Of a stretch of DNA of 57,930 nt, positions 1 through 57,930 are shown piece after piece. Under the pieces are notes generated by a model. That model was given only the letters and a program-made list of their open reading frames with translations. It did not search any database and had not been told where the DNA came from. Within the stretch, counting starts at the first letter, position 1. Each line of letters starts with the position of its first letter. The translations under genes were made by a program, and so were the position numbers. Source of the stretch: Actinomycetota bacterium (GTDB taxonomy: Bacteria; Actinomycetota; CADDZG01; JAHWKV01; JAOPZY01); the NCBI GenBank assembly GCA_025963875.1, contig JAOPZY010000231.1, positions 1 through 57,930 on the forward strand, given 5' to 3'.

Positions 1-2559
1 CGGCATGACTTCGAAACCTGGCTCCCGAAGCTGAGCGACCGCGGTGTGGTCCTGTTCCACGACACCAACGAGCGTGGAGCCGAGTTCGGTGTCTGGCGGC
101 TGTGGGCGGAGGTTGCGCAGCACTACCCCCACTTCGAGTTTCTGCATGGCCACGGCTTGGGCATCTTGTCCGTGGGTCCCAACGAACCGCCCGCCCTCGG
201 GGATTTCCGGGCGAGCTTCGAATCGGAACCATGGATCCAAACCCTGTTCTACGAGCTGGGCCGGCGTTTGGGCCTCCAAACGCAGGTCATGAGGGACAAG
301 ATGAGCGCGGAGCACGCCGCGCGCGAGAGGGACCGGCTCAATGACATCATCCGCATCCAGCAGGAAGCCCTCGAGGAGAAGGACCGGGGCCTGGCCGTCC
401 AGCACGCAGCCCTCGAGGAGAAGGACCGAGGCCTGGCCGTCCAGCAGGCAGCCCTCGGGGAGAGGGACCGACTCCTTGAAGGGCTGCGAACGGCCCTGAG
501 CGCCCACGAGTCCGAACTCGTGCAGCTGCGCACCAAGGCAGAAGAACACGACGCGGTCCTGGCGACCCGGGACACGTTGATCGCAGAGCAGGAGGCAGCC
601 CTGGCTGCGAGCCGTGTCGAGAGCGCGGCGGTGAGCGCCGAGCTTGACCAGCTCCGTCAGCGAGCCGGCTACCGCGTCCTGGAGGGCACGATCCGCCAGG
701 TGGACCGCTTGGCTCCGTGGTCGACGCGGCGTCGCCAGATCGTGCTCGCGGGCGCAAAGGTCGCGAAGGTGGTGATGAACGAAGGCCCCGCCGGTGCCGT
801 GAAGCGGCTGCCAAAGATCGCAACGTGGGCGCCGCACATCTTCGGCGTGGCCCGCCTTCCCCAAACGCCGCCCGCGCTGCCCGCACCCCCACCGCGTGGC
901 CAGGAGCTCACGTACAACGAGGAATACCAGATCTGGATGCAGCGCCACGCTCCCTCGACGGAGGAGCTGGCTGCCCAGCGGGCAGCGTCGAAAGACTTCC
1001 CGTACCGGCCCAGGATCAGCATCCTGATGCCCGCCTACAATACGAATCCCTCGTGGCTCATCGAGGCCGTGGAGTCGGTGCGTGCCCAGAGCTACCCGAA
1101 CTGGGAGCTCTGCATCGTCGACGACGCCTCTCCGGACCCTGCAGTCGGCAAGGTCCTCAGGCGCTACCGGCTGCAGCGCCGCATCCGCACGGCGCGCCTG
1201 GCGGAGAACTCCGGCATCGCAGCCGCCTCAAACCGTGCCCTCTCCATGGCGACCGGCGAGTTCATCGGCTTTCTCGACCACGACGACGAGCTGAAACCCA
1301 ATGCCCTGTACGAGGTCGTGAAGTTGCTGAATCAACAGAGCGGCCTTGACTTCATCTACTCCGACGAGGACAAGAAGGAGCTCGATGGCAGGCTCGTCGA
1401 CCCCTTCTTCAAACCGGACTGGTCCCCGGAGCTGTTCCGAACCACCAACTACGTCACGCATTTCGCCGTCTACCGTGCGTCCGTCATCGACCGGGTGGGC
1501 CGGCTCCGGAAGGGCTACGACGGGAGCCAGGACCATGACCTGGCCTTGCGGGTGACCGAGGTCACGGATCGGATCGCCCACATCCCCCTGCCCCTGTACA
1601 CCTGGCGGAAGGTACCCGGCTCGGCGGCCGGATCCCCCGACGCCAAGCCCTGGGCGTACCAGGCGGGAGCGAAGGCACTCCAGGACAGTCTCCGCCGGCG
1701 CGGCCTGAGCGGGGACGTCGGTCCGGGCATCTGGAAAGGGAGCCACCGCATCCGTTACCACGTGAGCGGTGAGCCGACCGTCGGGATCATCATTCCGACC
1801 CGGGACCGCGTCGATCTCCTCCGCCAGTGCATCGGCAGCATCGAAGACCTGTCGACCTACTCCCACTACGAGATCATCGTGGTCGACAACGACTCCGCCG
1901 ATCCCGAGACTCTCGACTTCCTGTCCACACTCAAGGGCAGAGTGATCGGGTATCCCGGATCCTTCAACTTCGCCAACATGATGAACACGGCCGCCCGGGA
2001 GGCCCGGACCGACATGCTCCTCTTCCTCAACAACGACACCGAGGTGATCACACCCGGGTGGATCGAGGCCATGCTGGAGTACGCCCAGCAACCCCAGGTC
2101 GGTGCGGTGGGCGCCCGGCTCCTCTACCCGCAGGGACATCCCCAGCACGAGGGCATCATCATGGGCCTCGGCCACGGCACCGCCGGCAACGTGGACCACG
2201 GTGGCTACTTCTCGTTGGGCCACTCCGTCCTCAACACCACGGCGGTGACCGCGGCCTGCATGATGACCAGGACCGCGTTCTTCACGGAGCTCGGCGGCTT
2301 CGAGGAACGGCTGACCGTCGCCTTCAACGACGTAGACTTCTGCCTGCGCGTGCGGCAGGCGGGGTACGAGGTCGTCTACACGCCCTACGCTGAGCTCTAC
2401 CACTACGAGAGCGCCAGCCGGGGATCACTGCACCCACCGGCCGACGAGACGTTTTTCTGCAGCCGGTGGGGCCGTCCCGGGGACATCGTGGATCCCTTCT
2501 ACAACCCCAACCTGGACCTCGGGCGCCCGTACCGGATCAGCGTCGACGACTGGCATTGA
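1..2559 (+). CDS. Multidomain glycan enzyme, 5'-partial: end of a class I SAM methyltransferase domain, coiled coil, two GT2 domains (WsaE/WbbB-like architecture)
   Basis: Frame is open from base 1 (RHDFETWLPKLSDRGVVLFHD, methyltransferase-like). Long heptad-rich helix follows, then GT2 motifs ISILMPAYN..VDDAS..FLDHDD and GIIIPTRD..VDNDS..FLNNDTE..AFNDVD. Confidence 0.85.
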   Translation, partial: RHDFETWLPKLSDRGVVLFHDTNERGAEFGVWRLWAEVAQHYPHFEFLHGHGLGILSVGPNEPPALGDFRASFESEPWIQTLFYELGRRLGLQTQVMRDKMSAEHAARERDRLNDIIRIQQEALEEKDRGLAVQHAALEEKDRGLAVQQAALGERDRLLEGLRTALSAHESELVQLRTKAEEHDAVLATRDTLIAEQEAALAASRVESAAVSAELDQLRQRAGYRVLEGTIRQVDRLAPWSTRRRQIVLAGAKVAKVVMNEGPAGAVKRLPKIATWAPHIFGVARLPQTPPALPAPPPRGQELTYNEEYQIWMQRHAPSTEELAAQRAASKDFPYRPRISILMPAYNTNPSWLIEAVESVRAQSYPNWELCIVDDASPDPAVGKVLRRYRLQRRIRTARLAENSGIAAASNRALSMATGEFIGFLDHDDELKPNALYEVVKLLNQQSGLDFIYSDEDKKELDGRLVDPFFKPDWSPELFRTTNYVTHFAVYRASVIDRVGRLRKGYDGSQDHDLALRVTEVTDRIAHIPLPLYTWRKVPGSAAGSPDAKPWAYQAGAKALQDSLRRRGLSGDVGPGIWKGSHRIRYHVSGEPTVGIIIPTRDRVDLLRQCIGSIEDLSTYSHYEIIVVDNDSADPETLDFLSTLKGRVIGYPGSFNFANMMNTAAREARTDMLLFLNNDTEVITPGWIEAMLEYAQQPQVGAVGARLLYPQGHPQHEGIIMGLGHGTAGNVDHGGYFSLGHSVLNTTAVTAACMMTRTAFFTELGGFEERLTVAFNDVDFCLRVRQAGYEVVYTPYAELYHYESASRGSLHPPADETFFCSRWGRPGDIVDPFYNPNLDLGRPYRISVDDWH
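367..470 (+). repeat. In-frame 42-bp tandem repeat (about 2.5 copies) encoding ALEEKDRGLAVQ(H/Q)A
   Basis: gccctcgaggagaaggaccggggcctggccgtccagcacgca (367-408), a near-identical copy at 409-450, and a partial copy at 451-470. Confidence 0.9.
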
Positions 2560-2591
2560 TTCGACCGCAGGACTTCAGAAAGCGAGGACCC

Positions 2592-3236
2592 ATGTCAGAC
2601 GACTCCTTCACGTCGGCCTTCATCGCCGAGTCCATCGAGATCCTCCGCGGCCTCTCCGTCGAGGAGGTGGATGCCGCCATCGCATTGCTGGCCCAGACCC
2701 GCCGCCGGGGCGGCCGGGTCTTCTTTTGCGGGTCGGGAGGCGGAGCCGGGCACGCGTCGCACGCCACCTGCGACTTCCGCAAGCTGGCTGGCTTCGAGGC
2801 CTACTGCGTCTCCGACAACGTCTCCGAGCTCACGGCTCGGGTGAACGACGACGGCTGGGACAGCTCGTATGCCAACTGGCTGGCCGGCTCCAGAATCAAC
2901 GGCAAGGACTGTCTCGTGGTCTTCTCGGTCGGAGGCGGGGACGAGGAACGAGGCGTCAGCGCCAACCTGGTGAACGCCATCCACAAAGCTCGGGAGGTCG
3001 GTGCCTCCGTAACGGGAGTCGTGGGGCGCGACGGCGGAGCGTTGCGGCGCCTGGCCGATGCCTGCATCCTCGTCCCCACCGTCATCCCGAGCAACGTCAC
3101 CGCCCAGACGGAGTCCATGCAGGCGCTTCTCTGGCACCTGATGGTGATGCACCCCGACCTGCTGGCGGCCACACCGAAATGGGAGTCGATGGAAGCGGCG
3201 GCGTCGGCGCCCAGCGGCTCGATCGGTGGCGTCTAG
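2592..3236 (+). CDS. SIS-domain sugar-phosphate isomerase (GmhA/LmbN-like)
   Basis: VFFCGSGGGAGHASHATCD, ELTARVNDDGWDSSY, FSVGGG, GVVGRDGG. ATG at 2592 follows gagga. Confidence 0.85.
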   Translation: MSDDSFTSAFIAESIEILRGLSVEEVDAAIALLAQTRRRGGRVFFCGSGGGAGHASHATCDFRKLAGFEAYCVSDNVSELTARVNDDGWDSSYANWLAGSRINGKDCLVVFSVGGGDEERGVSANLVNAIHKAREVGASVTGVVGRDGGALRRLADACILVPTVIPSNVTAQTESMQALLWHLMVMHPDLLAATPKWESMEAAASAPSGSIGGV

Positions 3237-4228
3237 TGGATCAGTGCGCAAAGCCGGGCCTTGATGGGTCGCAGGGGGCCCGCATCAACCTCAGCGTGGT
3301 CCTCCCGGTGTACAACGAGGCGGCCACCGTGGGCAGCATCATTGACGACGTACTGGCGCTCGACCTCCCCGACATCGACATCGAGTTGATCATCGTGGAG
3401 AGCAACTCCAGCGACGGGAGCCGGGATGTCGTTGCCGGGTATGCAGACCACCCTCGGGTGAAGCTCGTGTACCAGGACCGCCCCTCGGGCAAGGGAAGCG
3501 CAGTTCGCGCCGGCTTCTGCCACGCTGCGGGCGACATCCTCCTTATCCAAGACGCCGACCTCGAATACCGGGTCGAGGAGTATCCCATCGTGTTGGCTCC
3601 CCTGATCGCCAACGAGGCGAACTTCGTCCTCGGGTGCCGTCACTCGCCCGGGAAGGCGATGCGCCACTTCGAAGCGGCTCGCCACATGAGTTGGCTCATG
3701 AACGGCGCCCACTGGGCCTTCACCACCATGTTCAATGTGGTGTACCGGACGAAGCTCCGGGATCCGTTCACCATGTACAAGGTCTTCCGGACATCCTGCA
3801 TCGTCGGCGTCCCGTTCACGTCCAACCGGTTCGATTTCGACTGGGAACTCGTGGCCAAGCTAGTGCGGCTCGGCAACATCCCGCTGGAGGTTCCAATCAC
3901 GTACGTGTCACGGGATTTTGACAGTGGCAAGAAGGTGCGGTTCTTCCGGGACCCCTTAACCTGGATGGTGGCCCTCGCCAAGTTCCGGTTCACGAAGCTC
4001 ACCGCCGCCGACGGAGACCCCACCGTGGCCCTTCCCCGCATGCCCGTCAGGTCCGAACCCGCTCCACTTGCACCCGTCAGGCTCGAGCCGCTGCACAAAG
4101 GTAGTCCGAACGGTGCGGCACAGTCTGAGACGTTGCCGTCGCCGCAGGCAGCGAATGGGTCGAGTCAGCCAGAGGATGGAAGCGCCTCGGCAACGTCGCT
4201 CGGGAGCGCCGGGCACACGACCGTCTAG
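3236..4228 (+). CDS. GT2, DPM1/polyprenol-phosphate glycosyltransferase-like
   Basis: LSVVLPVYNEA, GKGSAVRAG, IQDADLEY, RFDFDWE, EVPITY..R...GKK. The GTG overlaps the upstream stop; start is approximate. Confidence 0.85.
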   Translation: MDQCAKPGLDGSQGARINLSVVLPVYNEAATVGSIIDDVLALDLPDIDIELIIVESNSSDGSRDVVAGYADHPRVKLVYQDRPSGKGSAVRAGFCHAAGDILLIQDADLEYRVEEYPIVLAPLIANEANFVLGCRHSPGKAMRHFEAARHMSWLMNGAHWAFTTMFNVVYRTKLRDPFTMYKVFRTSCIVGVPFTSNRFDFDWELVAKLVRLGNIPLEVPITYVSRDFDSGKKVRFFRDPLTWMVALAKFRFTKLTAADGDPTVALPRMPVRSEPAPLAPVRLEPLHKGSPNGAAQSETLPSPQAANGSSQPEDGSASATSLGSAGHTTV

Positions 4229-4233
4229 CCGCA

Positions 4234-5148
4234 GTGGCCCCTCACCCGGCCGCCGGCGAACACAAGAATGACCCCGCACCCCGGATCGTGCCTGCATCCT
4301 GCCCAGCCTGCCTTGGGCCAGCCCAGCTGAAGCGGGCCAACGCGTACGGCGACACTTCCCTGTACCTGTGCAGCAAATGCGCCACGGAATTCATCGATCC
4401 GCAGCCGAGCGACGAGCGCCTGAACGAGATCTACTCCAGCTCGTACTACGACCCTTGGGCGGTCGACAAGGATCCAACGGTGGAAGCGATGAAGCGCACC
4501 ACCTTCGCCTGGATCCTGGCCCAGTGTTCACCACCCTCCGGCGGCCGGATCCTCGACATCGGGTGCGCCACCGGATTCCTGCTGCGAGTCGCCTTGGACC
4601 AGGGACTCGAAGCTTGGGGCATCGACCTCAATGCCTATGCCATCGAGCAGTGCCGGCAGCTGGTGCCCGACACGCACGTGCATTGCGGGTTTCTTGCCGA
4701 CCAACCCTTCGACGGCATTTCCTTCGACGCCATCTTTATGGTCGACTTCATTGAGCATGTCCGGGATCCGGAGAAGGAGCTCCGCGGGGTGTGGGAGCGT
4801 TTGTCGGAAGGCGGCGCTGCAGTGATCTCCACGCCGCGCACGGACTCAACGGTGCACGCTCTCACTGGTCGGGGGTGGCCGCAGTACCGGGAGGAACACC
4901 TGACCTACTTCTCACTCCCCGGGATCACCACACTCCTGCGTCGGTGCGGTTTCGAGGTGGTCAGGAGCCGCCCCACCCGCAAAACCGTGACCCTCAACTA
5001 CGCCCACCGGCTGATGCAGGCATACCACCAGCCCTACGCGACTCGGATCGCGCACATGATCTGGAAAGGACTTCCCTTCCTCCGAGAGGTCACGTTCCCC
5101 GTGCGGCTGGGGGAGATGACCGTGGTGGCCCGCAAGACGTCAGGCTGA
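4234..5148 (+). CDS. Class I SAM-dependent methyltransferase with N-terminal Zn ribbon
   Basis: CPAC..CSKC, ILDIGCATG, DFIEHVRDP, ISTP, EHLTYFS. Confidence 0.85.
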   Translation: MAPHPAAGEHKNDPAPRIVPASCPACLGPAQLKRANAYGDTSLYLCSKCATEFIDPQPSDERLNEIYSSSYYDPWAVDKDPTVEAMKRTTFAWILAQCSPPSGGRILDIGCATGFLLRVALDQGLEAWGIDLNAYAIEQCRQLVPDTHVHCGFLADQPFDGISFDAIFMVDFIEHVRDPEKELRGVWERLSEGGAAVISTPRTDSTVHALTGRGWPQYREEHLTYFSLPGITTLLRRCGFEVVRSRPTRKTVTLNYAHRLMQAYHQPYATRIAHMIWKGLPFLREVTFPVRLGEMTVVARKTSG

Positions 5149-7545
5149 GTTCCGGGTCCTGCGGAGCTGGGAGGTCGCAGCGACGAGGAGACCGACCAGC
5201 CCCGCGACGGGCAGGCCCCACAGCACGGCCCGGGACGCCGGCCGGTACCGGAAGACAATTCGCGATGCCTCGGCGCCCAGGACAACACCCCGGAAGGCGA
5301 CGTCGGTTGGCAGCACCGTCGCCGGCTGGCCGTTCACGGTCGCCTCCCAGCCCGGTGCGTAGGTATCGGTGAGGACCAAGAGGCTCCGTGGGCCCGCCGC
5401 AACCTGCACGACGACTTCGTCGGGGCCGTAGGACGCAATGATGGCCGGCCGGGAGGTGACGGACTGCGGATCCAGCGCCAACGGTACCGAGGACTCAACA
5501 ACCGCCTGGTGGTTGGGATCAAAGCGGTCAACCCGGGTCGTTCCATCCCCAAAGGCATGCCCGAGACCCTTCAGGTACGTCGTTGCGGCAGCCATGTCAC
5601 CCACCGTTTGGGCGTCCCGTACGGTGAACACCCGCGGGATCCGGTCAGCGTTCTCGAAGACGCTGACGCCACCGGCGGTGCCGACCAGCCGGTACTGGCC
5701 AGAGCCGTTCAAGCCGCCGGAGGACACTGACCCCGTCAGGACGTACCGGACCCCCATCAGATCGAACATGGGGTTGACTTCGATCTGGCCGAGCTTCATC
5801 CCGTCGCCGGTGAACCGATCGAAGAATGGGCCGACGAACGTGCCGACATAGGCGACGTAGCGCCGCAGGTACAACGCATCCAGGCTGCGAATGTCCTGGA
5901 TGCCGAACACCCCCGCGGTGTTGGCATAGAGCTTGCTGTCCAGACCGAAGACCCGAGCCTGCGGATCCGTGGCCGGACCGCCGGACAGGTAGTGCATCCA
6001 CGGGGGCTCCCGGTACGGGTTCGCCCGGGGCGAGTAGACGGCGGGAGCCAGCAACAGGAGGAGCTCGAGCAGCATGACGCCGGCGGCCGCCGGCGCTGCG
6101 AACCGGCGCAGGCCGGGAAGCAACCTGGGGGCCACGACGGCGGCCAGCACCCCGCCGCCGGCGGCCAGCGCCAAGGCGTAGAGGACGTACTGCCGCGTCG
6201 GGGACTGGTGTGGGGGCACTGCCAGCACCGGACCGTTCGCGATCAGGAGCGCAACGACTGCCAGAGCCAAAAGGAGGGCGGCCACGACGAACCGTCGCAG
6301 GCCGACCTCACCTGCCCTGATGGCATCGACGGCGATGCCGGCCACAACAGCAAAACCAACATTGACCAGTGGCGGTGCGAACGCGATGAAGTTGACACGG
6401 TTCAGAAGCGGGAGGCGTCCGATGAGCTGGAAACCCGGGACGCCGTGAATCTTCAGGAGCAGCACCGCACCGAGCCCGAGAAAGAACCACCCTCCGAACC
6501 GGCGCATGGTGGCCGGCGAGGCAACCGCAACCACGATGAAAGCCGCGCCGGCTGCTCCGACCCAGCTGCGCGTGGGCGAGAACCGAACAACCCTGAGCGC
6601 CGCCGGGTAGCCATTGACGAAGGGAATGAGCCAGTTGAGGAGCGTAGCTCTTGACGCTGCCCCGAGCCCTTGCCCGGTCGTGTGGACGTTGAAGGAGATG
6701 CGGAGGTACCCGAGCAACAGCAGCAGCAGAGGGGCAGCCAGGAGCAGACCGGCGACCCCGGCCCCGCCAAGGCGCAACGTCGCTCGCAACCTCCACCCCA
6801 CATCCCCGCGGGGGTTCTTGATCACGCGGTAGACGCCATAGAGCGCTGCCGCTGCCACAACGAGGAGGCTGGCCTCCGGCATGCCGACGAGGATGGTGGC
6901 GGCAAGAGCGGCCGCAAGGGCGGCGACCCACACGATCCTGTCCGATTGCACCGAGCGGTCCACGAACAGAAAGAGGATAGGAAGATAGCTGTAGACGCGG
7001 ACAAACGAATTGTTGGCGTCCGTGGCAAAGTAGCCGGACAGCACGAATGCGCCAGTCCCTGTGAGCGCCCCCAGTGTGCTGAGTCCAAGGTTGCGAAGGA
7101 ACAGATACATGCCTACAGCCCCGAGGACCAGGGAAAAGAGCAGCGTGAGGTCCCAGGTCAATGTCGTTGGATGCAGATTGACGGCAAGCATCATGGGGTC
7201 GAAAACAGACGACTGACCGTTGGCAGCGAGTGGTGTCCCCGCTCCCTGGTAGGGATTCCACAGCGGCACGACGCCGTGCGCGATCTGGCGGTGAGCAACC
7301 TGGGCCCAGGGCAGCATCGCCCATGCGGATGCTCCCGGGTCGACACGGAAGTTGTCGTTGGACAAACGCCTGATGCCCGTCGGCAGGTCGGTCCCGTTGA
7401 CGCCGGGCATGACACTGGACGTGTCGAACGTCTTCCCCCCGAACGCGACGCTGTGATAGGCGATCAGCACCAGGGCCACCGCGGCAAGCATGCCAAGGAG
7501 ATCCCGGCGCCATGGCCTCGTCGGAGGCTTACCGGCCGCCGGCAT
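5140..7545 (-). CDS. YfhO-family polytopic membrane protein (GT-C-type glycosyltransferase)
   Basis: PLWNPYQGAGTPLAAN, many transmembrane segments, C-terminal LVLTDTYAPGWEATVNG..FRGV..FRYRP. Confidence 0.85.
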   Translation of the reverse strand: MPAAGKPPTRPWRRDLLGMLAAVALVLIAYHSVAFGGKTFDTSSVMPGVNGTDLPTGIRRLSNDNFRVDPGASAWAMLPWAQVAHRQIAHGVVPLWNPYQGAGTPLAANGQSSVFDPMMLAVNLHPTTLTWDLTLLFSLVLGAVGMYLFLRNLGLSTLGALTGTGAFVLSGYFATDANNSFVRVYSYLPILFLFVDRSVQSDRIVWVAALAAALAATILVGMPEASLLVVAAAALYGVYRVIKNPRGDVGWRLRATLRLGGAGVAGLLLAAPLLLLLLGYLRISFNVHTTGQGLGAASRATLLNWLIPFVNGYPAALRVVRFSPTRSWVGAAGAAFIVVAVASPATMRRFGGWFFLGLGAVLLLKIHGVPGFQLIGRLPLLNRVNFIAFAPPLVNVGFAVVAGIAVDAIRAGEVGLRRFVVAALLLALAVVALLIANGPVLAVPPHQSPTRQYVLYALALAAGGGVLAAVVAPRLLPGLRRFAAPAAAGVMLLELLLLLAPAVYSPRANPYREPPWMHYLSGGPATDPQARVFGLDSKLYANTAGVFGIQDIRSLDALYLRRYVAYVGTFVGPFFDRFTGDGMKLGQIEVNPMFDLMGVRYVLTGSVSSGGLNGSGQYRLVGTAGGVSVFENADRIPRVFTVRDAQTVGDMAAATTYLKGLGHAFGDGTTRVDRFDPNHQAVVESSVPLALDPQSVTSRPAIIASYGPDEVVVQVAAGPRSLLVLTDTYAPGWEATVNGQPATVLPTDVAFRGVVLGAEASRIVFRYRPASRAVLWGLPVAGLVGLLVAATSQLRRTRNSA

Positions 7546-8260
7546 CCAACCTTCGCGCCGCGCCCAGCCCCTGCAGGTAGCCGTTGGTCTCCTGGAAACC
7601 CCCCTCGCTCCCGATCTCGTAGAAGCGCTCCGCCACTTCGAACCCCATCAGCTCCGTGCCGGCGATCAGCGATTGCAGGGCCTCCCCGAGGTCGAAGGTA
7701 GTTCCCGGGGCGAACGGAGCGAAGGCGCCGGCCGTGAGGATGCTCATGCCGTAGTCGATGTACTCGTAGGTCCCGGGGGGCGCTCCCTTGCGGTAGTCCA
7801 CGACCAGCCCTTCCCGGAAAGCGACGTTGCTCGGATCCCAGGCGTCACGGTTCCTGAGCACCGTCATCAGCCCCTTCCGCCCGGCGCGCCGGAACGCCGC
7901 CTCGACCTCGGCCATCGGGACCTGGAGGTAGGTGTCGCCGTAGGTGACCCAGAAGGCATCGCCGAGCAGCGGGAGGGCACGGCGCACGGCACCCCCCGTG
8001 CCGAGGAGCGCCTCGCCGTCGGGCAGGATCTCGATGTCGAGCCCGTAGGCGGCGCCGTCTCCCACATGCTCCGCGATGGCGCCTGCGCCGTGGCCGAGCA
8101 GCATCACCACCCGTGTGGCCCCCTGCTCGGCGAGCTGGCCCAGCTTGAAGTCGATGAACGGGCGGCCGGCCACCTCCAGGAGCGCCTTAGGGAGGCGGGG
8201 CCCGGTTCGTTTGGCCATCCGGGTCCCGAGGCCTCCCGCCAGCACGGCGACCGGGTACAT
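7529..8260 (-). CDS. Sugar-1-phosphate nucleotidyltransferase (HddC/LmbO-like)
   Basis: VLAGGLGTRM..PKALLEVAGRPF, LLGTGGA, TYGDTY, FYEIGS. Confidence 0.9.
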   Translation of the reverse strand: MYPVAVLAGGLGTRMAKRTGPRLPKALLEVAGRPFIDFKLGQLAEQGATRVVMLLGHGAGAIAEHVGDGAAYGLDIEILPDGEALLGTGGAVRRALPLLGDAFWVTYGDTYLQVPMAEVEAAFRRAGRKGLMTVLRNRDAWDPSNVAFREGLVVDYRKGAPPGTYEYIDYGMSILTAGAFAPFAPGTTFDLGEALQSLIAGTELMGFEVAERFYEIGSEGGFQETNGYLQGLGAARRLDAGGR

Positions 8261-8264
8261 GCGA

Positions 8265-9242
8265 CTAGACGACCACCAGGGCCGAGCCCTCGTAGTCGAA
8301 GCTGAAACGGACCTCCGGCAGCCCGAGGCGCGCCATGGCCGCCCGGAGGTCGGCCTTGGCTTCTGAGTAGAAGAGCAGGAAACCGCCGCCCCCGGCGCCG
8401 ACCAGCTTGCCGCCGGAGGCGCCGCACTTCAGCCCGGCGTTGATCCAGGCGTCGATCTCGAGGTTCGTGGCACTTGGGGAACGCTGGCGCTTCAGCTCCC
8501 ACTGGAGTGTCATGAGCTTGGCGAAGGTGGGCAGGTCGCCCGTGACGAGGGCCTGGAAGCTCTCCTGGCCGATCTCCGTGACGCGGCCGAGGTTGCTCGA
8601 CGTCTCCGTGTTGCCGGCCCTGGACTTGGCGTCCTGGTCGGCGAGGACCTCGGAGGCGGATCGTCGCTGGCCCGTGTAGAAGAGAAGGAGGTTCTCCTCG
8701 AGCCGCCACCGTGTGTCCTCGGACATGGGTACGGGCACGACCTCCACCGAGTCGTCGGGGTGGAAGCGGAATGACGTGACCCCGCCGAGGGCGGCGATGT
8801 ACTGGTCCTGCTTCCCGACGGGCTCGCCCAGGCGGTCGATCTCGATGTGGCAAGCCTGCTCGGCCAGCTCCCGGTTGGAGACCAGCCGCCGCTGGTGGGC
8901 GTGCAGGGCCTTCAGGACGCCGACCGTGAAGCTGCCCGAGGAACCCAGCCCCGTGTTCGCCGGGATGTCGGCCATCGAGGAGATCTCGACCCGACGCTCG
9001 ACACCCGTGAGCCGGAGCGCCTCCCGCAGCAGTGGGTGCCGGATGTCCGACACCCTGGTGACGTGCTCGACCTGCGAGTACTTGAGCAGGATGTCGTCGT
9101 CGAAGTTCTGGTTGACGGCGATGTAGACGTGCCGGCTGATGGCGGCCGCCACCAGGAAGCCCCCCGACACCCGGTAGTGGGAGGGCAGGTCGGTGCCGCC
9201 GCCGCCAAGCGAGATCCTCATCGGTGTGCGCGTGATGATCAA
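8265..9242 (-). CDS. GHMP-family sugar-phosphate kinase (HddA/LmbP-like)
   Basis: TRTPMRISLGGGGTD, DIPANTGLGSSGSF, GKQDQY, GGKLVGAGGGGF. The TTG start overlaps the upstream TGA. Confidence 0.9.
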   Translation of the reverse strand: MIITRTPMRISLGGGGTDLPSHYRVSGGFLVAAAISRHVYIAVNQNFDDDILLKYSQVEHVTRVSDIRHPLLREALRLTGVERRVEISSMADIPANTGLGSSGSFTVGVLKALHAHQRRLVSNRELAEQACHIEIDRLGEPVGKQDQYIAALGGVTSFRFHPDDSVEVVPVPMSEDTRWRLEENLLLFYTGQRRSASEVLADQDAKSRAGNTETSSNLGRVTEIGQESFQALVTGDLPTFAKLMTLQWELKRQRSPSATNLEIDAWINAGLKCGASGGKLVGAGGGGFLLFYSEAKADLRAAMARLGLPEVRFSFDYEGSALVVV

Positions 9243-10225
9243 CTGCGGTAAGCCTCCTCGACGACGGTGAAGGCGGCGATGCAGTCTTCGATGCTCGCCC
9301 CCCGGCTCTCCCCCCCGGTCGCCGCCGAGAGGAAATCGGCGACCTCGAGCGCCCAGGACCGGTCCGCCTGCGGCCATTCCCAGATCGTGGTCGCCGGTGG
9401 CCCCATCTCGGGGAGCATCTCGTAGAGGGCGAGCCGCTCCACCCCGTAGCTGCCGCCCAGGCCCGTGATCTCCAGCTTCGCGGTGCGGTAGGCGATCTCG
9501 AGGGAGAAGAGGTTCTTCCACTCCGTCCACGAGGCGTGCAGCCACGCGAAGCCGCCCGAGCGGGGACGGAGGGCGAGGAAGGCGTTGTCCTCGACGTCGC
9601 TCTGCCAGAAGTCGGTCCTGCACTCGGCGAAGACGAGATCGACGTCGCCGGCGATGTACCGGGTGAGGTCGATGAGGTGGATCCCCTGGTCCACGAGCTC
9701 ACCTCCGCCAGAGGCCTCCCGGCGGGCGCGCCACTCCTTCTCGTAGCCGGGCCGGCCCCCGTGGCCGTAGCGCCCACGGATGTGCATGAGGTCGCCGTAG
9801 GGCTTCTGCGACGCGATGTCCCTGGCCCGGAGCAGCGACGGGTGGAAACGGTGGTTGAAGCCCACCTTGACCACCCTGCCGGCTGCCCGAGCGGCGTCCC
9901 GCACCGCCACCAGGTCCTCCAGGCGGTGCGCCCCCGGCTTCTCGACGAGGACGTGGCACCCTGCCTCGAGCGCCGCCAGCGTCGAGGGGCCGAGGGCCGA
10001 GTGGACCGTCGCCACGATGGCGACATCGGCCTCGACGCCCTCCAGCCCCGCCTGGATCGAGTCCGCGACCCGGACGCCGGCAGCGGTCGCCGGCAGGGTT
10101 GCGGCCAGGGCCTCGGCTCGGCCGAGGTCGAGGTCGACGAGCGCGACCACCTCCACCCCGGCCGGGAGGGCCTGCAGGCGCTTGCGGCCGATGAGCCCGC
10201 AGCCGATCACCGCCACGCGGGTCAT
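9239..10225 (-). CDS. Gfo/Idh/MocA oxidoreductase (LmbZ-like family)
   Basis: VAVIGCGLIG, HVLVEKP, VGFNHRF, GGGELVDQGIHLID. ATG at 10225 follows ggagg. Confidence 0.9.
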   Translation of the reverse strand: MTRVAVIGCGLIGRKRLQALPAGVEVVALVDLDLGRAEALAATLPATAAGVRVADSIQAGLEGVEADVAIVATVHSALGPSTLAALEAGCHVLVEKPGAHRLEDLVAVRDAARAAGRVVKVGFNHRFHPSLLRARDIASQKPYGDLMHIRGRYGHGGRPGYEKEWRARREASGGGELVDQGIHLIDLTRYIAGDVDLVFAECRTDFWQSDVEDNAFLALRPRSGGFAWLHASWTEWKNLFSLEIAYRTAKLEITGLGGSYGVERLALYEMLPEMGPPATTIWEWPQADRSWALEVADFLSAATGGESRGASIEDCIAAFTVVEEAYRS

Positions 10226-11187
10226 GTCCGGACCTCCTGCCTGGTCAGGATCCATGTGTTGTTCGAGAGGTAGTCGACCGTGCGCTCCACGGCCTGGCGG
10301 ATCGTGTAGGCGGGTTCCCAGCCGATCGCCCGCATCTTGGCGGTGGCGAGGTAGATGAAGGGGTTGTCCCCGATCCACCCGCGGTCGCCTCCGGTGTAGG
10401 TCACGTCCGGGCGAAGCCCGAGGCGCTCGCAGATCCAGCCTGCCGACTGGTCGACGGTGCAGTAGTCCTCGACCCCGAGGTTGTAGACCTCGTGGCCCCC
10501 GGTGCGGGGCAGCCGGTCCAGGATCGCCGCAACGCAATCGGTGACGTCGAGGTAGCTCTTGCGTTGCTTGCCGTCGCCGAGGATGGTGAGCTTCGTAGGG
10601 TCCTCGTTGAGCTGGCGCATGAAATCGACCACGTGGCCGTGGGTGTAGCGGGCGCCCATGATCGACACGAAGCGGAAGACGGTGGTGGTGATGCCGCACC
10701 CCTCGGCGTAGGCGGCGATCAGGCCCTCGCCCGCCAGCTTGGATGCGCCGTAGAGCGACGTCTGGATGGGGAAGGGACAGTCCTCAGGGGTGGGGATCAC
10801 CGTCGCCTCGCCGTAGACGGAGCCCGTCGAGGAGAACAGCAGGCGGGGGACCCCTGCGACGCGGACCCCTTCCAGCACGTTGTGCGTCACGACGATGTTC
10901 TGCTTCAGGTCGCGGTCCGGTGTGTTCCAGCCGAAGCGGACGTCGGCGTTGGCTGCCAGGTGGATGACGGCGTCCGCCCCCCGGAAGAGGTCGGGCAGGG
11001 CGTCACCGCTCTCGAGCAGGTCCAGGGTGGCGAGCCGGAAGCCCGGCTCGCCCACCGCCCGCTCCAGGAACCGGACGCTGCCGGTGGAGAAGTTGTCGAT
11101 CCCGACCACCTGGTGGCCGGCGGCCAGGAGCGCGTCGGTGGTGCTGGACCCGATGAAACCGGCCGCCCCGGTGACGACGACCTTCAC
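10222..11187 (-). CDS. NAD-dependent nucleotide-sugar epimerase/dehydratase (GalE/LmbM-like)
   Basis: VTGAAGFIGS, HLAA, FSSTGSVYG, YGASK, GDGKQRKSYLDV. Confidence 0.9.
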   Translation of the reverse strand: MKVVVTGAAGFIGSSTTDALLAAGHQVVGIDNFSTGSVRFLERAVGEPGFRLATLDLLESGDALPDLFRGADAVIHLAANADVRFGWNTPDRDLKQNIVVTHNVLEGVRVAGVPRLLFSSTGSVYGEATVIPTPEDCPFPIQTSLYGASKLAGEGLIAAYAEGCGITTTVFRFVSIMGARYTHGHVVDFMRQLNEDPTKLTILGDGKQRKSYLDVTDCVAAILDRLPRTGGHEVYNLGVEDYCTVDQSAGWICERLGLRPDVTYTGGDRGWIGDNPFIYLATAKMRAIGWEPAYTIRQAVERTVDYLSNNTWILTRQEVRT

Positions 11188-12047
11188 CGGCGCTCCACCT
11201 CCCCGAACAGCACGCCGTCGATCCGGCGGAGGGTGTACGCGGAGGTGCCGTTCAGCTGGTCCGCCTCCTCGCCGATCCGCCCCAGCGGGTCCCACTTGGC
11301 GCTGAGCAGCTTCCCGGTGAGGCAACCGGAGCGCTCCGACGCCAGGAACAGCATGGCCTCCCCGACCTTTGCGAGCGAGTCGCCACCTTCACGCTGGGCC
11401 ACGCTGCTCGCATGGAAGGCCTCGCCGGCCACCTCCGGGCCGGCTTCGATCACGGCATCGATGAGCGACGTGCTGATCGCGCCGGGCGCCACGGCATTGA
11501 CCAGGATGCCGAAGGGGGCCAGCTCCTTGGCGAGCGTCTCGGTGAGCCCGGCGACGGCTGCCTTCGACGCCGTGTAGGCGCTCACGCGCGCCGGCGTCCC
11601 CGGGCCGCCGACACCGCCGCCGCCGACGTTGATGATCCGGCCTGCTCCCGCCGCCTGCATGGCAGGGGCGAACGCCCGGATGACGTGCATCACCCCGAGC
11701 AGGTTCACCGACACCGCCGACGCCCAGGCATCCGGCTCCACCTCGGTGATGAGGCCGACGGGCCCGTAGATGCCGGCGTTGTTGACGAGGACGTCCACCC
11801 GGCCGAAACGCTCCCCCACCGCATCGGCGAAGCCCCGCACACTGGGGTAGTCGGCCACATCGACGGAGCGGACCAGGACCTCCGTGCCGAAGCGCTCGTG
11901 AAGATTCGCCCGCACCTCCTCCAGCTCGTCCGGCGACCGGGAGCACAGCGCGAGCTTGGCCCCGGCCTCGGCCAGGGTCTCGGCGGTGTAGCGGCCGATC
12001 CCCCGCCCGGCACCGGTGACGACACAGACTTTACCGGCGAGGGACAT
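11184..12047 (-). CDS. Short-chain dehydrogenase/reductase
   Basis: VTGAGRGIG, LVNNAG, YTASK, VNAVAPG. Confidence 0.9.
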   Translation of the reverse strand: MSLAGKVCVVTGAGRGIGRYTAETLAEAGAKLALCSRSPDELEEVRANLHERFGTEVLVRSVDVADYPSVRGFADAVGERFGRVDVLVNNAGIYGPVGLITEVEPDAWASAVSVNLLGVMHVIRAFAPAMQAAGAGRIINVGGGGVGGPGTPARVSAYTASKAAVAGLTETLAKELAPFGILVNAVAPGAISTSLIDAVIEAGPEVAGEAFHASSVAQREGGDSLAKVGEAMLFLASERSGCLTGKLLSAKWDPLGRIGEEADQLNGTSAYTLRRIDGVLFGEVERR

Positions 12048-12049
12048 CT

Positions 12050-13342
12050 CTATGCAGGCCTGCCGACGACGGCGTGGACAAAGCCGGCGTCCGCAAGCCG
12101 CACGGCATCGAGGAACCCTGCGGGATCGAAGACGACCCTCCGCCGCATGGTCGCGCCCAGCCGCTCAGCGTCCAGCTCCTTGTACTCGGGCCAGGCGGTC
12201 ATCAGCACGAGCGCGTCCGCTCCGGCCGCCGCCGCGTAGGGGTCGTCCGCCACCGCGAAGCCCAGGTCCGCGCCCGCCGAGGAGTCGACCGCCGGATCGT
12301 GGGCCACCACCGGCGCGCCCCCCGAGACCAGGCCGCGGGCAAGCTCGACGCTCTGGCTGCGCCGCAGCGTGCTCGTGCCGGGCTTGTAGGTCAGCCCGAG
12401 CACACCGATCCGGGCACCGGCGAGCTCGCCCACCAGTGCCCCGACGCGGTCGACCGTGGACGAAAGGCGGCGGTGGTTGACCGACCAGACGGCGTCGAAG
12501 AGCTCCGCCGGGACCCCGTGCTCCCGACCTGCCGTCCGCAGCGATTGGAGATCCCGCCCGAGGGTCCCGCCGGCGAAGCCCAGCCCCGGGAGGATGGGCG
12601 CCCGGGGGCTGACGCGAGCGTCGGCCTTCAGGGCGGCGGCCACATCCCAGGCGTCGGCGCCGACGGCCTCGCAGAGGTCGGAGAGCTGGCTCATGAAGCT
12701 GATGCACGTGGCGAGGTAGGCGTTCATCGCATGCTTGGACATCTCCGCACTGGCGACGCTCATCGTCACCTTGGGGCAGTCCAGCGTCGCGAACAGGCTC
12801 CCGACCCGCTGGGCGACCTCGGGGTCGTCGGCCCCGATGACCAGCCGGTCGGGGTGGAAGAACACGTCCAGCGCCCCGCCGAGCCGCAGGTTCTCCGGCA
12901 TGCAGGCCACCGGGATCGGCCGGCCCGTGGCCTCACCGATGCTCGCAGCCAGGCGGTGGGTGGTGCCCACCGGCACCTGGCTCATCACAATCAGAACGGT
13001 GGGGGCACGCAGCATCGAGCCCACCTGCTTCACCAACTCCTCCAGCGCGTCCAGCGAGGCGGTGTCGTCGTCGAGCACCTCGACGTCGGTGGCGACGACG
13101 GTGAACTCCGGGTCGCCGAGGCCGGGGTCGGAGGTGGTGACCGGGTGCAGGGATCCCGCCGCGATCTGCCGGGCGATCAGGTCGTCCAGACCCGGCTCCC
13201 GCACCGGCGCGGCTCCGGCACGGAGTTGAACGATGGTGGTCTCCGAGAGGTCGGTCACCCACACCTCGTGACCGAGAGCGGCAAGACCTGCCGCTACGAC
13301 GGATCCGAGATGCCAGGCCCCCCAGACTCCTATGGTCGACAA
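12050..13342 (-). CDS. UDP-glucose/GDP-mannose dehydrogenase homolog lacking the catalytic Cys (LmbL-like family)
   Basis: PENLRLG, SAEMSKHAMNAYLA..ISF, GLTYKPGT, MTAWPEY. The usual GGSC/GGxC site reads FAGGTLGRD. Confidence 0.85.
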   Translation of the reverse strand: MSTIGVWGAWHLGSVVAAGLAALGHEVWVTDLSETTIVQLRAGAAPVREPGLDDLIARQIAAGSLHPVTTSDPGLGDPEFTVVATDVEVLDDDTASLDALEELVKQVGSMLRAPTVLIVMSQVPVGTTHRLAASIGEATGRPIPVACMPENLRLGGALDVFFHPDRLVIGADDPEVAQRVGSLFATLDCPKVTMSVASAEMSKHAMNAYLATCISFMSQLSDLCEAVGADAWDVAAALKADARVSPRAPILPGLGFAGGTLGRDLQSLRTAGREHGVPAELFDAVWSVNHRRLSSTVDRVGALVGELAGARIGVLGLTYKPGTSTLRRSQSVELARGLVSGGAPVVAHDPAVDSSAGADLGFAVADDPYAAAAGADALVLMTAWPEYKELDAERLGATMRRRVVFDPAGFLDAVRLADAGFVHAVVGRPA

Positions 13343-13352
13343 GAGCGCTGCG

Positions 13353-14024
13353 TCACGACATCCACTTGGCGAAGTCGTTGCAGAACTGGGCCACGACCTC
13401 GTCGGTCTTGGGGTGCTGGCACATCTTGACGAGGAACGGCGGCGGGACGGTGACGATGTGGGCGCCCGCCAGGATCGCCTCGTTGATGTCCATGATGTGG
13501 CGGATGGATCCGACGATGATCTCGGCGTCGCTGCCCGACCGGTCCATGGCGGCCCGCACGTCCGTCACGACCCTGGCAGCGTCGTACCCGGTGTCGCGGA
13601 TGCGGCCGTAGAAGAGGCTGACGTAGCGTGCCCCCGCGTCGAGGGCCATGACCGCCTGGTTGAACGACATGCAGCACGTGGCGTTGACCGGGATCTTCAT
13701 GTCGGTGAGCCGGGTGATGAGGCGCAGTTCGTCCCACCCGACCGGCACCTTGATCGTGAGGCCCTTGTAGTCGCCGAAGTGCGACACGAGCTCCTCGGCC
13801 TGGCGGATCATCTCGTCGGGGTCCATCGTGAACACCTCGACGGACAGCGGCAGCGGGGCACCGAACTTGGTGATCAGGTTGATGATGTCCCGGACGATCT
13901 CCCGGTAGTCCCGCTTCTCCTCCTTGGCGAGGATCGACGGGTTGGTGGTGACGCCCGAGGCGAAGCCCCGGGAAAGAGAGGCCTCAATCTCCGTCAAGTT
14001 TGCAGAATCGACGAATAGCTTCAT
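13353..14024 (-). CDS. Transaldolase, short TalC/FSA type (LmbR-like role proposed)
   Basis: MKLFVDSAN, GVTTNPS, SVEV, IKVP, NATCC, SLFYGR, GSIRH, HPKTD. Confidence 0.9.
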   Translation of the reverse strand: MKLFVDSANLTEIEASLSRGFASGVTTNPSILAKEEKRDYREIVRDIINLITKFGAPLPLSVEVFTMDPDEMIRQAEELVSHFGDYKGLTIKVPVGWDELRLITRLTDMKIPVNATCCMSFNQAVMALDAGARYVSLFYGRIRDTGYDAARVVTDVRAAMDRSGSDAEIIVGSIRHIMDINEAILAGAHIVTVPPPFLVKMCQHPKTDEVVAQFCNDFAKWMS

Positions 14025-14136
14025 ATACGCACCTCGGGTCGGTTCCAGACGCGGAGACCTTATAGCATCGGCTGCGTGTGGTGCAGGTTCACCGAACTCC
14101 TCACACTGGCATCCGGAGCGGTTGTTATTAACCCGT

Positions 14137-14153
14137 CCGGTCCTCTGGACCGG
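14137..14153. promoter_or_regulatory. Inverted repeat ccggtcc-tct-ggaccgg between the XRE gene stop and the transaldolase promoter region
   Basis: Perfect 7-bp arms. Could be a terminator hairpin or an operator. Confidence 0.4.
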
Positions 14154-14154
14154 C

Positions 14155-15492
14155 TCAGGCGGGCAGGAGCGTGTCGGCGAGATCGAAGAAGTCGGCCACA
14201 GGGTGTGAGTCCCGATGGGCGCTGAGCCGGTGGCGCAGGTCGGCCACGGCGTCGGCCGACCTGGACGAACGGACCGTGGCGGCGAGCCGGACAGTAGAGG
14301 CGGCCTCTGTGGCGGCCGCCTGCAGGTCGTGGTTGGCGAGCGCCGCCCGGGCGAGCGTGGCGTGCGCGAGGGAGCCTCTCCTCGCCCGGCTCTGGCGTTG
14401 GGCCTCGGCAGCGGAGCGGGTGGCGAACCGGGTGGCCTCCTCCGGCTGGTCGAGGTCCCGGAAGGCATGGCCGTACTCGCCGTTCAGGTAGGCCGCGTCG
14501 ATGAAGCGAGCCCACTCGGGTTCTTCGGGCAGGTGGATGGCGCCGGCGGCCCGTTCTGATTCGAGGATGGAGTATGCCGCGGCCTGGCCGTCCCCGAGAG
14601 CGGCCTCGGCTCGTGCCTGCAGGGCCCACAGGTCGGCGAGGCAGGCGGGGCTGCGGCCATGGCGGAGGCCGGCCCGTCCTGCCCGAGCGAGCTGGAGACC
14701 CTGGTCGGGGTGCCCGGTGAGGGTTGCCTGGTCCGAGAGCCCGGCGAGGACATGGGCACCCAGCTCCGGGCTGCGGGCCTCGTGGGAGAGCCGGAGCGCC
14801 TGGATGAGGTAACGCTGGGCCAGGACGTGCTCCCCGTCGTCGAAGGCCATCCAGCCGATCAGGTAGAGCTGCTCGGCACCGGCTTCGTAGAGCGTCCGGC
14901 CGGCGTCGGTGGAGGCGTCGTTCGAGCGGAGCAGGGGTGTGACCGTCGAGGTCAGGTAGGCGGCAAGTTGCTGGCGGGCGTGGCCACCCCCACGCATGAC
15001 GTCCAGCTCCTGGAAGAAACCGAACATCCGACGGATGGCGTCGACCTGGTCGCTGGTCACCTTGCGCGTGGGGGAGGTGGCCTCCTCCAGAGTGGCGAGG
15101 AGCCAGTCCCGGCTTGGTCCGATCGAGGCGGCTACGGCGAAGAGGGCTGTCTTGAGGAAGGTTCTGCGTTTGATGTCGGCCTGCCCCAGCTGGTCGACGG
15201 TCTCGAGGGTGTCAGGGATCGAGGGGGTGTACTCGAGTCCAAGGCGCTGAAGGTCCTCGGATGGCTCGTCGAAGCTGAGCGGGTCGGTGACGAAGAGGGC
15301 GGCAAGGAGCCGCCGGTAGCTGGGGCTGGGTTGCTTCTGGCCGCGCTCCCATTTGGAGACCATGGCGGCGTCCACGCCAATACGTTCGCGGTTCTGCTCC
15401 CATGCGACGCGTGCCAGCTCGGCGGCGAGCTCTTCCTGCGTGAGCCCCCGCTCGATGCGCCGCTGGCGAAGCTGTTCGTTCCAAGCAGTCAT
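14155..15492 (-). CDS. XRE-family HTH regulator with C-terminal helical-repeat (TPR/NsdA-like) domain, copy 1
   Basis: LRQRRIERGLTQEELAAEL..VSKWERG, internal RRTFL motif, GWMAFDDG..AQRYLIQAL helical repeats typical of actinobacterial regulators. Confidence 0.85.
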   Translation of the reverse strand: MTAWNEQLRQRRIERGLTQEELAAELARVAWEQNRERIGVDAAMVSKWERGQKQPSPSYRRLLAALFVTDPLSFDEPSEDLQRLGLEYTPSIPDTLETVDQLGQADIKRRTFLKTALFAVAASIGPSRDWLLATLEEATSPTRKVTSDQVDAIRRMFGFFQELDVMRGGGHARQQLAAYLTSTVTPLLRSNDASTDAGRTLYEAGAEQLYLIGWMAFDDGEHVLAQRYLIQALRLSHEARSPELGAHVLAGLSDQATLTGHPDQGLQLARAGRAGLRHGRSPACLADLWALQARAEAALGDGQAAAYSILESERAAGAIHLPEEPEWARFIDAAYLNGEYGHAFRDLDQPEEATRFATRSAAEAQRQSRARRGSLAHATLARAALANHDLQAAATEAASTVRLAATVRSSRSADAVADLRHRLSAHRDSHPVADFFDLADTLLPA

Positions 15493-15496
15493 GTCA

Positions 15497-15534
15497 GGAC
15501 CGATGAGGGACCGACGAGGACCACCTCGCGGACC
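15497..15534. promoter_or_regulatory. Four helically phased GGACC direct repeats in the divergent intergenic region
   Basis: GGACC starts at 15497, 15508, 15518 and 15530 (spacings 11, 10, 12). Confidence 0.55.
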
Positions 15535-15569
15535 TGTTGGGTGAAAGCGGTTCCGCTCAGGATACCGAC

Positions 15570-15818
15570 ATGAGTGGACGGTCGGCCGCGCGACCGCAGT
15601 TCTTGCGCATCTGCTGGGAGATCGCCAACGAAGAGGGGGGCCGGGTGGTTGAGGCCACCCTGTGCCGTGACCACCGGCGCGAGATTGCCCGCAAGTACCC
15701 GGACGCTCGAGGCTCCGGCCAACTCGGTGACTCGTGTGACGCCTGCGCAGGCCGGCAGCCGAGCAGGATCGCAGGTGGCCTCGATGGGCACAGCATCGGA
15801 AGAGTCCCACACCCGTGA
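15570..15818 (+). CDS. Small putative Zn-binding protein (CxxH...CxxC), copy 1
   Basis: ICWE..ATLCRDH..GDSCDAC. A clear paralog at 43854-44075 supports coding status. Confidence 0.75.
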   Translation: MSGRSAARPQFLRICWEIANEEGGRVVEATLCRDHRREIARKYPDARGSGQLGDSCDACAGRQPSRIAGGLDGHSIGRVPHP

Positions 15819-16045
15819 GCGCCACCGTCCCACGGCCCGACCATCCTCGGCAAGCGCCTGATGCCGAGCGGATGGACCGCATCCTTGCCAAGCTGGGTCA
15901 TGTCTGGCGTCGCGTGCCTGACTGGCGCCTCGCATGGCTGATCGTCAACCTGGTCCCTCCCGGACCCAAGGCGTCGGACACGGCTATCGAGCTCGAGCTG
16001 GATCGTCTGCTCAACCCCGACCTCGGACGGGCTGAGCCAGGATGA
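15815..16045 (+). CDS. Small helical protein reminiscent of YihD/DUF1040-like proteins, copy 1
   Basis: ERMDRILAKLGHVWRRVPDWRLAWL. GTGA coupling to the upstream gene; paralog at 44081-44302. Confidence 0.7.
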   Translation: MSATVPRPDHPRQAPDAERMDRILAKLGHVWRRVPDWRLAWLIVNLVPPGPKASDTAIELELDRLLNPDLGRAEPG

Positions 16046-16586
16046 AGTCCACGCAGGCCCGCAGGTCACCGGTGAACCGGGCGGCGAGGCCATCGGGCGG
16101 CCCGCCGATGCTCGTGGCGTCCCAGCTCCAGGGCCGTTCCACGAGCAGTCCTTGCATGCCGGCGGCCTCGGCGGCTGCGAGATCCACCCAACGGTCGCCG
16201 ATCAGCCAACTCCGAGCCAGATCCACGCCCCAGTCCCGTGCCCCGGCGTGGATGAGGCCGGGCTTCGGCTTGCGGCAGAGGCAGCCGTCTTTCGTGTCGT
16301 GGGGGCAGACGTAGACGGCGTCGATGGGCAGCGCGCCACGAAGTGCCTCGTTGATCTGCTCCACAGCATCCAGGCTGAGGTCCCCCCGTGCGACGTCGGG
16401 CTGATTGCTGACGACGAGCAGCATGTAGCCCGCTGCTCGAAGCCGCACGAGATCCCCCTTTGCCGTGGGAAGGATCTGCAACTCGGCGACCGTGCGGGGC
16501 GTCGAGGCTACGGCGCCCTCCATACGGACCTCGTTGAGGACGCCGTCCCGGTCCAGGAAGACGGCGGCACGCCCAGATTCGACCAT
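16011..16586 (-). CDS. HAD-IIIA sugar-bisphosphate phosphatase (GmhB/LmbK-like)
   Basis: AVFLDRDGVLN, VVSNQ, CPH..C.CRKPKPG, SWLIGDR..D. Confidence 0.9.
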   Translation of the reverse strand: MVESGRAAVFLDRDGVLNEVRMEGAVASTPRTVAELQILPTAKGDLVRLRAAGYMLLVVSNQPDVARGDLSLDAVEQINEALRGALPIDAVYVCPHDTKDGCLCRKPKPGLIHAGARDWGVDLARSWLIGDRWVDLAAAEAAGMQGLLVERPWSWDATSIGGPPDGLAARFTGDLRACVDFILAQPVRGRG

Positions 16587-16721
16587 GTGCTGCCGGAGCA
16601 TAGTGGAGGGAACGGTTCATCTGACCAAGTCTGGGCGGGTGTCCCTTGAGGAGATGGGCATCTATATGCTTTGTGCGTCGGTTCGACTGTTCAGCGTCGC
16701 TTGGTCCAGGAGAATCGAACC

Positions 16722-18101
16722 ATGACGGAATCGGCCTCCTGCAGCATCGGCGTCTGGGGAACCTTCGACACCGACGCCTTCTACGACGCGCTCGTGCCCC
16801 GGGTCCTCCGGCGTGAGCTCAAGGCGCGGCTCCCGGGCGCCAGGATCATCACGTTCGCCCCGTACGGATCCCTGAGGCCCACGCCGCACGACGGCGGCGA
16901 GCCCTCCGAGCCCCTCGGCCGGTGGACTCCCGACCGGGCAGCGGCGATGGCGTCGGACCTCGACTGCATCCTCCTCACTTGCACCGATCCGCCGCTCGAC
17001 CAGCAAAGCCTCGCCCGGGCCTACGGGGTGGACCGCGCGGAGCTCGAAGCGCTGCAAGTCCAGCGTTGGTTCGTGGACGGGCCCGGTCCCGCGACGGAGG
17101 AGCGCTGCCCGGTGATGACGTTCGGGTCCGATCTCGGGGTGCTCGCCCCGAAGCTGTTCTCCCCCGAACTTCTCGCTAAGCGCCTCGAGTACCTGTGGCT
17201 CATGGGTTGGTACCCGCCCGAGGGTGCCGCCGTCGTGGTCGAGGGGGACGCAACTCTCCTCCCGGTCGTACCCGACCTCGTCGGCGCGCTGTCCGGATTT
17301 CTGGCGTCGGAGCCCGATCTCAAGGTCGTCCTTGGCGAACTGGGATCTCCGGGCGACGCCGACTTCGCCTCGGAGGTCGCCGCCGGGCTGCCGCCCGAGT
17401 CGGTGCACCGCCTCCCCCGCTGCGCCGGGATCGAGGACATCGCCGCCGCCATCGCCAACTGCGCCATCTTCGCAGGGAGTTCCGAGCGCGCAGGCCGCGT
17501 CGCGCAGGCGTACGGGCGGGCCTGGGTGACGCTCGATCCCGCCGCTCTCCCCGCCTCGGAGGACTTCGAACGTGCACGCAAGGCCGATGCCGCTCCGGCG
17601 GGCGGATCCGCACCGGCAGCGCAGGCCGAGGCCGAGCTCGACCTTGTCGCCGAGATCGCCCGGACCGCCGCATTCGCACGCAGGCAGAAGGAGGCACGCA
17701 TGCCCGAGACGCAACACCCGGCCGAAACCGAGGACGCGCTCGGCCAACTCCAGGTGGCCCACGAAGCCCGGAGCCGGCGCCTGGCCACGGAGCGCATGGT
17801 CTTCGCGAACCATCTCCACAAGGCCGAGGCCGAGATCGGCCGGTTGAAGGAGGAGCTGGCGCGCCTGCGAGAGGAGCTGTCCCGTGCCGACGGCCGGGCC
17901 GCCCAGGCCGAAGCGGCCACCCGGGCCGAGACTGACGCACGCCTGGCCGTCGAGGAGGAGCTGGCAGGGCTCAGGGCCACCCGCACCTTCCGCTACACCG
18001 CCGAGCTCCGCAGCGTCTACGGACGGCTCCGGAAGCTGGGCGACACCTCCCCGCCGACCGCCGACCCCCCGCCTCCGGCCGAGACGAAGCCCAGTCAGTG
18101 A
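16722..18101 (+). CDS. Polysaccharide pyruvyltransferase-like protein (degenerate) with C-terminal coiled coil
   Basis: IGVWGTFD..F.D.L.P N-terminus, DIAAAIANCAIFAGSS, long coiled coil ending TRTFRYTAELR. Confidence 0.55.
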   Translation: MTESASCSIGVWGTFDTDAFYDALVPRVLRRELKARLPGARIITFAPYGSLRPTPHDGGEPSEPLGRWTPDRAAAMASDLDCILLTCTDPPLDQQSLARAYGVDRAELEALQVQRWFVDGPGPATEERCPVMTFGSDLGVLAPKLFSPELLAKRLEYLWLMGWYPPEGAAVVVEGDATLLPVVPDLVGALSGFLASEPDLKVVLGELGSPGDADFASEVAAGLPPESVHRLPRCAGIEDIAAAIANCAIFAGSSERAGRVAQAYGRAWVTLDPAALPASEDFERARKADAAPAGGSAPAAQAEAELDLVAEIARTAAFARRQKEARMPETQHPAETEDALGQLQVAHEARSRRLATERMVFANHLHKAEAEIGRLKEELARLREELSRADGRAAQAEAATRAETDARLAVEEELAGLRATRTFRYTAELRSVYGRLRKLGDTSPPTADPPPPAETKPSQ

Positions 18102-20038
18102 AACAACTCGCGATACCCCCCACCGCCCACCCCCTGGTGTCGGTGGTGATGGTGACCTACGGCGGCAAGCAGTGGGTGGAGCCGGCGGTCGACGCCCTCG
18201 TCGCCAACACCGACGCCCCGTTCGAGCTGATCGTGGTGGACAACGCCTCGAGCGATGGGGTCCAGGACGTGCTCCGCAGCATCGAGGGGGCCAGGCTGTT
18301 CTTCAACGATCGCAACGTCGGCTTTGGCCCGGGGGCCAACCAGGGTGTGCTGCATGCCATCGGGCGGTACGTCTGCATCCTCAACAGCGACGCATTCGTC
18401 GAGCAGGGATGGCTGCCCCCCCTGATCGAGGTCCTGGACACCGATCCCCGGGCAGGCGCCGTGGTCCCGCGCCTGCTGCACCTCGACGGGGTCCTGCAGG
18501 AGGCCGGCGGCGTGGTCGGCAGCGACGGTTCGACACGCGCGCTGGGCGACGGCGACGATCCCGAGGAGCTCCAGTACCGCTTCCGCCGCTACGTGGACTA
18601 CGGGTCTGCGGCGTGCCTGCTGATGCGCCGCTCGGTGTTCCTCCAGATCGGTGGGTTCGATCCGGCGTACCCGCTCGGCTACTGCGAGGACGTCGACCTG
18701 TGCTTCGCCCTGCGGGAGCGGGGGCTCCGGACGGTGTACGAGCCTCGGTCCAGGGTCCGCCACGTGCGGTGGGGCTCCAGCAGCCGGGTGGAGGCGGAGC
18801 GCCGGGTCTTCGCCAACCAGCCGATCCTGCTCGCCCGGTGGCGGGAGCGTCTGGCCGGGCGCCCGTCATTCGCCGATCCCCCCTTCGAGCCCCACGACGT
18901 GCTCCAGGCCCGCGACGCCGACGCCTACGACCGCATCCTGCTCGTCACGGACTCGGCCTGGGGCTGCCCCGGCCCCCCCTCCCCCCGCCTCAGGGCAATG
19001 GCAGCCGCCATTCCCGCCATGTGGCCCGACGCACGCATCACCATGCTGCTCGGCGCCGCCGAGGCGGGCGACGGGTTGACCGGCCCCCTGCTGCGCGCGG
19101 GCATCGAGGTGGCTGCCGAGAAGGAATGGGACGCCTGGTTCGAGGCGCGCCGCTTCCACTACTCAACGGTCGTGGTCCCGGGGGCGGCATGCTTCGAACG
19201 CTTCGACCCCCTGATCGCCGCCACACAACCGCAGGCGGCCCGGGTCCACGACATCGAGCGGCTCGCCTCCCGGTCCACGCCCCACCTGGAGCGCTGGTGG
19301 CCGGGCCTCAACGGCGGCCCTGCCGGCGCCATGGCGCGCCGCCTCCCCTCGCTCGAGGCCTGGGGCATCGAGTCGGCCGACGCGGTGCTCTGCGCGACAC
19401 CCGCGGCCATCGCCTTCGCCAACGCCGTGAGCCCGAGGGTGCCGGCGTTCCTGGCCCCCGGCGCCTCCGAGCCGGCGTCGCCCCCCTTCGCCGAGCGGGA
19501 GGGCCTGGTGATGGTGGGCGACCTCCTGTCCGGCGTCGGCTTCGAGGACGTGGGCGGCAGCGAGCTGCTCGGTCCCCTCCGGAGCATCCTGAGCGAGATC
19601 GCCGCGGTGGCCCCGCAGCTCGGCGAGGGGACAGGGGTCCGCGACGGGGTGGCCTCGGTGAGCAGGCGGGCGCTGCTGAACCTACCCGTCCGCGACGGCA
19701 CAGCGCATCCGGCACGGGTCCACCTGGCGGTGCCGCCGTTCACCGGCGGATCCATTCTGGCGTCCCTCGGCGCCGGCGTCCCCGTCGTGATGTGGCGCGG
19801 GGCCGCCGAGGGCCTGGGACTGCCGCTCGGCGAGCTGGAGACCCTGCTCGTCGCCGACGACCCGGCCGGCTTCGCACGCCGGGTCCTCGACCTGCATCGG
19901 GACCCTGCCCTCTGGCAGTTCGCCCACGAGGGCCTCCTGGCCGCCGCCGCCGGCCGGTTCGACCCCGCTGCGATGAGGCGGGGGCTGTGGTCGGCGCTCG
20001 CCCGCTGCGGCCTGGGCCTCCCAAGTCAGGTGGAGTGA
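18098..20038 (+). CDS. GT2 glycosyltransferase fused to a GT-B/GT4-like C-terminal domain
   Basis: VSVVMVTY, VDNASSD, NVGFGPGANQG, LNSD, LQEAGG, YCEDVDLC. C-terminus has GVPVV..GL..LLVADD. Confidence 0.85.
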   Translation: MKQLAIPPTAHPLVSVVMVTYGGKQWVEPAVDALVANTDAPFELIVVDNASSDGVQDVLRSIEGARLFFNDRNVGFGPGANQGVLHAIGRYVCILNSDAFVEQGWLPPLIEVLDTDPRAGAVVPRLLHLDGVLQEAGGVVGSDGSTRALGDGDDPEELQYRFRRYVDYGSAACLLMRRSVFLQIGGFDPAYPLGYCEDVDLCFALRERGLRTVYEPRSRVRHVRWGSSSRVEAERRVFANQPILLARWRERLAGRPSFADPPFEPHDVLQARDADAYDRILLVTDSAWGCPGPPSPRLRAMAAAIPAMWPDARITMLLGAAEAGDGLTGPLLRAGIEVAAEKEWDAWFEARRFHYSTVVVPGAACFERFDPLIAATQPQAARVHDIERLASRSTPHLERWWPGLNGGPAGAMARRLPSLEAWGIESADAVLCATPAAIAFANAVSPRVPAFLAPGASEPASPPFAEREGLVMVGDLLSGVGFEDVGGSELLGPLRSILSEIAAVAPQLGEGTGVRDGVASVSRRALLNLPVRDGTAHPARVHLAVPPFTGGSILASLGAGVPVVMWRGAAEGLGLPLGELETLLVADDPAGFARRVLDLHRDPALWQFAHEGLLAAAAGRFDPAAMRRGLWSALARCGLGLPSQVE

Positions 20039-20055
20039 GTCGGATCTACAGGAGA

Positions 20056-20101
20056 AGGTTGGGAGCCCAGCGCTCACATACGCGCGATACGCTCCCAACT
20101 T
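20056..20101. repeat. Long interrupted palindrome between convergent genes
   Basis: aggttgggagc ... gctcccaactt. Confidence 0.55.
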
Positions 20102-20128
20102 CGGGCCAGGGGCCTGGCATCAACCTTC

Positions 20129-21130
20129 TCAGCGGTGGCTGCTGGGCTCGTCGAACGACACGTCGATGGCCTCCTCGGGGCGCCGGATGTTCTGGGTGGC
20201 CTGCATGGCCAGGACCCGCCGGTCCGCTGGCGTGAGAGGTGGCTGCACGATCGAGCGGGGCCAGAGCCGCAGGGCATGCACGACGTTGATCTCCGCGGCG
20301 TAGACGGTGATCTCCGACAGCAGGTACACCCAGGCGACCACCCCCAGGACGATGGCGAAGAGCCCGTACACCTCGCTGCCGATCCGCAGGTTGCGGCCGA
20401 TGAGGTAGCCGCCGATCATCTGGAGCACGCTCCAGGCCACGCCACCCACGAGCGCCCCCGGCCAGAGCCGGTGCGTCGGCACCTCCGCAGGCGTGAGAAT
20501 CCGGAACACGGCCAGGAACATGCCGACGTCGAGCACTGTGGACAACAGCAGGCCGCCCACCCGCCAGCCCACGGCATGGTGGCCGAGGGCTCCCAGCCCT
20601 GCCACCGGCGTCGTCACGACCACGCCGATGCCGAGGAAGGCGAGGAACATCAACGACCGGGCCAGCCGCACCCAGTAGTTGGGGCGCTTTGTTCCGGGGA
20701 GGCACCATACCTGCGCCATGGTGAACAGGCCGGCCTGGGCCAGCCCGAAGCATCCCCACAGAAGGGTGACGATGCCCACGCCCAGGGCCACAGGGCTGCT
20801 CCGCTGGAGGCGGTGGACGTTGTGGGCCAGGTCGGGCCCCACGATGGGGATCTGGGCGAACGCCGTGCCCAGGAGCTCCTGGCGCAGCGCGGGCCGGTGG
20901 CCGAGGAACATGCTGGCGAGGGTCACGAGCACGAGCAGGAGCGGGAAGAGCGAGACGAACCCCGCGTGCGCCAGGTTGTTGACGAGCACGCCCGCGTTGT
21001 CGTCCCCGAACTTCTTCACGACGCCGAAGGCGAAGGCCGTGGAGGGATGGCGCTGCTGGAATGCATCGACGCGGCGCACGAAGCCTTCCAGGAGGTTGCC
21101 CGAAGGGTCCACGCCCACTGCCGTGCTCAT
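20129..21130 (-). CDS. YihY/virulence factor BrkB family membrane protein
   Basis: VKKFGDD.AG, FVSLFPLLL, WPGALVG, YGLFAIVLG..W.Y....AAEIN. Confidence 0.9.
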   Translation of the reverse strand: MSTAVGVDPSGNLLEGFVRRVDAFQQRHPSTAFAFGVVKKFGDDNAGVLVNNLAHAGFVSLFPLLLVLVTLASMFLGHRPALRQELLGTAFAQIPIVGPDLAHNVHRLQRSSPVALGVGIVTLLWGCFGLAQAGLFTMAQVWCLPGTKRPNYWVRLARSLMFLAFLGIGVVVTTPVAGLGALGHHAVGWRVGGLLLSTVLDVGMFLAVFRILTPAEVPTHRLWPGALVGGVAWSVLQMIGGYLIGRNLRIGSEVYGLFAIVLGVVAWVYLLSEITVYAAEINVVHALRLWPRSIVQPPLTPADRRVLAMQATQNIRRPEEAIDVSFDEPSSHR

Positions 21131-21240
21131 GGCAGCACTATTCCCCGAATCTGCCAGGTTTCACTCGTTCCAGACGCGGCGCGTTTGTGGGAGAAGACTC
21201 GCTTGTCCGAGGGTGCCGCCGCCGCGGGACACGGGTCCAG

Positions 21241-21246
21241 TAGAAT
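21241..21246 (+). promoter_or_regulatory. -10 element TAGAAT of a probable leaderless transcript
   Basis: TAGAAT lies 6 nt before GTG 21253, with no Shine-Dalgarno sequence. Confidence 0.55.
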
Positions 21247-21252
21247 CACCCG

Positions 21253-22188
21253 GTGCCGAAGGCCACGCCACGTTCACGACTCGGGCGAAAGCTCCAGGAC
21301 TCGTTCCTTCCGGTGCGCCGGATGTTGTCGCGGGCGGTCCTCGTCTACGAGGAGCGCCACTTCCGGGACGTCGCCGTCGAGGGCGTCTACAGCGCCCTGG
21401 CGGCAGAAGCCAGGAAGCTGCGCATCGAGCTCAAGTCCCTCGAGGAGCGCGCCATCATCCGCTTGGACATCCTGATGGAGGAGCTGTGGCGCCGGATGGA
21501 GGGCGTGGGAGCCCGGCAGGCCACCGAGATCCAGCGGCTGTCCGCCCGCCTGGACGACCTGCAGGCGCAGAGCGCCGGGCGGGTCCCGGAGTTCCAGCGC
21601 CTCGCGGCGCAGATGGCGGAGGCCCAGGCGATGGCGGCGGAGGTGGCGGCAATCCGGCTCTCCGGTGGCAGCGCCGCACCCGACCCCACCGCGCGGTGGG
21701 AGGCGTACGTGAAGGAGCTCCAGGGCTTCGAACCGGTAGCCGACCTGACGGCGGCCGGCGGCTTCCTCGAGGTGGCAAGCACCGCCGGTCTGGCCGCCTA
21801 CGTCGTGGACGGCGATCCGGTGCAGCACCTGCGCAGCGTCGCAGACGGAACGCTCGGCGGCGCCTTCTGCGGCGAGGTGCCCGAGCAGAGGGTCGCGGAC
21901 CTCATGGCCGAGCTTTCCCGGGCGCTGCGGCCCGGTGGGGTCGCCATCTTCGAGACCAGCGACGCCGTCCCGCCGGCCCTCTCCGTCGCGGCACGCGCCG
22001 CGGGGCTGGACATCGAGGACAACGGGTCGTCGCTGCCGCTCGACGGCCGCCTGGGGGGCGTGTCGGAGGAACTGTCCGACCCGGCACTGCGGGAGATCGC
22101 CCTCGGCATCAACGGACTGGTCGGCCGCCTCAACGATGTCCTCCACGGCCCTCAAGAGCACGGACTCGTGGCCCGGCGGCCCGGATGA
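21253..22188 (+). CDS. Coiled-coil protein with a degenerate methyltransferase-like C-terminal domain
   Basis: N-terminal heptad helices. HLRSVADGTLGGAF and ALRPGGVAIFET resemble class I methyltransferase motifs, but no glycine-rich motif I is visible. Confidence 0.55.
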   Translation: MPKATPRSRLGRKLQDSFLPVRRMLSRAVLVYEERHFRDVAVEGVYSALAAEARKLRIELKSLEERAIIRLDILMEELWRRMEGVGARQATEIQRLSARLDDLQAQSAGRVPEFQRLAAQMAEAQAMAAEVAAIRLSGGSAAPDPTARWEAYVKELQGFEPVADLTAAGGFLEVASTAGLAAYVVDGDPVQHLRSVADGTLGGAFCGEVPEQRVADLMAELSRALRPGGVAIFETSDAVPPALSVAARAAGLDIEDNGSSLPLDGRLGGVSEELSDPALREIALGINGLVGRLNDVLHGPQEHGLVARRPG

Positions 22189-22213
22189 TACGGCGCCTTG
22201 AGGGGCGCCAGGG

Positions 22214-24022
22214 TTGACCCTTCACGTCGGCCTGGCGACGACCCTGCCGCCGGCGCCGACGGGACCTGCGGAGTTTGTCGCCGGCGCACTCCCCGAGCTG
22301 GCCCGGGCGGCACGGATCACCTGCTTCGTGGACAACCCCGCCCTTGTCGAGCCGGCACTGAAGGATCGCTTCGCCATCCGGCCGCTGGACGAGCGCACCG
22401 ACCCCGACGTCGACATCGTCGTCTACCACATTGCCAACAACCTGGCCCAGCTCTCCATCTATCAGGCCGCCATGAAGGGTCCGCCGGGGCTGCTGGAGAT
22501 CCACGACGGGTCGCTGCACCACACCCTCGCCGATCTGACCCTGGGAGCGGACGACGCCGAGGCGTACCAGGACCTGCTGCGCCAGGAGCACGGCGCAGCG
22601 GGGGACCGCCTCGCAGACCTGCACATCCACGGCCACCGGGGCAGCATCGAGCTGTTCATGTTCGACCTGCTGAAAGGCGTCCTCGACCGCCACCTCGGCG
22701 CAGTGGTCCACAACCGCTACGCCGCCGACCTCATCGCTCTCCGGGCGCCCGCCCTGCCGACGTGGGTCGTCCCGCTGTCCGCTCCGGTCCCGGCGCCAGC
22801 CGCCTCCCGGGAGGCGCTGGGCCTGCCGGGCGACACCCTCGTGATCGCCCACTTCGGGTTTGTGACCCAGCCAAAGCGCCCGTTCCTGTTGCTGGAGGCC
22901 TTCGCCCGCCTCCGGGCATCGGGCCGGCGCTGCCACCTGCTCTTCGCCGGACAGGACGACACATCCGGGCGACTCGCGACCGAGATCCAACGGCTGGGGC
23001 TCGCCGGCGAGGTGACGATCACCGGCTACCTGGAACGCCAGCAGATGGATGCGCTCATCAGCTCCGTCGACATCGTCGTCAGCCTGCGGTTCCCCCACGT
23101 CGGCGAGACCTCCGCAACCCTGGGGGCGGCGCTGGCCGCCGGACGCCCCGTCGTGGTCCAGGAGACGGGGAGCTGGGCGGAGCTGCCGGAGCATGCCGTG
23201 TTGCGGGTGCCCGCCGGCGGCGATGAGACAGCTGCCCTGACCGCGGCCCTCGACCGGCTGGCCTCGAACCCCCTCGAGCGCTCCCGGTTCGGCGAGGCCG
23301 CCCGTGCCTATGCCGCGGACTCCCTGGGGGCGGGGCGGTACGCGCAGAGCATCGTCGACGCGGCACGGGCGGTCGCGGTGTCGTCGCGGGTGCCTCCGTC
23401 GGCCCGGCTCGAGCACCGCCGGGCGGACGTTGCCGCCTTCCTGGCCAAGGCAACCGAGCGGCTCACCACGGGGACGTTCCTCATGGGGGCGCCGGCGCCG
23501 GTTGCGGCACTCCGCGCCCTGCCTCCGGCCCGGCCGGGAGCAAGGCTGCTCGACATGGGGGGATCACCCGCGTTCCTTCGGATGCTGGAGTGCGTCTGGG
23601 GCTACGAGGTCCGTGGATGCCTGCCGGCCGGCATGCCCTCGCCCGGTCGGCGGCTGAGCGGCCACGTGGACCTGGCGGACCCGGCGACGGGGGCGCTCCC
23701 CTACGAATGCGCCGCCTTCGACGTGGTGACGCACTGGGGCGGCCCCGCCGTCGATCTGGCAGAGGTCAACCGTGTACTCCGGCCGGAGGGGCTGCTCGTC
23801 CTCACATCCCGGTCGAGTTCCCATTCGAGCCAGCAGTGGGACCAGCGGGCGCTGCGACGAAGCCTGGAGGAAGCCGGCATGTCCACCGAGGCGGTGTCGG
23901 AGGCCGGCGATGCTCTGACCCTGGCAGTGGCGCGAAAGGTGGGCCTTCCCCACCCGGCCAGAGTTGGCGGCCGTCAGGCGATGCGGGAGGTTGTCGTCAC
24001 CCTTCGTTCGCTGCGGGCCTGA
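22214..24022 (+). CDS. GT4 glycosyltransferase with C-terminal methyltransferase-like domain
   Basis: VYHIANN, HFGFVTQPKR, SLRFPHVGETSA, then LPYECAAFDVV..EVNRVLRPEG. Confidence 0.8.
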   Translation: MTLHVGLATTLPPAPTGPAEFVAGALPELARAARITCFVDNPALVEPALKDRFAIRPLDERTDPDVDIVVYHIANNLAQLSIYQAAMKGPPGLLEIHDGSLHHTLADLTLGADDAEAYQDLLRQEHGAAGDRLADLHIHGHRGSIELFMFDLLKGVLDRHLGAVVHNRYAADLIALRAPALPTWVVPLSAPVPAPAASREALGLPGDTLVIAHFGFVTQPKRPFLLLEAFARLRASGRRCHLLFAGQDDTSGRLATEIQRLGLAGEVTITGYLERQQMDALISSVDIVVSLRFPHVGETSATLGAALAAGRPVVVQETGSWAELPEHAVLRVPAGGDETAALTAALDRLASNPLERSRFGEAARAYAADSLGAGRYAQSIVDAARAVAVSSRVPPSARLEHRRADVAAFLAKATERLTTGTFLMGAPAPVAALRALPPARPGARLLDMGGSPAFLRMLECVWGYEVRGCLPAGMPSPGRRLSGHVDLADPATGALPYECAAFDVVTHWGGPAVDLAEVNRVLRPEGLLVLTSRSSSHSSQQWDQRALRRSLEEAGMSTEAVSEAGDALTLAVARKVGLPHPARVGGRQAMREVVVTLRSLRA

Positions 24023-24357
24023 TCCGACCGGCAGAACCGTGCAGCGGGCCAGGCCTCGAGGCGGGGTTCGCCAATAGGTTGCCCGCACGCCTCGCAGATC
24101 CCATACATTCCGGCATCAAGGCGCTCCAGGGCCCGCTCGACATCAGCGATCTTGGCCTCCATGCCGATGAGGATGGAAAGGTCCTTGGCCCGCTCGAACG
24201 TCTCTGAGGCCATGTCCGCGGGGTGCTGGTCGTAGTCCCCCTGCTCCGAGGAGGCCTCCACGTTCGACTCCCCGTTGGGCACCGAGAGCGTGCCGGTCAA
24301 CTCGGCCAGGCGCCGGCGCTCAGCCTCCAGTCGCTTGCGAATCTCTGCGGTCTCCAC
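23974..24357 (-). CDS. TraR/DksA family zinc-finger protein
   Basis: QHPADMASETFER, ALERLDAGMYGICEACGQPI...RLEA.P.ARFC. Confidence 0.9.
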   Translation of the reverse strand: METAEIRKRLEAERRRLAELTGTLSVPNGESNVEASSEQGDYDQHPADMASETFERAKDLSILIGMEAKIADVERALERLDAGMYGICEACGQPIGEPRLEAWPAARFCRSDQARSERRVTTTSRIA

Positions 24358-24489
24358 CTGACCACCCCTCTCACTCGAGCGCAAGCCCATTTGGAACGCC
24401 AGCATTCCCCGATGGCGACGGACAACACATCCTCCCGGGAAGGTGGTCGTGAGCGACGGCCATGATCCACGGCAGGTAGGCTGGAATCC

Positions 24490-25317
24490 ATGGTCACCCC
24501 CCTGACCCTCATGGCGGTCCACGCCCACCCCGACGACGAAGCCATCAGCACGGGCGGCGTCCTCGCCCGGGCTGCTGCCGAGGGTATCCGCACGGTGGTC
24601 GTCACCTGCACCAACGGTGAGCTCGGCGATGGTCCCGGCGGAGTGAAGCCGGGCGAGGAGGGCCACGACGAGGCCGCGGTCGTCGCCACCCGGCGAGCCG
24701 AGCTCGAGAAGGCCTGCAAGGAGCTCGGCGTCGACCACCTCGAGATGCTGGGCTACCACGACTCCGGGATGGTCGACTGGTCCTACAAGGATCAGCCCAA
24801 TGTCTTCTCGCAGGTACCGGTGGACGAGGCTGCCGGCCGGTTGAGCGAGCTGTTCGATCGGTACCGCCCCGCTGTGGTCATCTCCTACGAGGAGGATGCC
24901 GCCTACGACCACCCCGACCACGTGCAGACCGCCCGGGTGACCCTCGCCGCGATGGCGGCCACCCCAATCCCGAGGAAGCTCTACCAGGCGGCGATGAGCA
25001 TGCAGCACTGGGAGCGGGTGTTGGCGGCACTGAAGGAAGCGGGCATCGAGATGCCGTTCCCCGATCCGGACCCCGAGTTCATCGAGCGGATGGCACAGAC
25101 ACAGGAACGCATCACCACGACGGTGGACGTCAGCCGGTTCATCGACCGCAAGCGGGCAGCGGTGTCGGCCCATGCCAGCCAGATGGACGAGACATTCTTC
25201 ACGGGCATGCCTGCGGACACCTTCGAGCTCGCCTTCGGGCAGGAGCACTTCATCCGGGCCTACGACACCACGAAGGCCCCACTTCCGGAGGACGACCTGT
25301 TCGCAGGTCTTCGCTGA
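24490..25317 (+). CDS. PIG-L/LmbE family deacetylase (MshB/Mca-like)
   Basis: VHAHPDDE, TCTNGE, LGYHDSGM, HPDH, AHASQ. TAGGCT lies 7 nt before the ATG (leaderless). Confidence 0.9.
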   Translation: MVTPLTLMAVHAHPDDEAISTGGVLARAAAEGIRTVVVTCTNGELGDGPGGVKPGEEGHDEAAVVATRRAELEKACKELGVDHLEMLGYHDSGMVDWSYKDQPNVFSQVPVDEAAGRLSELFDRYRPAVVISYEEDAAYDHPDHVQTARVTLAAMAATPIPRKLYQAAMSMQHWERVLAALKEAGIEMPFPDPDPEFIERMAQTQERITTTVDVSRFIDRKRAAVSAHASQMDETFFTGMPADTFELAFGQEHFIRAYDTTKAPLPEDDLFAGLR

Positions 25318-25347
25318 CGCCCTGGGTAGACAACGGGAGGAACCACA

Positions 25348-25851
25348 ATGCGGGATGTCCTCAAGCTCTTCGCACGCCTCGTCCTCGGGGCCTACATGGT
25401 GGTCCATGGTTCCCAGAAGCTCTTCGGAGCGTTCGGTGGCCCGGGCCTCGACGCGGCGGGCGCCGGCTTCGAGGCCATGGGCCTGAAGCCCGGCAAGCAC
25501 ATGGCGACGGTCGCCGCTGCCACGGAGTTGGGGGGCGGCGTCCTCACCGCCACGGGCCTTGCCGATCCCCTCGGGCCGATGATGATCATGGGGTCCATGA
25601 CCGTCGCAGCTGTCGCCCACCGCTCCAAGGGGCCCATGGCCGCCAAAGGTGGATTCGAGCTTCCGCTCACCAACCTCGCCCTTGCAGCCCTGGCCGCGGC
25701 CGACGGTCCGGGGAGGTTTGCGATCAACCGGCCGCTCCCGAAGAAGCTCACCGTCGTCGCCGCTGCCGGTGGTGCCGCTCTCGCCGGAGTCTCCGTGGCA
25801 ATGCTGCTGAAGCCCCCCGCCCCCGCCGCGGCCGAGGCCCCGGAGGCCTAA
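25348..25851 (+). CDS. DoxX family membrane protein
   Basis: HGSQKLFG.FGG.GL, ELGGG, GGFELP. Confidence 0.9.
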   Translation: MRDVLKLFARLVLGAYMVVHGSQKLFGAFGGPGLDAAGAGFEAMGLKPGKHMATVAAATELGGGVLTATGLADPLGPMMIMGSMTVAAVAHRSKGPMAAKGGFELPLTNLALAALAAADGPGRFAINRPLPKKLTVVAAAGGAALAGVSVAMLLKPPAPAAAEAPEA

Positions 25852-26060
25852 GGCGGCTTATTCCCGGACATTAGCGACAGATTTCCGCACCTTAGGTCGT
25901 CTTTTTCTTCCTCGTTTCGGAGCCTTTGGGTGATTGGGAGCTGAACTACATCCGCTTGATCCATTAGGAACCCCTCATGTAGTCCATTCGGGCTATATAT
26001 CTGCTCAAGCTTTACTTAGCCACCGTCGACGTAATGCCAAGCAGCGGCAAGGGGATCGCT

Positions 26061-26142
26061 GTTTTGGGGGACTTCGATCCGCAGCGCCATATCTGGTCGC
26101 CTGGGCCTGCGGGGAGTCAGTGGCGAAACCGAACCCAGAAAA
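26061..26142 (+). ncRNA. c-di-GMP-II riboswitch candidate
   Basis: Outer stem ttttggg/cccagaa, then gacttc/ggagtc and ccgcag/ctgcgg. Loop ggtcgcc can pair with downstream ggcga-aacc (pseudoknot). The 3' GAGTCAGTGGCGAAACCG parallels the class II GAGUUAGUAGUGCAACCG pattern. It lies about 55 nt upstream of a start codon. Confidence 0.8.
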
Positions 26143-26196
26143 TCACTTGGCATGGCCTGTTCAAACGCGGGCCATGACCTGAAAGGAGTCGGCAGA

Positions 26197-26682
26197 ATGA
26201 GGCGTTTGTTCACCACGAAGCGGGGCGTTGCAGTTGCCGCGACCGTCGCTACCATGCTTGCGGCCAGCATCGGGGCCTACGCGTACTTCAGCACCACCGG
26301 CGCAGGGTCGGGCAGCGGCACCGTTGGTTCCAGCACGGCCCTGGCCATCAACCAGGCGACAATCTCCTACAGCAGCCCCGAGAACGCACTCATGCCGGGC
26401 ACGTCCGCGACGGTGACCTTCACGGTCGACAACCCCTCCACCGGTCACCAGCAGCTCGGGACCATCTCGGTCTCCAGCATCAGCACCGATCCCGCGCACC
26501 TCGGCTGTGACAGCGCGGCGAACCCGACGTGGTTCTCGACCACCACCGACGCCGTCGGCCACGACTACGCCCCCGGCCTCGGCCAGGCCGTGACCGGAAG
26601 CATCACGATCACGTTCAATGACCTCAACGTGAGCCAGGACGTCTGCAAGGGAGCACCGCTGACGTTCCACTACGCCGCCTAA
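26197..26682 (+). CDS. Secreted small beta-rich protein, putative major fibre subunit (TasA/CalY-like signal ending AYAYF)
   Basis: Strong RBS gaaaggag. Signal peptide followed by AYAYFSTTGAGSGSGTVG, L.PG motif, Cys pair, C-terminal NVSQDVCKGAPLTFHY. Confidence 0.75.
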   Translation: MRRLFTTKRGVAVAATVATMLAASIGAYAYFSTTGAGSGSGTVGSSTALAINQATISYSSPENALMPGTSATVTFTVDNPSTGHQQLGTISVSSISTDPAHLGCDSAANPTWFSTTTDAVGHDYAPGLGQAVTGSITITFNDLNVSQDVCKGAPLTFHYAA

Positions 26683-26690
26683 TTACGGTT

Positions 26691-26731
26691 GCCTTGGGAG
26701 GGGCGGGATCATCCCGCCCCTCCGGGGCTTT
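26691..26731 (+). terminator. Strong GC hairpin plus ttt after the first gene of the secreted-protein operon
   Basis: gccttgggaggggcggga-tca-tcccgcccctccggggc-ttt. Confidence 0.7.
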
Positions 26732-26775
26732 CTGGACTCAACGTCGAGCACTCTTCACCGGCACCGGAGGACGCA

Positions 26776-28140
26776 TTGCACAAGGCAGAACAAGGAAAAA
26801 GGGTGACCAAAGGCAGAGCCGTCCTCGCGCTCGCCTCTGCCGTTGCCGTCGTCGCTACGGGGGTAGTGGCGGTCACTGCGGCTCTCGCCGCACCGCCCAC
26901 GCCCACGCCCACGATCCTTTCGGGGCCAAACGCTCCCACGACGTCCCGGACGGCTCTCCTCAGCTACAAGGACACCCAGACCTCAGCGAACTTCAAGTGC
27001 TCGCTCGACGCCGGCTTCTTCTTTTCGTGTCCGTCCGGCGGTATCAGCTACTCGGCTCTCAGCGAGGGTCCGCACACGTTCCGGGTGGAGGCCCAGGCGC
27101 TCACCATGTCGATGAGCGCCCCGGCGTCCCGTACCTGGTCGGTCGACACCGCCGCACCAACCGTCGCAGTCTCGTTCCCGGCCGCCGGTCGCGCCTACAA
27201 CGCCGCCGGCTGGAACGGAAGCTGCCTGCCGTCGCCGGGCCTGTGCGGCAGCGCCAGCGACGCCACGGGCGTGGCCAGCGTCCAGGTCGCCCTCTTGCAG
27301 CAGTCCAGCGGAAAGTACTGGAGCGGCTCGGGATTCACCGTCGCCTCCCAGGTCTTCCAGACATCCAACGGCACCACGTCGTGGCGGTATCCCGTGGCCC
27401 TGTCCAACCTGACCGACGGGTCCTACACCGTGTCGGTCCGCGCAACGGACTCGCTGGGCAACGCTACGGCAGGCCGGGCGCTGACCGCCGGCTTCCGTAT
27501 CGACACCATCGCGCCGCCGGCGCCGGTCATCACCGGTGCTCCCGACAACGCCACGTTCCAGACGCAGGCGGAGTTCCACTTCACCGACACCGAACAGGGC
27601 GCCACCTTCCGGTGCCAGCTCGACGGGGGGGCTTCCCCGTGTTCCGGGGGCGGGGCAGAGTACGAAAACCTCGCCGTCGGCGACCACTGCTTCAACGTCG
27701 CCGCGGTCGACGGGGCCGGGAACGTGAGCGCACCCGCCTCGCTCTGCTGGACCATCGCCATCAAGAACACCTTCGGCATCAGCGGGAACGCCAGCGCCCT
27801 GTTCTACCCGGGGGCCACGCCCCAGCCGCTCGACCTCGTGCTCACGAACCCGTTCAACTTCGACATCAAGGTCACCGCCATCACGGTCACTGTTCAGGCG
27901 GCCACGACGAAGAACGGCAACCCCAACCCGAGCTGCAACGGGACGCAGAACCTGGACGTGGCCCGGCCCTTCAACGGCACGGTGACCCTCGCCAAGAACG
28001 CCACGAAGTCGCTCTCCCAGCTCGGCACGCCACCCTCCCAGTACCCCCTCGTGCAGATGCCAGATCTCCCGGTCAACCAGGACGCATGCCAGAAGAGCAC
28101 CTTCCACATGTCCTACTCCGGCACGGCGGTGAAATCGTGA
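26776..28140 (+). CDS. Secreted Ig-like multidomain protein with a C-terminal domain similar to the upstream subunit
   Basis: Signal peptide, Ig-like repeats (F.C.LD..C...Y..L..G.H.F.V.A; VDT.AP), C-terminal FYPG..NQDACQKSTFHMSY. Start is TTG 26776 or GTG 26803. Confidence 0.75.
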   Translation: MHKAEQGKRVTKGRAVLALASAVAVVATGVVAVTAALAAPPTPTPTILSGPNAPTTSRTALLSYKDTQTSANFKCSLDAGFFFSCPSGGISYSALSEGPHTFRVEAQALTMSMSAPASRTWSVDTAAPTVAVSFPAAGRAYNAAGWNGSCLPSPGLCGSASDATGVASVQVALLQQSSGKYWSGSGFTVASQVFQTSNGTTSWRYPVALSNLTDGSYTVSVRATDSLGNATAGRALTAGFRIDTIAPPAPVITGAPDNATFQTQAEFHFTDTEQGATFRCQLDGGASPCSGGGAEYENLAVGDHCFNVAAVDGAGNVSAPASLCWTIAIKNTFGISGNASALFYPGATPQPLDLVLTNPFNFDIKVTAITVTVQAATTKNGNPNPSCNGTQNLDVARPFNGTVTLAKNATKSLSQLGTPPSQYPLVQMPDLPVNQDACQKSTFHMSYSGTAVKS

Positions 28141-28601
28141 GGCGGCCGCTGTTCGTCGCGATGGTGTGTGCCATCTCGGTGCTGGTGCTCTCGAGCGGCG
28201 CCCACGCCTATTTCCGCGCATCCGGATCGGGGTCGGGAACGGGAGCGACCGGTACGCTCCAGCCGGCGACCCTCGTTGCTCTGGTGACGTCGGACACGCC
28301 GACGTCCACCCTGGTGCCGGGAGGAAGCGCCGACCTGATCCTCAAGATCAACAATCCCACCAGCTCCAATGTGACCCTCGTGGGGATCGCACCGAAGACC
28401 GGAGGCACCGTGACGCCGAGCCTGCCCGGCTGCACCACCTCCGGCGTCTCCCTGGCAACGATCGGAGCTCTCGCGATCACACTGACGCCTGGTTCCAACA
28501 CCGTGCACATCGGCAACGGGGCAACCATGAGCACGGCCTCGGTCAGCGGCTGCCAGGGAGCCACGTTCGCGATCGACGTCACGATCACGGTGCACCAGTG
28601 A
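28137..28601 (+). CDS. Secreted small beta-rich protein, paralog of 26197-26682
   Basis: AHAYFRASGSGSGTGATG, LVPG, GC...GCQGATF. GTGA coupling to the upstream gene. Confidence 0.8.
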   Translation: MRRPLFVAMVCAISVLVLSSGAHAYFRASGSGSGTGATGTLQPATLVALVTSDTPTSTLVPGGSADLILKINNPTSSNVTLVGIAPKTGGTVTPSLPGCTTSGVSLATIGALAITLTPGSNTVHIGNGATMSTASVSGCQGATFAIDVTITVHQ

Positions 28602-30331
28602 TCCGCCAGCCCTGGGGTCGCCTACCATCTCGGCCGGCCGCGCGGAGCGCGACGGTGGTGGTTGCCGTCATCGCCATCCTGGCGATGTTCGCCGGCGCCG
28701 CCCTGGCGTTCTGGGGCAGCACCGACAGCTCCAACCCAGCCCGGGCCGCCGCGGACGTGCTGCAAGCCGGCTCGGCGCCGACTGGAAGCTCGACCAACCA
28801 GAACGTCACTGTGACCTGGACGGCCCGCTCCACCGTCGGCGGGCGGGCGGCGACCGGCTACAGCGTGAATCGCTATGCGAGCGCTGCAGGCGGAACCGCG
28901 GTCCCGGCCGGCGGCGGCTGCGGCGGGACGATCACTGTCCTGACCTGCACCGAGGCCGGCGTCCCGGCAGGAGTCTGGTACTACACGGTGACGCCGAAGC
29001 TGTCGCTGTGGGTGGGCAACGAGAGCGCCAGGACGCTCGTCAGCGTCAACCAGGCGCCGGCCATCACCACCCCCCCGAGCGTCACCTTCACGGTGGGAGT
29101 TGCAGCGAGCCTCACGGTCTCCACCACGGGCTTCCCGGCCGCGACGGTCTCTGAGACCGCGAGCCTGCCGGCCGGGATCACGTTCGCCAACAACGGCAAC
29201 GGCACCGCCACGCTGGGCGGCACGCCTGGGTCGAACACGGGCGGCACCTACTCGCTCACGATGACGGCGTCGAACGGCACGCTTCCGAACGCGACCCAGC
29301 CCTTCACGCTCACGGTCGACCAGGCGCCGGCGATCACGAGCGCACCGGGCGTCACCTTCACCGTGGGGACGGCAGGCTCGTTCACGGTCCAGACAACCGG
29401 TTTCCCCACAGCCCCCACGATCACCGGATCGGGCAGCCTGCCGGGTGGCGTGACTTTCGTCAACAACGGCAACGACACGGCCACGCTGTCCGGGAACCCG
29501 GGCACGTCGGGGACCTTCGCCCTCACCATCACCGCCTCGAATGGTGTTGCACCGAACGCAACGCAGAACTTCACACTGACCGTCGGCACCCGGCATTTGC
29601 TGCTGACCCCAGCAACGACCACCCCCGCCGCCGGAACCGCAGACAGCCTGACGATCACCGCCCTCGACGGAGCAAACAACGTGGTGACGACCTATACGGG
29701 CACCCAGAGCCTCATCTTCGGGGGGGCCACGCCGACCGGAACGTTCATCCCATCGGTCGTCGACAGCGCCGGCGTGACCAGGACGTTCGGAGCCTCCACG
29801 TCGGTCGCATTCACCGCCGGCGTGGCGACGGTCTCGGGAGGCAAAAACGGCGTCATGACGCTCTATAAGGCCGAGGCGGCGACCATCACGGTGACCGACG
29901 GCACGATCAACAATGCGCCCGGCCTCTCCGTGACAGTGAGCCCGGCTGCCGGTCGCCTTGCCTGGACGGCGGTCTCGAACCTGACCGGGACGCTGAGCCC
30001 CCCGTGTGGCTTCACCTGTACCTACACCGGCATCGGAGGGAGCGGCACGACCTTCAAGGCGAAGATCGCCCTGATGGATCAGTACGGGAATCCAATCGCT
30101 GCGCCAACAGGTGGCATCTCCGTGCTCGTCACGAAATCTGCAGGGACGTTCACGGGGAGTGCGACCATCACGATCCCCGCCGGCTCTTCCACGTCGAGCA
30201 CTGGCGGCGACGGCAGCGTGGGTGGAGAGATCACGTTCAAGAGCGAGACTTCCAACTGGTCGACCGATACCCTCACGGCAACGCCCACGCCCAACGTCGC
30301 GGCCACCGCCACGGCCAGCTTCACCAAGTAA
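28598..30331 (+). CDS. Secreted Thr/Gly-rich protein with FnIII-like and two putative Ig (He_PIG-like) repeats
   Basis: Signal ends ALAFW. Repeats QAPAIT..P.VTFTVG...TTGFP...LP.G.TF.NNGN.TATL.G.P. Confidence 0.8.
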   Translation: MIRQPWGRLPSRPAARSATVVVAVIAILAMFAGAALAFWGSTDSSNPARAAADVLQAGSAPTGSSTNQNVTVTWTARSTVGGRAATGYSVNRYASAAGGTAVPAGGGCGGTITVLTCTEAGVPAGVWYYTVTPKLSLWVGNESARTLVSVNQAPAITTPPSVTFTVGVAASLTVSTTGFPAATVSETASLPAGITFANNGNGTATLGGTPGSNTGGTYSLTMTASNGTLPNATQPFTLTVDQAPAITSAPGVTFTVGTAGSFTVQTTGFPTAPTITGSGSLPGGVTFVNNGNDTATLSGNPGTSGTFALTITASNGVAPNATQNFTLTVGTRHLLLTPATTTPAAGTADSLTITALDGANNVVTTYTGTQSLIFGGATPTGTFIPSVVDSAGVTRTFGASTSVAFTAGVATVSGGKNGVMTLYKAEAATITVTDGTINNAPGLSVTVSPAAGRLAWTAVSNLTGTLSPPCGFTCTYTGIGGSGTTFKAKIALMDQYGNPIAAPTGGISVLVTKSAGTFTGSATITIPAGSSTSSTGGDGSVGGEITFKSETSNWSTDTLTATPTPNVAATATASFTK

Positions 30332-30406
30332 GCCGTGCCGGGTCCGCCACCCGCTCCAGGAGCGTAGGCCGGGTCGACGCCGAGCTCTGTCGGTACCCCT
30401 CGCTAA

Positions 30407-30451
30407 TCTTTGGGTGAATAGCCGCCATATTGACCACTTATCACCCAAAGA
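30407..30451. repeat. Long interrupted palindrome between convergent genes
   Basis: tctttgggtga ... tcacccaaaga (11-bp arms). Confidence 0.6.
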
Positions 30452-30513
30452 AGGTCCTCTAGTTAGTTAAGGTTCTCTCATCCACACGGGGTTGGTCAGG
30501 ATCCGGTGGCCAC

Positions 30514-31710
30514 TTACAAAACTTCTTCGCTGTCCCCCCGACCCTCCGCCACTCGCTCCAGGAACAACTGGTACCGGTCCATGACCGAGTCCCAGCCGAA
30601 CCCTTCGGCGTAGGCCAGGCCGTTCGCACCGAGGGTCGCCGCGGTCTGCGGCTCCCCCAGCAGGATCTCCAGCGCGGCCTCGAAGTCGGCGTAATCGCGG
30701 TAGGCCAGCCCCCCCCGCGAGCGCCGGGCATGCCCGGCCGTCACGGCGCAGTGGCCGTTGACGAGGACCGGCTTCGCCTTGGTCCAGGCCTCGAGGAGCA
30801 CGATGCCGAAGCTCTCGGCCGGCGAGGGGTGGACGAAGGCAGTCGCCCCCTCCAGAGCACCCCAGCGCTCGTCGTCGCCGAGGATGCCGGGCACGACGAT
30901 GTCGTCATGGGGCGGCGGGGCCTGGACCACGGGGCCGGCGATCACCAGCTTCAGGGGGCCCGGGTGACGTCGCTTGAAGGCGGCGAACATCCTGGCCAGG
31001 TCGGTGGTGCCCTTGCCGTCCTCGACCCGGCCGAGGTACATGAGGTAGGGGTCGTCGCCCAGGCCTACCCGGGTGCGGAATGCCTCGGGGTCCCCCTTGC
31101 CCTCCTCGACGCCGAGGCCGACGAGACCAGCTTTGCCCGGCGGCCATCCCATCAGGCGCAGGATGAGCTCCCACTCCTCCGGCGAGTGCAGGTACAGGCC
31201 GGCGGCCGAGCGCACCACGGTGCGCACGATGGGCAGGCGCGCCTGGGCTTCGTCGTGGAGGGCGGGATGCAGGATCGAACGCTCCGCCACCAGCGGGAGA
31301 CCGACGAGCGTCGGGTAGTAGAGGTAGGTGTAGAAGATCCAGAGATCGGGCTCGTCAGCCCTCGACCGGATGTCCTCGATGAGTGACGGCACCAGCGGCC
31401 CCTGGTCCCGCACCCAGCGGGCGACCAGCGCGGGATCGGGGTCGGTGGTGGAAAGGACCCGGTCGGACAGGCGCTCGAAGCCGGGGGCCCGCGGGGCCGC
31501 CGTGGGGAAGCGCAGCACCTGGACGCCCTCGTCGGTGGAGGATCCCGTTGGCAGGTTGTTCGCCCAGGTGACGGCGTCGGTCGTGGCGCTGGTGAGCACC
31601 GTCACGTCCACCCCCCGGGCGGCCAGACGGGTGGCGAACTGGCGGCAGGCTGCCTCGGCCCCCCCGACGATCTGGGGGCCGTAGCGCTGCGCGACATAGG
31701 TGACCCTCAC
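30514..31710 (-). CDS. GT4 glycosyltransferase
   Basis: RYG..IVGGAE, YLGRVEDGKG, PS.AESFGIVLLEAW. Confidence 0.9.
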   Translation of the reverse strand: MRVTYVAQRYGPQIVGGAEAACRQFATRLAARGVDVTVLTSATTDAVTWANNLPTGSSTDEGVQVLRFPTAAPRAPGFERLSDRVLSTTDPDPALVARWVRDQGPLVPSLIEDIRSRADEPDLWIFYTYLYYPTLVGLPLVAERSILHPALHDEAQARLPIVRTVVRSAAGLYLHSPEEWELILRLMGWPPGKAGLVGLGVEEGKGDPEAFRTRVGLGDDPYLMYLGRVEDGKGTTDLARMFAAFKRRHPGPLKLVIAGPVVQAPPPHDDIVVPGILGDDERWGALEGATAFVHPSPAESFGIVLLEAWTKAKPVLVNGHCAVTAGHARRSRGGLAYRDYADFEAALEILLGEPQTAATLGANGLAYAEGFGWDSVMDRYQLFLERVAEGRGDSEEVL

Positions 31711-32774
31711 GCTGCGGGTTGGAACCAGGCGCCGAACAGCTGGTGGACCCGGGCCTCGAATTGCGCCGGGCCGAATGCGGCGACCCGCTCACGACCCGCA
31801 GCGGCCAGGCGTGCCCGGAGGGCCGGGTCCCCCACGACCGCGTCGACGAGGGCCGCCACGTCCTCGTAGCGCTTCTCCGTGAAGAAGATGCCGGCGTGGC
31901 CGACCGTCTCGGGCAGCGCGCCGGCGGCGTAGGCGATCACCGGGATCCCGGACGCCATCGCCTCGACCCACGGCAGGCCAAAGCCCTCGTGCTCGCTCAT
32001 CGAGACGAAGACGTCCGCGCTTGCGTAGTAGGCGGCAAGCGCCGGGTCCGACACCCTGCCGGCGAAGTGCACCTCCTCCACCCCCAGGCGACCGGCGAAG
32101 CGTTGCAGCGCCTCGACGTAGGCCCGTGTGTCGGGGCGCCCCACTACGAACAGCCGTGCGTCGCGGTCCCACGCCCGGCGGTAGACGGCGAAGACCTTCA
32201 GGAGGTCCTCGATGCGCTTGTTTGGGGCCATGCGGGAGACGAAGAGGAGGTCATGTCCCCGTTTCCCGGCACGCAGCCTGGCCGCCGTGGCGACGTCGGG
32301 CGGTGCCGCAAGCCGGGCTGGATCGACGAGCAACGGCAGCGTCGCGGTGTTCCGGAACCCGATCCCCTCCAGCTCCCGCTCCATGTAGCGGGAGTGGGCG
32401 ATGCCCAGCGTGGTGCCGGCTGCCAGCGGCTCCAGCTCCGCCCTCGCCTTCGACAGGGCGACGGCCAGGCCCGGGTCGTACGCACGGACGAACTCGGGCG
32501 GCGTGATCCCGTGGTAGTCGACGATCTTGACCGCGTCCACCCCGGCGAGCCATGCGCCGAGCGGCGAGGCATGGGCGGCGTGGTAGACGAGCACGTCGTC
32601 GGGCCGGATGTCCGCGTCCCGGTAGTGGACGGCTCCGGGGGTACGCTCCGGCGCGGCCTGCTGCACCACGAAGCCCCCGTGGGAAGCCCCGAGGACCTTC
32701 GCCAGGCTCCGGGCGTGATCCCCGATGGCATCGGCGCTTTCGAGGAACGGGACGAGCTGGAAGATCCGGGTCAG
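31707..32774 (-). CDS. GT4 glycosyltransferase (probable CTG start)
   Basis: FVSRMAPNKR, SEHEGFGLPWVEAM. The N-terminal RIFQLV...DAIGDH segment matches its paralog and lies upstream of the first canonical start (32669). Confidence 0.8.
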   Translation of the reverse strand: MTRIFQLVPFLESADAIGDHARSLAKVLGASHGGFVVQQAAPERTPGAVHYRDADIRPDDVLVYHAAHASPLGAWLAGVDAVKIVDYHGITPPEFVRAYDPGLAVALSKARAELEPLAAGTTLGIAHSRYMERELEGIGFRNTATLPLLVDPARLAAPPDVATAARLRAGKRGHDLLFVSRMAPNKRIEDLLKVFAVYRRAWDRDARLFVVGRPDTRAYVEALQRFAGRLGVEEVHFAGRVSDPALAAYYASADVFVSMSEHEGFGLPWVEAMASGIPVIAYAAGALPETVGHAGIFFTEKRYEDVAALVDAVVGDPALRARLAAAGRERVAAFGPAQFEARVHQLFGAWFQPAA

Positions 32775-33175
32775 CCTGGGACTCCCCTATCGCCGCCCTC
32801 TGCCTCCCGGGTCTGAACGATGGCCCGAAGCACCTCCGTCTCGGCGAGGTGGTAGGCGTTGAGCTGGTCCGTCAGGTGGCGCAGCGTCCATACCGTCACC
32901 GGGCGCAGCGCCCGCTTGGCGAGCCCGGCCACCATGCCCCGTAGCCCCGGCCCCGAGGCCAGCGCGATCGAGGGGTCGTACCGGTACCGCCCGAGCATGT
33001 CCACCACGGCCTCCAGACCCTCGCCCTCCGGCCGGGCCCCGCCGGGCGCTACCTCGAGGAAGAGCCGGTCGAGCGCGGCCCCGGTGCCCTCGGGCACCTC
33101 GCCCGAAAGCCGCTTGGCCGCGGCCGCGGCCCGAGCCCGCTCCACGACCTCCTCGTAGCTGCCCCCGTGGCCCAC
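32771..33175 (-). CDS. Hypothetical protein of glycan loci (amphipathic helix)
   Basis: Stop overlaps the next gene's start. Contains AKRALRPVTVWTLRHLTDQLNAY. TAGACT lies 7 nt before the GTG. Confidence 0.65.
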   Translation of the reverse strand: MGHGGSYEEVVERARAAAAAKRLSGEVPEGTGAALDRLFLEVAPGGARPEGEGLEAVVDMLGRYRYDPSIALASGPGLRGMVAGLAKRALRPVTVWTLRHLTDQLNAYHLAETEVLRAIVQTREAEGGDRGVPG

Positions 33176-33209
33176 AGCGCAGAGTCTACGTATGCTCTGG
33201 CCCCAGGTC

Positions 33210-34280
33210 ATGGAGATCCATCAGGTCGTCGTCACCGCGTCCCCCGGGGACGCCATCACCAATGCCGCTTTCGAGACCCGCAAGCTGCTGCGGCGGGACG
33301 GGGGCCGGTCCAACCTGTACGCCCGCTTCATCGACCCCAAGCTCCTGGGCGACGTGCTGCCACTCGACCACTTCCCGGCGCCCCGCCCCGACCTCGCCAT
33401 CCTCTACCACGCCTCCATCGGCCAGGCCGAGGTGACGAGGTTCCTCCTCCGCCGTCCCGAGCCGCTGGCGATGCTGTACCACAACATGTCCCCCGCGGAG
33501 CCGTTCGCCCCCTACGACCCCGGCTTCGCCGCCCTCCTCGAGCAGGGGCGGCGAGAGCTCGAGATGCTCCGCGAGCGCGTCTCGCTGCCGCTGGCGGTGT
33601 CGTGCTTCAACGCCGCCGACCTCGAGTCGCACGGCTACCGCGACGTGAAGGTCGCACCCCTGATCGTCGACCCCAGCCGGCTGCTGGACGTGACGCCCCA
33701 CCCGGAGACCGTCCGGTGGCAGAGCGAGGTGCCGGGCCCGGTCCTGCTCTTCGTCGGCCAGCTGTTGCCGCACAAGCAGCCGCACGTGCTGCTGCAGGCC
33801 TTCCATGCCCTCTGCACCTACCTGCTGCCCGAGGCCCACCTCTTTCTCATCGGCGCCCCCCGCCTCCCCCGCTACAAGGAGGTCCTGCAGTTCTTCATCG
33901 AGGAGCTGAACCTCACGCACTGCGGGATCATCCGCAGCCCCGTGACCGAGGCGGAGCTGGCGGCCTACTACCGCCGGGCCGACGCGTTCGTCACGCTCAG
34001 CGAGCACGAGGGGTTCTGCGTGCCGCTGCTGGAGGCGATGGCGTTCGAGAAGCCGATCCTGGCCCGCGCCTGCGGGGCGATCCCCGGCACCCTGGAGGAC
34101 GCCGGCCTCATGATCGGCCCCGACGACGGCACGCTCGTGGCAGCCGAGGCGATGCACGAGATCCTCACGAACGAGCCGCTGCGCAAGGACCTTGTGGAGC
34201 GGGGCCGGGTGCGCCTGCGCCACTTCCACCCCGACAAAGCCCGAGCGATCCTGCTCGACCACCTCTCCAGCCTAGGCTAG
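33210..34280 (+). CDS. GT4 glycosyltransferase
   Basis: IHQV...GDAITN, FVGQLLPHK, SEHEGFCVPLLEAM. Confidence 0.9.
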   Translation: MEIHQVVVTASPGDAITNAAFETRKLLRRDGGRSNLYARFIDPKLLGDVLPLDHFPAPRPDLAILYHASIGQAEVTRFLLRRPEPLAMLYHNMSPAEPFAPYDPGFAALLEQGRRELEMLRERVSLPLAVSCFNAADLESHGYRDVKVAPLIVDPSRLLDVTPHPETVRWQSEVPGPVLLFVGQLLPHKQPHVLLQAFHALCTYLLPEAHLFLIGAPRLPRYKEVLQFFIEELNLTHCGIIRSPVTEAELAAYYRRADAFVTLSEHEGFCVPLLEAMAFEKPILARACGAIPGTLEDAGLMIGPDDGTLVAAEAMHEILTNEPLRKDLVERGRVRLRHFHPDKARAILLDHLSSLG

Positions 34281-34309
34281 CGCTCCACAACGCAACTCTA
34301 GAATTCTTT

Positions 34310-34344
34310 TTCTGTTTGACCACGTATAAGGTGGTCAAACAGAA
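34310..34344. repeat. Perfect 14-bp inverted repeat upstream of vapBC
   Basis: ttctgtttgaccac-gtataag-gtggtcaaacagaa. Confidence 0.7.
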
Positions 34345-34399
34345 TCTCGATTTCTTCTGCGCGGCTGGAGCCACCCGTAGGCTCGGCACCTGCTACTAT

Positions 34400-34654
34400 A
34401 TGAGCATGTTAGACCGTCGACTGCAGATTCTCATCGACGAGGAACGGTGGTCCCGCTTGGAGGACGAAGCCAGCCGGCGCCAGGTCTCCGTCAGCACGCT
34501 GGTTCGCGAGGCCATTGACGAGCGCTATCCCGGCCGCGACCAGGAGCGCAGGGCGGCCCTCCGGGCGCTGCTCGATGCCGAACCGATGCCGGTGCCGGAC
34601 ACCGATGAGCTCCGTCGGGAGCTGGATGACATCAGGAGCCGGCGTCTCGCGTGA
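34400..34654 (+). CDS. vapB: Ribbon-helix-helix antitoxin (VapB-like)
   Basis: RRLQILID..L...A....VS...LVREAID. GTGA overlap with the PIN-domain gene. Confidence 0.8.
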   Translation: MSMLDRRLQILIDEERWSRLEDEASRRQVSVSTLVREAIDERYPGRDQERRAALRALLDAEPMPVPDTDELRRELDDIRSRRLA

Positions 34655-35082
34655 TCCTGGTGGACACCACGGTGCTGGTCTATGCAGTGGGAACCGACCA
34701 TGCCCTCCGGACGCCCTGCCGCGAGCTACTGCGGCTTGTGGAAGAGGGTCGGGTCAGAGCGACGACGACGGTTGAGGTCCTTCAGGAGTTCGCCCACGTC
34801 CGCGCTCGGCGCCGCTCCCGGAAAGACGCTGCGGCCGTCGCCCGCAGCGCGGCTATCGGCCTGAGCCCATTGGTCCACCCCGAGTTCGAAGACCTCATGG
34901 ATGGTTTGGAATTGTTCCAGACCACCGAGCGCCTCGGTGCCTTCGATGCGGTACTGGCGGCCAGCGCGCGCCGGCAACGGTGGGCAATCGCGTCCGCCGA
35001 CGCGGCATTCGAGGCCGTTCAGGGCCTGCGGCATCTGAACCCCGCATCCCCGACGTTCCTGGAGGACGCTCGGGAGAGCTGA
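34651..35082 (+). CDS. vapC: PIN-domain toxin (VapC)
   Basis: ILVDTTVLVYA, EVLQEF, FDAVLAA, SADAAF (conserved acidic residues). Confidence 0.9.
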   Translation: MILVDTTVLVYAVGTDHALRTPCRELLRLVEEGRVRATTTVEVLQEFAHVRARRRSRKDAAAVARSAAIGLSPLVHPEFEDLMDGLELFQTTERLGAFDAVLAASARRQRWAIASADAAFEAVQGLRHLNPASPTFLEDARES

Positions 35083-35088
35083 GGACCC

Positions 35089-36492
35089 CTATTCGGTGTC
35101 GGGGGCGGTGAGGCGGATCCAGGACAGGGCGGCCCCCAGCTCGGTGTCGTCGTCGCTCTCGGGGTTGGCGGCGTTCCATCGCACCGGGGCCAGCGTGTGC
35201 ATCATCAGGCGGGTGAAACGCCGGGAGGAGCGGTAGGCCTCCGGCACCACGCCCGAGTACACCGTCCCGTGCTCGTGCGGGGAGGTCATGAGCCGGACCG
35301 GCACCCCGTTGAGATCGAACGCCAGGGCCTCGGCGATCTGCGGTGTCATGAAGCCGACCGCCAGCAGCTCGATCCTCGTGCCCGGCCGCAGCGCCACCGG
35401 CAGGTCGACCCAGGCGTCCCGGCCCGGACCGCTCCAGCGGACACCGCCGTAGGGCAGCACCTGAGGCGGGTACCAGCCGCCGCCGACGAACGAGGGGTCG
35501 GCGAAGTCGATCCGGAAGGTGCCCGTCAGCTCGGCGGAGCGCTCGACGAGCTCCTTCTCCCGGCGGATCTGGAGCAGCTCGGCCGACAGGGCGGCGTCGA
35601 TCTCGGCTCCGACGTCGGCGGGGGCGGTCTTGCGGGCCAGCTCCAGTGCAAGACTCGAGAGGTCGAACAGCCTGTGGGCGCTGGTGACGCAGGCATCCCG
35701 GACAAGGCTCTGCCAGCCAGCTTCGTGATCGGGGTAGGCGCAGTCCTTCTTCAGGTAGACGGCGTTGGCCCAGAAGAGCTGGCCGGCGCCGGCGGGATAG
35801 GACGACGTGACGTCGTCGTAGTGGATCGTCTCGGTCGTCTGCCACTCGGTCCGCATCCCGGCCTGGGCGTAGTGGGCGAGGTTGCCCAGCTTCCAGAGCA
35901 CGAAGCCCTGCTGCCGCAGGTACTGGTCGACCTCGGGGAAGAGGGCGATGCCCTCGTAGAGCTCGTTGAACTCGACCTCGACCTCGATGAGCCGGACACC
36001 CTCGAGCGTGGCTTCGGCCCCCCGGAGCACGTCGAGCTCGGACCCCTGGGTGTCGATCTTCATGGCGTCGACCCGTCCAATCCCCAGGGACGCCCCCTCC
36101 GAAGCGCACCAGTCGTCGAGGGCCATCAGCTCGATCAGCGAGGTGTCCTCGAGCTGGCCGTCGGTGAGCCCGGGGTGCCGGGTCACCGCCTCGGTGGCGG
36201 GCGGGTAGATCGAGCAACCCTTGCGGTCCCGGGTGAGGTAGAGCGTCGCCAGGCCGGTCTGGGCGCCGAGCGCCACGGGGACGAAGCGCATCCGCTGGTC
36301 GCCCCGGTGGATCTCGCTGAGGCGGGCGCACTCCTCCTCGTCGGGCTCGAAGCCGATGGTCAGGCACTTCTCCCGCAGCCGGTCCCACGCCTGGGCGAAC
36401 CCCCAGCGGGCACCGACGTCGACCACGACGAGGCGCTCCGACAGGAGCCGCGACAGGACGACGAGCGCGTCGGATTCGGCGGTGATTTCCAC
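35089..36492 (-). CDS. FkbM family methyltransferase with C-terminal beta domain
   Basis: VDVGARWG, GFEPD, MKIDTQGSELDVL.G, EVEF..LY. Confidence 0.85.
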   Translation of the reverse strand: MEITAESDALVVLSRLLSERLVVVDVGARWGFAQAWDRLREKCLTIGFEPDEEECARLSEIHRGDQRMRFVPVALGAQTGLATLYLTRDRKGCSIYPPATEAVTRHPGLTDGQLEDTSLIELMALDDWCASEGASLGIGRVDAMKIDTQGSELDVLRGAEATLEGVRLIEVEVEFNELYEGIALFPEVDQYLRQQGFVLWKLGNLAHYAQAGMRTEWQTTETIHYDDVTSSYPAGAGQLFWANAVYLKKDCAYPDHEAGWQSLVRDACVTSAHRLFDLSSLALELARKTAPADVGAEIDAALSAELLQIRREKELVERSAELTGTFRIDFADPSFVGGGWYPPQVLPYGGVRWSGPGRDAWVDLPVALRPGTRIELLAVGFMTPQIAEALAFDLNGVPVRLMTSPHEHGTVYSGVVPEAYRSSRRFTRLMMHTLAPVRWNAANPESDDDTELGAALSWIRLTAPDTE

Positions 36493-36517
36493 TGGGGTGC
36501 TAGCCTACCGCCCATTC

Positions 36518-38968
36518 ATGCGTGTCGGCATCGACTACCGGATCCTCTCCGTCGGCCCCGCACTCGTGACCCGGGGGATGGGCCGGTACACCCAGCAGCA
36601 GCTCCGCGCGGTCCTCGACGTCGACGACCGCAACGAGTACGTGCTGCTGGCCAACCGCGGCAACGACCTGTCGCTCGTCGTCCCCGAGGTCCTCGAGGCG
36701 GAGAACACCTCGATCGAGGTGTTCTCGCCGCCGCGCCTCCCGCGGGACCCCCAGCACACCGACGTCCTGCTGCGCCTCGCCGAGGACTACCAGACCTGGC
36801 TGGCGAGCCTCGACCTCGACGTCTACCACGCCACGACCCCCTTCCTGCTCGAGTACCCCCTCCTCCTGCAGTTCGACGTCTGCCCCACGGTGGCGACGTT
36901 CTACGACGCCATCCCCCTGATCTTCGCTGATCACTACTACGGGACCACGGTCTACGACGCCCTCGCTCGGGACCACTACCTGCGGACCCTGCGGCTGGTG
37001 ACGGGCGCGGCACGGGTCCTCGCCATCTCCGACGCCGCCGGGCGGGATGCCGTCGAGCACTGCGGCATCCCCCCGGAGCGGATCGACCGCGCCTGGCCGA
37101 TCCCCGACGCCGTGTTCCGGCGGCTCCCCGACCACCTGCTCCGCAAGGTGCTCCTCGGCCTCGAGCACCGCCTCCGCCTGCCGGCCCGGTACGTCCTCAC
37201 CGTCACCTATCCGCACTACGCCAAGAACCTCGAGACGCTCCTCAAGGCCTACGGCGCCCTACCCGCCGCGGACCGGACGGAGCTCCCGCTCGTCATCTGC
37301 TGCTACCTGAGCGACGACACCCGGAGGCTGGTCATGGGCCTGGCGGAGGAGGCGGGCATCGCGGACGACATCGTCCTGACCGGTGTGGTCTCCGACGCCG
37401 AGCTGTGCGGGCTCTACAACCGGGCGACCGTCGTCGTCCACCCCTCGCGCTACGAGGGCTTCGGCCTGCCCATCGTCGAGGCGATGGCCTGCGGCGCCCC
37501 GGTCGTGACGACGACGTCGTCGTCGATGCCCGAGGCGGGGGGCGACGCCGGCATCCTCGTGGACCCCGACGACGTCGCCGGTTTCACCGCCGCGATCGCC
37601 CGCCTCGACCGGGACCCCGGCCTACGGGCCGAGCTTCGGGAGAGAGGCTTCGAGCAGGTCAAGCGGTTCAGCCCCCGCCAACTCGCCGATGCGACCCTGC
37701 GCAGCTACGAGGCGGCAGCCCGGCCGCCCCCCCCTGCACCGTCGGACCGCCTACGGCTCGCGGTGTGGACGCCCCTGCCGCCGGCCCAGAGCGGGATCGC
37801 CGACTACGCCGCCGAGCTGCTGGAGGGCCTCAGCCCCCACTGCGAGCTGGAGGTGTTCGTCGACGACGGCTACCTGCCCGCGAACGAGTGCCTCGACCGG
37901 TATCCGGTGCGGCACTTCACGGCGTTCGGAAGGCGGGCGGCCCAGGACCCCTTCGACGCGGTGATCTACCAGGTGGGCGGGTCGATGTTCCACCACTACA
38001 TGTCCGAGGCGCTCCGGACGCACCCGGGCATCGTCGTCCTCCACGACATGATGTGGAGCCACGTCCTCTACACGTGGGCGCACGAGCACGGCGACGACGA
38101 GGCGTTCCGCTCCGCGGTAGCTGAGCTGGAGGGCCGGGCGGCGCTCCAGGAGTTCGACGCCATCGACCGAGCCGACGTGGGATCTCTGTGGGCCTTCCTG
38201 TGCGCCCACCCGATGCTGGAGCCGGTGATCGGCGCCAGCCTCGCCCAGATCGTCCACCTGGATGCGGCGGCCGACCAGCTCCGGGCGGCCCACCCGGGCG
38301 CCAACCCGTGGGTGGTCCCGATGGGGGTCGACGACCCGTGCGCCGGCGACGTCACGACGGCCCCGCGGCTGGCCCGGTGCACGCTGCCGGACGTACCGCT
38401 CGACGCATTCGTCGTGGGGACCTACGGGATCGTCCACCAGTCCAAGCGCCTCGAGGCCTGCATCCGTGGCTTCGCAGGGCTGGCGGCCCAGCGGCCCGAC
38501 GCCGTGCTGCTCGTCGTCGGGCGGGCACTCCAGGAGCGCTACGTGGAGGAGCTGGAGAAGCTGGCCGCCAACCTGGGGTTCGGGGACCGGGTCCAGTTCA
38601 CGGGCCACGTGGAGCGCAACCGGTTCGATGCCTACCTGAAGGCGGCGGACGTCATCGTCAACCTCCGGACGCCGCTCAACACCCATATGTCGGCAACGCT
38701 GACGCGGGCGATCGCCACGGGCCGCCCCGTCGTCATCAACGACCTGCCGGAGTGGCGGTTCTTCCCCGACGGGGTGGTCCGCCGTGTCCCGGTGGACGGC
38801 GAGGTGCCGGCCCTCACCGAGGCGCTGCTGTCCCTGGCGGGCGACCCGGGGCTGCGGTCGAGGATGGCCGCCGATGCCCGCACGTTCTACGAGCGGGAAG
38901 GTAGCATCGGGCGCATGGCCGAGCGCTACCTGGAAGTCGTCACAAGAACCGCCGGAAGAACTGACTGA
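36518..38968 (+). CDS. Two-domain GT4 glycosyltransferase (WbdA-like architecture)
   Basis: RGMGRY, KNLETL, PSRYEGFGLPIVEAM. Second domain has TPLPPAQSGIADY, VVLHD, VNLR. Confidence 0.9.
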   Translation: MRVGIDYRILSVGPALVTRGMGRYTQQQLRAVLDVDDRNEYVLLANRGNDLSLVVPEVLEAENTSIEVFSPPRLPRDPQHTDVLLRLAEDYQTWLASLDLDVYHATTPFLLEYPLLLQFDVCPTVATFYDAIPLIFADHYYGTTVYDALARDHYLRTLRLVTGAARVLAISDAAGRDAVEHCGIPPERIDRAWPIPDAVFRRLPDHLLRKVLLGLEHRLRLPARYVLTVTYPHYAKNLETLLKAYGALPAADRTELPLVICCYLSDDTRRLVMGLAEEAGIADDIVLTGVVSDAELCGLYNRATVVVHPSRYEGFGLPIVEAMACGAPVVTTTSSSMPEAGGDAGILVDPDDVAGFTAAIARLDRDPGLRAELRERGFEQVKRFSPRQLADATLRSYEAAARPPPPAPSDRLRLAVWTPLPPAQSGIADYAAELLEGLSPHCELEVFVDDGYLPANECLDRYPVRHFTAFGRRAAQDPFDAVIYQVGGSMFHHYMSEALRTHPGIVVLHDMMWSHVLYTWAHEHGDDEAFRSAVAELEGRAALQEFDAIDRADVGSLWAFLCAHPMLEPVIGASLAQIVHLDAAADQLRAAHPGANPWVVPMGVDDPCAGDVTTAPRLARCTLPDVPLDAFVVGTYGIVHQSKRLEACIRGFAGLAAQRPDAVLLVVGRALQERYVEELEKLAANLGFGDRVQFTGHVERNRFDAYLKAADVIVNLRTPLNTHMSATLTRAIATGRPVVINDLPEWRFFPDGVVRRVPVDGEVPALTEALLSLAGDPGLRSRMAADARTFYEREGSIGRMAERYLEVVTRTAGRTD

Positions 38969-41181
38969 TGGTCCCCTTCAACAAGGTCGTGGAGATCGAG
39001 GATTTCGACGACTCCGGTCTCGCCTCCGTGATGCGCGAGGTCTGCGCGCACAAGGTCCCCCACCTCCCCGCCGGCTACCCGAAGGGGGCGGAGCACCGGA
39101 AGGACTGGGAGGTGGCGATGGCCGTGCGGGCCCTCGACCACTTCGGCGCGCTGGGGCCGGAGTCAGTGGTGCTCGGGGTCGCGGCGGGGGTCGAGGACAC
39201 GCTCTTCTACCTGACGACGCGGGCCAAGCAGGTCTTCGCCACCGACCGCTACCTGCTTCCGGGGGCGTGGATGCCGCTGGCGCCGCCCGTCATGCTGGCC
39301 GAGCCGCAGGCGGTGGCGCCCTACCCGTTCGACGTCAACCGGCTCGTCGTCCAGCACATGGATGGGCGGGCGCTGCGCTATCCAGACGGCATGTTCGACG
39401 GGATCTTCTCCTCGGGCTCCATCGAGCACTTCGGCGAGCTTCAGGACGCTGCGTACGCCGCCTACGAGATGGGGCGGGTGCTGAAGCCCGGCGGCGTGCT
39501 CTCGCTGTCGACCGAGTTCCGCCTGACCGGCCCCCCGGGGGGCATCGGCTGGCCCGGCATGACCCTGCTGTTCTCGAAGGAGAACCTGCTGCGCTACATC
39601 GTGGAGGCCAGCGGCCTCGAGCTCGTGGACGAGATCGACATCGACGTCTCCGACGAGACCCTCGCCAAGCCCTGGGACCTCAACATCGTGATCGAGCACT
39701 ACGACGCCGACCTCAAGGCGCAGCGGGAGTCGGCGGACCCGAGACCCGACTTCAACTTCTGGGAGTTCCCGCACCTGGTCCTCTTCCAGGAGGACTACGT
39801 CTTCACCTCGGTGCACCTGACGCTGCGCAAGACGGAGCGCTACCCCGCCACCGACAACGCCTGGGCGAAGCCGCCGGCGTCGGTGCTCGCCGGGATCAGC
39901 GAGTACAACCGCAGCGTCGTGGCGGAGCTCGGCGCCAGGTCGGCGCCCGCTTCAGCACCCGCCCCGGCTCCGGCTCCCCTGCCGGCGGTGGCGGCCGCGC
40001 CCGCGCCGTCGCCCGAGGCGACGGAAACCCCTCCGGTCACCCGCCTCGCCCGCATCGACGAGCTCCTGGCCGTGGTCGACGCCGGCCGGGAAGCCACCGA
40101 CGCAAGCCTCGGGGACATCGACCGGCTCGCGAGCGAACTGGATGTGCGGGCAGCGGAGCCGAACCTGGCGTCCCTACCCGATCTCGAATCCCCGGCGTGG
40201 CGGTCCAAGGAGGTGACGCTGCCCGAGGGCGTCGGCTTCGTGGTCGTCCTGGAGTCGGACCGGACGAACAATGTGATGTGGTACGACAACGGCCGCGTGC
40301 TCGACGAGCACCTGCTGAGCCTCATGCTGCAGCTCGTGAGCCCGGGCGACCGGGTCCTCGACCTGGGGGCGCACGTGGGTGTCTTCTCCCTGGCGGCGTC
40401 GGCGGCCGGGTGCGCGGCACTGGCGGTGGAGGCGTCGCCCACGAATGCCGCCCTGCTGCGCTCTGCGGTGTGGCGCAACGGCTTCCACGACCTCCACGTG
40501 GTGAACGCGGTGGTCGCAGCCGCGCCCGGTACCGCAGCGTTCGTCCCCAACGGGCCCTGGGGTCATGTCGCCTGGGAGCCCACGGCCGGGGCCGTCGACG
40601 TCCCCGCCGTCACGGTCGACGAGCTGGTGGCGGCCGTGGGCTGGGAGGGCGCCTCGTTTGTGAAGATGGACGTGGAGGGCAGCGAGGTCGATGCCCTCGC
40701 CGGGATGGCCCGGCTGCTCGGTGGCCCCGACGCGCCGCCGGTGCTGTACGAGTCCAACGCCCACACCCTCGAGCTGGCCGGCTGCAGCCCCCACGAGCTC
40801 GTCGCCGCGCTCGAGTCGCTCGGCTACGTGAGCTACCTCGTCGACCCGGGACGCCTCACCCGCCTGGGGCCGGGGGAGCCCCAGATCGAGACCGTCGCCA
40901 ACTGCATCGCCCTCAAGCGACGCCCCCCGGGCCTGAGCGGCTGGATCGTGTCCCCCAGGATGACCACCGACGAGCGCCTCACCAAGGTCCTGGTCGAGAG
41001 CGGGCACGACAACCCGCACTGCCGGCGGTACATCGCCGGGGCGCTGGCAACGTTCGATGAGGCGTTCCTTGCCCACCCCCAGGTGGTCGACGCCCTGGCG
41101 AGGCTGCGGGAGGACCCCCAGGAAGGGGTGCGGAGGGCCGCCGCATGGTCGGACGAGCGAGAGAGGGCGGATGCCCGATGA
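38968..41181 (+). CDS. Dual methyltransferase (class I plus FkbM) with a Pro/Ala linker
   Basis: HRKDWE, SSGSIEHFG..RVLKPGG, PAPAPAP linker, LDLGAHVG, KMDVEGSE. Confidence 0.85.
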   Translation: MVPFNKVVEIEDFDDSGLASVMREVCAHKVPHLPAGYPKGAEHRKDWEVAMAVRALDHFGALGPESVVLGVAAGVEDTLFYLTTRAKQVFATDRYLLPGAWMPLAPPVMLAEPQAVAPYPFDVNRLVVQHMDGRALRYPDGMFDGIFSSGSIEHFGELQDAAYAAYEMGRVLKPGGVLSLSTEFRLTGPPGGIGWPGMTLLFSKENLLRYIVEASGLELVDEIDIDVSDETLAKPWDLNIVIEHYDADLKAQRESADPRPDFNFWEFPHLVLFQEDYVFTSVHLTLRKTERYPATDNAWAKPPASVLAGISEYNRSVVAELGARSAPASAPAPAPAPLPAVAAAPAPSPEATETPPVTRLARIDELLAVVDAGREATDASLGDIDRLASELDVRAAEPNLASLPDLESPAWRSKEVTLPEGVGFVVVLESDRTNNVMWYDNGRVLDEHLLSLMLQLVSPGDRVLDLGAHVGVFSLAASAAGCAALAVEASPTNAALLRSAVWRNGFHDLHVVNAVVAAAPGTAAFVPNGPWGHVAWEPTAGAVDVPAVTVDELVAAVGWEGASFVKMDVEGSEVDALAGMARLLGGPDAPPVLYESNAHTLELAGCSPHELVAALESLGYVSYLVDPGRLTRLGPGEPQIETVANCIALKRRPPGLSGWIVSPRMTTDERLTKVLVESGHDNPHCRRYIAGALATFDEAFLAHPQVVDALARLREDPQEGVRRAAAWSDERERADAR

Positions 41182-42263
41182 CGATGGTGAGCTATGCCCA
41201 GAACCACGAGGACGTGTTGCTGGACCGCGCCTTTCCAAGGGGCAAGCCCGGCTTCTACATCGACGTCGGCGCAAACGAGCCGGTCCGGAACTCCGTCACC
41301 AAGCATTTCTACGAGCTCGGCTGGCACGGCATCAACGTCGAGCCGGGGGCGCACCCCTTCGCCCTGCTCGCAGCCGAGCGGCAGCGGGACGTCAACCTCA
41401 ACGTCGCCGTCTCCGACACCGAGGGCGAGCTGACCCTCTACGAGCTCCCGCCCGACCTCTCCGGCGGGTCGACCCTGTCGGAGGCCAACGCCGCCCGCCA
41501 CCGGGAGGCCGGGCATCCCGCACCGGGGCGCACCGTCGCCACCCTCACCCTCGCCCAGCTCTGCGAGCGCCACGCCCCCGCAACGATCGATTTCCTCTCC
41601 GTCGACGTCGAGGGCCACGAGCGGGAGGTCCTGGCCGGCGGCGACTGGGAGAAATGGCGGCCGCGCATCGTCGTGGTCGAGGCGACGGAGCCGACGACGA
41701 CCATCCCGACCCACGAGCAGTGGGAGGGCATCCTCCTCGAGGCGGGGTACCTCTTCGCAGCCTTCGACGGGCTCAATCGCTACTACGTCCGGAAAGAGGA
41801 CGCGGAGCTCGCCCCGGTCCTGGCGGTGCCGGTCAGCTGCCTGGACGACTACACGCCCCACGAGGTCTCCAAACAACTCCTCGACCTCGGCTGGGCCGCC
41901 GATCAGGCAGGCCGCCAGCTCGCCGCCTCCCAGGCGGTCAACGCTACCCTGCTGCAGGAGTACCAGGGCCTGGCGCGGGAGCTCAACCTGCTCCGGGCAC
42001 GCTACGAGAAGCTCGAGCGTGCCCTGACGGCGACGAGGGCGCAGTGCGAGGCGGTGCGGGCCATGGTGGTCGAGGGAGGCGACGGCCCGGTCGAGGCGCC
42101 GCCCACCCCCGACCCGATGGATGGCATCAGCCCAGCGAGCCTCGCCGTCGCACGGCGGCTGACCGGCCTCTCGGCCCAGCACCCCAAGGCGGCCGCAGCG
42201 GCGAAGACCGCACTGCGCAAGGGCCTCCAGGTGAAGCGGTCGCTGTCCGACCGCAACCACTGA
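41178..42263 (+). CDS. FkbM family methyltransferase with coiled coil (chain-capping type)
   Basis: SYAQNHED, FYIDVGAN, GINVEP, DFLSVDVEGHE, FDGLNRYY, followed by a coiled coil. Confidence 0.9.
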   Translation: MTMVSYAQNHEDVLLDRAFPRGKPGFYIDVGANEPVRNSVTKHFYELGWHGINVEPGAHPFALLAAERQRDVNLNVAVSDTEGELTLYELPPDLSGGSTLSEANAARHREAGHPAPGRTVATLTLAQLCERHAPATIDFLSVDVEGHEREVLAGGDWEKWRPRIVVVEATEPTTTIPTHEQWEGILLEAGYLFAAFDGLNRYYVRKEDAELAPVLAVPVSCLDDYTPHEVSKQLLDLGWAADQAGRQLAASQAVNATLLQEYQGLARELNLLRARYEKLERALTATRAQCEAVRAMVVEGGDGPVEAPPTPDPMDGISPASLAVARRLTGLSAQHPKAAAAAKTALRKGLQVKRSLSDRNH

Positions 42264-42516
42264 AGGCCGCCTGCGGAAAAGCCCTCTCGCTATCACATCG
42301 AAGGGGCGTTCACTCGGGGAAGTTCCGTCACTTTTCGTCGTCCAGCAGCGAATAGTTACGAAACTTCGGCAGCTCGCCGGGCCGGGTAGGATCGCTGAGG
42401 TGGTGAAACACCCGTACCGCTCAGAGCCTCCCGGGCAGGTCGGAGATCGATGTGGAAGCTGAAATCGCTTGCACCAGGCCGCTCTCTCACCAGCCCGTAA
42501 GGTGTCGCCCTCCGTC

Positions 42517-42538
42517 TAGTAGCCACTGTAGTGGCCAC
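42517..42538 (+). promoter_or_regulatory. Direct repeat tagtRgccac (two copies) overlapping the palindrome gccact-gt-agtggc, just before the XRE gene
   Basis: tagtagccac (42517) and tagtggccac (42529); ends 8 nt before the ATG. Confidence 0.5.
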
Positions 42539-42546
42539 GAGGTTGT

Positions 42547-43671
42547 ATGTCGGTTGGTGCGCTGATTCGTGAGCTACGATCGACCTTGGGCTGGTCCCAG
42601 GGGCGACTGGCGTCCGCGTTGTGCGAGGCCTCACAACATGCCACGGTCAGCCGTGAGGACGTGTCCAGGTGGGAAAACGGCAAGCGGAGGCCCGGGCCCT
42701 TCTGGATGCGGCATCTGGCAACGGTCCTTCAAGTGCCGCTGGAAACGCTGGAAGGGGCAGATGTGCACCGCCGAGACTTTGTCAAAAGCGTTGCCGCAAC
42801 GCTGATCGCGCCCATCGTGGCGTCGGATCTCATCGAGGCGGGCTTTGCGGCCGCCCTGACAAACCGCCGCCTGACCCCGGATAAATGGCAGGACAAGATC
42901 GCTCGGTACGGCCGTGACTACATGTCGCTGGGGGCAGCGGAGATGCAACAGCACTTGACCGGCGATCTCGTCGCGCTTCAGCAACAGCTCGAGGAGCCGG
43001 CATTGTGGGCTGTGGCATCGCGTCTGATGACCCTCTACGGGAAGACGATCCCCGGAACCGACGGCTCCAAGGCGGTCCAGTGGTACAGAATGGCCGCCAC
43101 AGCGGCCGACCGGTCAGAAGATGACGCCTCGCGTGTATGGGTCCGAGGCAGAGCTGCGATCGCCCTCGGGTATGAGGGGGCCTGCCTGCCCGTGGCGGAG
43201 CGTTTTGCGAACCAGGCGCTTGCGATCAGCGACAGGCCGTCGCTCGGAATGCTGAATGCCGTTATGAGCAAGGCGCACATAGCAGCCATCCGAGGTGACG
43301 AACGGGAAGCGTTGCGCCTGCTTCAACAAGGTTGCAAGGTGTTCGACGTGGCGGGTTCGGAGGAGCAGCAGTCCGACTTCGCCATTCCCGAATGGCGCAT
43401 GGCCGTCTTCGCCAGTCTCCTGCTCGCAAGGCTCGGCCACGAGCGTGCCGCCGTTGTGGAGCAGGAGGTGGCCATGCGGAATCTGCCGGCCTCCCTTCCC
43501 CGTTTCGCCACCCACATCGACCTGCACCGCGGCTTGATGCTCGCTCGTGCCGGGGACCGCGCAGGAGGCATTGCCTACGGCCGCGAGGCGCTGCGCAAGC
43601 TCCCACCCGAACGGCACAGCCTGACCTTGCGCATGCTGCTCGCCGAGATCGAAGCCGCACCGGCTCCATAG
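42547..43671 (+). CDS. XRE-family HTH regulator with helical-repeat domain, copy 2
   Basis: LIRELRSTLGWSQGRLA..VSRWENGKR.P, internal HRRDFV motif, helical C-terminus. Confidence 0.85.
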   Translation: MSVGALIRELRSTLGWSQGRLASALCEASQHATVSREDVSRWENGKRRPGPFWMRHLATVLQVPLETLEGADVHRRDFVKSVAATLIAPIVASDLIEAGFAAALTNRRLTPDKWQDKIARYGRDYMSLGAAEMQQHLTGDLVALQQQLEEPALWAVASRLMTLYGKTIPGTDGSKAVQWYRMAATAADRSEDDASRVWVRGRAAIALGYEGACLPVAERFANQALAISDRPSLGMLNAVMSKAHIAAIRGDEREALRLLQQGCKVFDVAGSEEQQSDFAIPEWRMAVFASLLLARLGHERAAVVEQEVAMRNLPASLPRFATHIDLHRGLMLARAGDRAGGIAYGREALRKLPPERHSLTLRMLLAEIEAAPAP

Positions 43672-43853
43672 TCGAGCCTCGGCGGGTCAGTCTTTGGCCC
43701 CCACGCTGGCTACTGCCCGGCCAGTTGATCCTTCGTAGCCTGACGACTCACACCGGCAATCGGGGAGTCAGGAGCGAGCGCAGTGCGAACAGGCGCGTGG
43801 GCAACCACGAACCCGTGGTGTCCAAACCGTATACGGAGATTGCAGGGGCCGGC

Positions 43854-44075
43854 ATGAGGAGGGCGCCGCTGCGGCCTGCGGACCGGGGATCCACTTTCCT
43901 CACCATCTGCTGGGAGCAGGCCCATGACGAGGCAGGAGGGGTCGCCCCGGTCCGGGCGACTCTGTGCCGTCAGCACCGGAGCGAGATCGCCAGTACGTAC
44001 CCAACCGCTCGGGGCTGCGGGAAGGCTGGAGACTCGTGCGATGCCTGTCACGGGCGGCCGCCGCAAAGGATCTGA
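43854..44075 (+). CDS. Small putative Zn-binding protein (CxxH...CxxC), copy 2
   Basis: FLTICWE..ATLCRQHRSEIA..GDSCDAC, paralog of 15570-15818. Start is approximate. Confidence 0.75.
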   Translation: MRRAPLRPADRGSTFLTICWEQAHDEAGGVAPVRATLCRQHRSEIASTYPTARGCGKAGDSCDACHGRPPQRI

Positions 44076-44080
44076 GTGCC

Positions 44081-44302
44081 TTGAACAAGCCTCCTGGGCA
44101 AGCGGCTGATCCTGAGCGAAGGGAGCGCATCCTCGGCAAGCTTGGTCAGGTATGGCGGAGCCTGCCCGGCTGGCGCCTCGCATGGCTTGTCGACAACCTC
44201 GCCCCTCCCGGCACCGATGCCTCCGACGACGATCTCGAGCTGGCGCTGGATCGCGTGCTCCATCTCGACGGCCCACTTCCCCAAGTCAGAAGGGCACCTT
44301 GA
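44081..44302 (+). CDS. Small YihD/DUF1040-like helical protein, copy 2
   Basis: DPERRERILGKLGQVWRSLPGWRLAWLVDNL, paralog of 15815-16045. TTG follows aaagga. Confidence 0.7.
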   Translation: MNKPPGQAADPERRERILGKLGQVWRSLPGWRLAWLVDNLAPPGTDASDDDLELALDRVLHLDGPLPQVRRAP

Positions 44303-44368
44303 GGGTGGTACGACACGAGGTCGCATGCTGCCGGTGGGCTCGTCGAGTGGAGGAATCAGCCCGGTCCC

Positions 44369-44417
44369 GACGTTTGGCGAAAATTTGTTCGCCTCGAACG
44401 AAAAAACGCCAAACGTC
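44369..44417. repeat. Long interrupted palindrome between convergent genes
   Basis: gacgtttggcg ... cgccaaacgtc, with an inner gttcg/cgaac stem. Confidence 0.65.
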
Positions 44418-44429
44418 CACGAGGGCCCT

Positions 44430-44951
44430 CTAGTTCTGCCAGATCTGGTTTGCGCCACCCCACCAGTCCCACACCTGGACCCGGTCGCCGTTGTTGTTGA
44501 TCCCGTTGGCGTCGGCATCGAGAACCTTGCCGTTCGCCAGGTTCTGGAAGACCAGGACGTTGCTTGACCCGGTGTACACCCGCCACTTCTGTTCGGTTCC
44601 GCCCCCACAGGCCCAGAGCTGCACCTTGTCGCCGTTGTTGTCGATGTTGTTGGCATCCGCGTCCAGGCACTTGTCGTCGGCGACATTCCTCAGGCGGAGC
44701 TGCGACGGGTCGTTGGGGTTGATGGGTTCGAGGTACCACTTCTGGTTGTCGCCGCCGTTGCAGTCCCAGAGCTGGACCCGGTCCCCGTTCTGGCTGAGGT
44801 AGTTGGCGTCTGCGTCCAGGCACTTTCCGCTCTGATAGTTGCGGATCACCGCCCCGCCCGACGCATGTGCCGAGCCTGCTATTGCGGAGAGCATCAACGT
44901 GGCGCATGCCACCAACGACAATCCCAACGCGCTGCGTTTGAACACCGACAT
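44430..44951 (-). CDS. Secreted ricin-B-type (beta-trefoil) lectin
   Basis: Signal peptide ending SAHA; three K(C/V)LDADAN..NGD.VQ.W....Q.W repeats; RBS aaggagg. Confidence 0.9.
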   Translation of the reverse strand: MSVFKRSALGLSLVACATLMLSAIAGSAHASGGAVIRNYQSGKCLDADANYLSQNGDRVQLWDCNGGDNQKWYLEPINPNDPSQLRLRNVADDKCLDADANNIDNNGDKVQLWACGGGTEQKWRVYTGSSNVLVFQNLANGKVLDADANGINNNGDRVQVWDWWGGANQIWQN

Positions 44952-45129
44952 CCGTAGCCTCCTTTTCTCGATCGGCTTGCGGTGAGTTACCGTGTCAAAC
45001 GCTAGGCCGGGGGGCTTCCGGGGTCATCAGTGCCCACACCCAATCCGGCTCAGTGCTGTCCCTGAACTTTTGTCGGGATCGGTTGGGGGTCAGCCCTTCA
45101 TCCCGGACGAGGAGGCAAGGGTCACGGTC

Positions 45130-46941
45130 GTGGCGCAGGCGGGTACAGCGGAGGGCGTTCAGGGGCGGGGACTTGCCGGCCACCCTCGCGCTGCGCAGGC
45201 GGCGCTCCTTGTCGCCGGGTTGGGCCTGGGCCTGGCCCTCGAGCTCGGATCGTGGTCCTCCTATCCCGCCACGTGGAGAGGAGTCGTCGATCTCGCGGTG
45301 GGATGGGCGTTCCTGCTCACCGGGTTCCTTGCGTCCTGGCGGCGTCCTGCGAACCGAACGGGGTGGCTCCTCACGGCAACCGGCCTGAGCTGGTATGCGG
45401 GCAACCTGCGATTCCTCGGCAACCCCGTCGCCTTCGCCCTGGGCGCCTGGCTTTCGGAGCTACCCGTCGCCGTCCTGGCGCAGCTCGTGTTCGCCTTCCC
45501 CACGGGTCGCCTGGAGTCACGTGCCGAACGGATCATCGTCGGCTCGATCTACGGCGCCATCCTCGGTTTGTCGGGCCTGCGGACCCTGGCCCTGGACCCG
45601 ACGGGCCAGGCGCGGTGCGGTGTGACGGGGGGCACCCGTGCGCGATGCACCGCCAATGCGGCCTTGATCTTCCACAGCCCGGCGGCGCACACGATCCTGA
45701 GCACGCTGCACGATGCGGTGCTCGCGGCCCTCAGCATCGTCGTCCTGGGGATGCTCGTCCGCCGTTTGGCGAAGGCGACGCCGCCGGCTCGCCGGACGTT
45801 GGCCCCCGTGCTGACGGTCGGTGCGGGGGTTGTCTGCCTGTTCGTTGGCGTGGACGTTGCCGGCGCTTCCCGGGCTGCCCCGGCCGTTCAGCACGCGCTG
45901 TACGGAGCTGCGCAGGTCGGCATCCTTGCACTGTCGTTCGCCTTCCTTGCCGGGCTCCTGCAAAGTCGCCTGGCGCAGATGGCGGTGAGCCGTCTTCTCC
46001 TCGAACTGGGGGAGACACCCCCACCGGGCAAGCTGCAGGGGGCCCTCGCCGTGGCACTCGGCGATCCGAGCGTCCAGCTGGCCTACTGGTGGCCGGATCG
46101 ACAGGCGTTTGTCGACCTGGAGGGCAGGAGGGTCCTGCTCTCCGGCCTCCCGGCTCCGCTCACGTTGACGGTCCTCAAGCGTGGAGAGGAACCTATCGGC
46201 GCGCTGGTGCACGACCGCCACCTCGACCAGGAGCCCGAGCTCATCGAGGCGGTCGGAGCCGCCGCCTCCCTCGCGCTCGACAACGAGCGGCTCCACGCCC
46301 AGCTGCGGGCGAAGCTGGAGGAGGTCGAGGCCTCGCGTACCCGGATCGTCGAGGCCACCGACGCCGAGCGCCGGCGAATCGAGAGAGACCTGCACGACGG
46401 CGCGCAGCAGCGCCTCGTGACCATGGCCCTCGAGCTGGGTGCCGTGCGAGCCCGGGCAACCCGCTCGGCCAATCCTGCGGTTGCCTCGGCGCTCGAGGGG
46501 CTGGGCGACCAGCTGTCGCTGGCGCTCAGGGACCTCAGGGATCTGGCTCGAGGCATCCACCCCGCCGTCCTGACCGAAGGGGGCCTCCGCCCTGCCCTGC
46601 TCTCCCTTGCGGAGCGGTCACCCGTCCCAACCCACGTTGCCGGAGCGCTGAGCGAACGATTGCCCGCGACGGTCGAGGCTACCGCGTATTTCATCGTCTC
46701 CGAGGCGCTCGCCAATGCAGCCAAGCATGCTCGGGCATCTTCGGTGACCATCACAGTTGCCCGTTGCAACGAACACCTGGAGGTCAGCGTCCTTGATGAC
46801 GGCGTGGGCGGAGCGGACCCGTCGCGGGGGTCGGGACTGTGTGGCCTGGCCGACAGAGCCGCCGCCGTGGGCGGAGCGCTGAGCGTGGCGAGCCCCCCGG
46901 GCGGTGGCACGCAGGTGACGGCGAGGATTCCGTGCGACTGA
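45130..46941 (+). CDS. Membrane sensor histidine kinase (HisKA_3)
   Basis: About seven transmembrane segments, ERRRIERDLHDGAQQRL, EALANAAKHA, DDGVGG, GSGL.GL. Start is approximate. Confidence 0.9.
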   Translation: MAQAGTAEGVQGRGLAGHPRAAQAALLVAGLGLGLALELGSWSSYPATWRGVVDLAVGWAFLLTGFLASWRRPANRTGWLLTATGLSWYAGNLRFLGNPVAFALGAWLSELPVAVLAQLVFAFPTGRLESRAERIIVGSIYGAILGLSGLRTLALDPTGQARCGVTGGTRARCTANAALIFHSPAAHTILSTLHDAVLAALSIVVLGMLVRRLAKATPPARRTLAPVLTVGAGVVCLFVGVDVAGASRAAPAVQHALYGAAQVGILALSFAFLAGLLQSRLAQMAVSRLLLELGETPPPGKLQGALAVALGDPSVQLAYWWPDRQAFVDLEGRRVLLSGLPAPLTLTVLKRGEEPIGALVHDRHLDQEPELIEAVGAAASLALDNERLHAQLRAKLEEVEASRTRIVEATDAERRRIERDLHDGAQQRLVTMALELGAVRARATRSANPAVASALEGLGDQLSLALRDLRDLARGIHPAVLTEGGLRPALLSLAERSPVPTHVAGALSERLPATVEATAYFIVSEALANAAKHARASSVTITVARCNEHLEVSVLDDGVGGADPSRGSGLCGLADRAAAVGGALSVASPPGGGTQVTARIPCD

Positions 46942-47576
46942 TCCTTGCCGACGACTCGGTGCTCTTCCGCGAGGGGTTGGCCCGGGTGCTCGCCGAGGTC
47001 GGGTTCGAGATCGTCGCCCAGGCAGGCGACGGCCAGGCGTTGCTCCGGGAACTCGGTGCCCATCCCGCAGAACTGGCCATCGTCGATATCCGCATGCCCC
47101 CCACCCATACCGTCGAAGGACTGGTGGCCGCACGGCAGATCCGGGAGGAACACCGCGATGTCAACATCCTCGTCCTCTCCCAGTACGTCGAGACCGAGCA
47201 TGCCCTCGCCCTGCTGGAGCTCGGAACCGACGGTATCGGCTACCTGCTCAAGGACCGCGTCTCCGATCTTGCGGCGTTCGCCGACGTGGTCCGCCGCGTG
47301 GGCGACGGTGGATCGGCAATCGACCCGTCCGTCGTGGCGCAGCTGGTCGGCCGGCGAAGGGTGCACGACCCTCTCGGGAGGCTGACGGGCCGGGAACGGG
47401 ACGTCCTCTCACTCATGGCAGAGGGGAGATCCAATCAGGCCATCTCAGAGAAGCTCTACCTCACCGGCAAGACCGTGGAATCCCACGTCCGGAGCATCTT
47501 CATGAAGCTGGACCTGAGTCCGGTCGCTGAGGACCACCGCCGCGTGCTTGCCGTGCTCGCCTACCTCCGCGCCTGA
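46932..47576 (+). CDS. NarL/LuxR response regulator
   Basis: ILADD, VDIRMPP, GYLLK, LTGRERDVL.LMAEGRSN. Confidence 0.92.
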   Translation: MRLILADDSVLFREGLARVLAEVGFEIVAQAGDGQALLRELGAHPAELAIVDIRMPPTHTVEGLVAARQIREEHRDVNILVLSQYVETEHALALLELGTDGIGYLLKDRVSDLAAFADVVRRVGDGGSAIDPSVVAQLVGRRRVHDPLGRLTGRERDVLSLMAEGRSNQAISEKLYLTGKTVESHVRSIFMKLDLSPVAEDHRRVLAVLAYLRA

Positions 47577-47740
47577 CGGGCTCCGGTGGACAAAGTGAGA
47601 TAGCCGAAGATGATACCCTTTAGTCGTCCCGTCAGAGATGACGCAATCTCCGCGGACCCTGCCCCAGACCCTGGCTCTTGTTCACCGTGGTCTCAGGAGG
47701 CAGGCATGTCGGACACCCTGGTCACCGCTAGCTTCCGCGC

Positions 47741-50700
47741 TTGAGCGGGTCCGGGAGGGTGGCCACCCTCAACAGGCCCCTGGCACCCGACTCCCACCAG
47801 CGCAACCGGAGGGCTTGGGCGGACAGAGCCTGGAGCCTCTACGCCGCGGCGGGAGGACTCGCCGCGGTCGGGTATCTGCTCCTCGGTGCCGGGGCCGGCA
47901 AGGGACCCTACTTCAATCTGATCGGCCTCTCCTCGCTCGTGGCGATCCTGACCGGTATCCGCCTGCACCGGCCACGGCGAAGGCTCCCCTGGTACCTGTT
48001 CGCATCGGGGATGGCGATGTTCGTCGTCGGCGACCTCTTCTACTACACGCTGCCGCAGCTGTTGCACCGCAGTGCGCCTCCGTTCCCATCCACGGGAGAT
48101 TTCTTCTACCTGCTGGTCTACCCGTTGCTCATCGCCGGGGTGGTGCTCCTGATCCGTCAGCGCAACCCGGGTACCGACGCCGTCGGCCTGATCGATGCCC
48201 TCATCGTCTCGACGGCGCTCGGTCTGGTGGCCTGGGTGTTCCTGATCCTGCCCTACGCCCGCGACCCCACACTGACGCTTGGACGCAAGCTCATCTCCAT
48301 GGCCTACCCGCTGATGGACGTCCTGCTCCTCGGAGTGGCCGCCAGGCTGGCGCTGGACCGGGGGAATCGCCGGCCCGCATTCAACCTTCTCATCCTGAGC
48401 ATGCTGTGCCTGCTCGCCGCCGACACCGCGTACGGTCTCATCGTCCTGCACGGGACCTACAACACCGGCAGTCCACTCGACGCCCTGTGGATCGCGTTCT
48501 ACGTGGTATGGGGCGCGGCGGCTCTGCACCCCTCGATGACGACGCTGTCGGAACCGGCGGTCAAAGTCGAGAGCACGCTGACCGGTTGGCGGGTCGTCCT
48601 CCTCGTCGGGGCCACCCTCGTTGCACCCCTGATCCAGGTCACCGACAGCTCCCCAGGGTACGCCTCGGGCATCCTGGTGGCCGGCGCCGTGGCCATTGTC
48701 GTCCTGGTGATCGTCCGAACTGCCGGCCTGATCCACCGCTACGAGGAGTCGCTGATCCGCGAAGGGGCGCTCCGGGAGGCGGGGGTCGCGATGGCAGCAG
48801 CGGGCAGCCGGGTGGAGATCCTTGCCGCCGCTCGGGAGGCCGTCCAGACATTGGTGGGAAAGGGGGCCGCGGCGCACCTCTTCCTGGTGGATGCCTCGGG
48901 AGAGATCCTGCCGCTGCCTCATCTGCAGCCGGCCCCGGCGAGCTCGTCGCCGATCTTCGTCGCCGATCTGCCACCGACGACGAAAGCGGCGCTGGCGCTC
49001 AGGGAGTGGAACACCGGCGACGCGGTCAAGGCCTTCAGCACGATGTTCGGGGCCGACTTCGGCGGCGCATCCACGTCGATGTACCCGTTCATCGTCACCA
49101 ACGATCTCCGGGCGGTCGTCCTGGTCAGTGGCGAGCGCCCCTTGCCTGACGGGACCGCCACAAGCGTGAGCGTCCTGGTCTCGCAGGTGGTGCTGGCCCT
49201 CGAGCGCGAGCAGCTCGCCGAGCAGATCCACCGGGAACGAAGCGAGGCGCGCTTCCGGAGCCTGGTCCAGATGGCTACCGACGTCGTGACGGTCGTCGGT
49301 GTCGATGCAACCATCCTCTACCTGAGCCCCTCGGTTGAACGGGTGCTCGGGTACCCTCCCGACGGGCTGATCGGCACGTCCCTGGTCGCCATCGCGCACC
49401 CGGACGACCGTTCCGTCGTGCTCGGCCTGGCTGCACCGACGTATGGGGCCGATCGGAGTGACGCGGTCGAATGGCGCGTGCACCACGCCGATGGTTCCTG
49501 GAAATACTTCGAGACCGTCAAGACGAACCTGCTTGACGACCCCAACGTCGGGGGGCTCGTCCTCAACAGCAGGGATATCAGCGAGCGGAAAAGGGCGGAA
49601 GTGGACCGGGAGCAGCTGCGGGGCAGGCTGCACCAGGCCCAGCGCCTCGAAGCCATCGGCCAGCTGGCCGCCGGCGTGGCACACGACTTCAACAACCTGC
49701 TGGCGGTGATTCTCATCTACGCAAACTTCGTCACGAAGCGCGTCGAGGCGAGGCCGGGGCAGGCCCCGGTTGCCGAGGACCTTGTTCTGGTCGCGGCGGA
49801 CACGGAGAAGATCCGCCTGGCCGCCGAGCGGGCGGCCGCCCTGACGCATCAGCTGCTGATCTTCGGCCGGCGCGGCGACATGGAGCCCAAGGTCCTCGAC
49901 CTGAACGACGTGGTGACGGATCTTCAGGAACTCCTCGGACGAACGATCGGCGAACACATCACGCTCCGCATCCGTCTCGATCCGGCGCTGTCGGCGGTTC
50001 GCATCGACCCGAGCGCGATCTACCAGGTGGTGATGAACCTCGTCATCAACGCCAGGGACGCCATGGCATTGGGGGGCACACTGACGATCGAGACGGTCAA
50101 CGTCGAGTTCGATCGTCCCTTGATGTGGGGATCCGACCTTGGCGTCGGGAACTACGTGCGCCTGAGGGTGACCGACACCGGATGCGGCATGCCGGCGGGG
50201 GTGGCTGCCCGGGCCTTCGACCCGTTCTTTACGACGAAGCCCACGGGTGAAGGCTCCGGCCTGGGTCTGGCGACGGTCTACGGCATCGTGAAGCAGGCGG
50301 AAGGCGATGTCCGCCTCTACTCGGAACCCGACCACGGGACCGTCATCACCGTCTACCTCCCCGCGACCGCGGATTCGATGGCAGTCCCAACCGAGGAACC
50401 TGCCGCAGCTCCTCAGCTTGGAGGCATCCGGACGATCCTCGTGGTCGAAGACGAGGAGGACGTCCGCGAGGGCATCGCCCGGCTGCTCGCCGACCACGCC
50501 TACAACGTCGTGAGTGCCCCGGACGGAGCGGAGGCGCTCCGGATGGTGGCCGAATTCGACGGTGCCATCGACCTGCTGCTCACCGACCTCGTCATGCCGG
50601 GGATGTCGGGCGGGGAGCTTGCCGAAACGCTGCTCCTGGAACGACCGGGTATCGGGGTGTTGTTCATGTCGGGCTATCCCCAGGGCCTGTCGGAGGAGAG

Positions 50701-50806
50701 CTACACGCCGGCAGCGGAGGGCGTTCTCTCCAAACCGTTCACCGAACGGGGGCTGCTGGAGGCCGTCAGGGAGTCAATCGCCTCACCTCAGGGAGGCGGA
50801 CAATGA
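47741..50806 (+). CDS. Hybrid sensor kinase (membrane sensor, PAS, HisKA, HATPase, REC)
   Basis: Multi-TM N-terminus, HPDD, GVAHDFNNLL, NARDAM, PFFTTK..G.GLGL, ILVVEDE..LLLTD.VMP. Confidence 0.92.
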   Translation: MSGSGRVATLNRPLAPDSHQRNRRAWADRAWSLYAAAGGLAAVGYLLLGAGAGKGPYFNLIGLSSLVAILTGIRLHRPRRRLPWYLFASGMAMFVVGDLFYYTLPQLLHRSAPPFPSTGDFFYLLVYPLLIAGVVLLIRQRNPGTDAVGLIDALIVSTALGLVAWVFLILPYARDPTLTLGRKLISMAYPLMDVLLLGVAARLALDRGNRRPAFNLLILSMLCLLAADTAYGLIVLHGTYNTGSPLDALWIAFYVVWGAAALHPSMTTLSEPAVKVESTLTGWRVVLLVGATLVAPLIQVTDSSPGYASGILVAGAVAIVVLVIVRTAGLIHRYEESLIREGALREAGVAMAAAGSRVEILAAAREAVQTLVGKGAAAHLFLVDASGEILPLPHLQPAPASSSPIFVADLPPTTKAALALREWNTGDAVKAFSTMFGADFGGASTSMYPFIVTNDLRAVVLVSGERPLPDGTATSVSVLVSQVVLALEREQLAEQIHRERSEARFRSLVQMATDVVTVVGVDATILYLSPSVERVLGYPPDGLIGTSLVAIAHPDDRSVVLGLAAPTYGADRSDAVEWRVHHADGSWKYFETVKTNLLDDPNVGGLVLNSRDISERKRAEVDREQLRGRLHQAQRLEAIGQLAAGVAHDFNNLLAVILIYANFVTKRVEARPGQAPVAEDLVLVAADTEKIRLAAERAAALTHQLLIFGRRGDMEPKVLDLNDVVTDLQELLGRTIGEHITLRIRLDPALSAVRIDPSAIYQVVMNLVINARDAMALGGTLTIETVNVEFDRPLMWGSDLGVGNYVRLRVTDTGCGMPAGVAARAFDPFFTTKPTGEGSGLGLATVYGIVKQAEGDVRLYSEPDHGTVITVYLPATADSMAVPTEEPAAAPQLGGIRTILVVEDEEDVREGIARLLADHAYNVVSAPDGAEALRMVAEFDGAIDLLLTDLVMPGMSGGELAETLLLERPGIGVLFMSGYPQGLSEESYTPAAEGVLSKPFTERGLLEAVRESIASPQGGGQ

Positions 50807-51477
50807 TCCCAACCGTCGACGGCGCCACGCCCGAAGCCGGATCCATCCGGGTGCTGATCGCCGAGGACCAGGCGATGTTCGCCGAGGGCCTCTCCAGGAT
50901 CATCGGCGCCGAGCCGGACCTGCTGACGGTCGACACCGTGAGCTCGGCGTCGGAGGCCGTTCGTGCCGCCCGGACCCACGAACCGCATGTCGTGCTCATG
51001 GACTACCGGCTGCGGGACGGCGATGGCGTCACGGCAACGAAGCAGATCAAAAGCGAACTGCCTGAGATCCAGGTCGTGATGCTGACCGGATTTGCGGAGC
51101 CCTCGGTGCTGATCGCGGCCATGGACGCCGGGTGCTCCGGTTTCCTCACGAAGGACCAGGCCCTGCACGAGGTCGTCTCGACCGTACGGCGGGCCCATGC
51201 CGGAGAGCTGGTGGCGGACCCGTTCGTGCTTGCCAGCCTCCTGCCGCGGGTGAAGCGCAGCTCCGGAGGGCCTGATACGTCGCTGACCACGCGGGAACGG
51301 GAGATATTGATGCTGACGGCTCAGGGCCGGACGAGCCAGGACGTCGCGGAAGAAATGTCGCTCAGCGTGCACACCGTGAGGAACCACCTTCAAGCGGTGA
51401 TGAGGAAACTCGATGCCCATTCGAGGCTGGAGGCGGTAGCCAAAGCCGTCCGACGGGGCCTTATTCATCTCTCCTGA
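50803..51477 (+). CDS. NarL/LuxR response regulator
   Basis: VLIAED, VLMDY, GFLTK, LTTREREIL, TVRNHL. Confidence 0.92.
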   Translation: MIPTVDGATPEAGSIRVLIAEDQAMFAEGLSRIIGAEPDLLTVDTVSSASEAVRAARTHEPHVVLMDYRLRDGDGVTATKQIKSELPEIQVVMLTGFAEPSVLIAAMDAGCSGFLTKDQALHEVVSTVRRAHAGELVADPFVLASLLPRVKRSSGGPDTSLTTREREILMLTAQGRTSQDVAEEMSLSVHTVRNHLQAVMRKLDAHSRLEAVAKAVRRGLIHLS

Positions 51478-51630
51478 GCGCCGCTGAATCGCCCTCGGGC
51501 CCCCCAGCTGACCAAGCAATACCGACTACCGAAGATGGTCCCCATGCAGTATGCGGCCCTCATGGGGAAGGTCGATATCAGAACATGATCGGTCCGACCC
51601 CCGGGCCGCCCCATCACCGGGAGTTCGCCC

Positions 51631-52905
51631 TTGAGCGTCGCGGCTCTGCCTCCCGTTGAGCGGAGGATCAGGCTCTCGGCGCCGCTCCGGCATCCTCGTT
51701 TCCTGCTGCTGATGACCGGCACGACTGTCTCCCTCCTCGGCGACGGCGTCTTCCTGATTGCCCTCACCTGGCAGGTCTACCTCCTGTCGAACGCGCCCAG
51801 CGCCCTCAGTTTCGTTGGGATCGCCATTTCCGGGCCCCAGGTCCTGTTCCTCCTGCTGGGCGGCGCCGTGAGCGACCGCATGGACCGCCGGGGCGTCATG
51901 CTCGCCTCGGATCTGGTACGTGGGACGGTCCTGGTGGCGATCGGCATGCTGACCGTGACCGGCCGGCTCCGCCTCTCCCACCTCTACGTCCTCGGTGGGG
52001 CCTACGGGGCAGCCTCTGCCTTCTTCGGCCCGGCGTACGAGGCCGCGGTCCCCGACCTCGTCCCAGCACAACTGCTGGTCCAGGCGAACTCCCTCGACCA
52101 GCTCGCCCGCCCACTGGCGCTGGCTCTCGCGGGGCCTGCCCTCGGCGGCTGGCTGATCGGCGCCTGGGGGGCGGGCTCGGCCTTCCTGCTGGACGCCGGG
52201 ACCTTCGCCTTCTCGGTGGCGATGCTGGTTGCCATGGGACGGTCGCCCGCCCGGCAGGGGGTGGAGGTGGGCACGTTCCGTCTCGCCGAGATTGCCGATG
52301 GGTTCCGCTTCATCCGCCGCCATGTCTGGCTCTGGGGCACGTTCGCGGCGGCAACCGTCGGCTACCTGCTCTTCATGGGCCCCGCCGAGGTGCTGGTCCC
52401 CTACCTCGTCAAGAACTCGCCGGGAGGCACCGCCGGAGAGCTGGGCCTGGTGTTCGCCGCAGGTGGCGTCGGGGCGCTGGGGGCGGCCCTCGTCGTGGGA
52501 CACCGTGGGATGCCCAGGCGCCACATCACGGTCATGTACCTCTGCTGGGCGATCGCCACCTTCTCGGTGGCCGGCTACGGGCTGGCAACGGCAGGGTGGC
52601 AGCTCATGGCCGTCAGCCTGGCCTTCCACGCCCTGGAGACAGCCGGAACGATCGTGTGGCTCACCGCCAAGCAGCGATTCGTTCCGACCTCGCTCCTCGG
52701 ACGTGTCTCGAGCCTGGACTGGTTCATCTCCATCTCGCTGCTGCCCCTCTCCTTCGGGCTCGCCGGCTGGGCTGCCTCGATCTTCGGGGCCCGGACCACC
52801 CTCGTGGCCGCAGGGCTTCTCGGTGGCTCCGTGACCCTGGCCTTTCTCTTCCTTCCGGGCATGCGCTCGACCCAGCTTCCTGCACGCCGCCTCCAGGCCC
52901 AGTAG
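51631..52905 (+). CDS. MFS transporter (DHA3/macrolide-efflux-like)
   Basis: GGAVSDRMDRR motif, about 12 transmembrane segments, LLGRVSS. Confidence 0.9.
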   Translation: MSVAALPPVERRIRLSAPLRHPRFLLLMTGTTVSLLGDGVFLIALTWQVYLLSNAPSALSFVGIAISGPQVLFLLLGGAVSDRMDRRGVMLASDLVRGTVLVAIGMLTVTGRLRLSHLYVLGGAYGAASAFFGPAYEAAVPDLVPAQLLVQANSLDQLARPLALALAGPALGGWLIGAWGAGSAFLLDAGTFAFSVAMLVAMGRSPARQGVEVGTFRLAEIADGFRFIRRHVWLWGTFAAATVGYLLFMGPAEVLVPYLVKNSPGGTAGELGLVFAAGGVGALGAALVVGHRGMPRRHITVMYLCWAIATFSVAGYGLATAGWQLMAVSLAFHALETAGTIVWLTAKQRFVPTSLLGRVSSLDWFISISLLPLSFGLAGWAASIFGARTTLVAAGLLGGSVTLAFLFLPGMRSTQLPARRLQAQ

Positions 52906-52940
52906 GTCCCCCGTTTCGGGCCCACTCGAAAGGATCCTTC

Positions 52941-54239
52941 ATGCAGTCCGAAGCGCCCAAGGCATCTCGTGGGCGGCACTCGAAATGGCTCGATCAGTGT
53001 CAGGAGGCTTCCTCCGACCTCGCCCGCCTGCGTATCAGCCAACCGATGCTCGACGCCGTCATCGACGAGATCGCCGGCCGCATGATCCGGGTCGGTCACC
53101 AGTGGCTTGCGGACTTCGCCTCGTGCAACTATCTCGGTTTCGACCTGGACCCCGAGATCATCGCCGCCATCCCCGCGTACCTGGCCAAATGGGGCACGCA
53201 CCCGAGTTGGTCCCGGCTTCTCGGCAGCCCCGTTCTCTACGAGCGGATCGAGGAGCAACTGGCGCACCTGCTCGGCGCGCCCGACGTTCTCGCCCTCCCG
53301 ACCATCACCCACATCCACATGTCCGTCATCCCGGTGCTGGCGGGCTCGGGGACCATCCTCGTCGACCGGCGTGCGCACAAGACGATCTACGACGGGTGCA
53401 GCGTTGCGAAGTCCCACGGTGCCACCGTCGTCCGCTATCCCCACGACGACATGGAAGCGCTCGGGGAGCTGCTGGCGGCCGGCCCCGACTACCCGCGCAT
53501 GATCTGCACCGACGGCGTCAACTCCATGACCGGCAATGCTCCTCCCCTCCCGGAGCTCGCCCGCCTGGCTCGCGAGCACGACGCCACGCTGTACGTCGAC
53601 GATGCCCACGGCTTTGGCGTCATCGGAGAGCGTTCGGGGAATGAGACGTCGCCCTATGGCAGCAGGGGCAACAGCATCGTGCGGTTCTGTGGTGAGTCCT
53701 ACGACAACGTGGTCCTGGTCGCGGGGTGTTCCAAGGCGTACTCGTCGCTCCTGGCCTTCATCGCCTGCCCGACGCCGATCAAGAACTTCCTGAAGGTGGC
53801 CGCCCCGCCGTACCTGTACTCGGGACCCGCCCCGGTTGCGTCCCTGGCCACGGTCCTGTCCGGTCTGGAGGTGAACGAGCGGCGCGGGGATGCCATCCGG
53901 GCCGACCTCCACCGCAAGACGCGTCGGGTCCTCGACGCCCTGGACGAGCTCGGCATCGCCACGCCCAACGAATCGGGGTTCCCCATCATCGAGATCGCCC
54001 TGGCCGATCCCCACGATATCGACGACGTCGGGCGGTTCCTGTTCTCCCACGGGATCTACGTGACACTGGCGGCCTACCCCCTCGTCCCTCGCTCGGACGT
54101 CGGCTTCCGGGTCCAGATGACCGCAGCGAACACCGACGCCGAGGTCGACCAACTGGTCGGCGTGCTCGACGAGCTGAAAGCCCGATTCGGCCTCCGGATG
54201 GTCGACGAGCCGAGGGAGGCGATGGCTGGGCGAGGTTAG
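52941..54239 (+). CDS. PLP-dependent alpha-oxoamine synthase family enzyme (BioF/Kbl-like)
   Basis: FASCNYLG, HDDM, DGVNSMTG, VDDAHG.GV.G, SKAY. Confidence 0.85.
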   Translation: MQSEAPKASRGRHSKWLDQCQEASSDLARLRISQPMLDAVIDEIAGRMIRVGHQWLADFASCNYLGFDLDPEIIAAIPAYLAKWGTHPSWSRLLGSPVLYERIEEQLAHLLGAPDVLALPTITHIHMSVIPVLAGSGTILVDRRAHKTIYDGCSVAKSHGATVVRYPHDDMEALGELLAAGPDYPRMICTDGVNSMTGNAPPLPELARLAREHDATLYVDDAHGFGVIGERSGNETSPYGSRGNSIVRFCGESYDNVVLVAGCSKAYSSLLAFIACPTPIKNFLKVAAPPYLYSGPAPVASLATVLSGLEVNERRGDAIRADLHRKTRRVLDALDELGIATPNESGFPIIEIALADPHDIDDVGRFLFSHGIYVTLAAYPLVPRSDVGFRVQMTAANTDAEVDQLVGVLDELKARFGLRMVDEPREAMAGRG

Positions 54240-54372
54240 GTCCAGAACGCGCGCATGTGCGCGATTGCGGACTCACCTCGGTCCCAAGCCGCTGGATTTG
54301 TCGGGCTTCCTCTGAGGTCGTACCCTGATGCCGGGAGGGGGCCACGGCGGCCCACGGGCGGGAGTTTTACGG

Positions 54373-55389
54373 TTGAGAACGATCCTCTGCGACATGCTCG
54401 GCGTGCGTTATCCGATCATCCAGGACGGGATGGGTCCGTTCTCCACGGCGGCACTGGCCGCAGCGGTGTCGGATGCGGGCGGGCTCGGCACCGTCTCGAT
54501 CCCCGGCATGCTCCTCGGCCCCGCCGAGGCCGGGCGGCGGATGCGGGCCGAGATCGACCGGACGGCCTCCGGAACGGACCGTGGCTTCGCGGTCAACGTG
54601 CCGGTGGGCTTCGGCCCCGACGGCGAGCCCTTACCACCGACTGCGGCCTATCTCAGGGCGGTGCTCGACGCGAGACGCGATCCCGCAATCGGGGCCAGAC
54701 TCGTCGCCTGCATCACCTCGGCGGGGCTTCCTCCGCCCCAGCTCGTGTCGAGCATGCACGACGCCGGCCTCCTGCATCTCCACAAGGTGGGAGCGGTGCG
54801 GCATGCGCGCCGGGCGGTGGAGGCGGGCGTGGACGTTGTCATCGCGAGCGGCTTCGAGATGGGCGGCCACACCCATGCCCGGCCGGTGCACACGATGGTG
54901 CTGGCGCCCCAGGTCATCGACGACGTCGAGGTGCCCGTGGTGGTGTCCGGCGGCATCCACGACGGCCGGGGCCTTGCCGCCGCCCTCGCGATGGGTGCGG
55001 CCGGGGTCGGAATGGGGACCCGCTTCATCGCGACCTTGGAGAACGACTGGCATCCTGCCTACAAGAAGGCCATCGTCGACGCCGCCGAGTGGGGGGATGT
55101 CGTCTTCCCAGGTTTCTTCGGCCCGTTACGGGGACTCCGCAACGCAGGATCCGTGCGCCTCGCCGAGCTGATGGCTGCGGGCGAACTCGACGAGGAGGGC
55201 CTCACCGCCTGGAAGGAGGACCGCGTGATGGCCGCCCAGCACGACGGCGACGTGGACGGCGGTCTCGTCCTCGCCGGGCAGTGCGCGGCGGCGATCCACG
55301 ACATCGTCGCCGTCCCGGACCTGGTGGCGGGCATGGTGCGGCAGGCTACCGAGCTCCTCGCAGCGGCGGGGGCCCTGGCCGCCCGCTAA
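54373..55389 (+). CDS. Nitronate monooxygenase/FabK-like flavoprotein
   Basis: YPIIQDGM, LAAAVS.AGGLG, G.EMGGH, SGGI.DGRG..AALAMGA.GV.MGTRF. Confidence 0.9.
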   Translation: MRTILCDMLGVRYPIIQDGMGPFSTAALAAAVSDAGGLGTVSIPGMLLGPAEAGRRMRAEIDRTASGTDRGFAVNVPVGFGPDGEPLPPTAAYLRAVLDARRDPAIGARLVACITSAGLPPPQLVSSMHDAGLLHLHKVGAVRHARRAVEAGVDVVIASGFEMGGHTHARPVHTMVLAPQVIDDVEVPVVVSGGIHDGRGLAAALAMGAAGVGMGTRFIATLENDWHPAYKKAIVDAAEWGDVVFPGFFGPLRGLRNAGSVRLAELMAAGELDEEGLTAWKEDRVMAAQHDGDVDGGLVLAGQCAAAIHDIVAVPDLVAGMVRQATELLAAAGALAAR

Positions 55390-55404
55390 CGCCGTCCGAG
55401 TGCT

Positions 55405-57930: not shown

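Follow-up and report, generated by a model that had tools for sequence, protein, structure and literature searches.

The window, by which we mean the entire 57,930-nucleotide stretch of DNA that was analysed, begins with the following genes.

1..2559, + strand: 5'-truncated GT2 protein (two matches to Pfam PF00535)
2592..3236, + strand: SIS-fold ketose-phosphate isomerase, LmbN/CcbN-like
3236..4228, + strand: GT2 polyprenol-phosphate glycosyltransferase, DPM-synthase/ArnC-like
4234..5148, + strand: class I SAM methyltransferase (Pfam Methyltransf_23)
5140..7545, - strand: YfhO-like GT-C membrane glycosyltransferase (by fold; weak Pfam YfhO match, below cut-off)
7529..8260, - strand: sugar-1-phosphate nucleotidyltransferase, LmbO/CcbO/HddC-like
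8265..9242, - strand: GHMP anomeric kinase, HddA/LmbP family, cassette-specific branch
9239..10225, - strand: Gfo/Idh/MocA oxidoreductase (Gfo), LmbZ/CcbZ orthologue by sequence
10222..11187, - strand: NAD-dependent epimerase, LmbM/CcbM-like, GDP-sugar 4-epimerase subgroup
11184..12047, - strand: classical SDR of a cassette-specific family, FabG-like fold
12050..13342, - strand: UDP-glucose-dehydrogenase homologue lacking the catalytic Cys (UGD-like), LmbL/CcbL orthologue by sequence
13353..14024, - strand: dedicated TalC/MipB-type transaldolase, putative LmbR/CcbR role
14155..15492, - strand: NsdA-family HTH/TPR regulator (NF053720, 354 bits)
16011..16586, - strand: HAD-IIIA bisphosphate phosphatase, LmbK/CcbK/GmhB-like

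The initial annotation described nine enzyme families in two convergent blocks. All nine (isomerase, nucleotidyltransferase, kinase, Gfo, epimerase, SDR, UGD-like protein, transaldolase and phosphatase) are present as intact ORFs with a high GC3 of 0.81-0.94, and the two blocks meet at 5140-5148. From the GT-C gene through the transaldolase gene, neighbouring genes overlap or lie no more than 10 bases apart. About 2 kb containing the NsdA-family regulator separates the phosphatase from the transaldolase; in genome G148, where the gene order is the same, these two genes are adjacent and no NsdA regulator is found there. The regulator (14155-15492) is probably outside the octose pathway. The protein at 1..2559 belongs to the context of backbone glycan synthesis and lies outside the nine-gene set. 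As the initial annotation had also noted, an SDR is present and the aminotransferase is missing: the 24 window proteins scanned include no DegT-type enzyme, and neither an LmbS aminotransferase, an LmbT S-glycosyltransferase nor LmbC/D condensation genes were found among them. A search of the genome with CcbT gave no match at E 1e-8.

All nine genes occur together in an archaeon (L002), a member of the Paceibacterota (L003), G148, a Rhizobium plasmid (L056) and a Lawsonia plasmid (L057). Because the set recurs in unrelated phyla, its grouping is not due to chance. Of 80 metagenome loci, 16 have the complete set; the remainder are mostly short contigs. Where more than 2.5 kb of sequence follows the UGD-like gene (47 metagenome loci), the SDR is present in 43 and is replaced by a second extended SDR after the Gfo gene in three; the one locus with neither type carries a canonical UGD. 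A DegT aminotransferase is nearby in 3 of the 80 metagenome loci. The SDR, not an aminotransferase, is the regular companion of the cassette.

For phylogenetic comparison the celesticetin (ccb) genes were taken from genome G503, whose CcbD is identical in every letter to the PDB chain. Eight of the nine window families are 33-41% identical to the Ccb proteins. The UGD-like protein (41% identity) forms a clade with CcbL with support of 100/100, and W10, Q122, N151, T260 (a Cys-to-Thr exchange) and R263 are common to both proteins and found in none of 14 canonical enzymes. Grouping CcbL with the canonical dehydrogenases was rejected (p=0.005). The Gfo protein (37% identity) forms a clade with CcbZ at SH-aLRT 99, set against 22 other actinobacterial members of the family; forcing CcbZ together with six outgroup rows was strongly rejected, a result inflated by the mixed nature of those rows. 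Judged from these alignments and trees, the UGD-like and Gfo proteins can be firmly regarded as orthologues of CcbL and CcbZ.

Orthology is likely, but less firm than for L and Z, for the epimerase, isomerase, phosphatase and nucleotidyltransferase. The epimerase is 38% identical to CcbM, with clade support of 86. The phosphatase (41% identity) falls with CcbK and the cassette enzymes (SH-aLRT 88), while E. coli GmhB and 22 further sequences lie elsewhere in the tree. The nucleotidyltransferase (33% identity) groups with CcbO at SH-aLRT 96 with one non-cassette row inside. The isomerase, 34% identical to CcbN and separate from E. coli GmhA in trees, groups with CcbN (97/97) and shares an S-V-x-G insertion with it. 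Its site is composed of His57/Asp61/Glu174/His182, as in CcbN, compared with His/Glu/Gln/His in GmhA; the Asp61/Glu174 pair occurs also in 14 of 25 non-cassette isomerases. The initial annotation had proposed phylogenies in which grouping with Lmb/Ccb proteins would support an octose pathway. Such grouping is firm for L and Z and appears in the best trees for M, N, K and O, but does not extend to the kinase, which lies apart from CcbP, or to the transaldolase, which is not sister to CcbR. The kinase is 33% identical to CcbP, and its placement as a CcbP orthologue in a single clade was rejected (AU p=0.003); it belongs to another branch of the same family, and CcbP falls with actinobacterial heptose-type kinases. 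The transaldolase is 37% identical to CcbR and 35-40% identical to housekeeping enzymes. It retains Asp6, Lys92, Glu63, Phe138 and the phosphate-site Arg/Ser, with Gln/Leu in CcbR at the Glu63/Phe138 positions. It is separated from 22 housekeeping enzymes at SH-aLRT 100, but a position as their sister was not rejected (p=0.37); 27 of 36 cassettes contain a different transaldolase subtype.

We give about an even chance to a reading in which the enzymes of this locus build an activated aldose of eight carbons and transfer it to a glycan of the cell wall. In this scheme, the transaldolase would pass three carbons from fructose-6-P or sedoheptulose-7-P to ribose-5-P and so yield octulose-8-P, which the SIS isomerase would convert to octose-8-P, and the kinase, phosphatase and nucleotidyltransferase would activate this as GDP-octose, GDP being the presumed nucleotide. 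Epimerisation and dehydration by the LmbM-like epimerase together with the LmbL/LmbZ pair would then lead to a GDP-6-keto-8-deoxy-octose, as for the lincosamides. Finally, the NADPH-type SDR would reduce C6 at the point where Streptomyces transaminates (LmbS/CcbS), giving a neutral GDP-8-deoxy-octose.

No sequence feature tested fixes the chain length, and the identities to the Ccb proteins reach only 33-41%. Straight-chain octoses are known from a few antibiotics and are not known as ordinary envelope sugars; the literature searched contained no report of such an octose from an envelope polymer, so there is no positive precedent. The cassette could instead make an unusual heptose that Streptomyces later extended to eight carbons, which we regard as unlikely. 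In that case the transaldolase would provide sedoheptulose-7-P, the SIS isomerase, kinase, phosphatase and nucleotidyltransferase would lead to GDP-heptose, and the epimerase, UGD-like, Gfo and SDR proteins would alter C4/C6 stereochemistry or take off a hydroxyl. The Glu/Phe signature of the transaldolase and its nearness to housekeeping enzymes are consistent with this, as are the HddA-family kinase, whose best PDB matches are heptose kinases, and the isomerase trees, in which placing CcbN with heptose-type isomerases was not rejected (p=0.45, 0.20). GDP-heptoses are moreover common in envelopes. However, a housekeeping transaldolase, to which the window copy is the second, is already encoded next to a transketolase on contig C263, and C41 carries a separate GmhA/HldE/GT9 heptose module; ordinary heptose would therefore not require a further, divergent set. 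The L and Z orthologues are also kept as a pair, and their job in the lincosamides, as Wang et al. are said to have reported in 2020, requires a C8 hydroxyl as leaving group. On the curated GmhA model the window isomerase scores 60 bits (cut-off 209), below the 86 of CcbN. Nor were the cut-offs of the other heptose models reached: HddC 53 bits against 300, GmhB 75 against 150, and HddA 125 against 600, the last a strict threshold that none of 26 kinases scanned reaches.

For an octose pathway ending in reduction, the SDR is the step to be weighed. The 24 cassette SDRs form one clade (SH-aLRT 100). The window enzyme keeps Tyr158, Lys162 and Asn115 and has an NADP(H)-type Arg37, but Gly143 replaces the catalytic Ser; all 68 cassette SDRs examined have Gly in this column, and all 7 outgroup SDRs have Ser. 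Plain ketoreduction is therefore not assured. An octose could be made while the SDR does another job, such as C6/C7 epimerisation with the UGD-like protein or enone reduction, or a DegT enzyme encoded elsewhere could aminate the keto sugar; we consider this rather improbable. Apart from the missing Ser, locus L049 (G145) speaks for this alternative: it has the epimerase, isomerase, phosphatase, transaldolase, kinase and nucleotidyltransferase, but L, Z and SDR were not found within its 20 kb, so shorter versions of the cassette exist. Three full-length DegT aminotransferases (37% identity to CcbS) are encoded on other contigs of the genome and could act in trans; two of them, however, sit in a separate locus with its own Gfo, epimerase and priming transferase. 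Against another role for the SDR stand the retained Tyr/Lys/Asn and Arg residues, and the presence of one or the other SDR beside L and Z in 46 of the 47 loci with room for it is the pattern expected for a terminal reductase.

The envelope destination put forward in the initial annotation held up: GT2 and GT-C genes adjoin the cassette, and other carriers have it in glycan loci. The GTG start of the GT2 gene (3236-4228) overlaps the SIS stop, and the best PDB matches of its product are dolichol-phosphate-mannose synthase and ArnC. The model of the YfhO-like protein (pLDDT 93.7) has a GT-C fold, with AftD, ArnT, Emb and OST as best Foldseek matches (E 5e-7 to 1e-3, TM 0.3-0.45). The window locus thus holds a polyprenol-phosphate GT-A and GT-C pair. 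Candidate flippases (two GtrA-family and six PF03706 genes) and Wzm/Wzt are encoded elsewhere in the genome, in which LpxC was not found. We propose that the GT2 would load the octose onto polyprenol-phosphate, that a flippase encoded elsewhere would carry the lipid-linked sugar outward, and that the GT-C would attach it as a side branch of a wall glycan. The acceptor is probably the ABC-exported polymer belonging to the GT2/GT4/FkbM genes around the cassette. The methyltransferase (4234-5148) possibly O-methylates the sugar or the glycan. The cassette has a close GT2 homologue as its neighbour in L041, L057 and 8 of the 80 metagenome loci, and the delivery module accompanies the cassette at only some loci.

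Delivery of the sugar to a secreted small molecule or free glycolipid, with the nearby glycan genes incidental, appears very improbable. The sole characterised relatives do make antibiotics, and four Streptomyces genomes have orphan R-S-O-P-Z-N-M-L-K clusters that also encode an exporter and a transferase resembling LmbT. However, no LmbT-like transferase was found in the 80 metagenome loci and no NRPS/PKS domains among 119 flank proteins, while 15 of 17 cassette flanks scanned contain glycosyltransferases, with AglB/STT3, Wza/Wzb/Wzc, WbaP-type and Wzx genes also seen. The GT-C gene, in addition, overlaps the nucleotidyltransferase gene, and carriers of the cassette include an archaeon and a Patescibacteria MAG whose genomes measure 0.8-1 Mb.

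The cassette had further been suggested as the evolutionary source of the antibiotic pathway. This is plausible; AU tests of whether Ccb nests within the cassette gave a marginal result in one of three (p=0.042, 0.144, 0.307). Broader still is the possibility, to which we give somewhat less than even weight, that an old cross-domain pathway supplies GDP-8-deoxy-octose to surface glycans in actinobacteria, proteobacteria, Patescibacteria, archaea and some viral contigs, and that the lincosamides derived from it by exchanging the terminal reductase for an aminotransferase. If true, the prokaryotic glycome would hold an undescribed sugar class, the origin of the lincomycin sugar would be explained, and the cassette would be the likely origin of the lincosamide sugar pathway. 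Hundreds of glycan loci whose genes now carry heptose, galactokinase or UDP-glucose dehydrogenase annotations would then encode a C8 sugar, soluble enzymes for GDP-octose synthesis would be at hand, and glycomics would have a target in a deoxy-octose residue of ~206 Da (computed from the formula). The claim is directly testable in cultured carriers, namely Rhizobium sp. CB3060, R. jaguaris and the pig pathogen Lawsonia intracellularis.

Several known systems resemble parts of the locus. The closest solved relatives of the window epimerase are 3EHE, 8RDG and 3AW9 (186-263 bits, against at most 126 for other entries). According to the available text of PMC12171764, which has no mention of LmbM or lincomycin, 3EHE, 8RDG (PhGal4E_1) and 3AW9 form an archaeal GDP-sugar 4-epimerase subgroup preferring GDP-sugars; unlike the window epimerase, they are single enzymes without a pathway. 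Multi-component transmembrane glycosylation systems such as CsbB/GtcA/YfhO and GtrABC, in the part of PMC8035078 consulted, likewise combine a lipid-phosphate-loading GT-A with a YfhO-type GT-C. The window module differs in being tied to its own nucleotide-sugar pathway and in having no flippase in the locus, and its GT-C is only distantly related to YfhO, with a Pfam score under the cut-off. With the GDP-D-glycero-alpha-D-manno-heptose pathway (GmhA/HddA/GmhB/HddC) the cassette shares four folds, the isomerase-kinase-phosphatase-guanylyltransferase logic and the envelope destination, yet it has five extra enzymes, including the dedicated transaldolase and the L/Z pair.

The nearest comparison is the lincosamide GDP-octose pathway, for which functions are listed in PMC4351081 (Table 2) and PMC12945683, in the portions available, and the LmbR reaction is as cited in the accessible part of PMC5854111. 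The proposed cassette chemistry mostly repeats this already solved pathway: eight of the nine families correspond, L and Z share active-site changes with their Ccb counterparts, and the full set of transaldolase, SIS isomerase, kinase, phosphatase and guanylyltransferase is found in the window locus as well. The cassette differs in its kinase branch and transaldolase affinity, and in lacking the S-glycosyltransferase, carrier domain and condensation enzymes of the antibiotic clusters. It has an SDR in place of LmbS/CcbS and, unlike those clusters, is embedded among glycan genes in a range of bacteria and archaea.

The nine-gene cassette is genuine; it recurs widely, is so far uncharacterised, and is best read as a variant form of the lincosamide octose pathway that probably serves the envelope. 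The initial annotation placed its genes in two blocks, and all nine are present and intact: SIS isomerase, nucleotidyltransferase, GHMP kinase, Gfo/Idh/MocA oxidoreductase (Gfo), epimerase, SDR, Cys-less UDP-glucose-dehydrogenase homologue (UGD-like), transaldolase and HAD phosphatase. The plus-strand block and the two ends of the minus-strand block are as follows.

2592-3236, plus strand, SIS isomerase, plus-strand block
3236-4228, plus strand, GT2, plus-strand block
4234-5148, plus strand, methyltransferase, plus-strand block
5140-7545, minus strand, membrane protein of 801 residues, last in the minus-strand block
16011-16586, minus strand, HAD phosphatase, first in reading order of the minus-strand block

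The minus-strand block reads HAD phosphatase, an inserted NsdA-family regulator, transaldolase, UGD-like, SDR, epimerase, Gfo, kinase, nucleotidyltransferase and membrane protein. Intergenic gaps from the transaldolase through the membrane protein are -17 to +10 bases throughout, and no sigma-70-type promoter was found in window 13900-16800. Two pairs of an XRE/NsdA-type regulator and a small Cys-rich ORF occur in the window (14155-15492 with ~15570-15818, and 42547-43671 with ~43760-44075), the first of which parts the phosphatase from the transaldolase; the resemblance between the two small ORFs was judged by eye. The NsdA-like gene was rejected as a pathway regulator, as it is missing from the same-order genome G148.

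The host is an actinobacterium; among named matches the closest, at 83-92% protein identity, is a MAG assigned to Actinomycetota, and LpxC was not found in its genome, which is 94.6% complete. Contig C41 of this monoderm (L312:2906-8588) carries an ADP-heptose module of GmhA, HldE and a GT9 heptosyltransferase-like gene. On contig C263 (L313) a phosphoribulokinase adjoins the housekeeping transaldolase and transketolase, which hints at a Calvin cycle.

The full set of nine is also kept in one place in G148, in MAGs of an archaeon (L002) and of Paceibacterota (L003), and on plasmids of Rhizobium sp. CB3060 and Lawsonia intracellularis (plasmid 3). A metagenome scan by UGD-like alignment gave at least 593 confirmed matches, of which the best 80 were fetched, and 16 of these 80 loci hold the complete set. 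In the 26 of these 80 that span at least 12 kb, genes were called at fixed bit-score thresholds: SDR and Gfo in 24 loci each, kinase in 21, epimerase and isomerase in 20 each, transaldolase and phosphatase in 17 each, nucleotidyltransferase in 13 and a DegT aminotransferase in 2. Distribution among kin is patchy: by score and identity a close UGD-like orthologue is found in two of 30 relatives (G699 and G148), while the rest match at 31-38%, and the seven of their proteins that were aligned are all canonical Cys enzymes.

Several partial or related versions were also seen. Locus L049 (G145:C6:122000-141999) is a short version holding epimerase, isomerase, phosphatase, transaldolase, a kinase split over two frames and nucleotidyltransferase amid methyltransferases; neither an L or Z gene nor an SDR was found in its 20 kb. 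Rhizobium plasmids (H39-H90) often carry a second, remoter kinase group (~41%) that is fused to a HAD phosphatase or lies next to one, and Lawsonia has both kinase kinds, the remoter one on its plasmid 1 (H36-H38). Four viral contigs (L171, L173, L174 and L176) carry a full-length LmbL-type gene with several partners; Gfo had no match in annotated phages. Many of the viral contigs L178-L219 carry a shortened LmbL-like gene, mostly of ~250 aa, accompanied by Gfo, isomerase, transaldolase and kinase in L180, L187, L188 and L207 and by SDR and DegT aminotransferase in L190-L194 and L205; L216 additionally holds a major capsid gene. The LmbL-like genes of L178-L219 possibly help phages to modify their virions or DNA with sugar.

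Reference sequences were sought by searching 401 Streptomyces genomes with the kinase, of which 14 matched. No lincomycin (lmb) cluster was identified among the 401, and comparisons therefore use the celesticetin (Ccb) proteins of G503 and G639, step letters being shared with the lincomycin (Lmb) enzymes. G503 contains the celesticetin cluster: along 355 residues its CcbD is identical to the PDB chain, the C-terminal part of its Gfo protein is the CcbZ carrier domain seen in PDB 7YN3, and it has an LmbT-like transferase. G639 holds a near copy. Four orphan lincosamide-like clusters in lmb order (G413:C8, G675:C13, G508:C17 and G479:C6; L072-L079) combine R-S-O-P-Z-N-M-L-K with an LmbT-like transferase and an ABC exporter, and no CcbC/D was seen among their listed ORFs. 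The G479 cluster adds a seryl-tRNA-synthetase-like gene (NF002120, 110 bits); an aldo-keto reductase and another Gfo were recognised there by eye. These clusters possibly make an undescribed aminoacylated octose natural product.

Trees were built per family with IQ-TREE under a single LG+G4 model (38-69 rows each, the cassette being represented by a subsample of 28 chosen loci). Outgroups were the best-scoring non-cassette matches, mostly actinobacterial, with the unpublished genomes G088, G001 and G048 serving as outgroup rows only and carrying no claim by themselves. The term heptose-type covers rows from loci that lack an LmbL-like gene, together with E. coli GmhA/GmhB, Campylobacter and Yersinia Hdd being absent. 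The expected grouping with Ccb held firmly for two families. UGD-like, CcbL and all 28 cassette rows separate from nine canonical enzymes at 100/100, and forcing CcbL among canonical dehydrogenases was rejected (p=0.005). Trp10, Gln122, Asn151, Thr260 (replacing the catalytic Cys) and Arg263 are common to the window protein and CcbL and occur in 0/14 canonical enzymes; this is the valid comparison, as counts among cassette rows, fetched by these motifs, are circular. Lacking the Cys, UGD-like was ruled out as an ordinary UDP-glucose dehydrogenase. Gfo and CcbZ fall in one clade (99) that excludes 22 further members of the family.

Grouping with Ccb was softer for four families: isomerase (97/97), though CcbN among heptose-type enzymes is still not rejected (p=0.45, 0.20); nucleotidyltransferase (96), with one outside row inside and five cassette-locus paralogues outside; phosphatase (88, from a quick tree); and epimerase (86), with one outside row inside. 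The isomerase Asp61/Glu174 pair was dismissed as a cassette-only mark, being present in 14/25 others.

The expectation failed for the kinase, and the transaldolase gave a mixed picture. CcbP groups with actinobacterial heptose-type kinases (99) and a joint clade with the cassette kinase was rejected (p=0.003); NCBIfam HddA scores give no separation among kinases. Transaldolases of all cassettes plus CcbR are set apart from 22 housekeeping enzymes at 100, yet the window enzyme is not sister to CcbR, and a sister position to the housekeeping group is not rejected (p=0.37). It is of TalC type, versus a long-branch subtype resembling the TIGR02134 'staphylococcal' type in 27/36 cassette transaldolases (L056, L057 and most metagenome loci), so an exchange of the transaldolase has taken place. 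A fructose-6-P aldolase was ruled out by Glu/Phe in place of Gln/Tyr, which we take to be the rule telling the two enzymes apart. These trees leave little doubt that the tailoring half of the cassette is of lincosamide type; the activation half appears to be of like kind, with some of its parts exchanged.

Chain length is not readable from sequence, and we predict, with reasonable confidence, an eight-carbon product. Wang and colleagues reportedly described in 2020 a 6,8-dehydration as a detail of the L/Z step. The alternative, a seven-carbon sugar, would suit the ordinary transaldolase site (Glu63/Phe138, versus Gln/Leu in CcbR) and the kinase, for which the closest proteins of known structure are heptose kinases, but it sits poorly with retention of the L/Z pair, which in lincosamides converts GDP-octose towards GDP-lincosamide (PMC12945683). 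LmbR, moreover, gives octulose-8-P from ribose-5-P (PMC5854111), and away from the cassette the genome already encodes a housekeeping transaldolase next to transketolase, as well as a GmhA/HldE/GT9 heptose module at another site.

That an SDR is present in place of the aminotransferase was borne out in the 26 longer metagenome loci (24 SDR, 2 DegT). The SDR forms a cassette-specific family (support 100). Among the best 80 of at least 593 metagenome matches, 47 loci extend more than 2.5 kb past the UGD-like gene, and 43 of them carry this SDR; in three of the remaining four Gfo is followed immediately by a second extended SDR instead, and the last has a canonical UGD. Tyr158, Lys162, Asn115 and the NADP(H)-type Arg37 are retained, but Gly replaces the catalytic Ser in 68/68 cassette SDRs, against Ser in 7/7 outgroup SDRs; a Ser lies one position earlier in 52/68, the window SDR being without it. 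Its model is FabG-like with no informative neighbour, and fold and Atlas searches returned generic FabG-like matches only. Given an octose, the simplest reading is that the SDR is probably a reductase. In L091, L099, L110, L145 and L164 the classical SDR is replaced by a second extended SDR after Gfo, and several of these loci encode the cassette proteins that are closest to CcbM and CcbZ.

For the sugar's destination, 224 non-core ORFs were called in 28 loci and 119, from 17 loci, were domain-scanned. Glycosyltransferases are found in 15/17 scanned flanks, AglB/STT3 and a GtrA domain in the archaeon's flank, and elsewhere Wza/Wzb/Wzc, WbaP-type priming transferases, one Wzx and FkbM methyltransferases; no NRPS/PKS domains were found in these 119 proteins. 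The best PDB matches of the window GT2 are DPM synthase and ArnC, and the membrane protein model (pLDDT 93.7) matches AftD, ArnT, Emb and oligosaccharyltransferases at modest TM-scores. GT-A/GT-C pairs are an arrangement for extracellular wall-polymer glycosylation (PMC8035078), and by their matches these two proteins make up such a pair. Outside this locus the window also encodes GT2, GT4 and FkbM proteins, contig C5 carries Wzm/Wzt along with FkbM and GT4, and GtrA-type flippases lie elsewhere in the genome. We infer that the acceptor is a wall polymer or glycan.

A parallel module on G000:C189 (L307) has a transketolase split over two genes, a GT2, a YfhO-like membrane protein and a methyltransferase, and may decorate that same wall glycan with a branched sugar. 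By eye, window 26152-30331 encodes a series of Ser/Thr-rich secreted proteins that show pilin-like N-termini and Ig-like repeats, and 44430-44951 a small secreted repeat protein resembling a ricin-B-type lectin; these are possible glycosylation targets.

The initial annotation also offered the locus as a possible source of the lincosamide sugar pathway. CcbK and CcbM are nested in cassette subgroups in the best trees (95, 93), but forcing Ccb outside window and cassette gave p=0.042 (HAD), 0.144 (epimerase) and 0.307 (UGD-like), a marginal rejection in one of three tests, and for the isomerase the tree with Ccb outside outscored the free tree; nesting is thus not established. The cassette is much more widespread than lincosamide clusters, and a source role is plausible on this sequence evidence. 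The open literature yielded no paper placing the pathway in envelope loci; primary lincosamide-enzyme papers and most subscription glycan-structure papers lie outside that coverage. The full proposed mechanism has, in our judgement, an even chance of being correct. In a comparison with the celesticetin system of Streptomyces, identity between the window enzymes and their counterparts CcbR, N, P, K, O, M, L and Z is 33-41%, each of these Ccb proteins finds its window counterpart as top match in the genome, and the cassette SDR occupies the slot of the aminotransferase CcbS.
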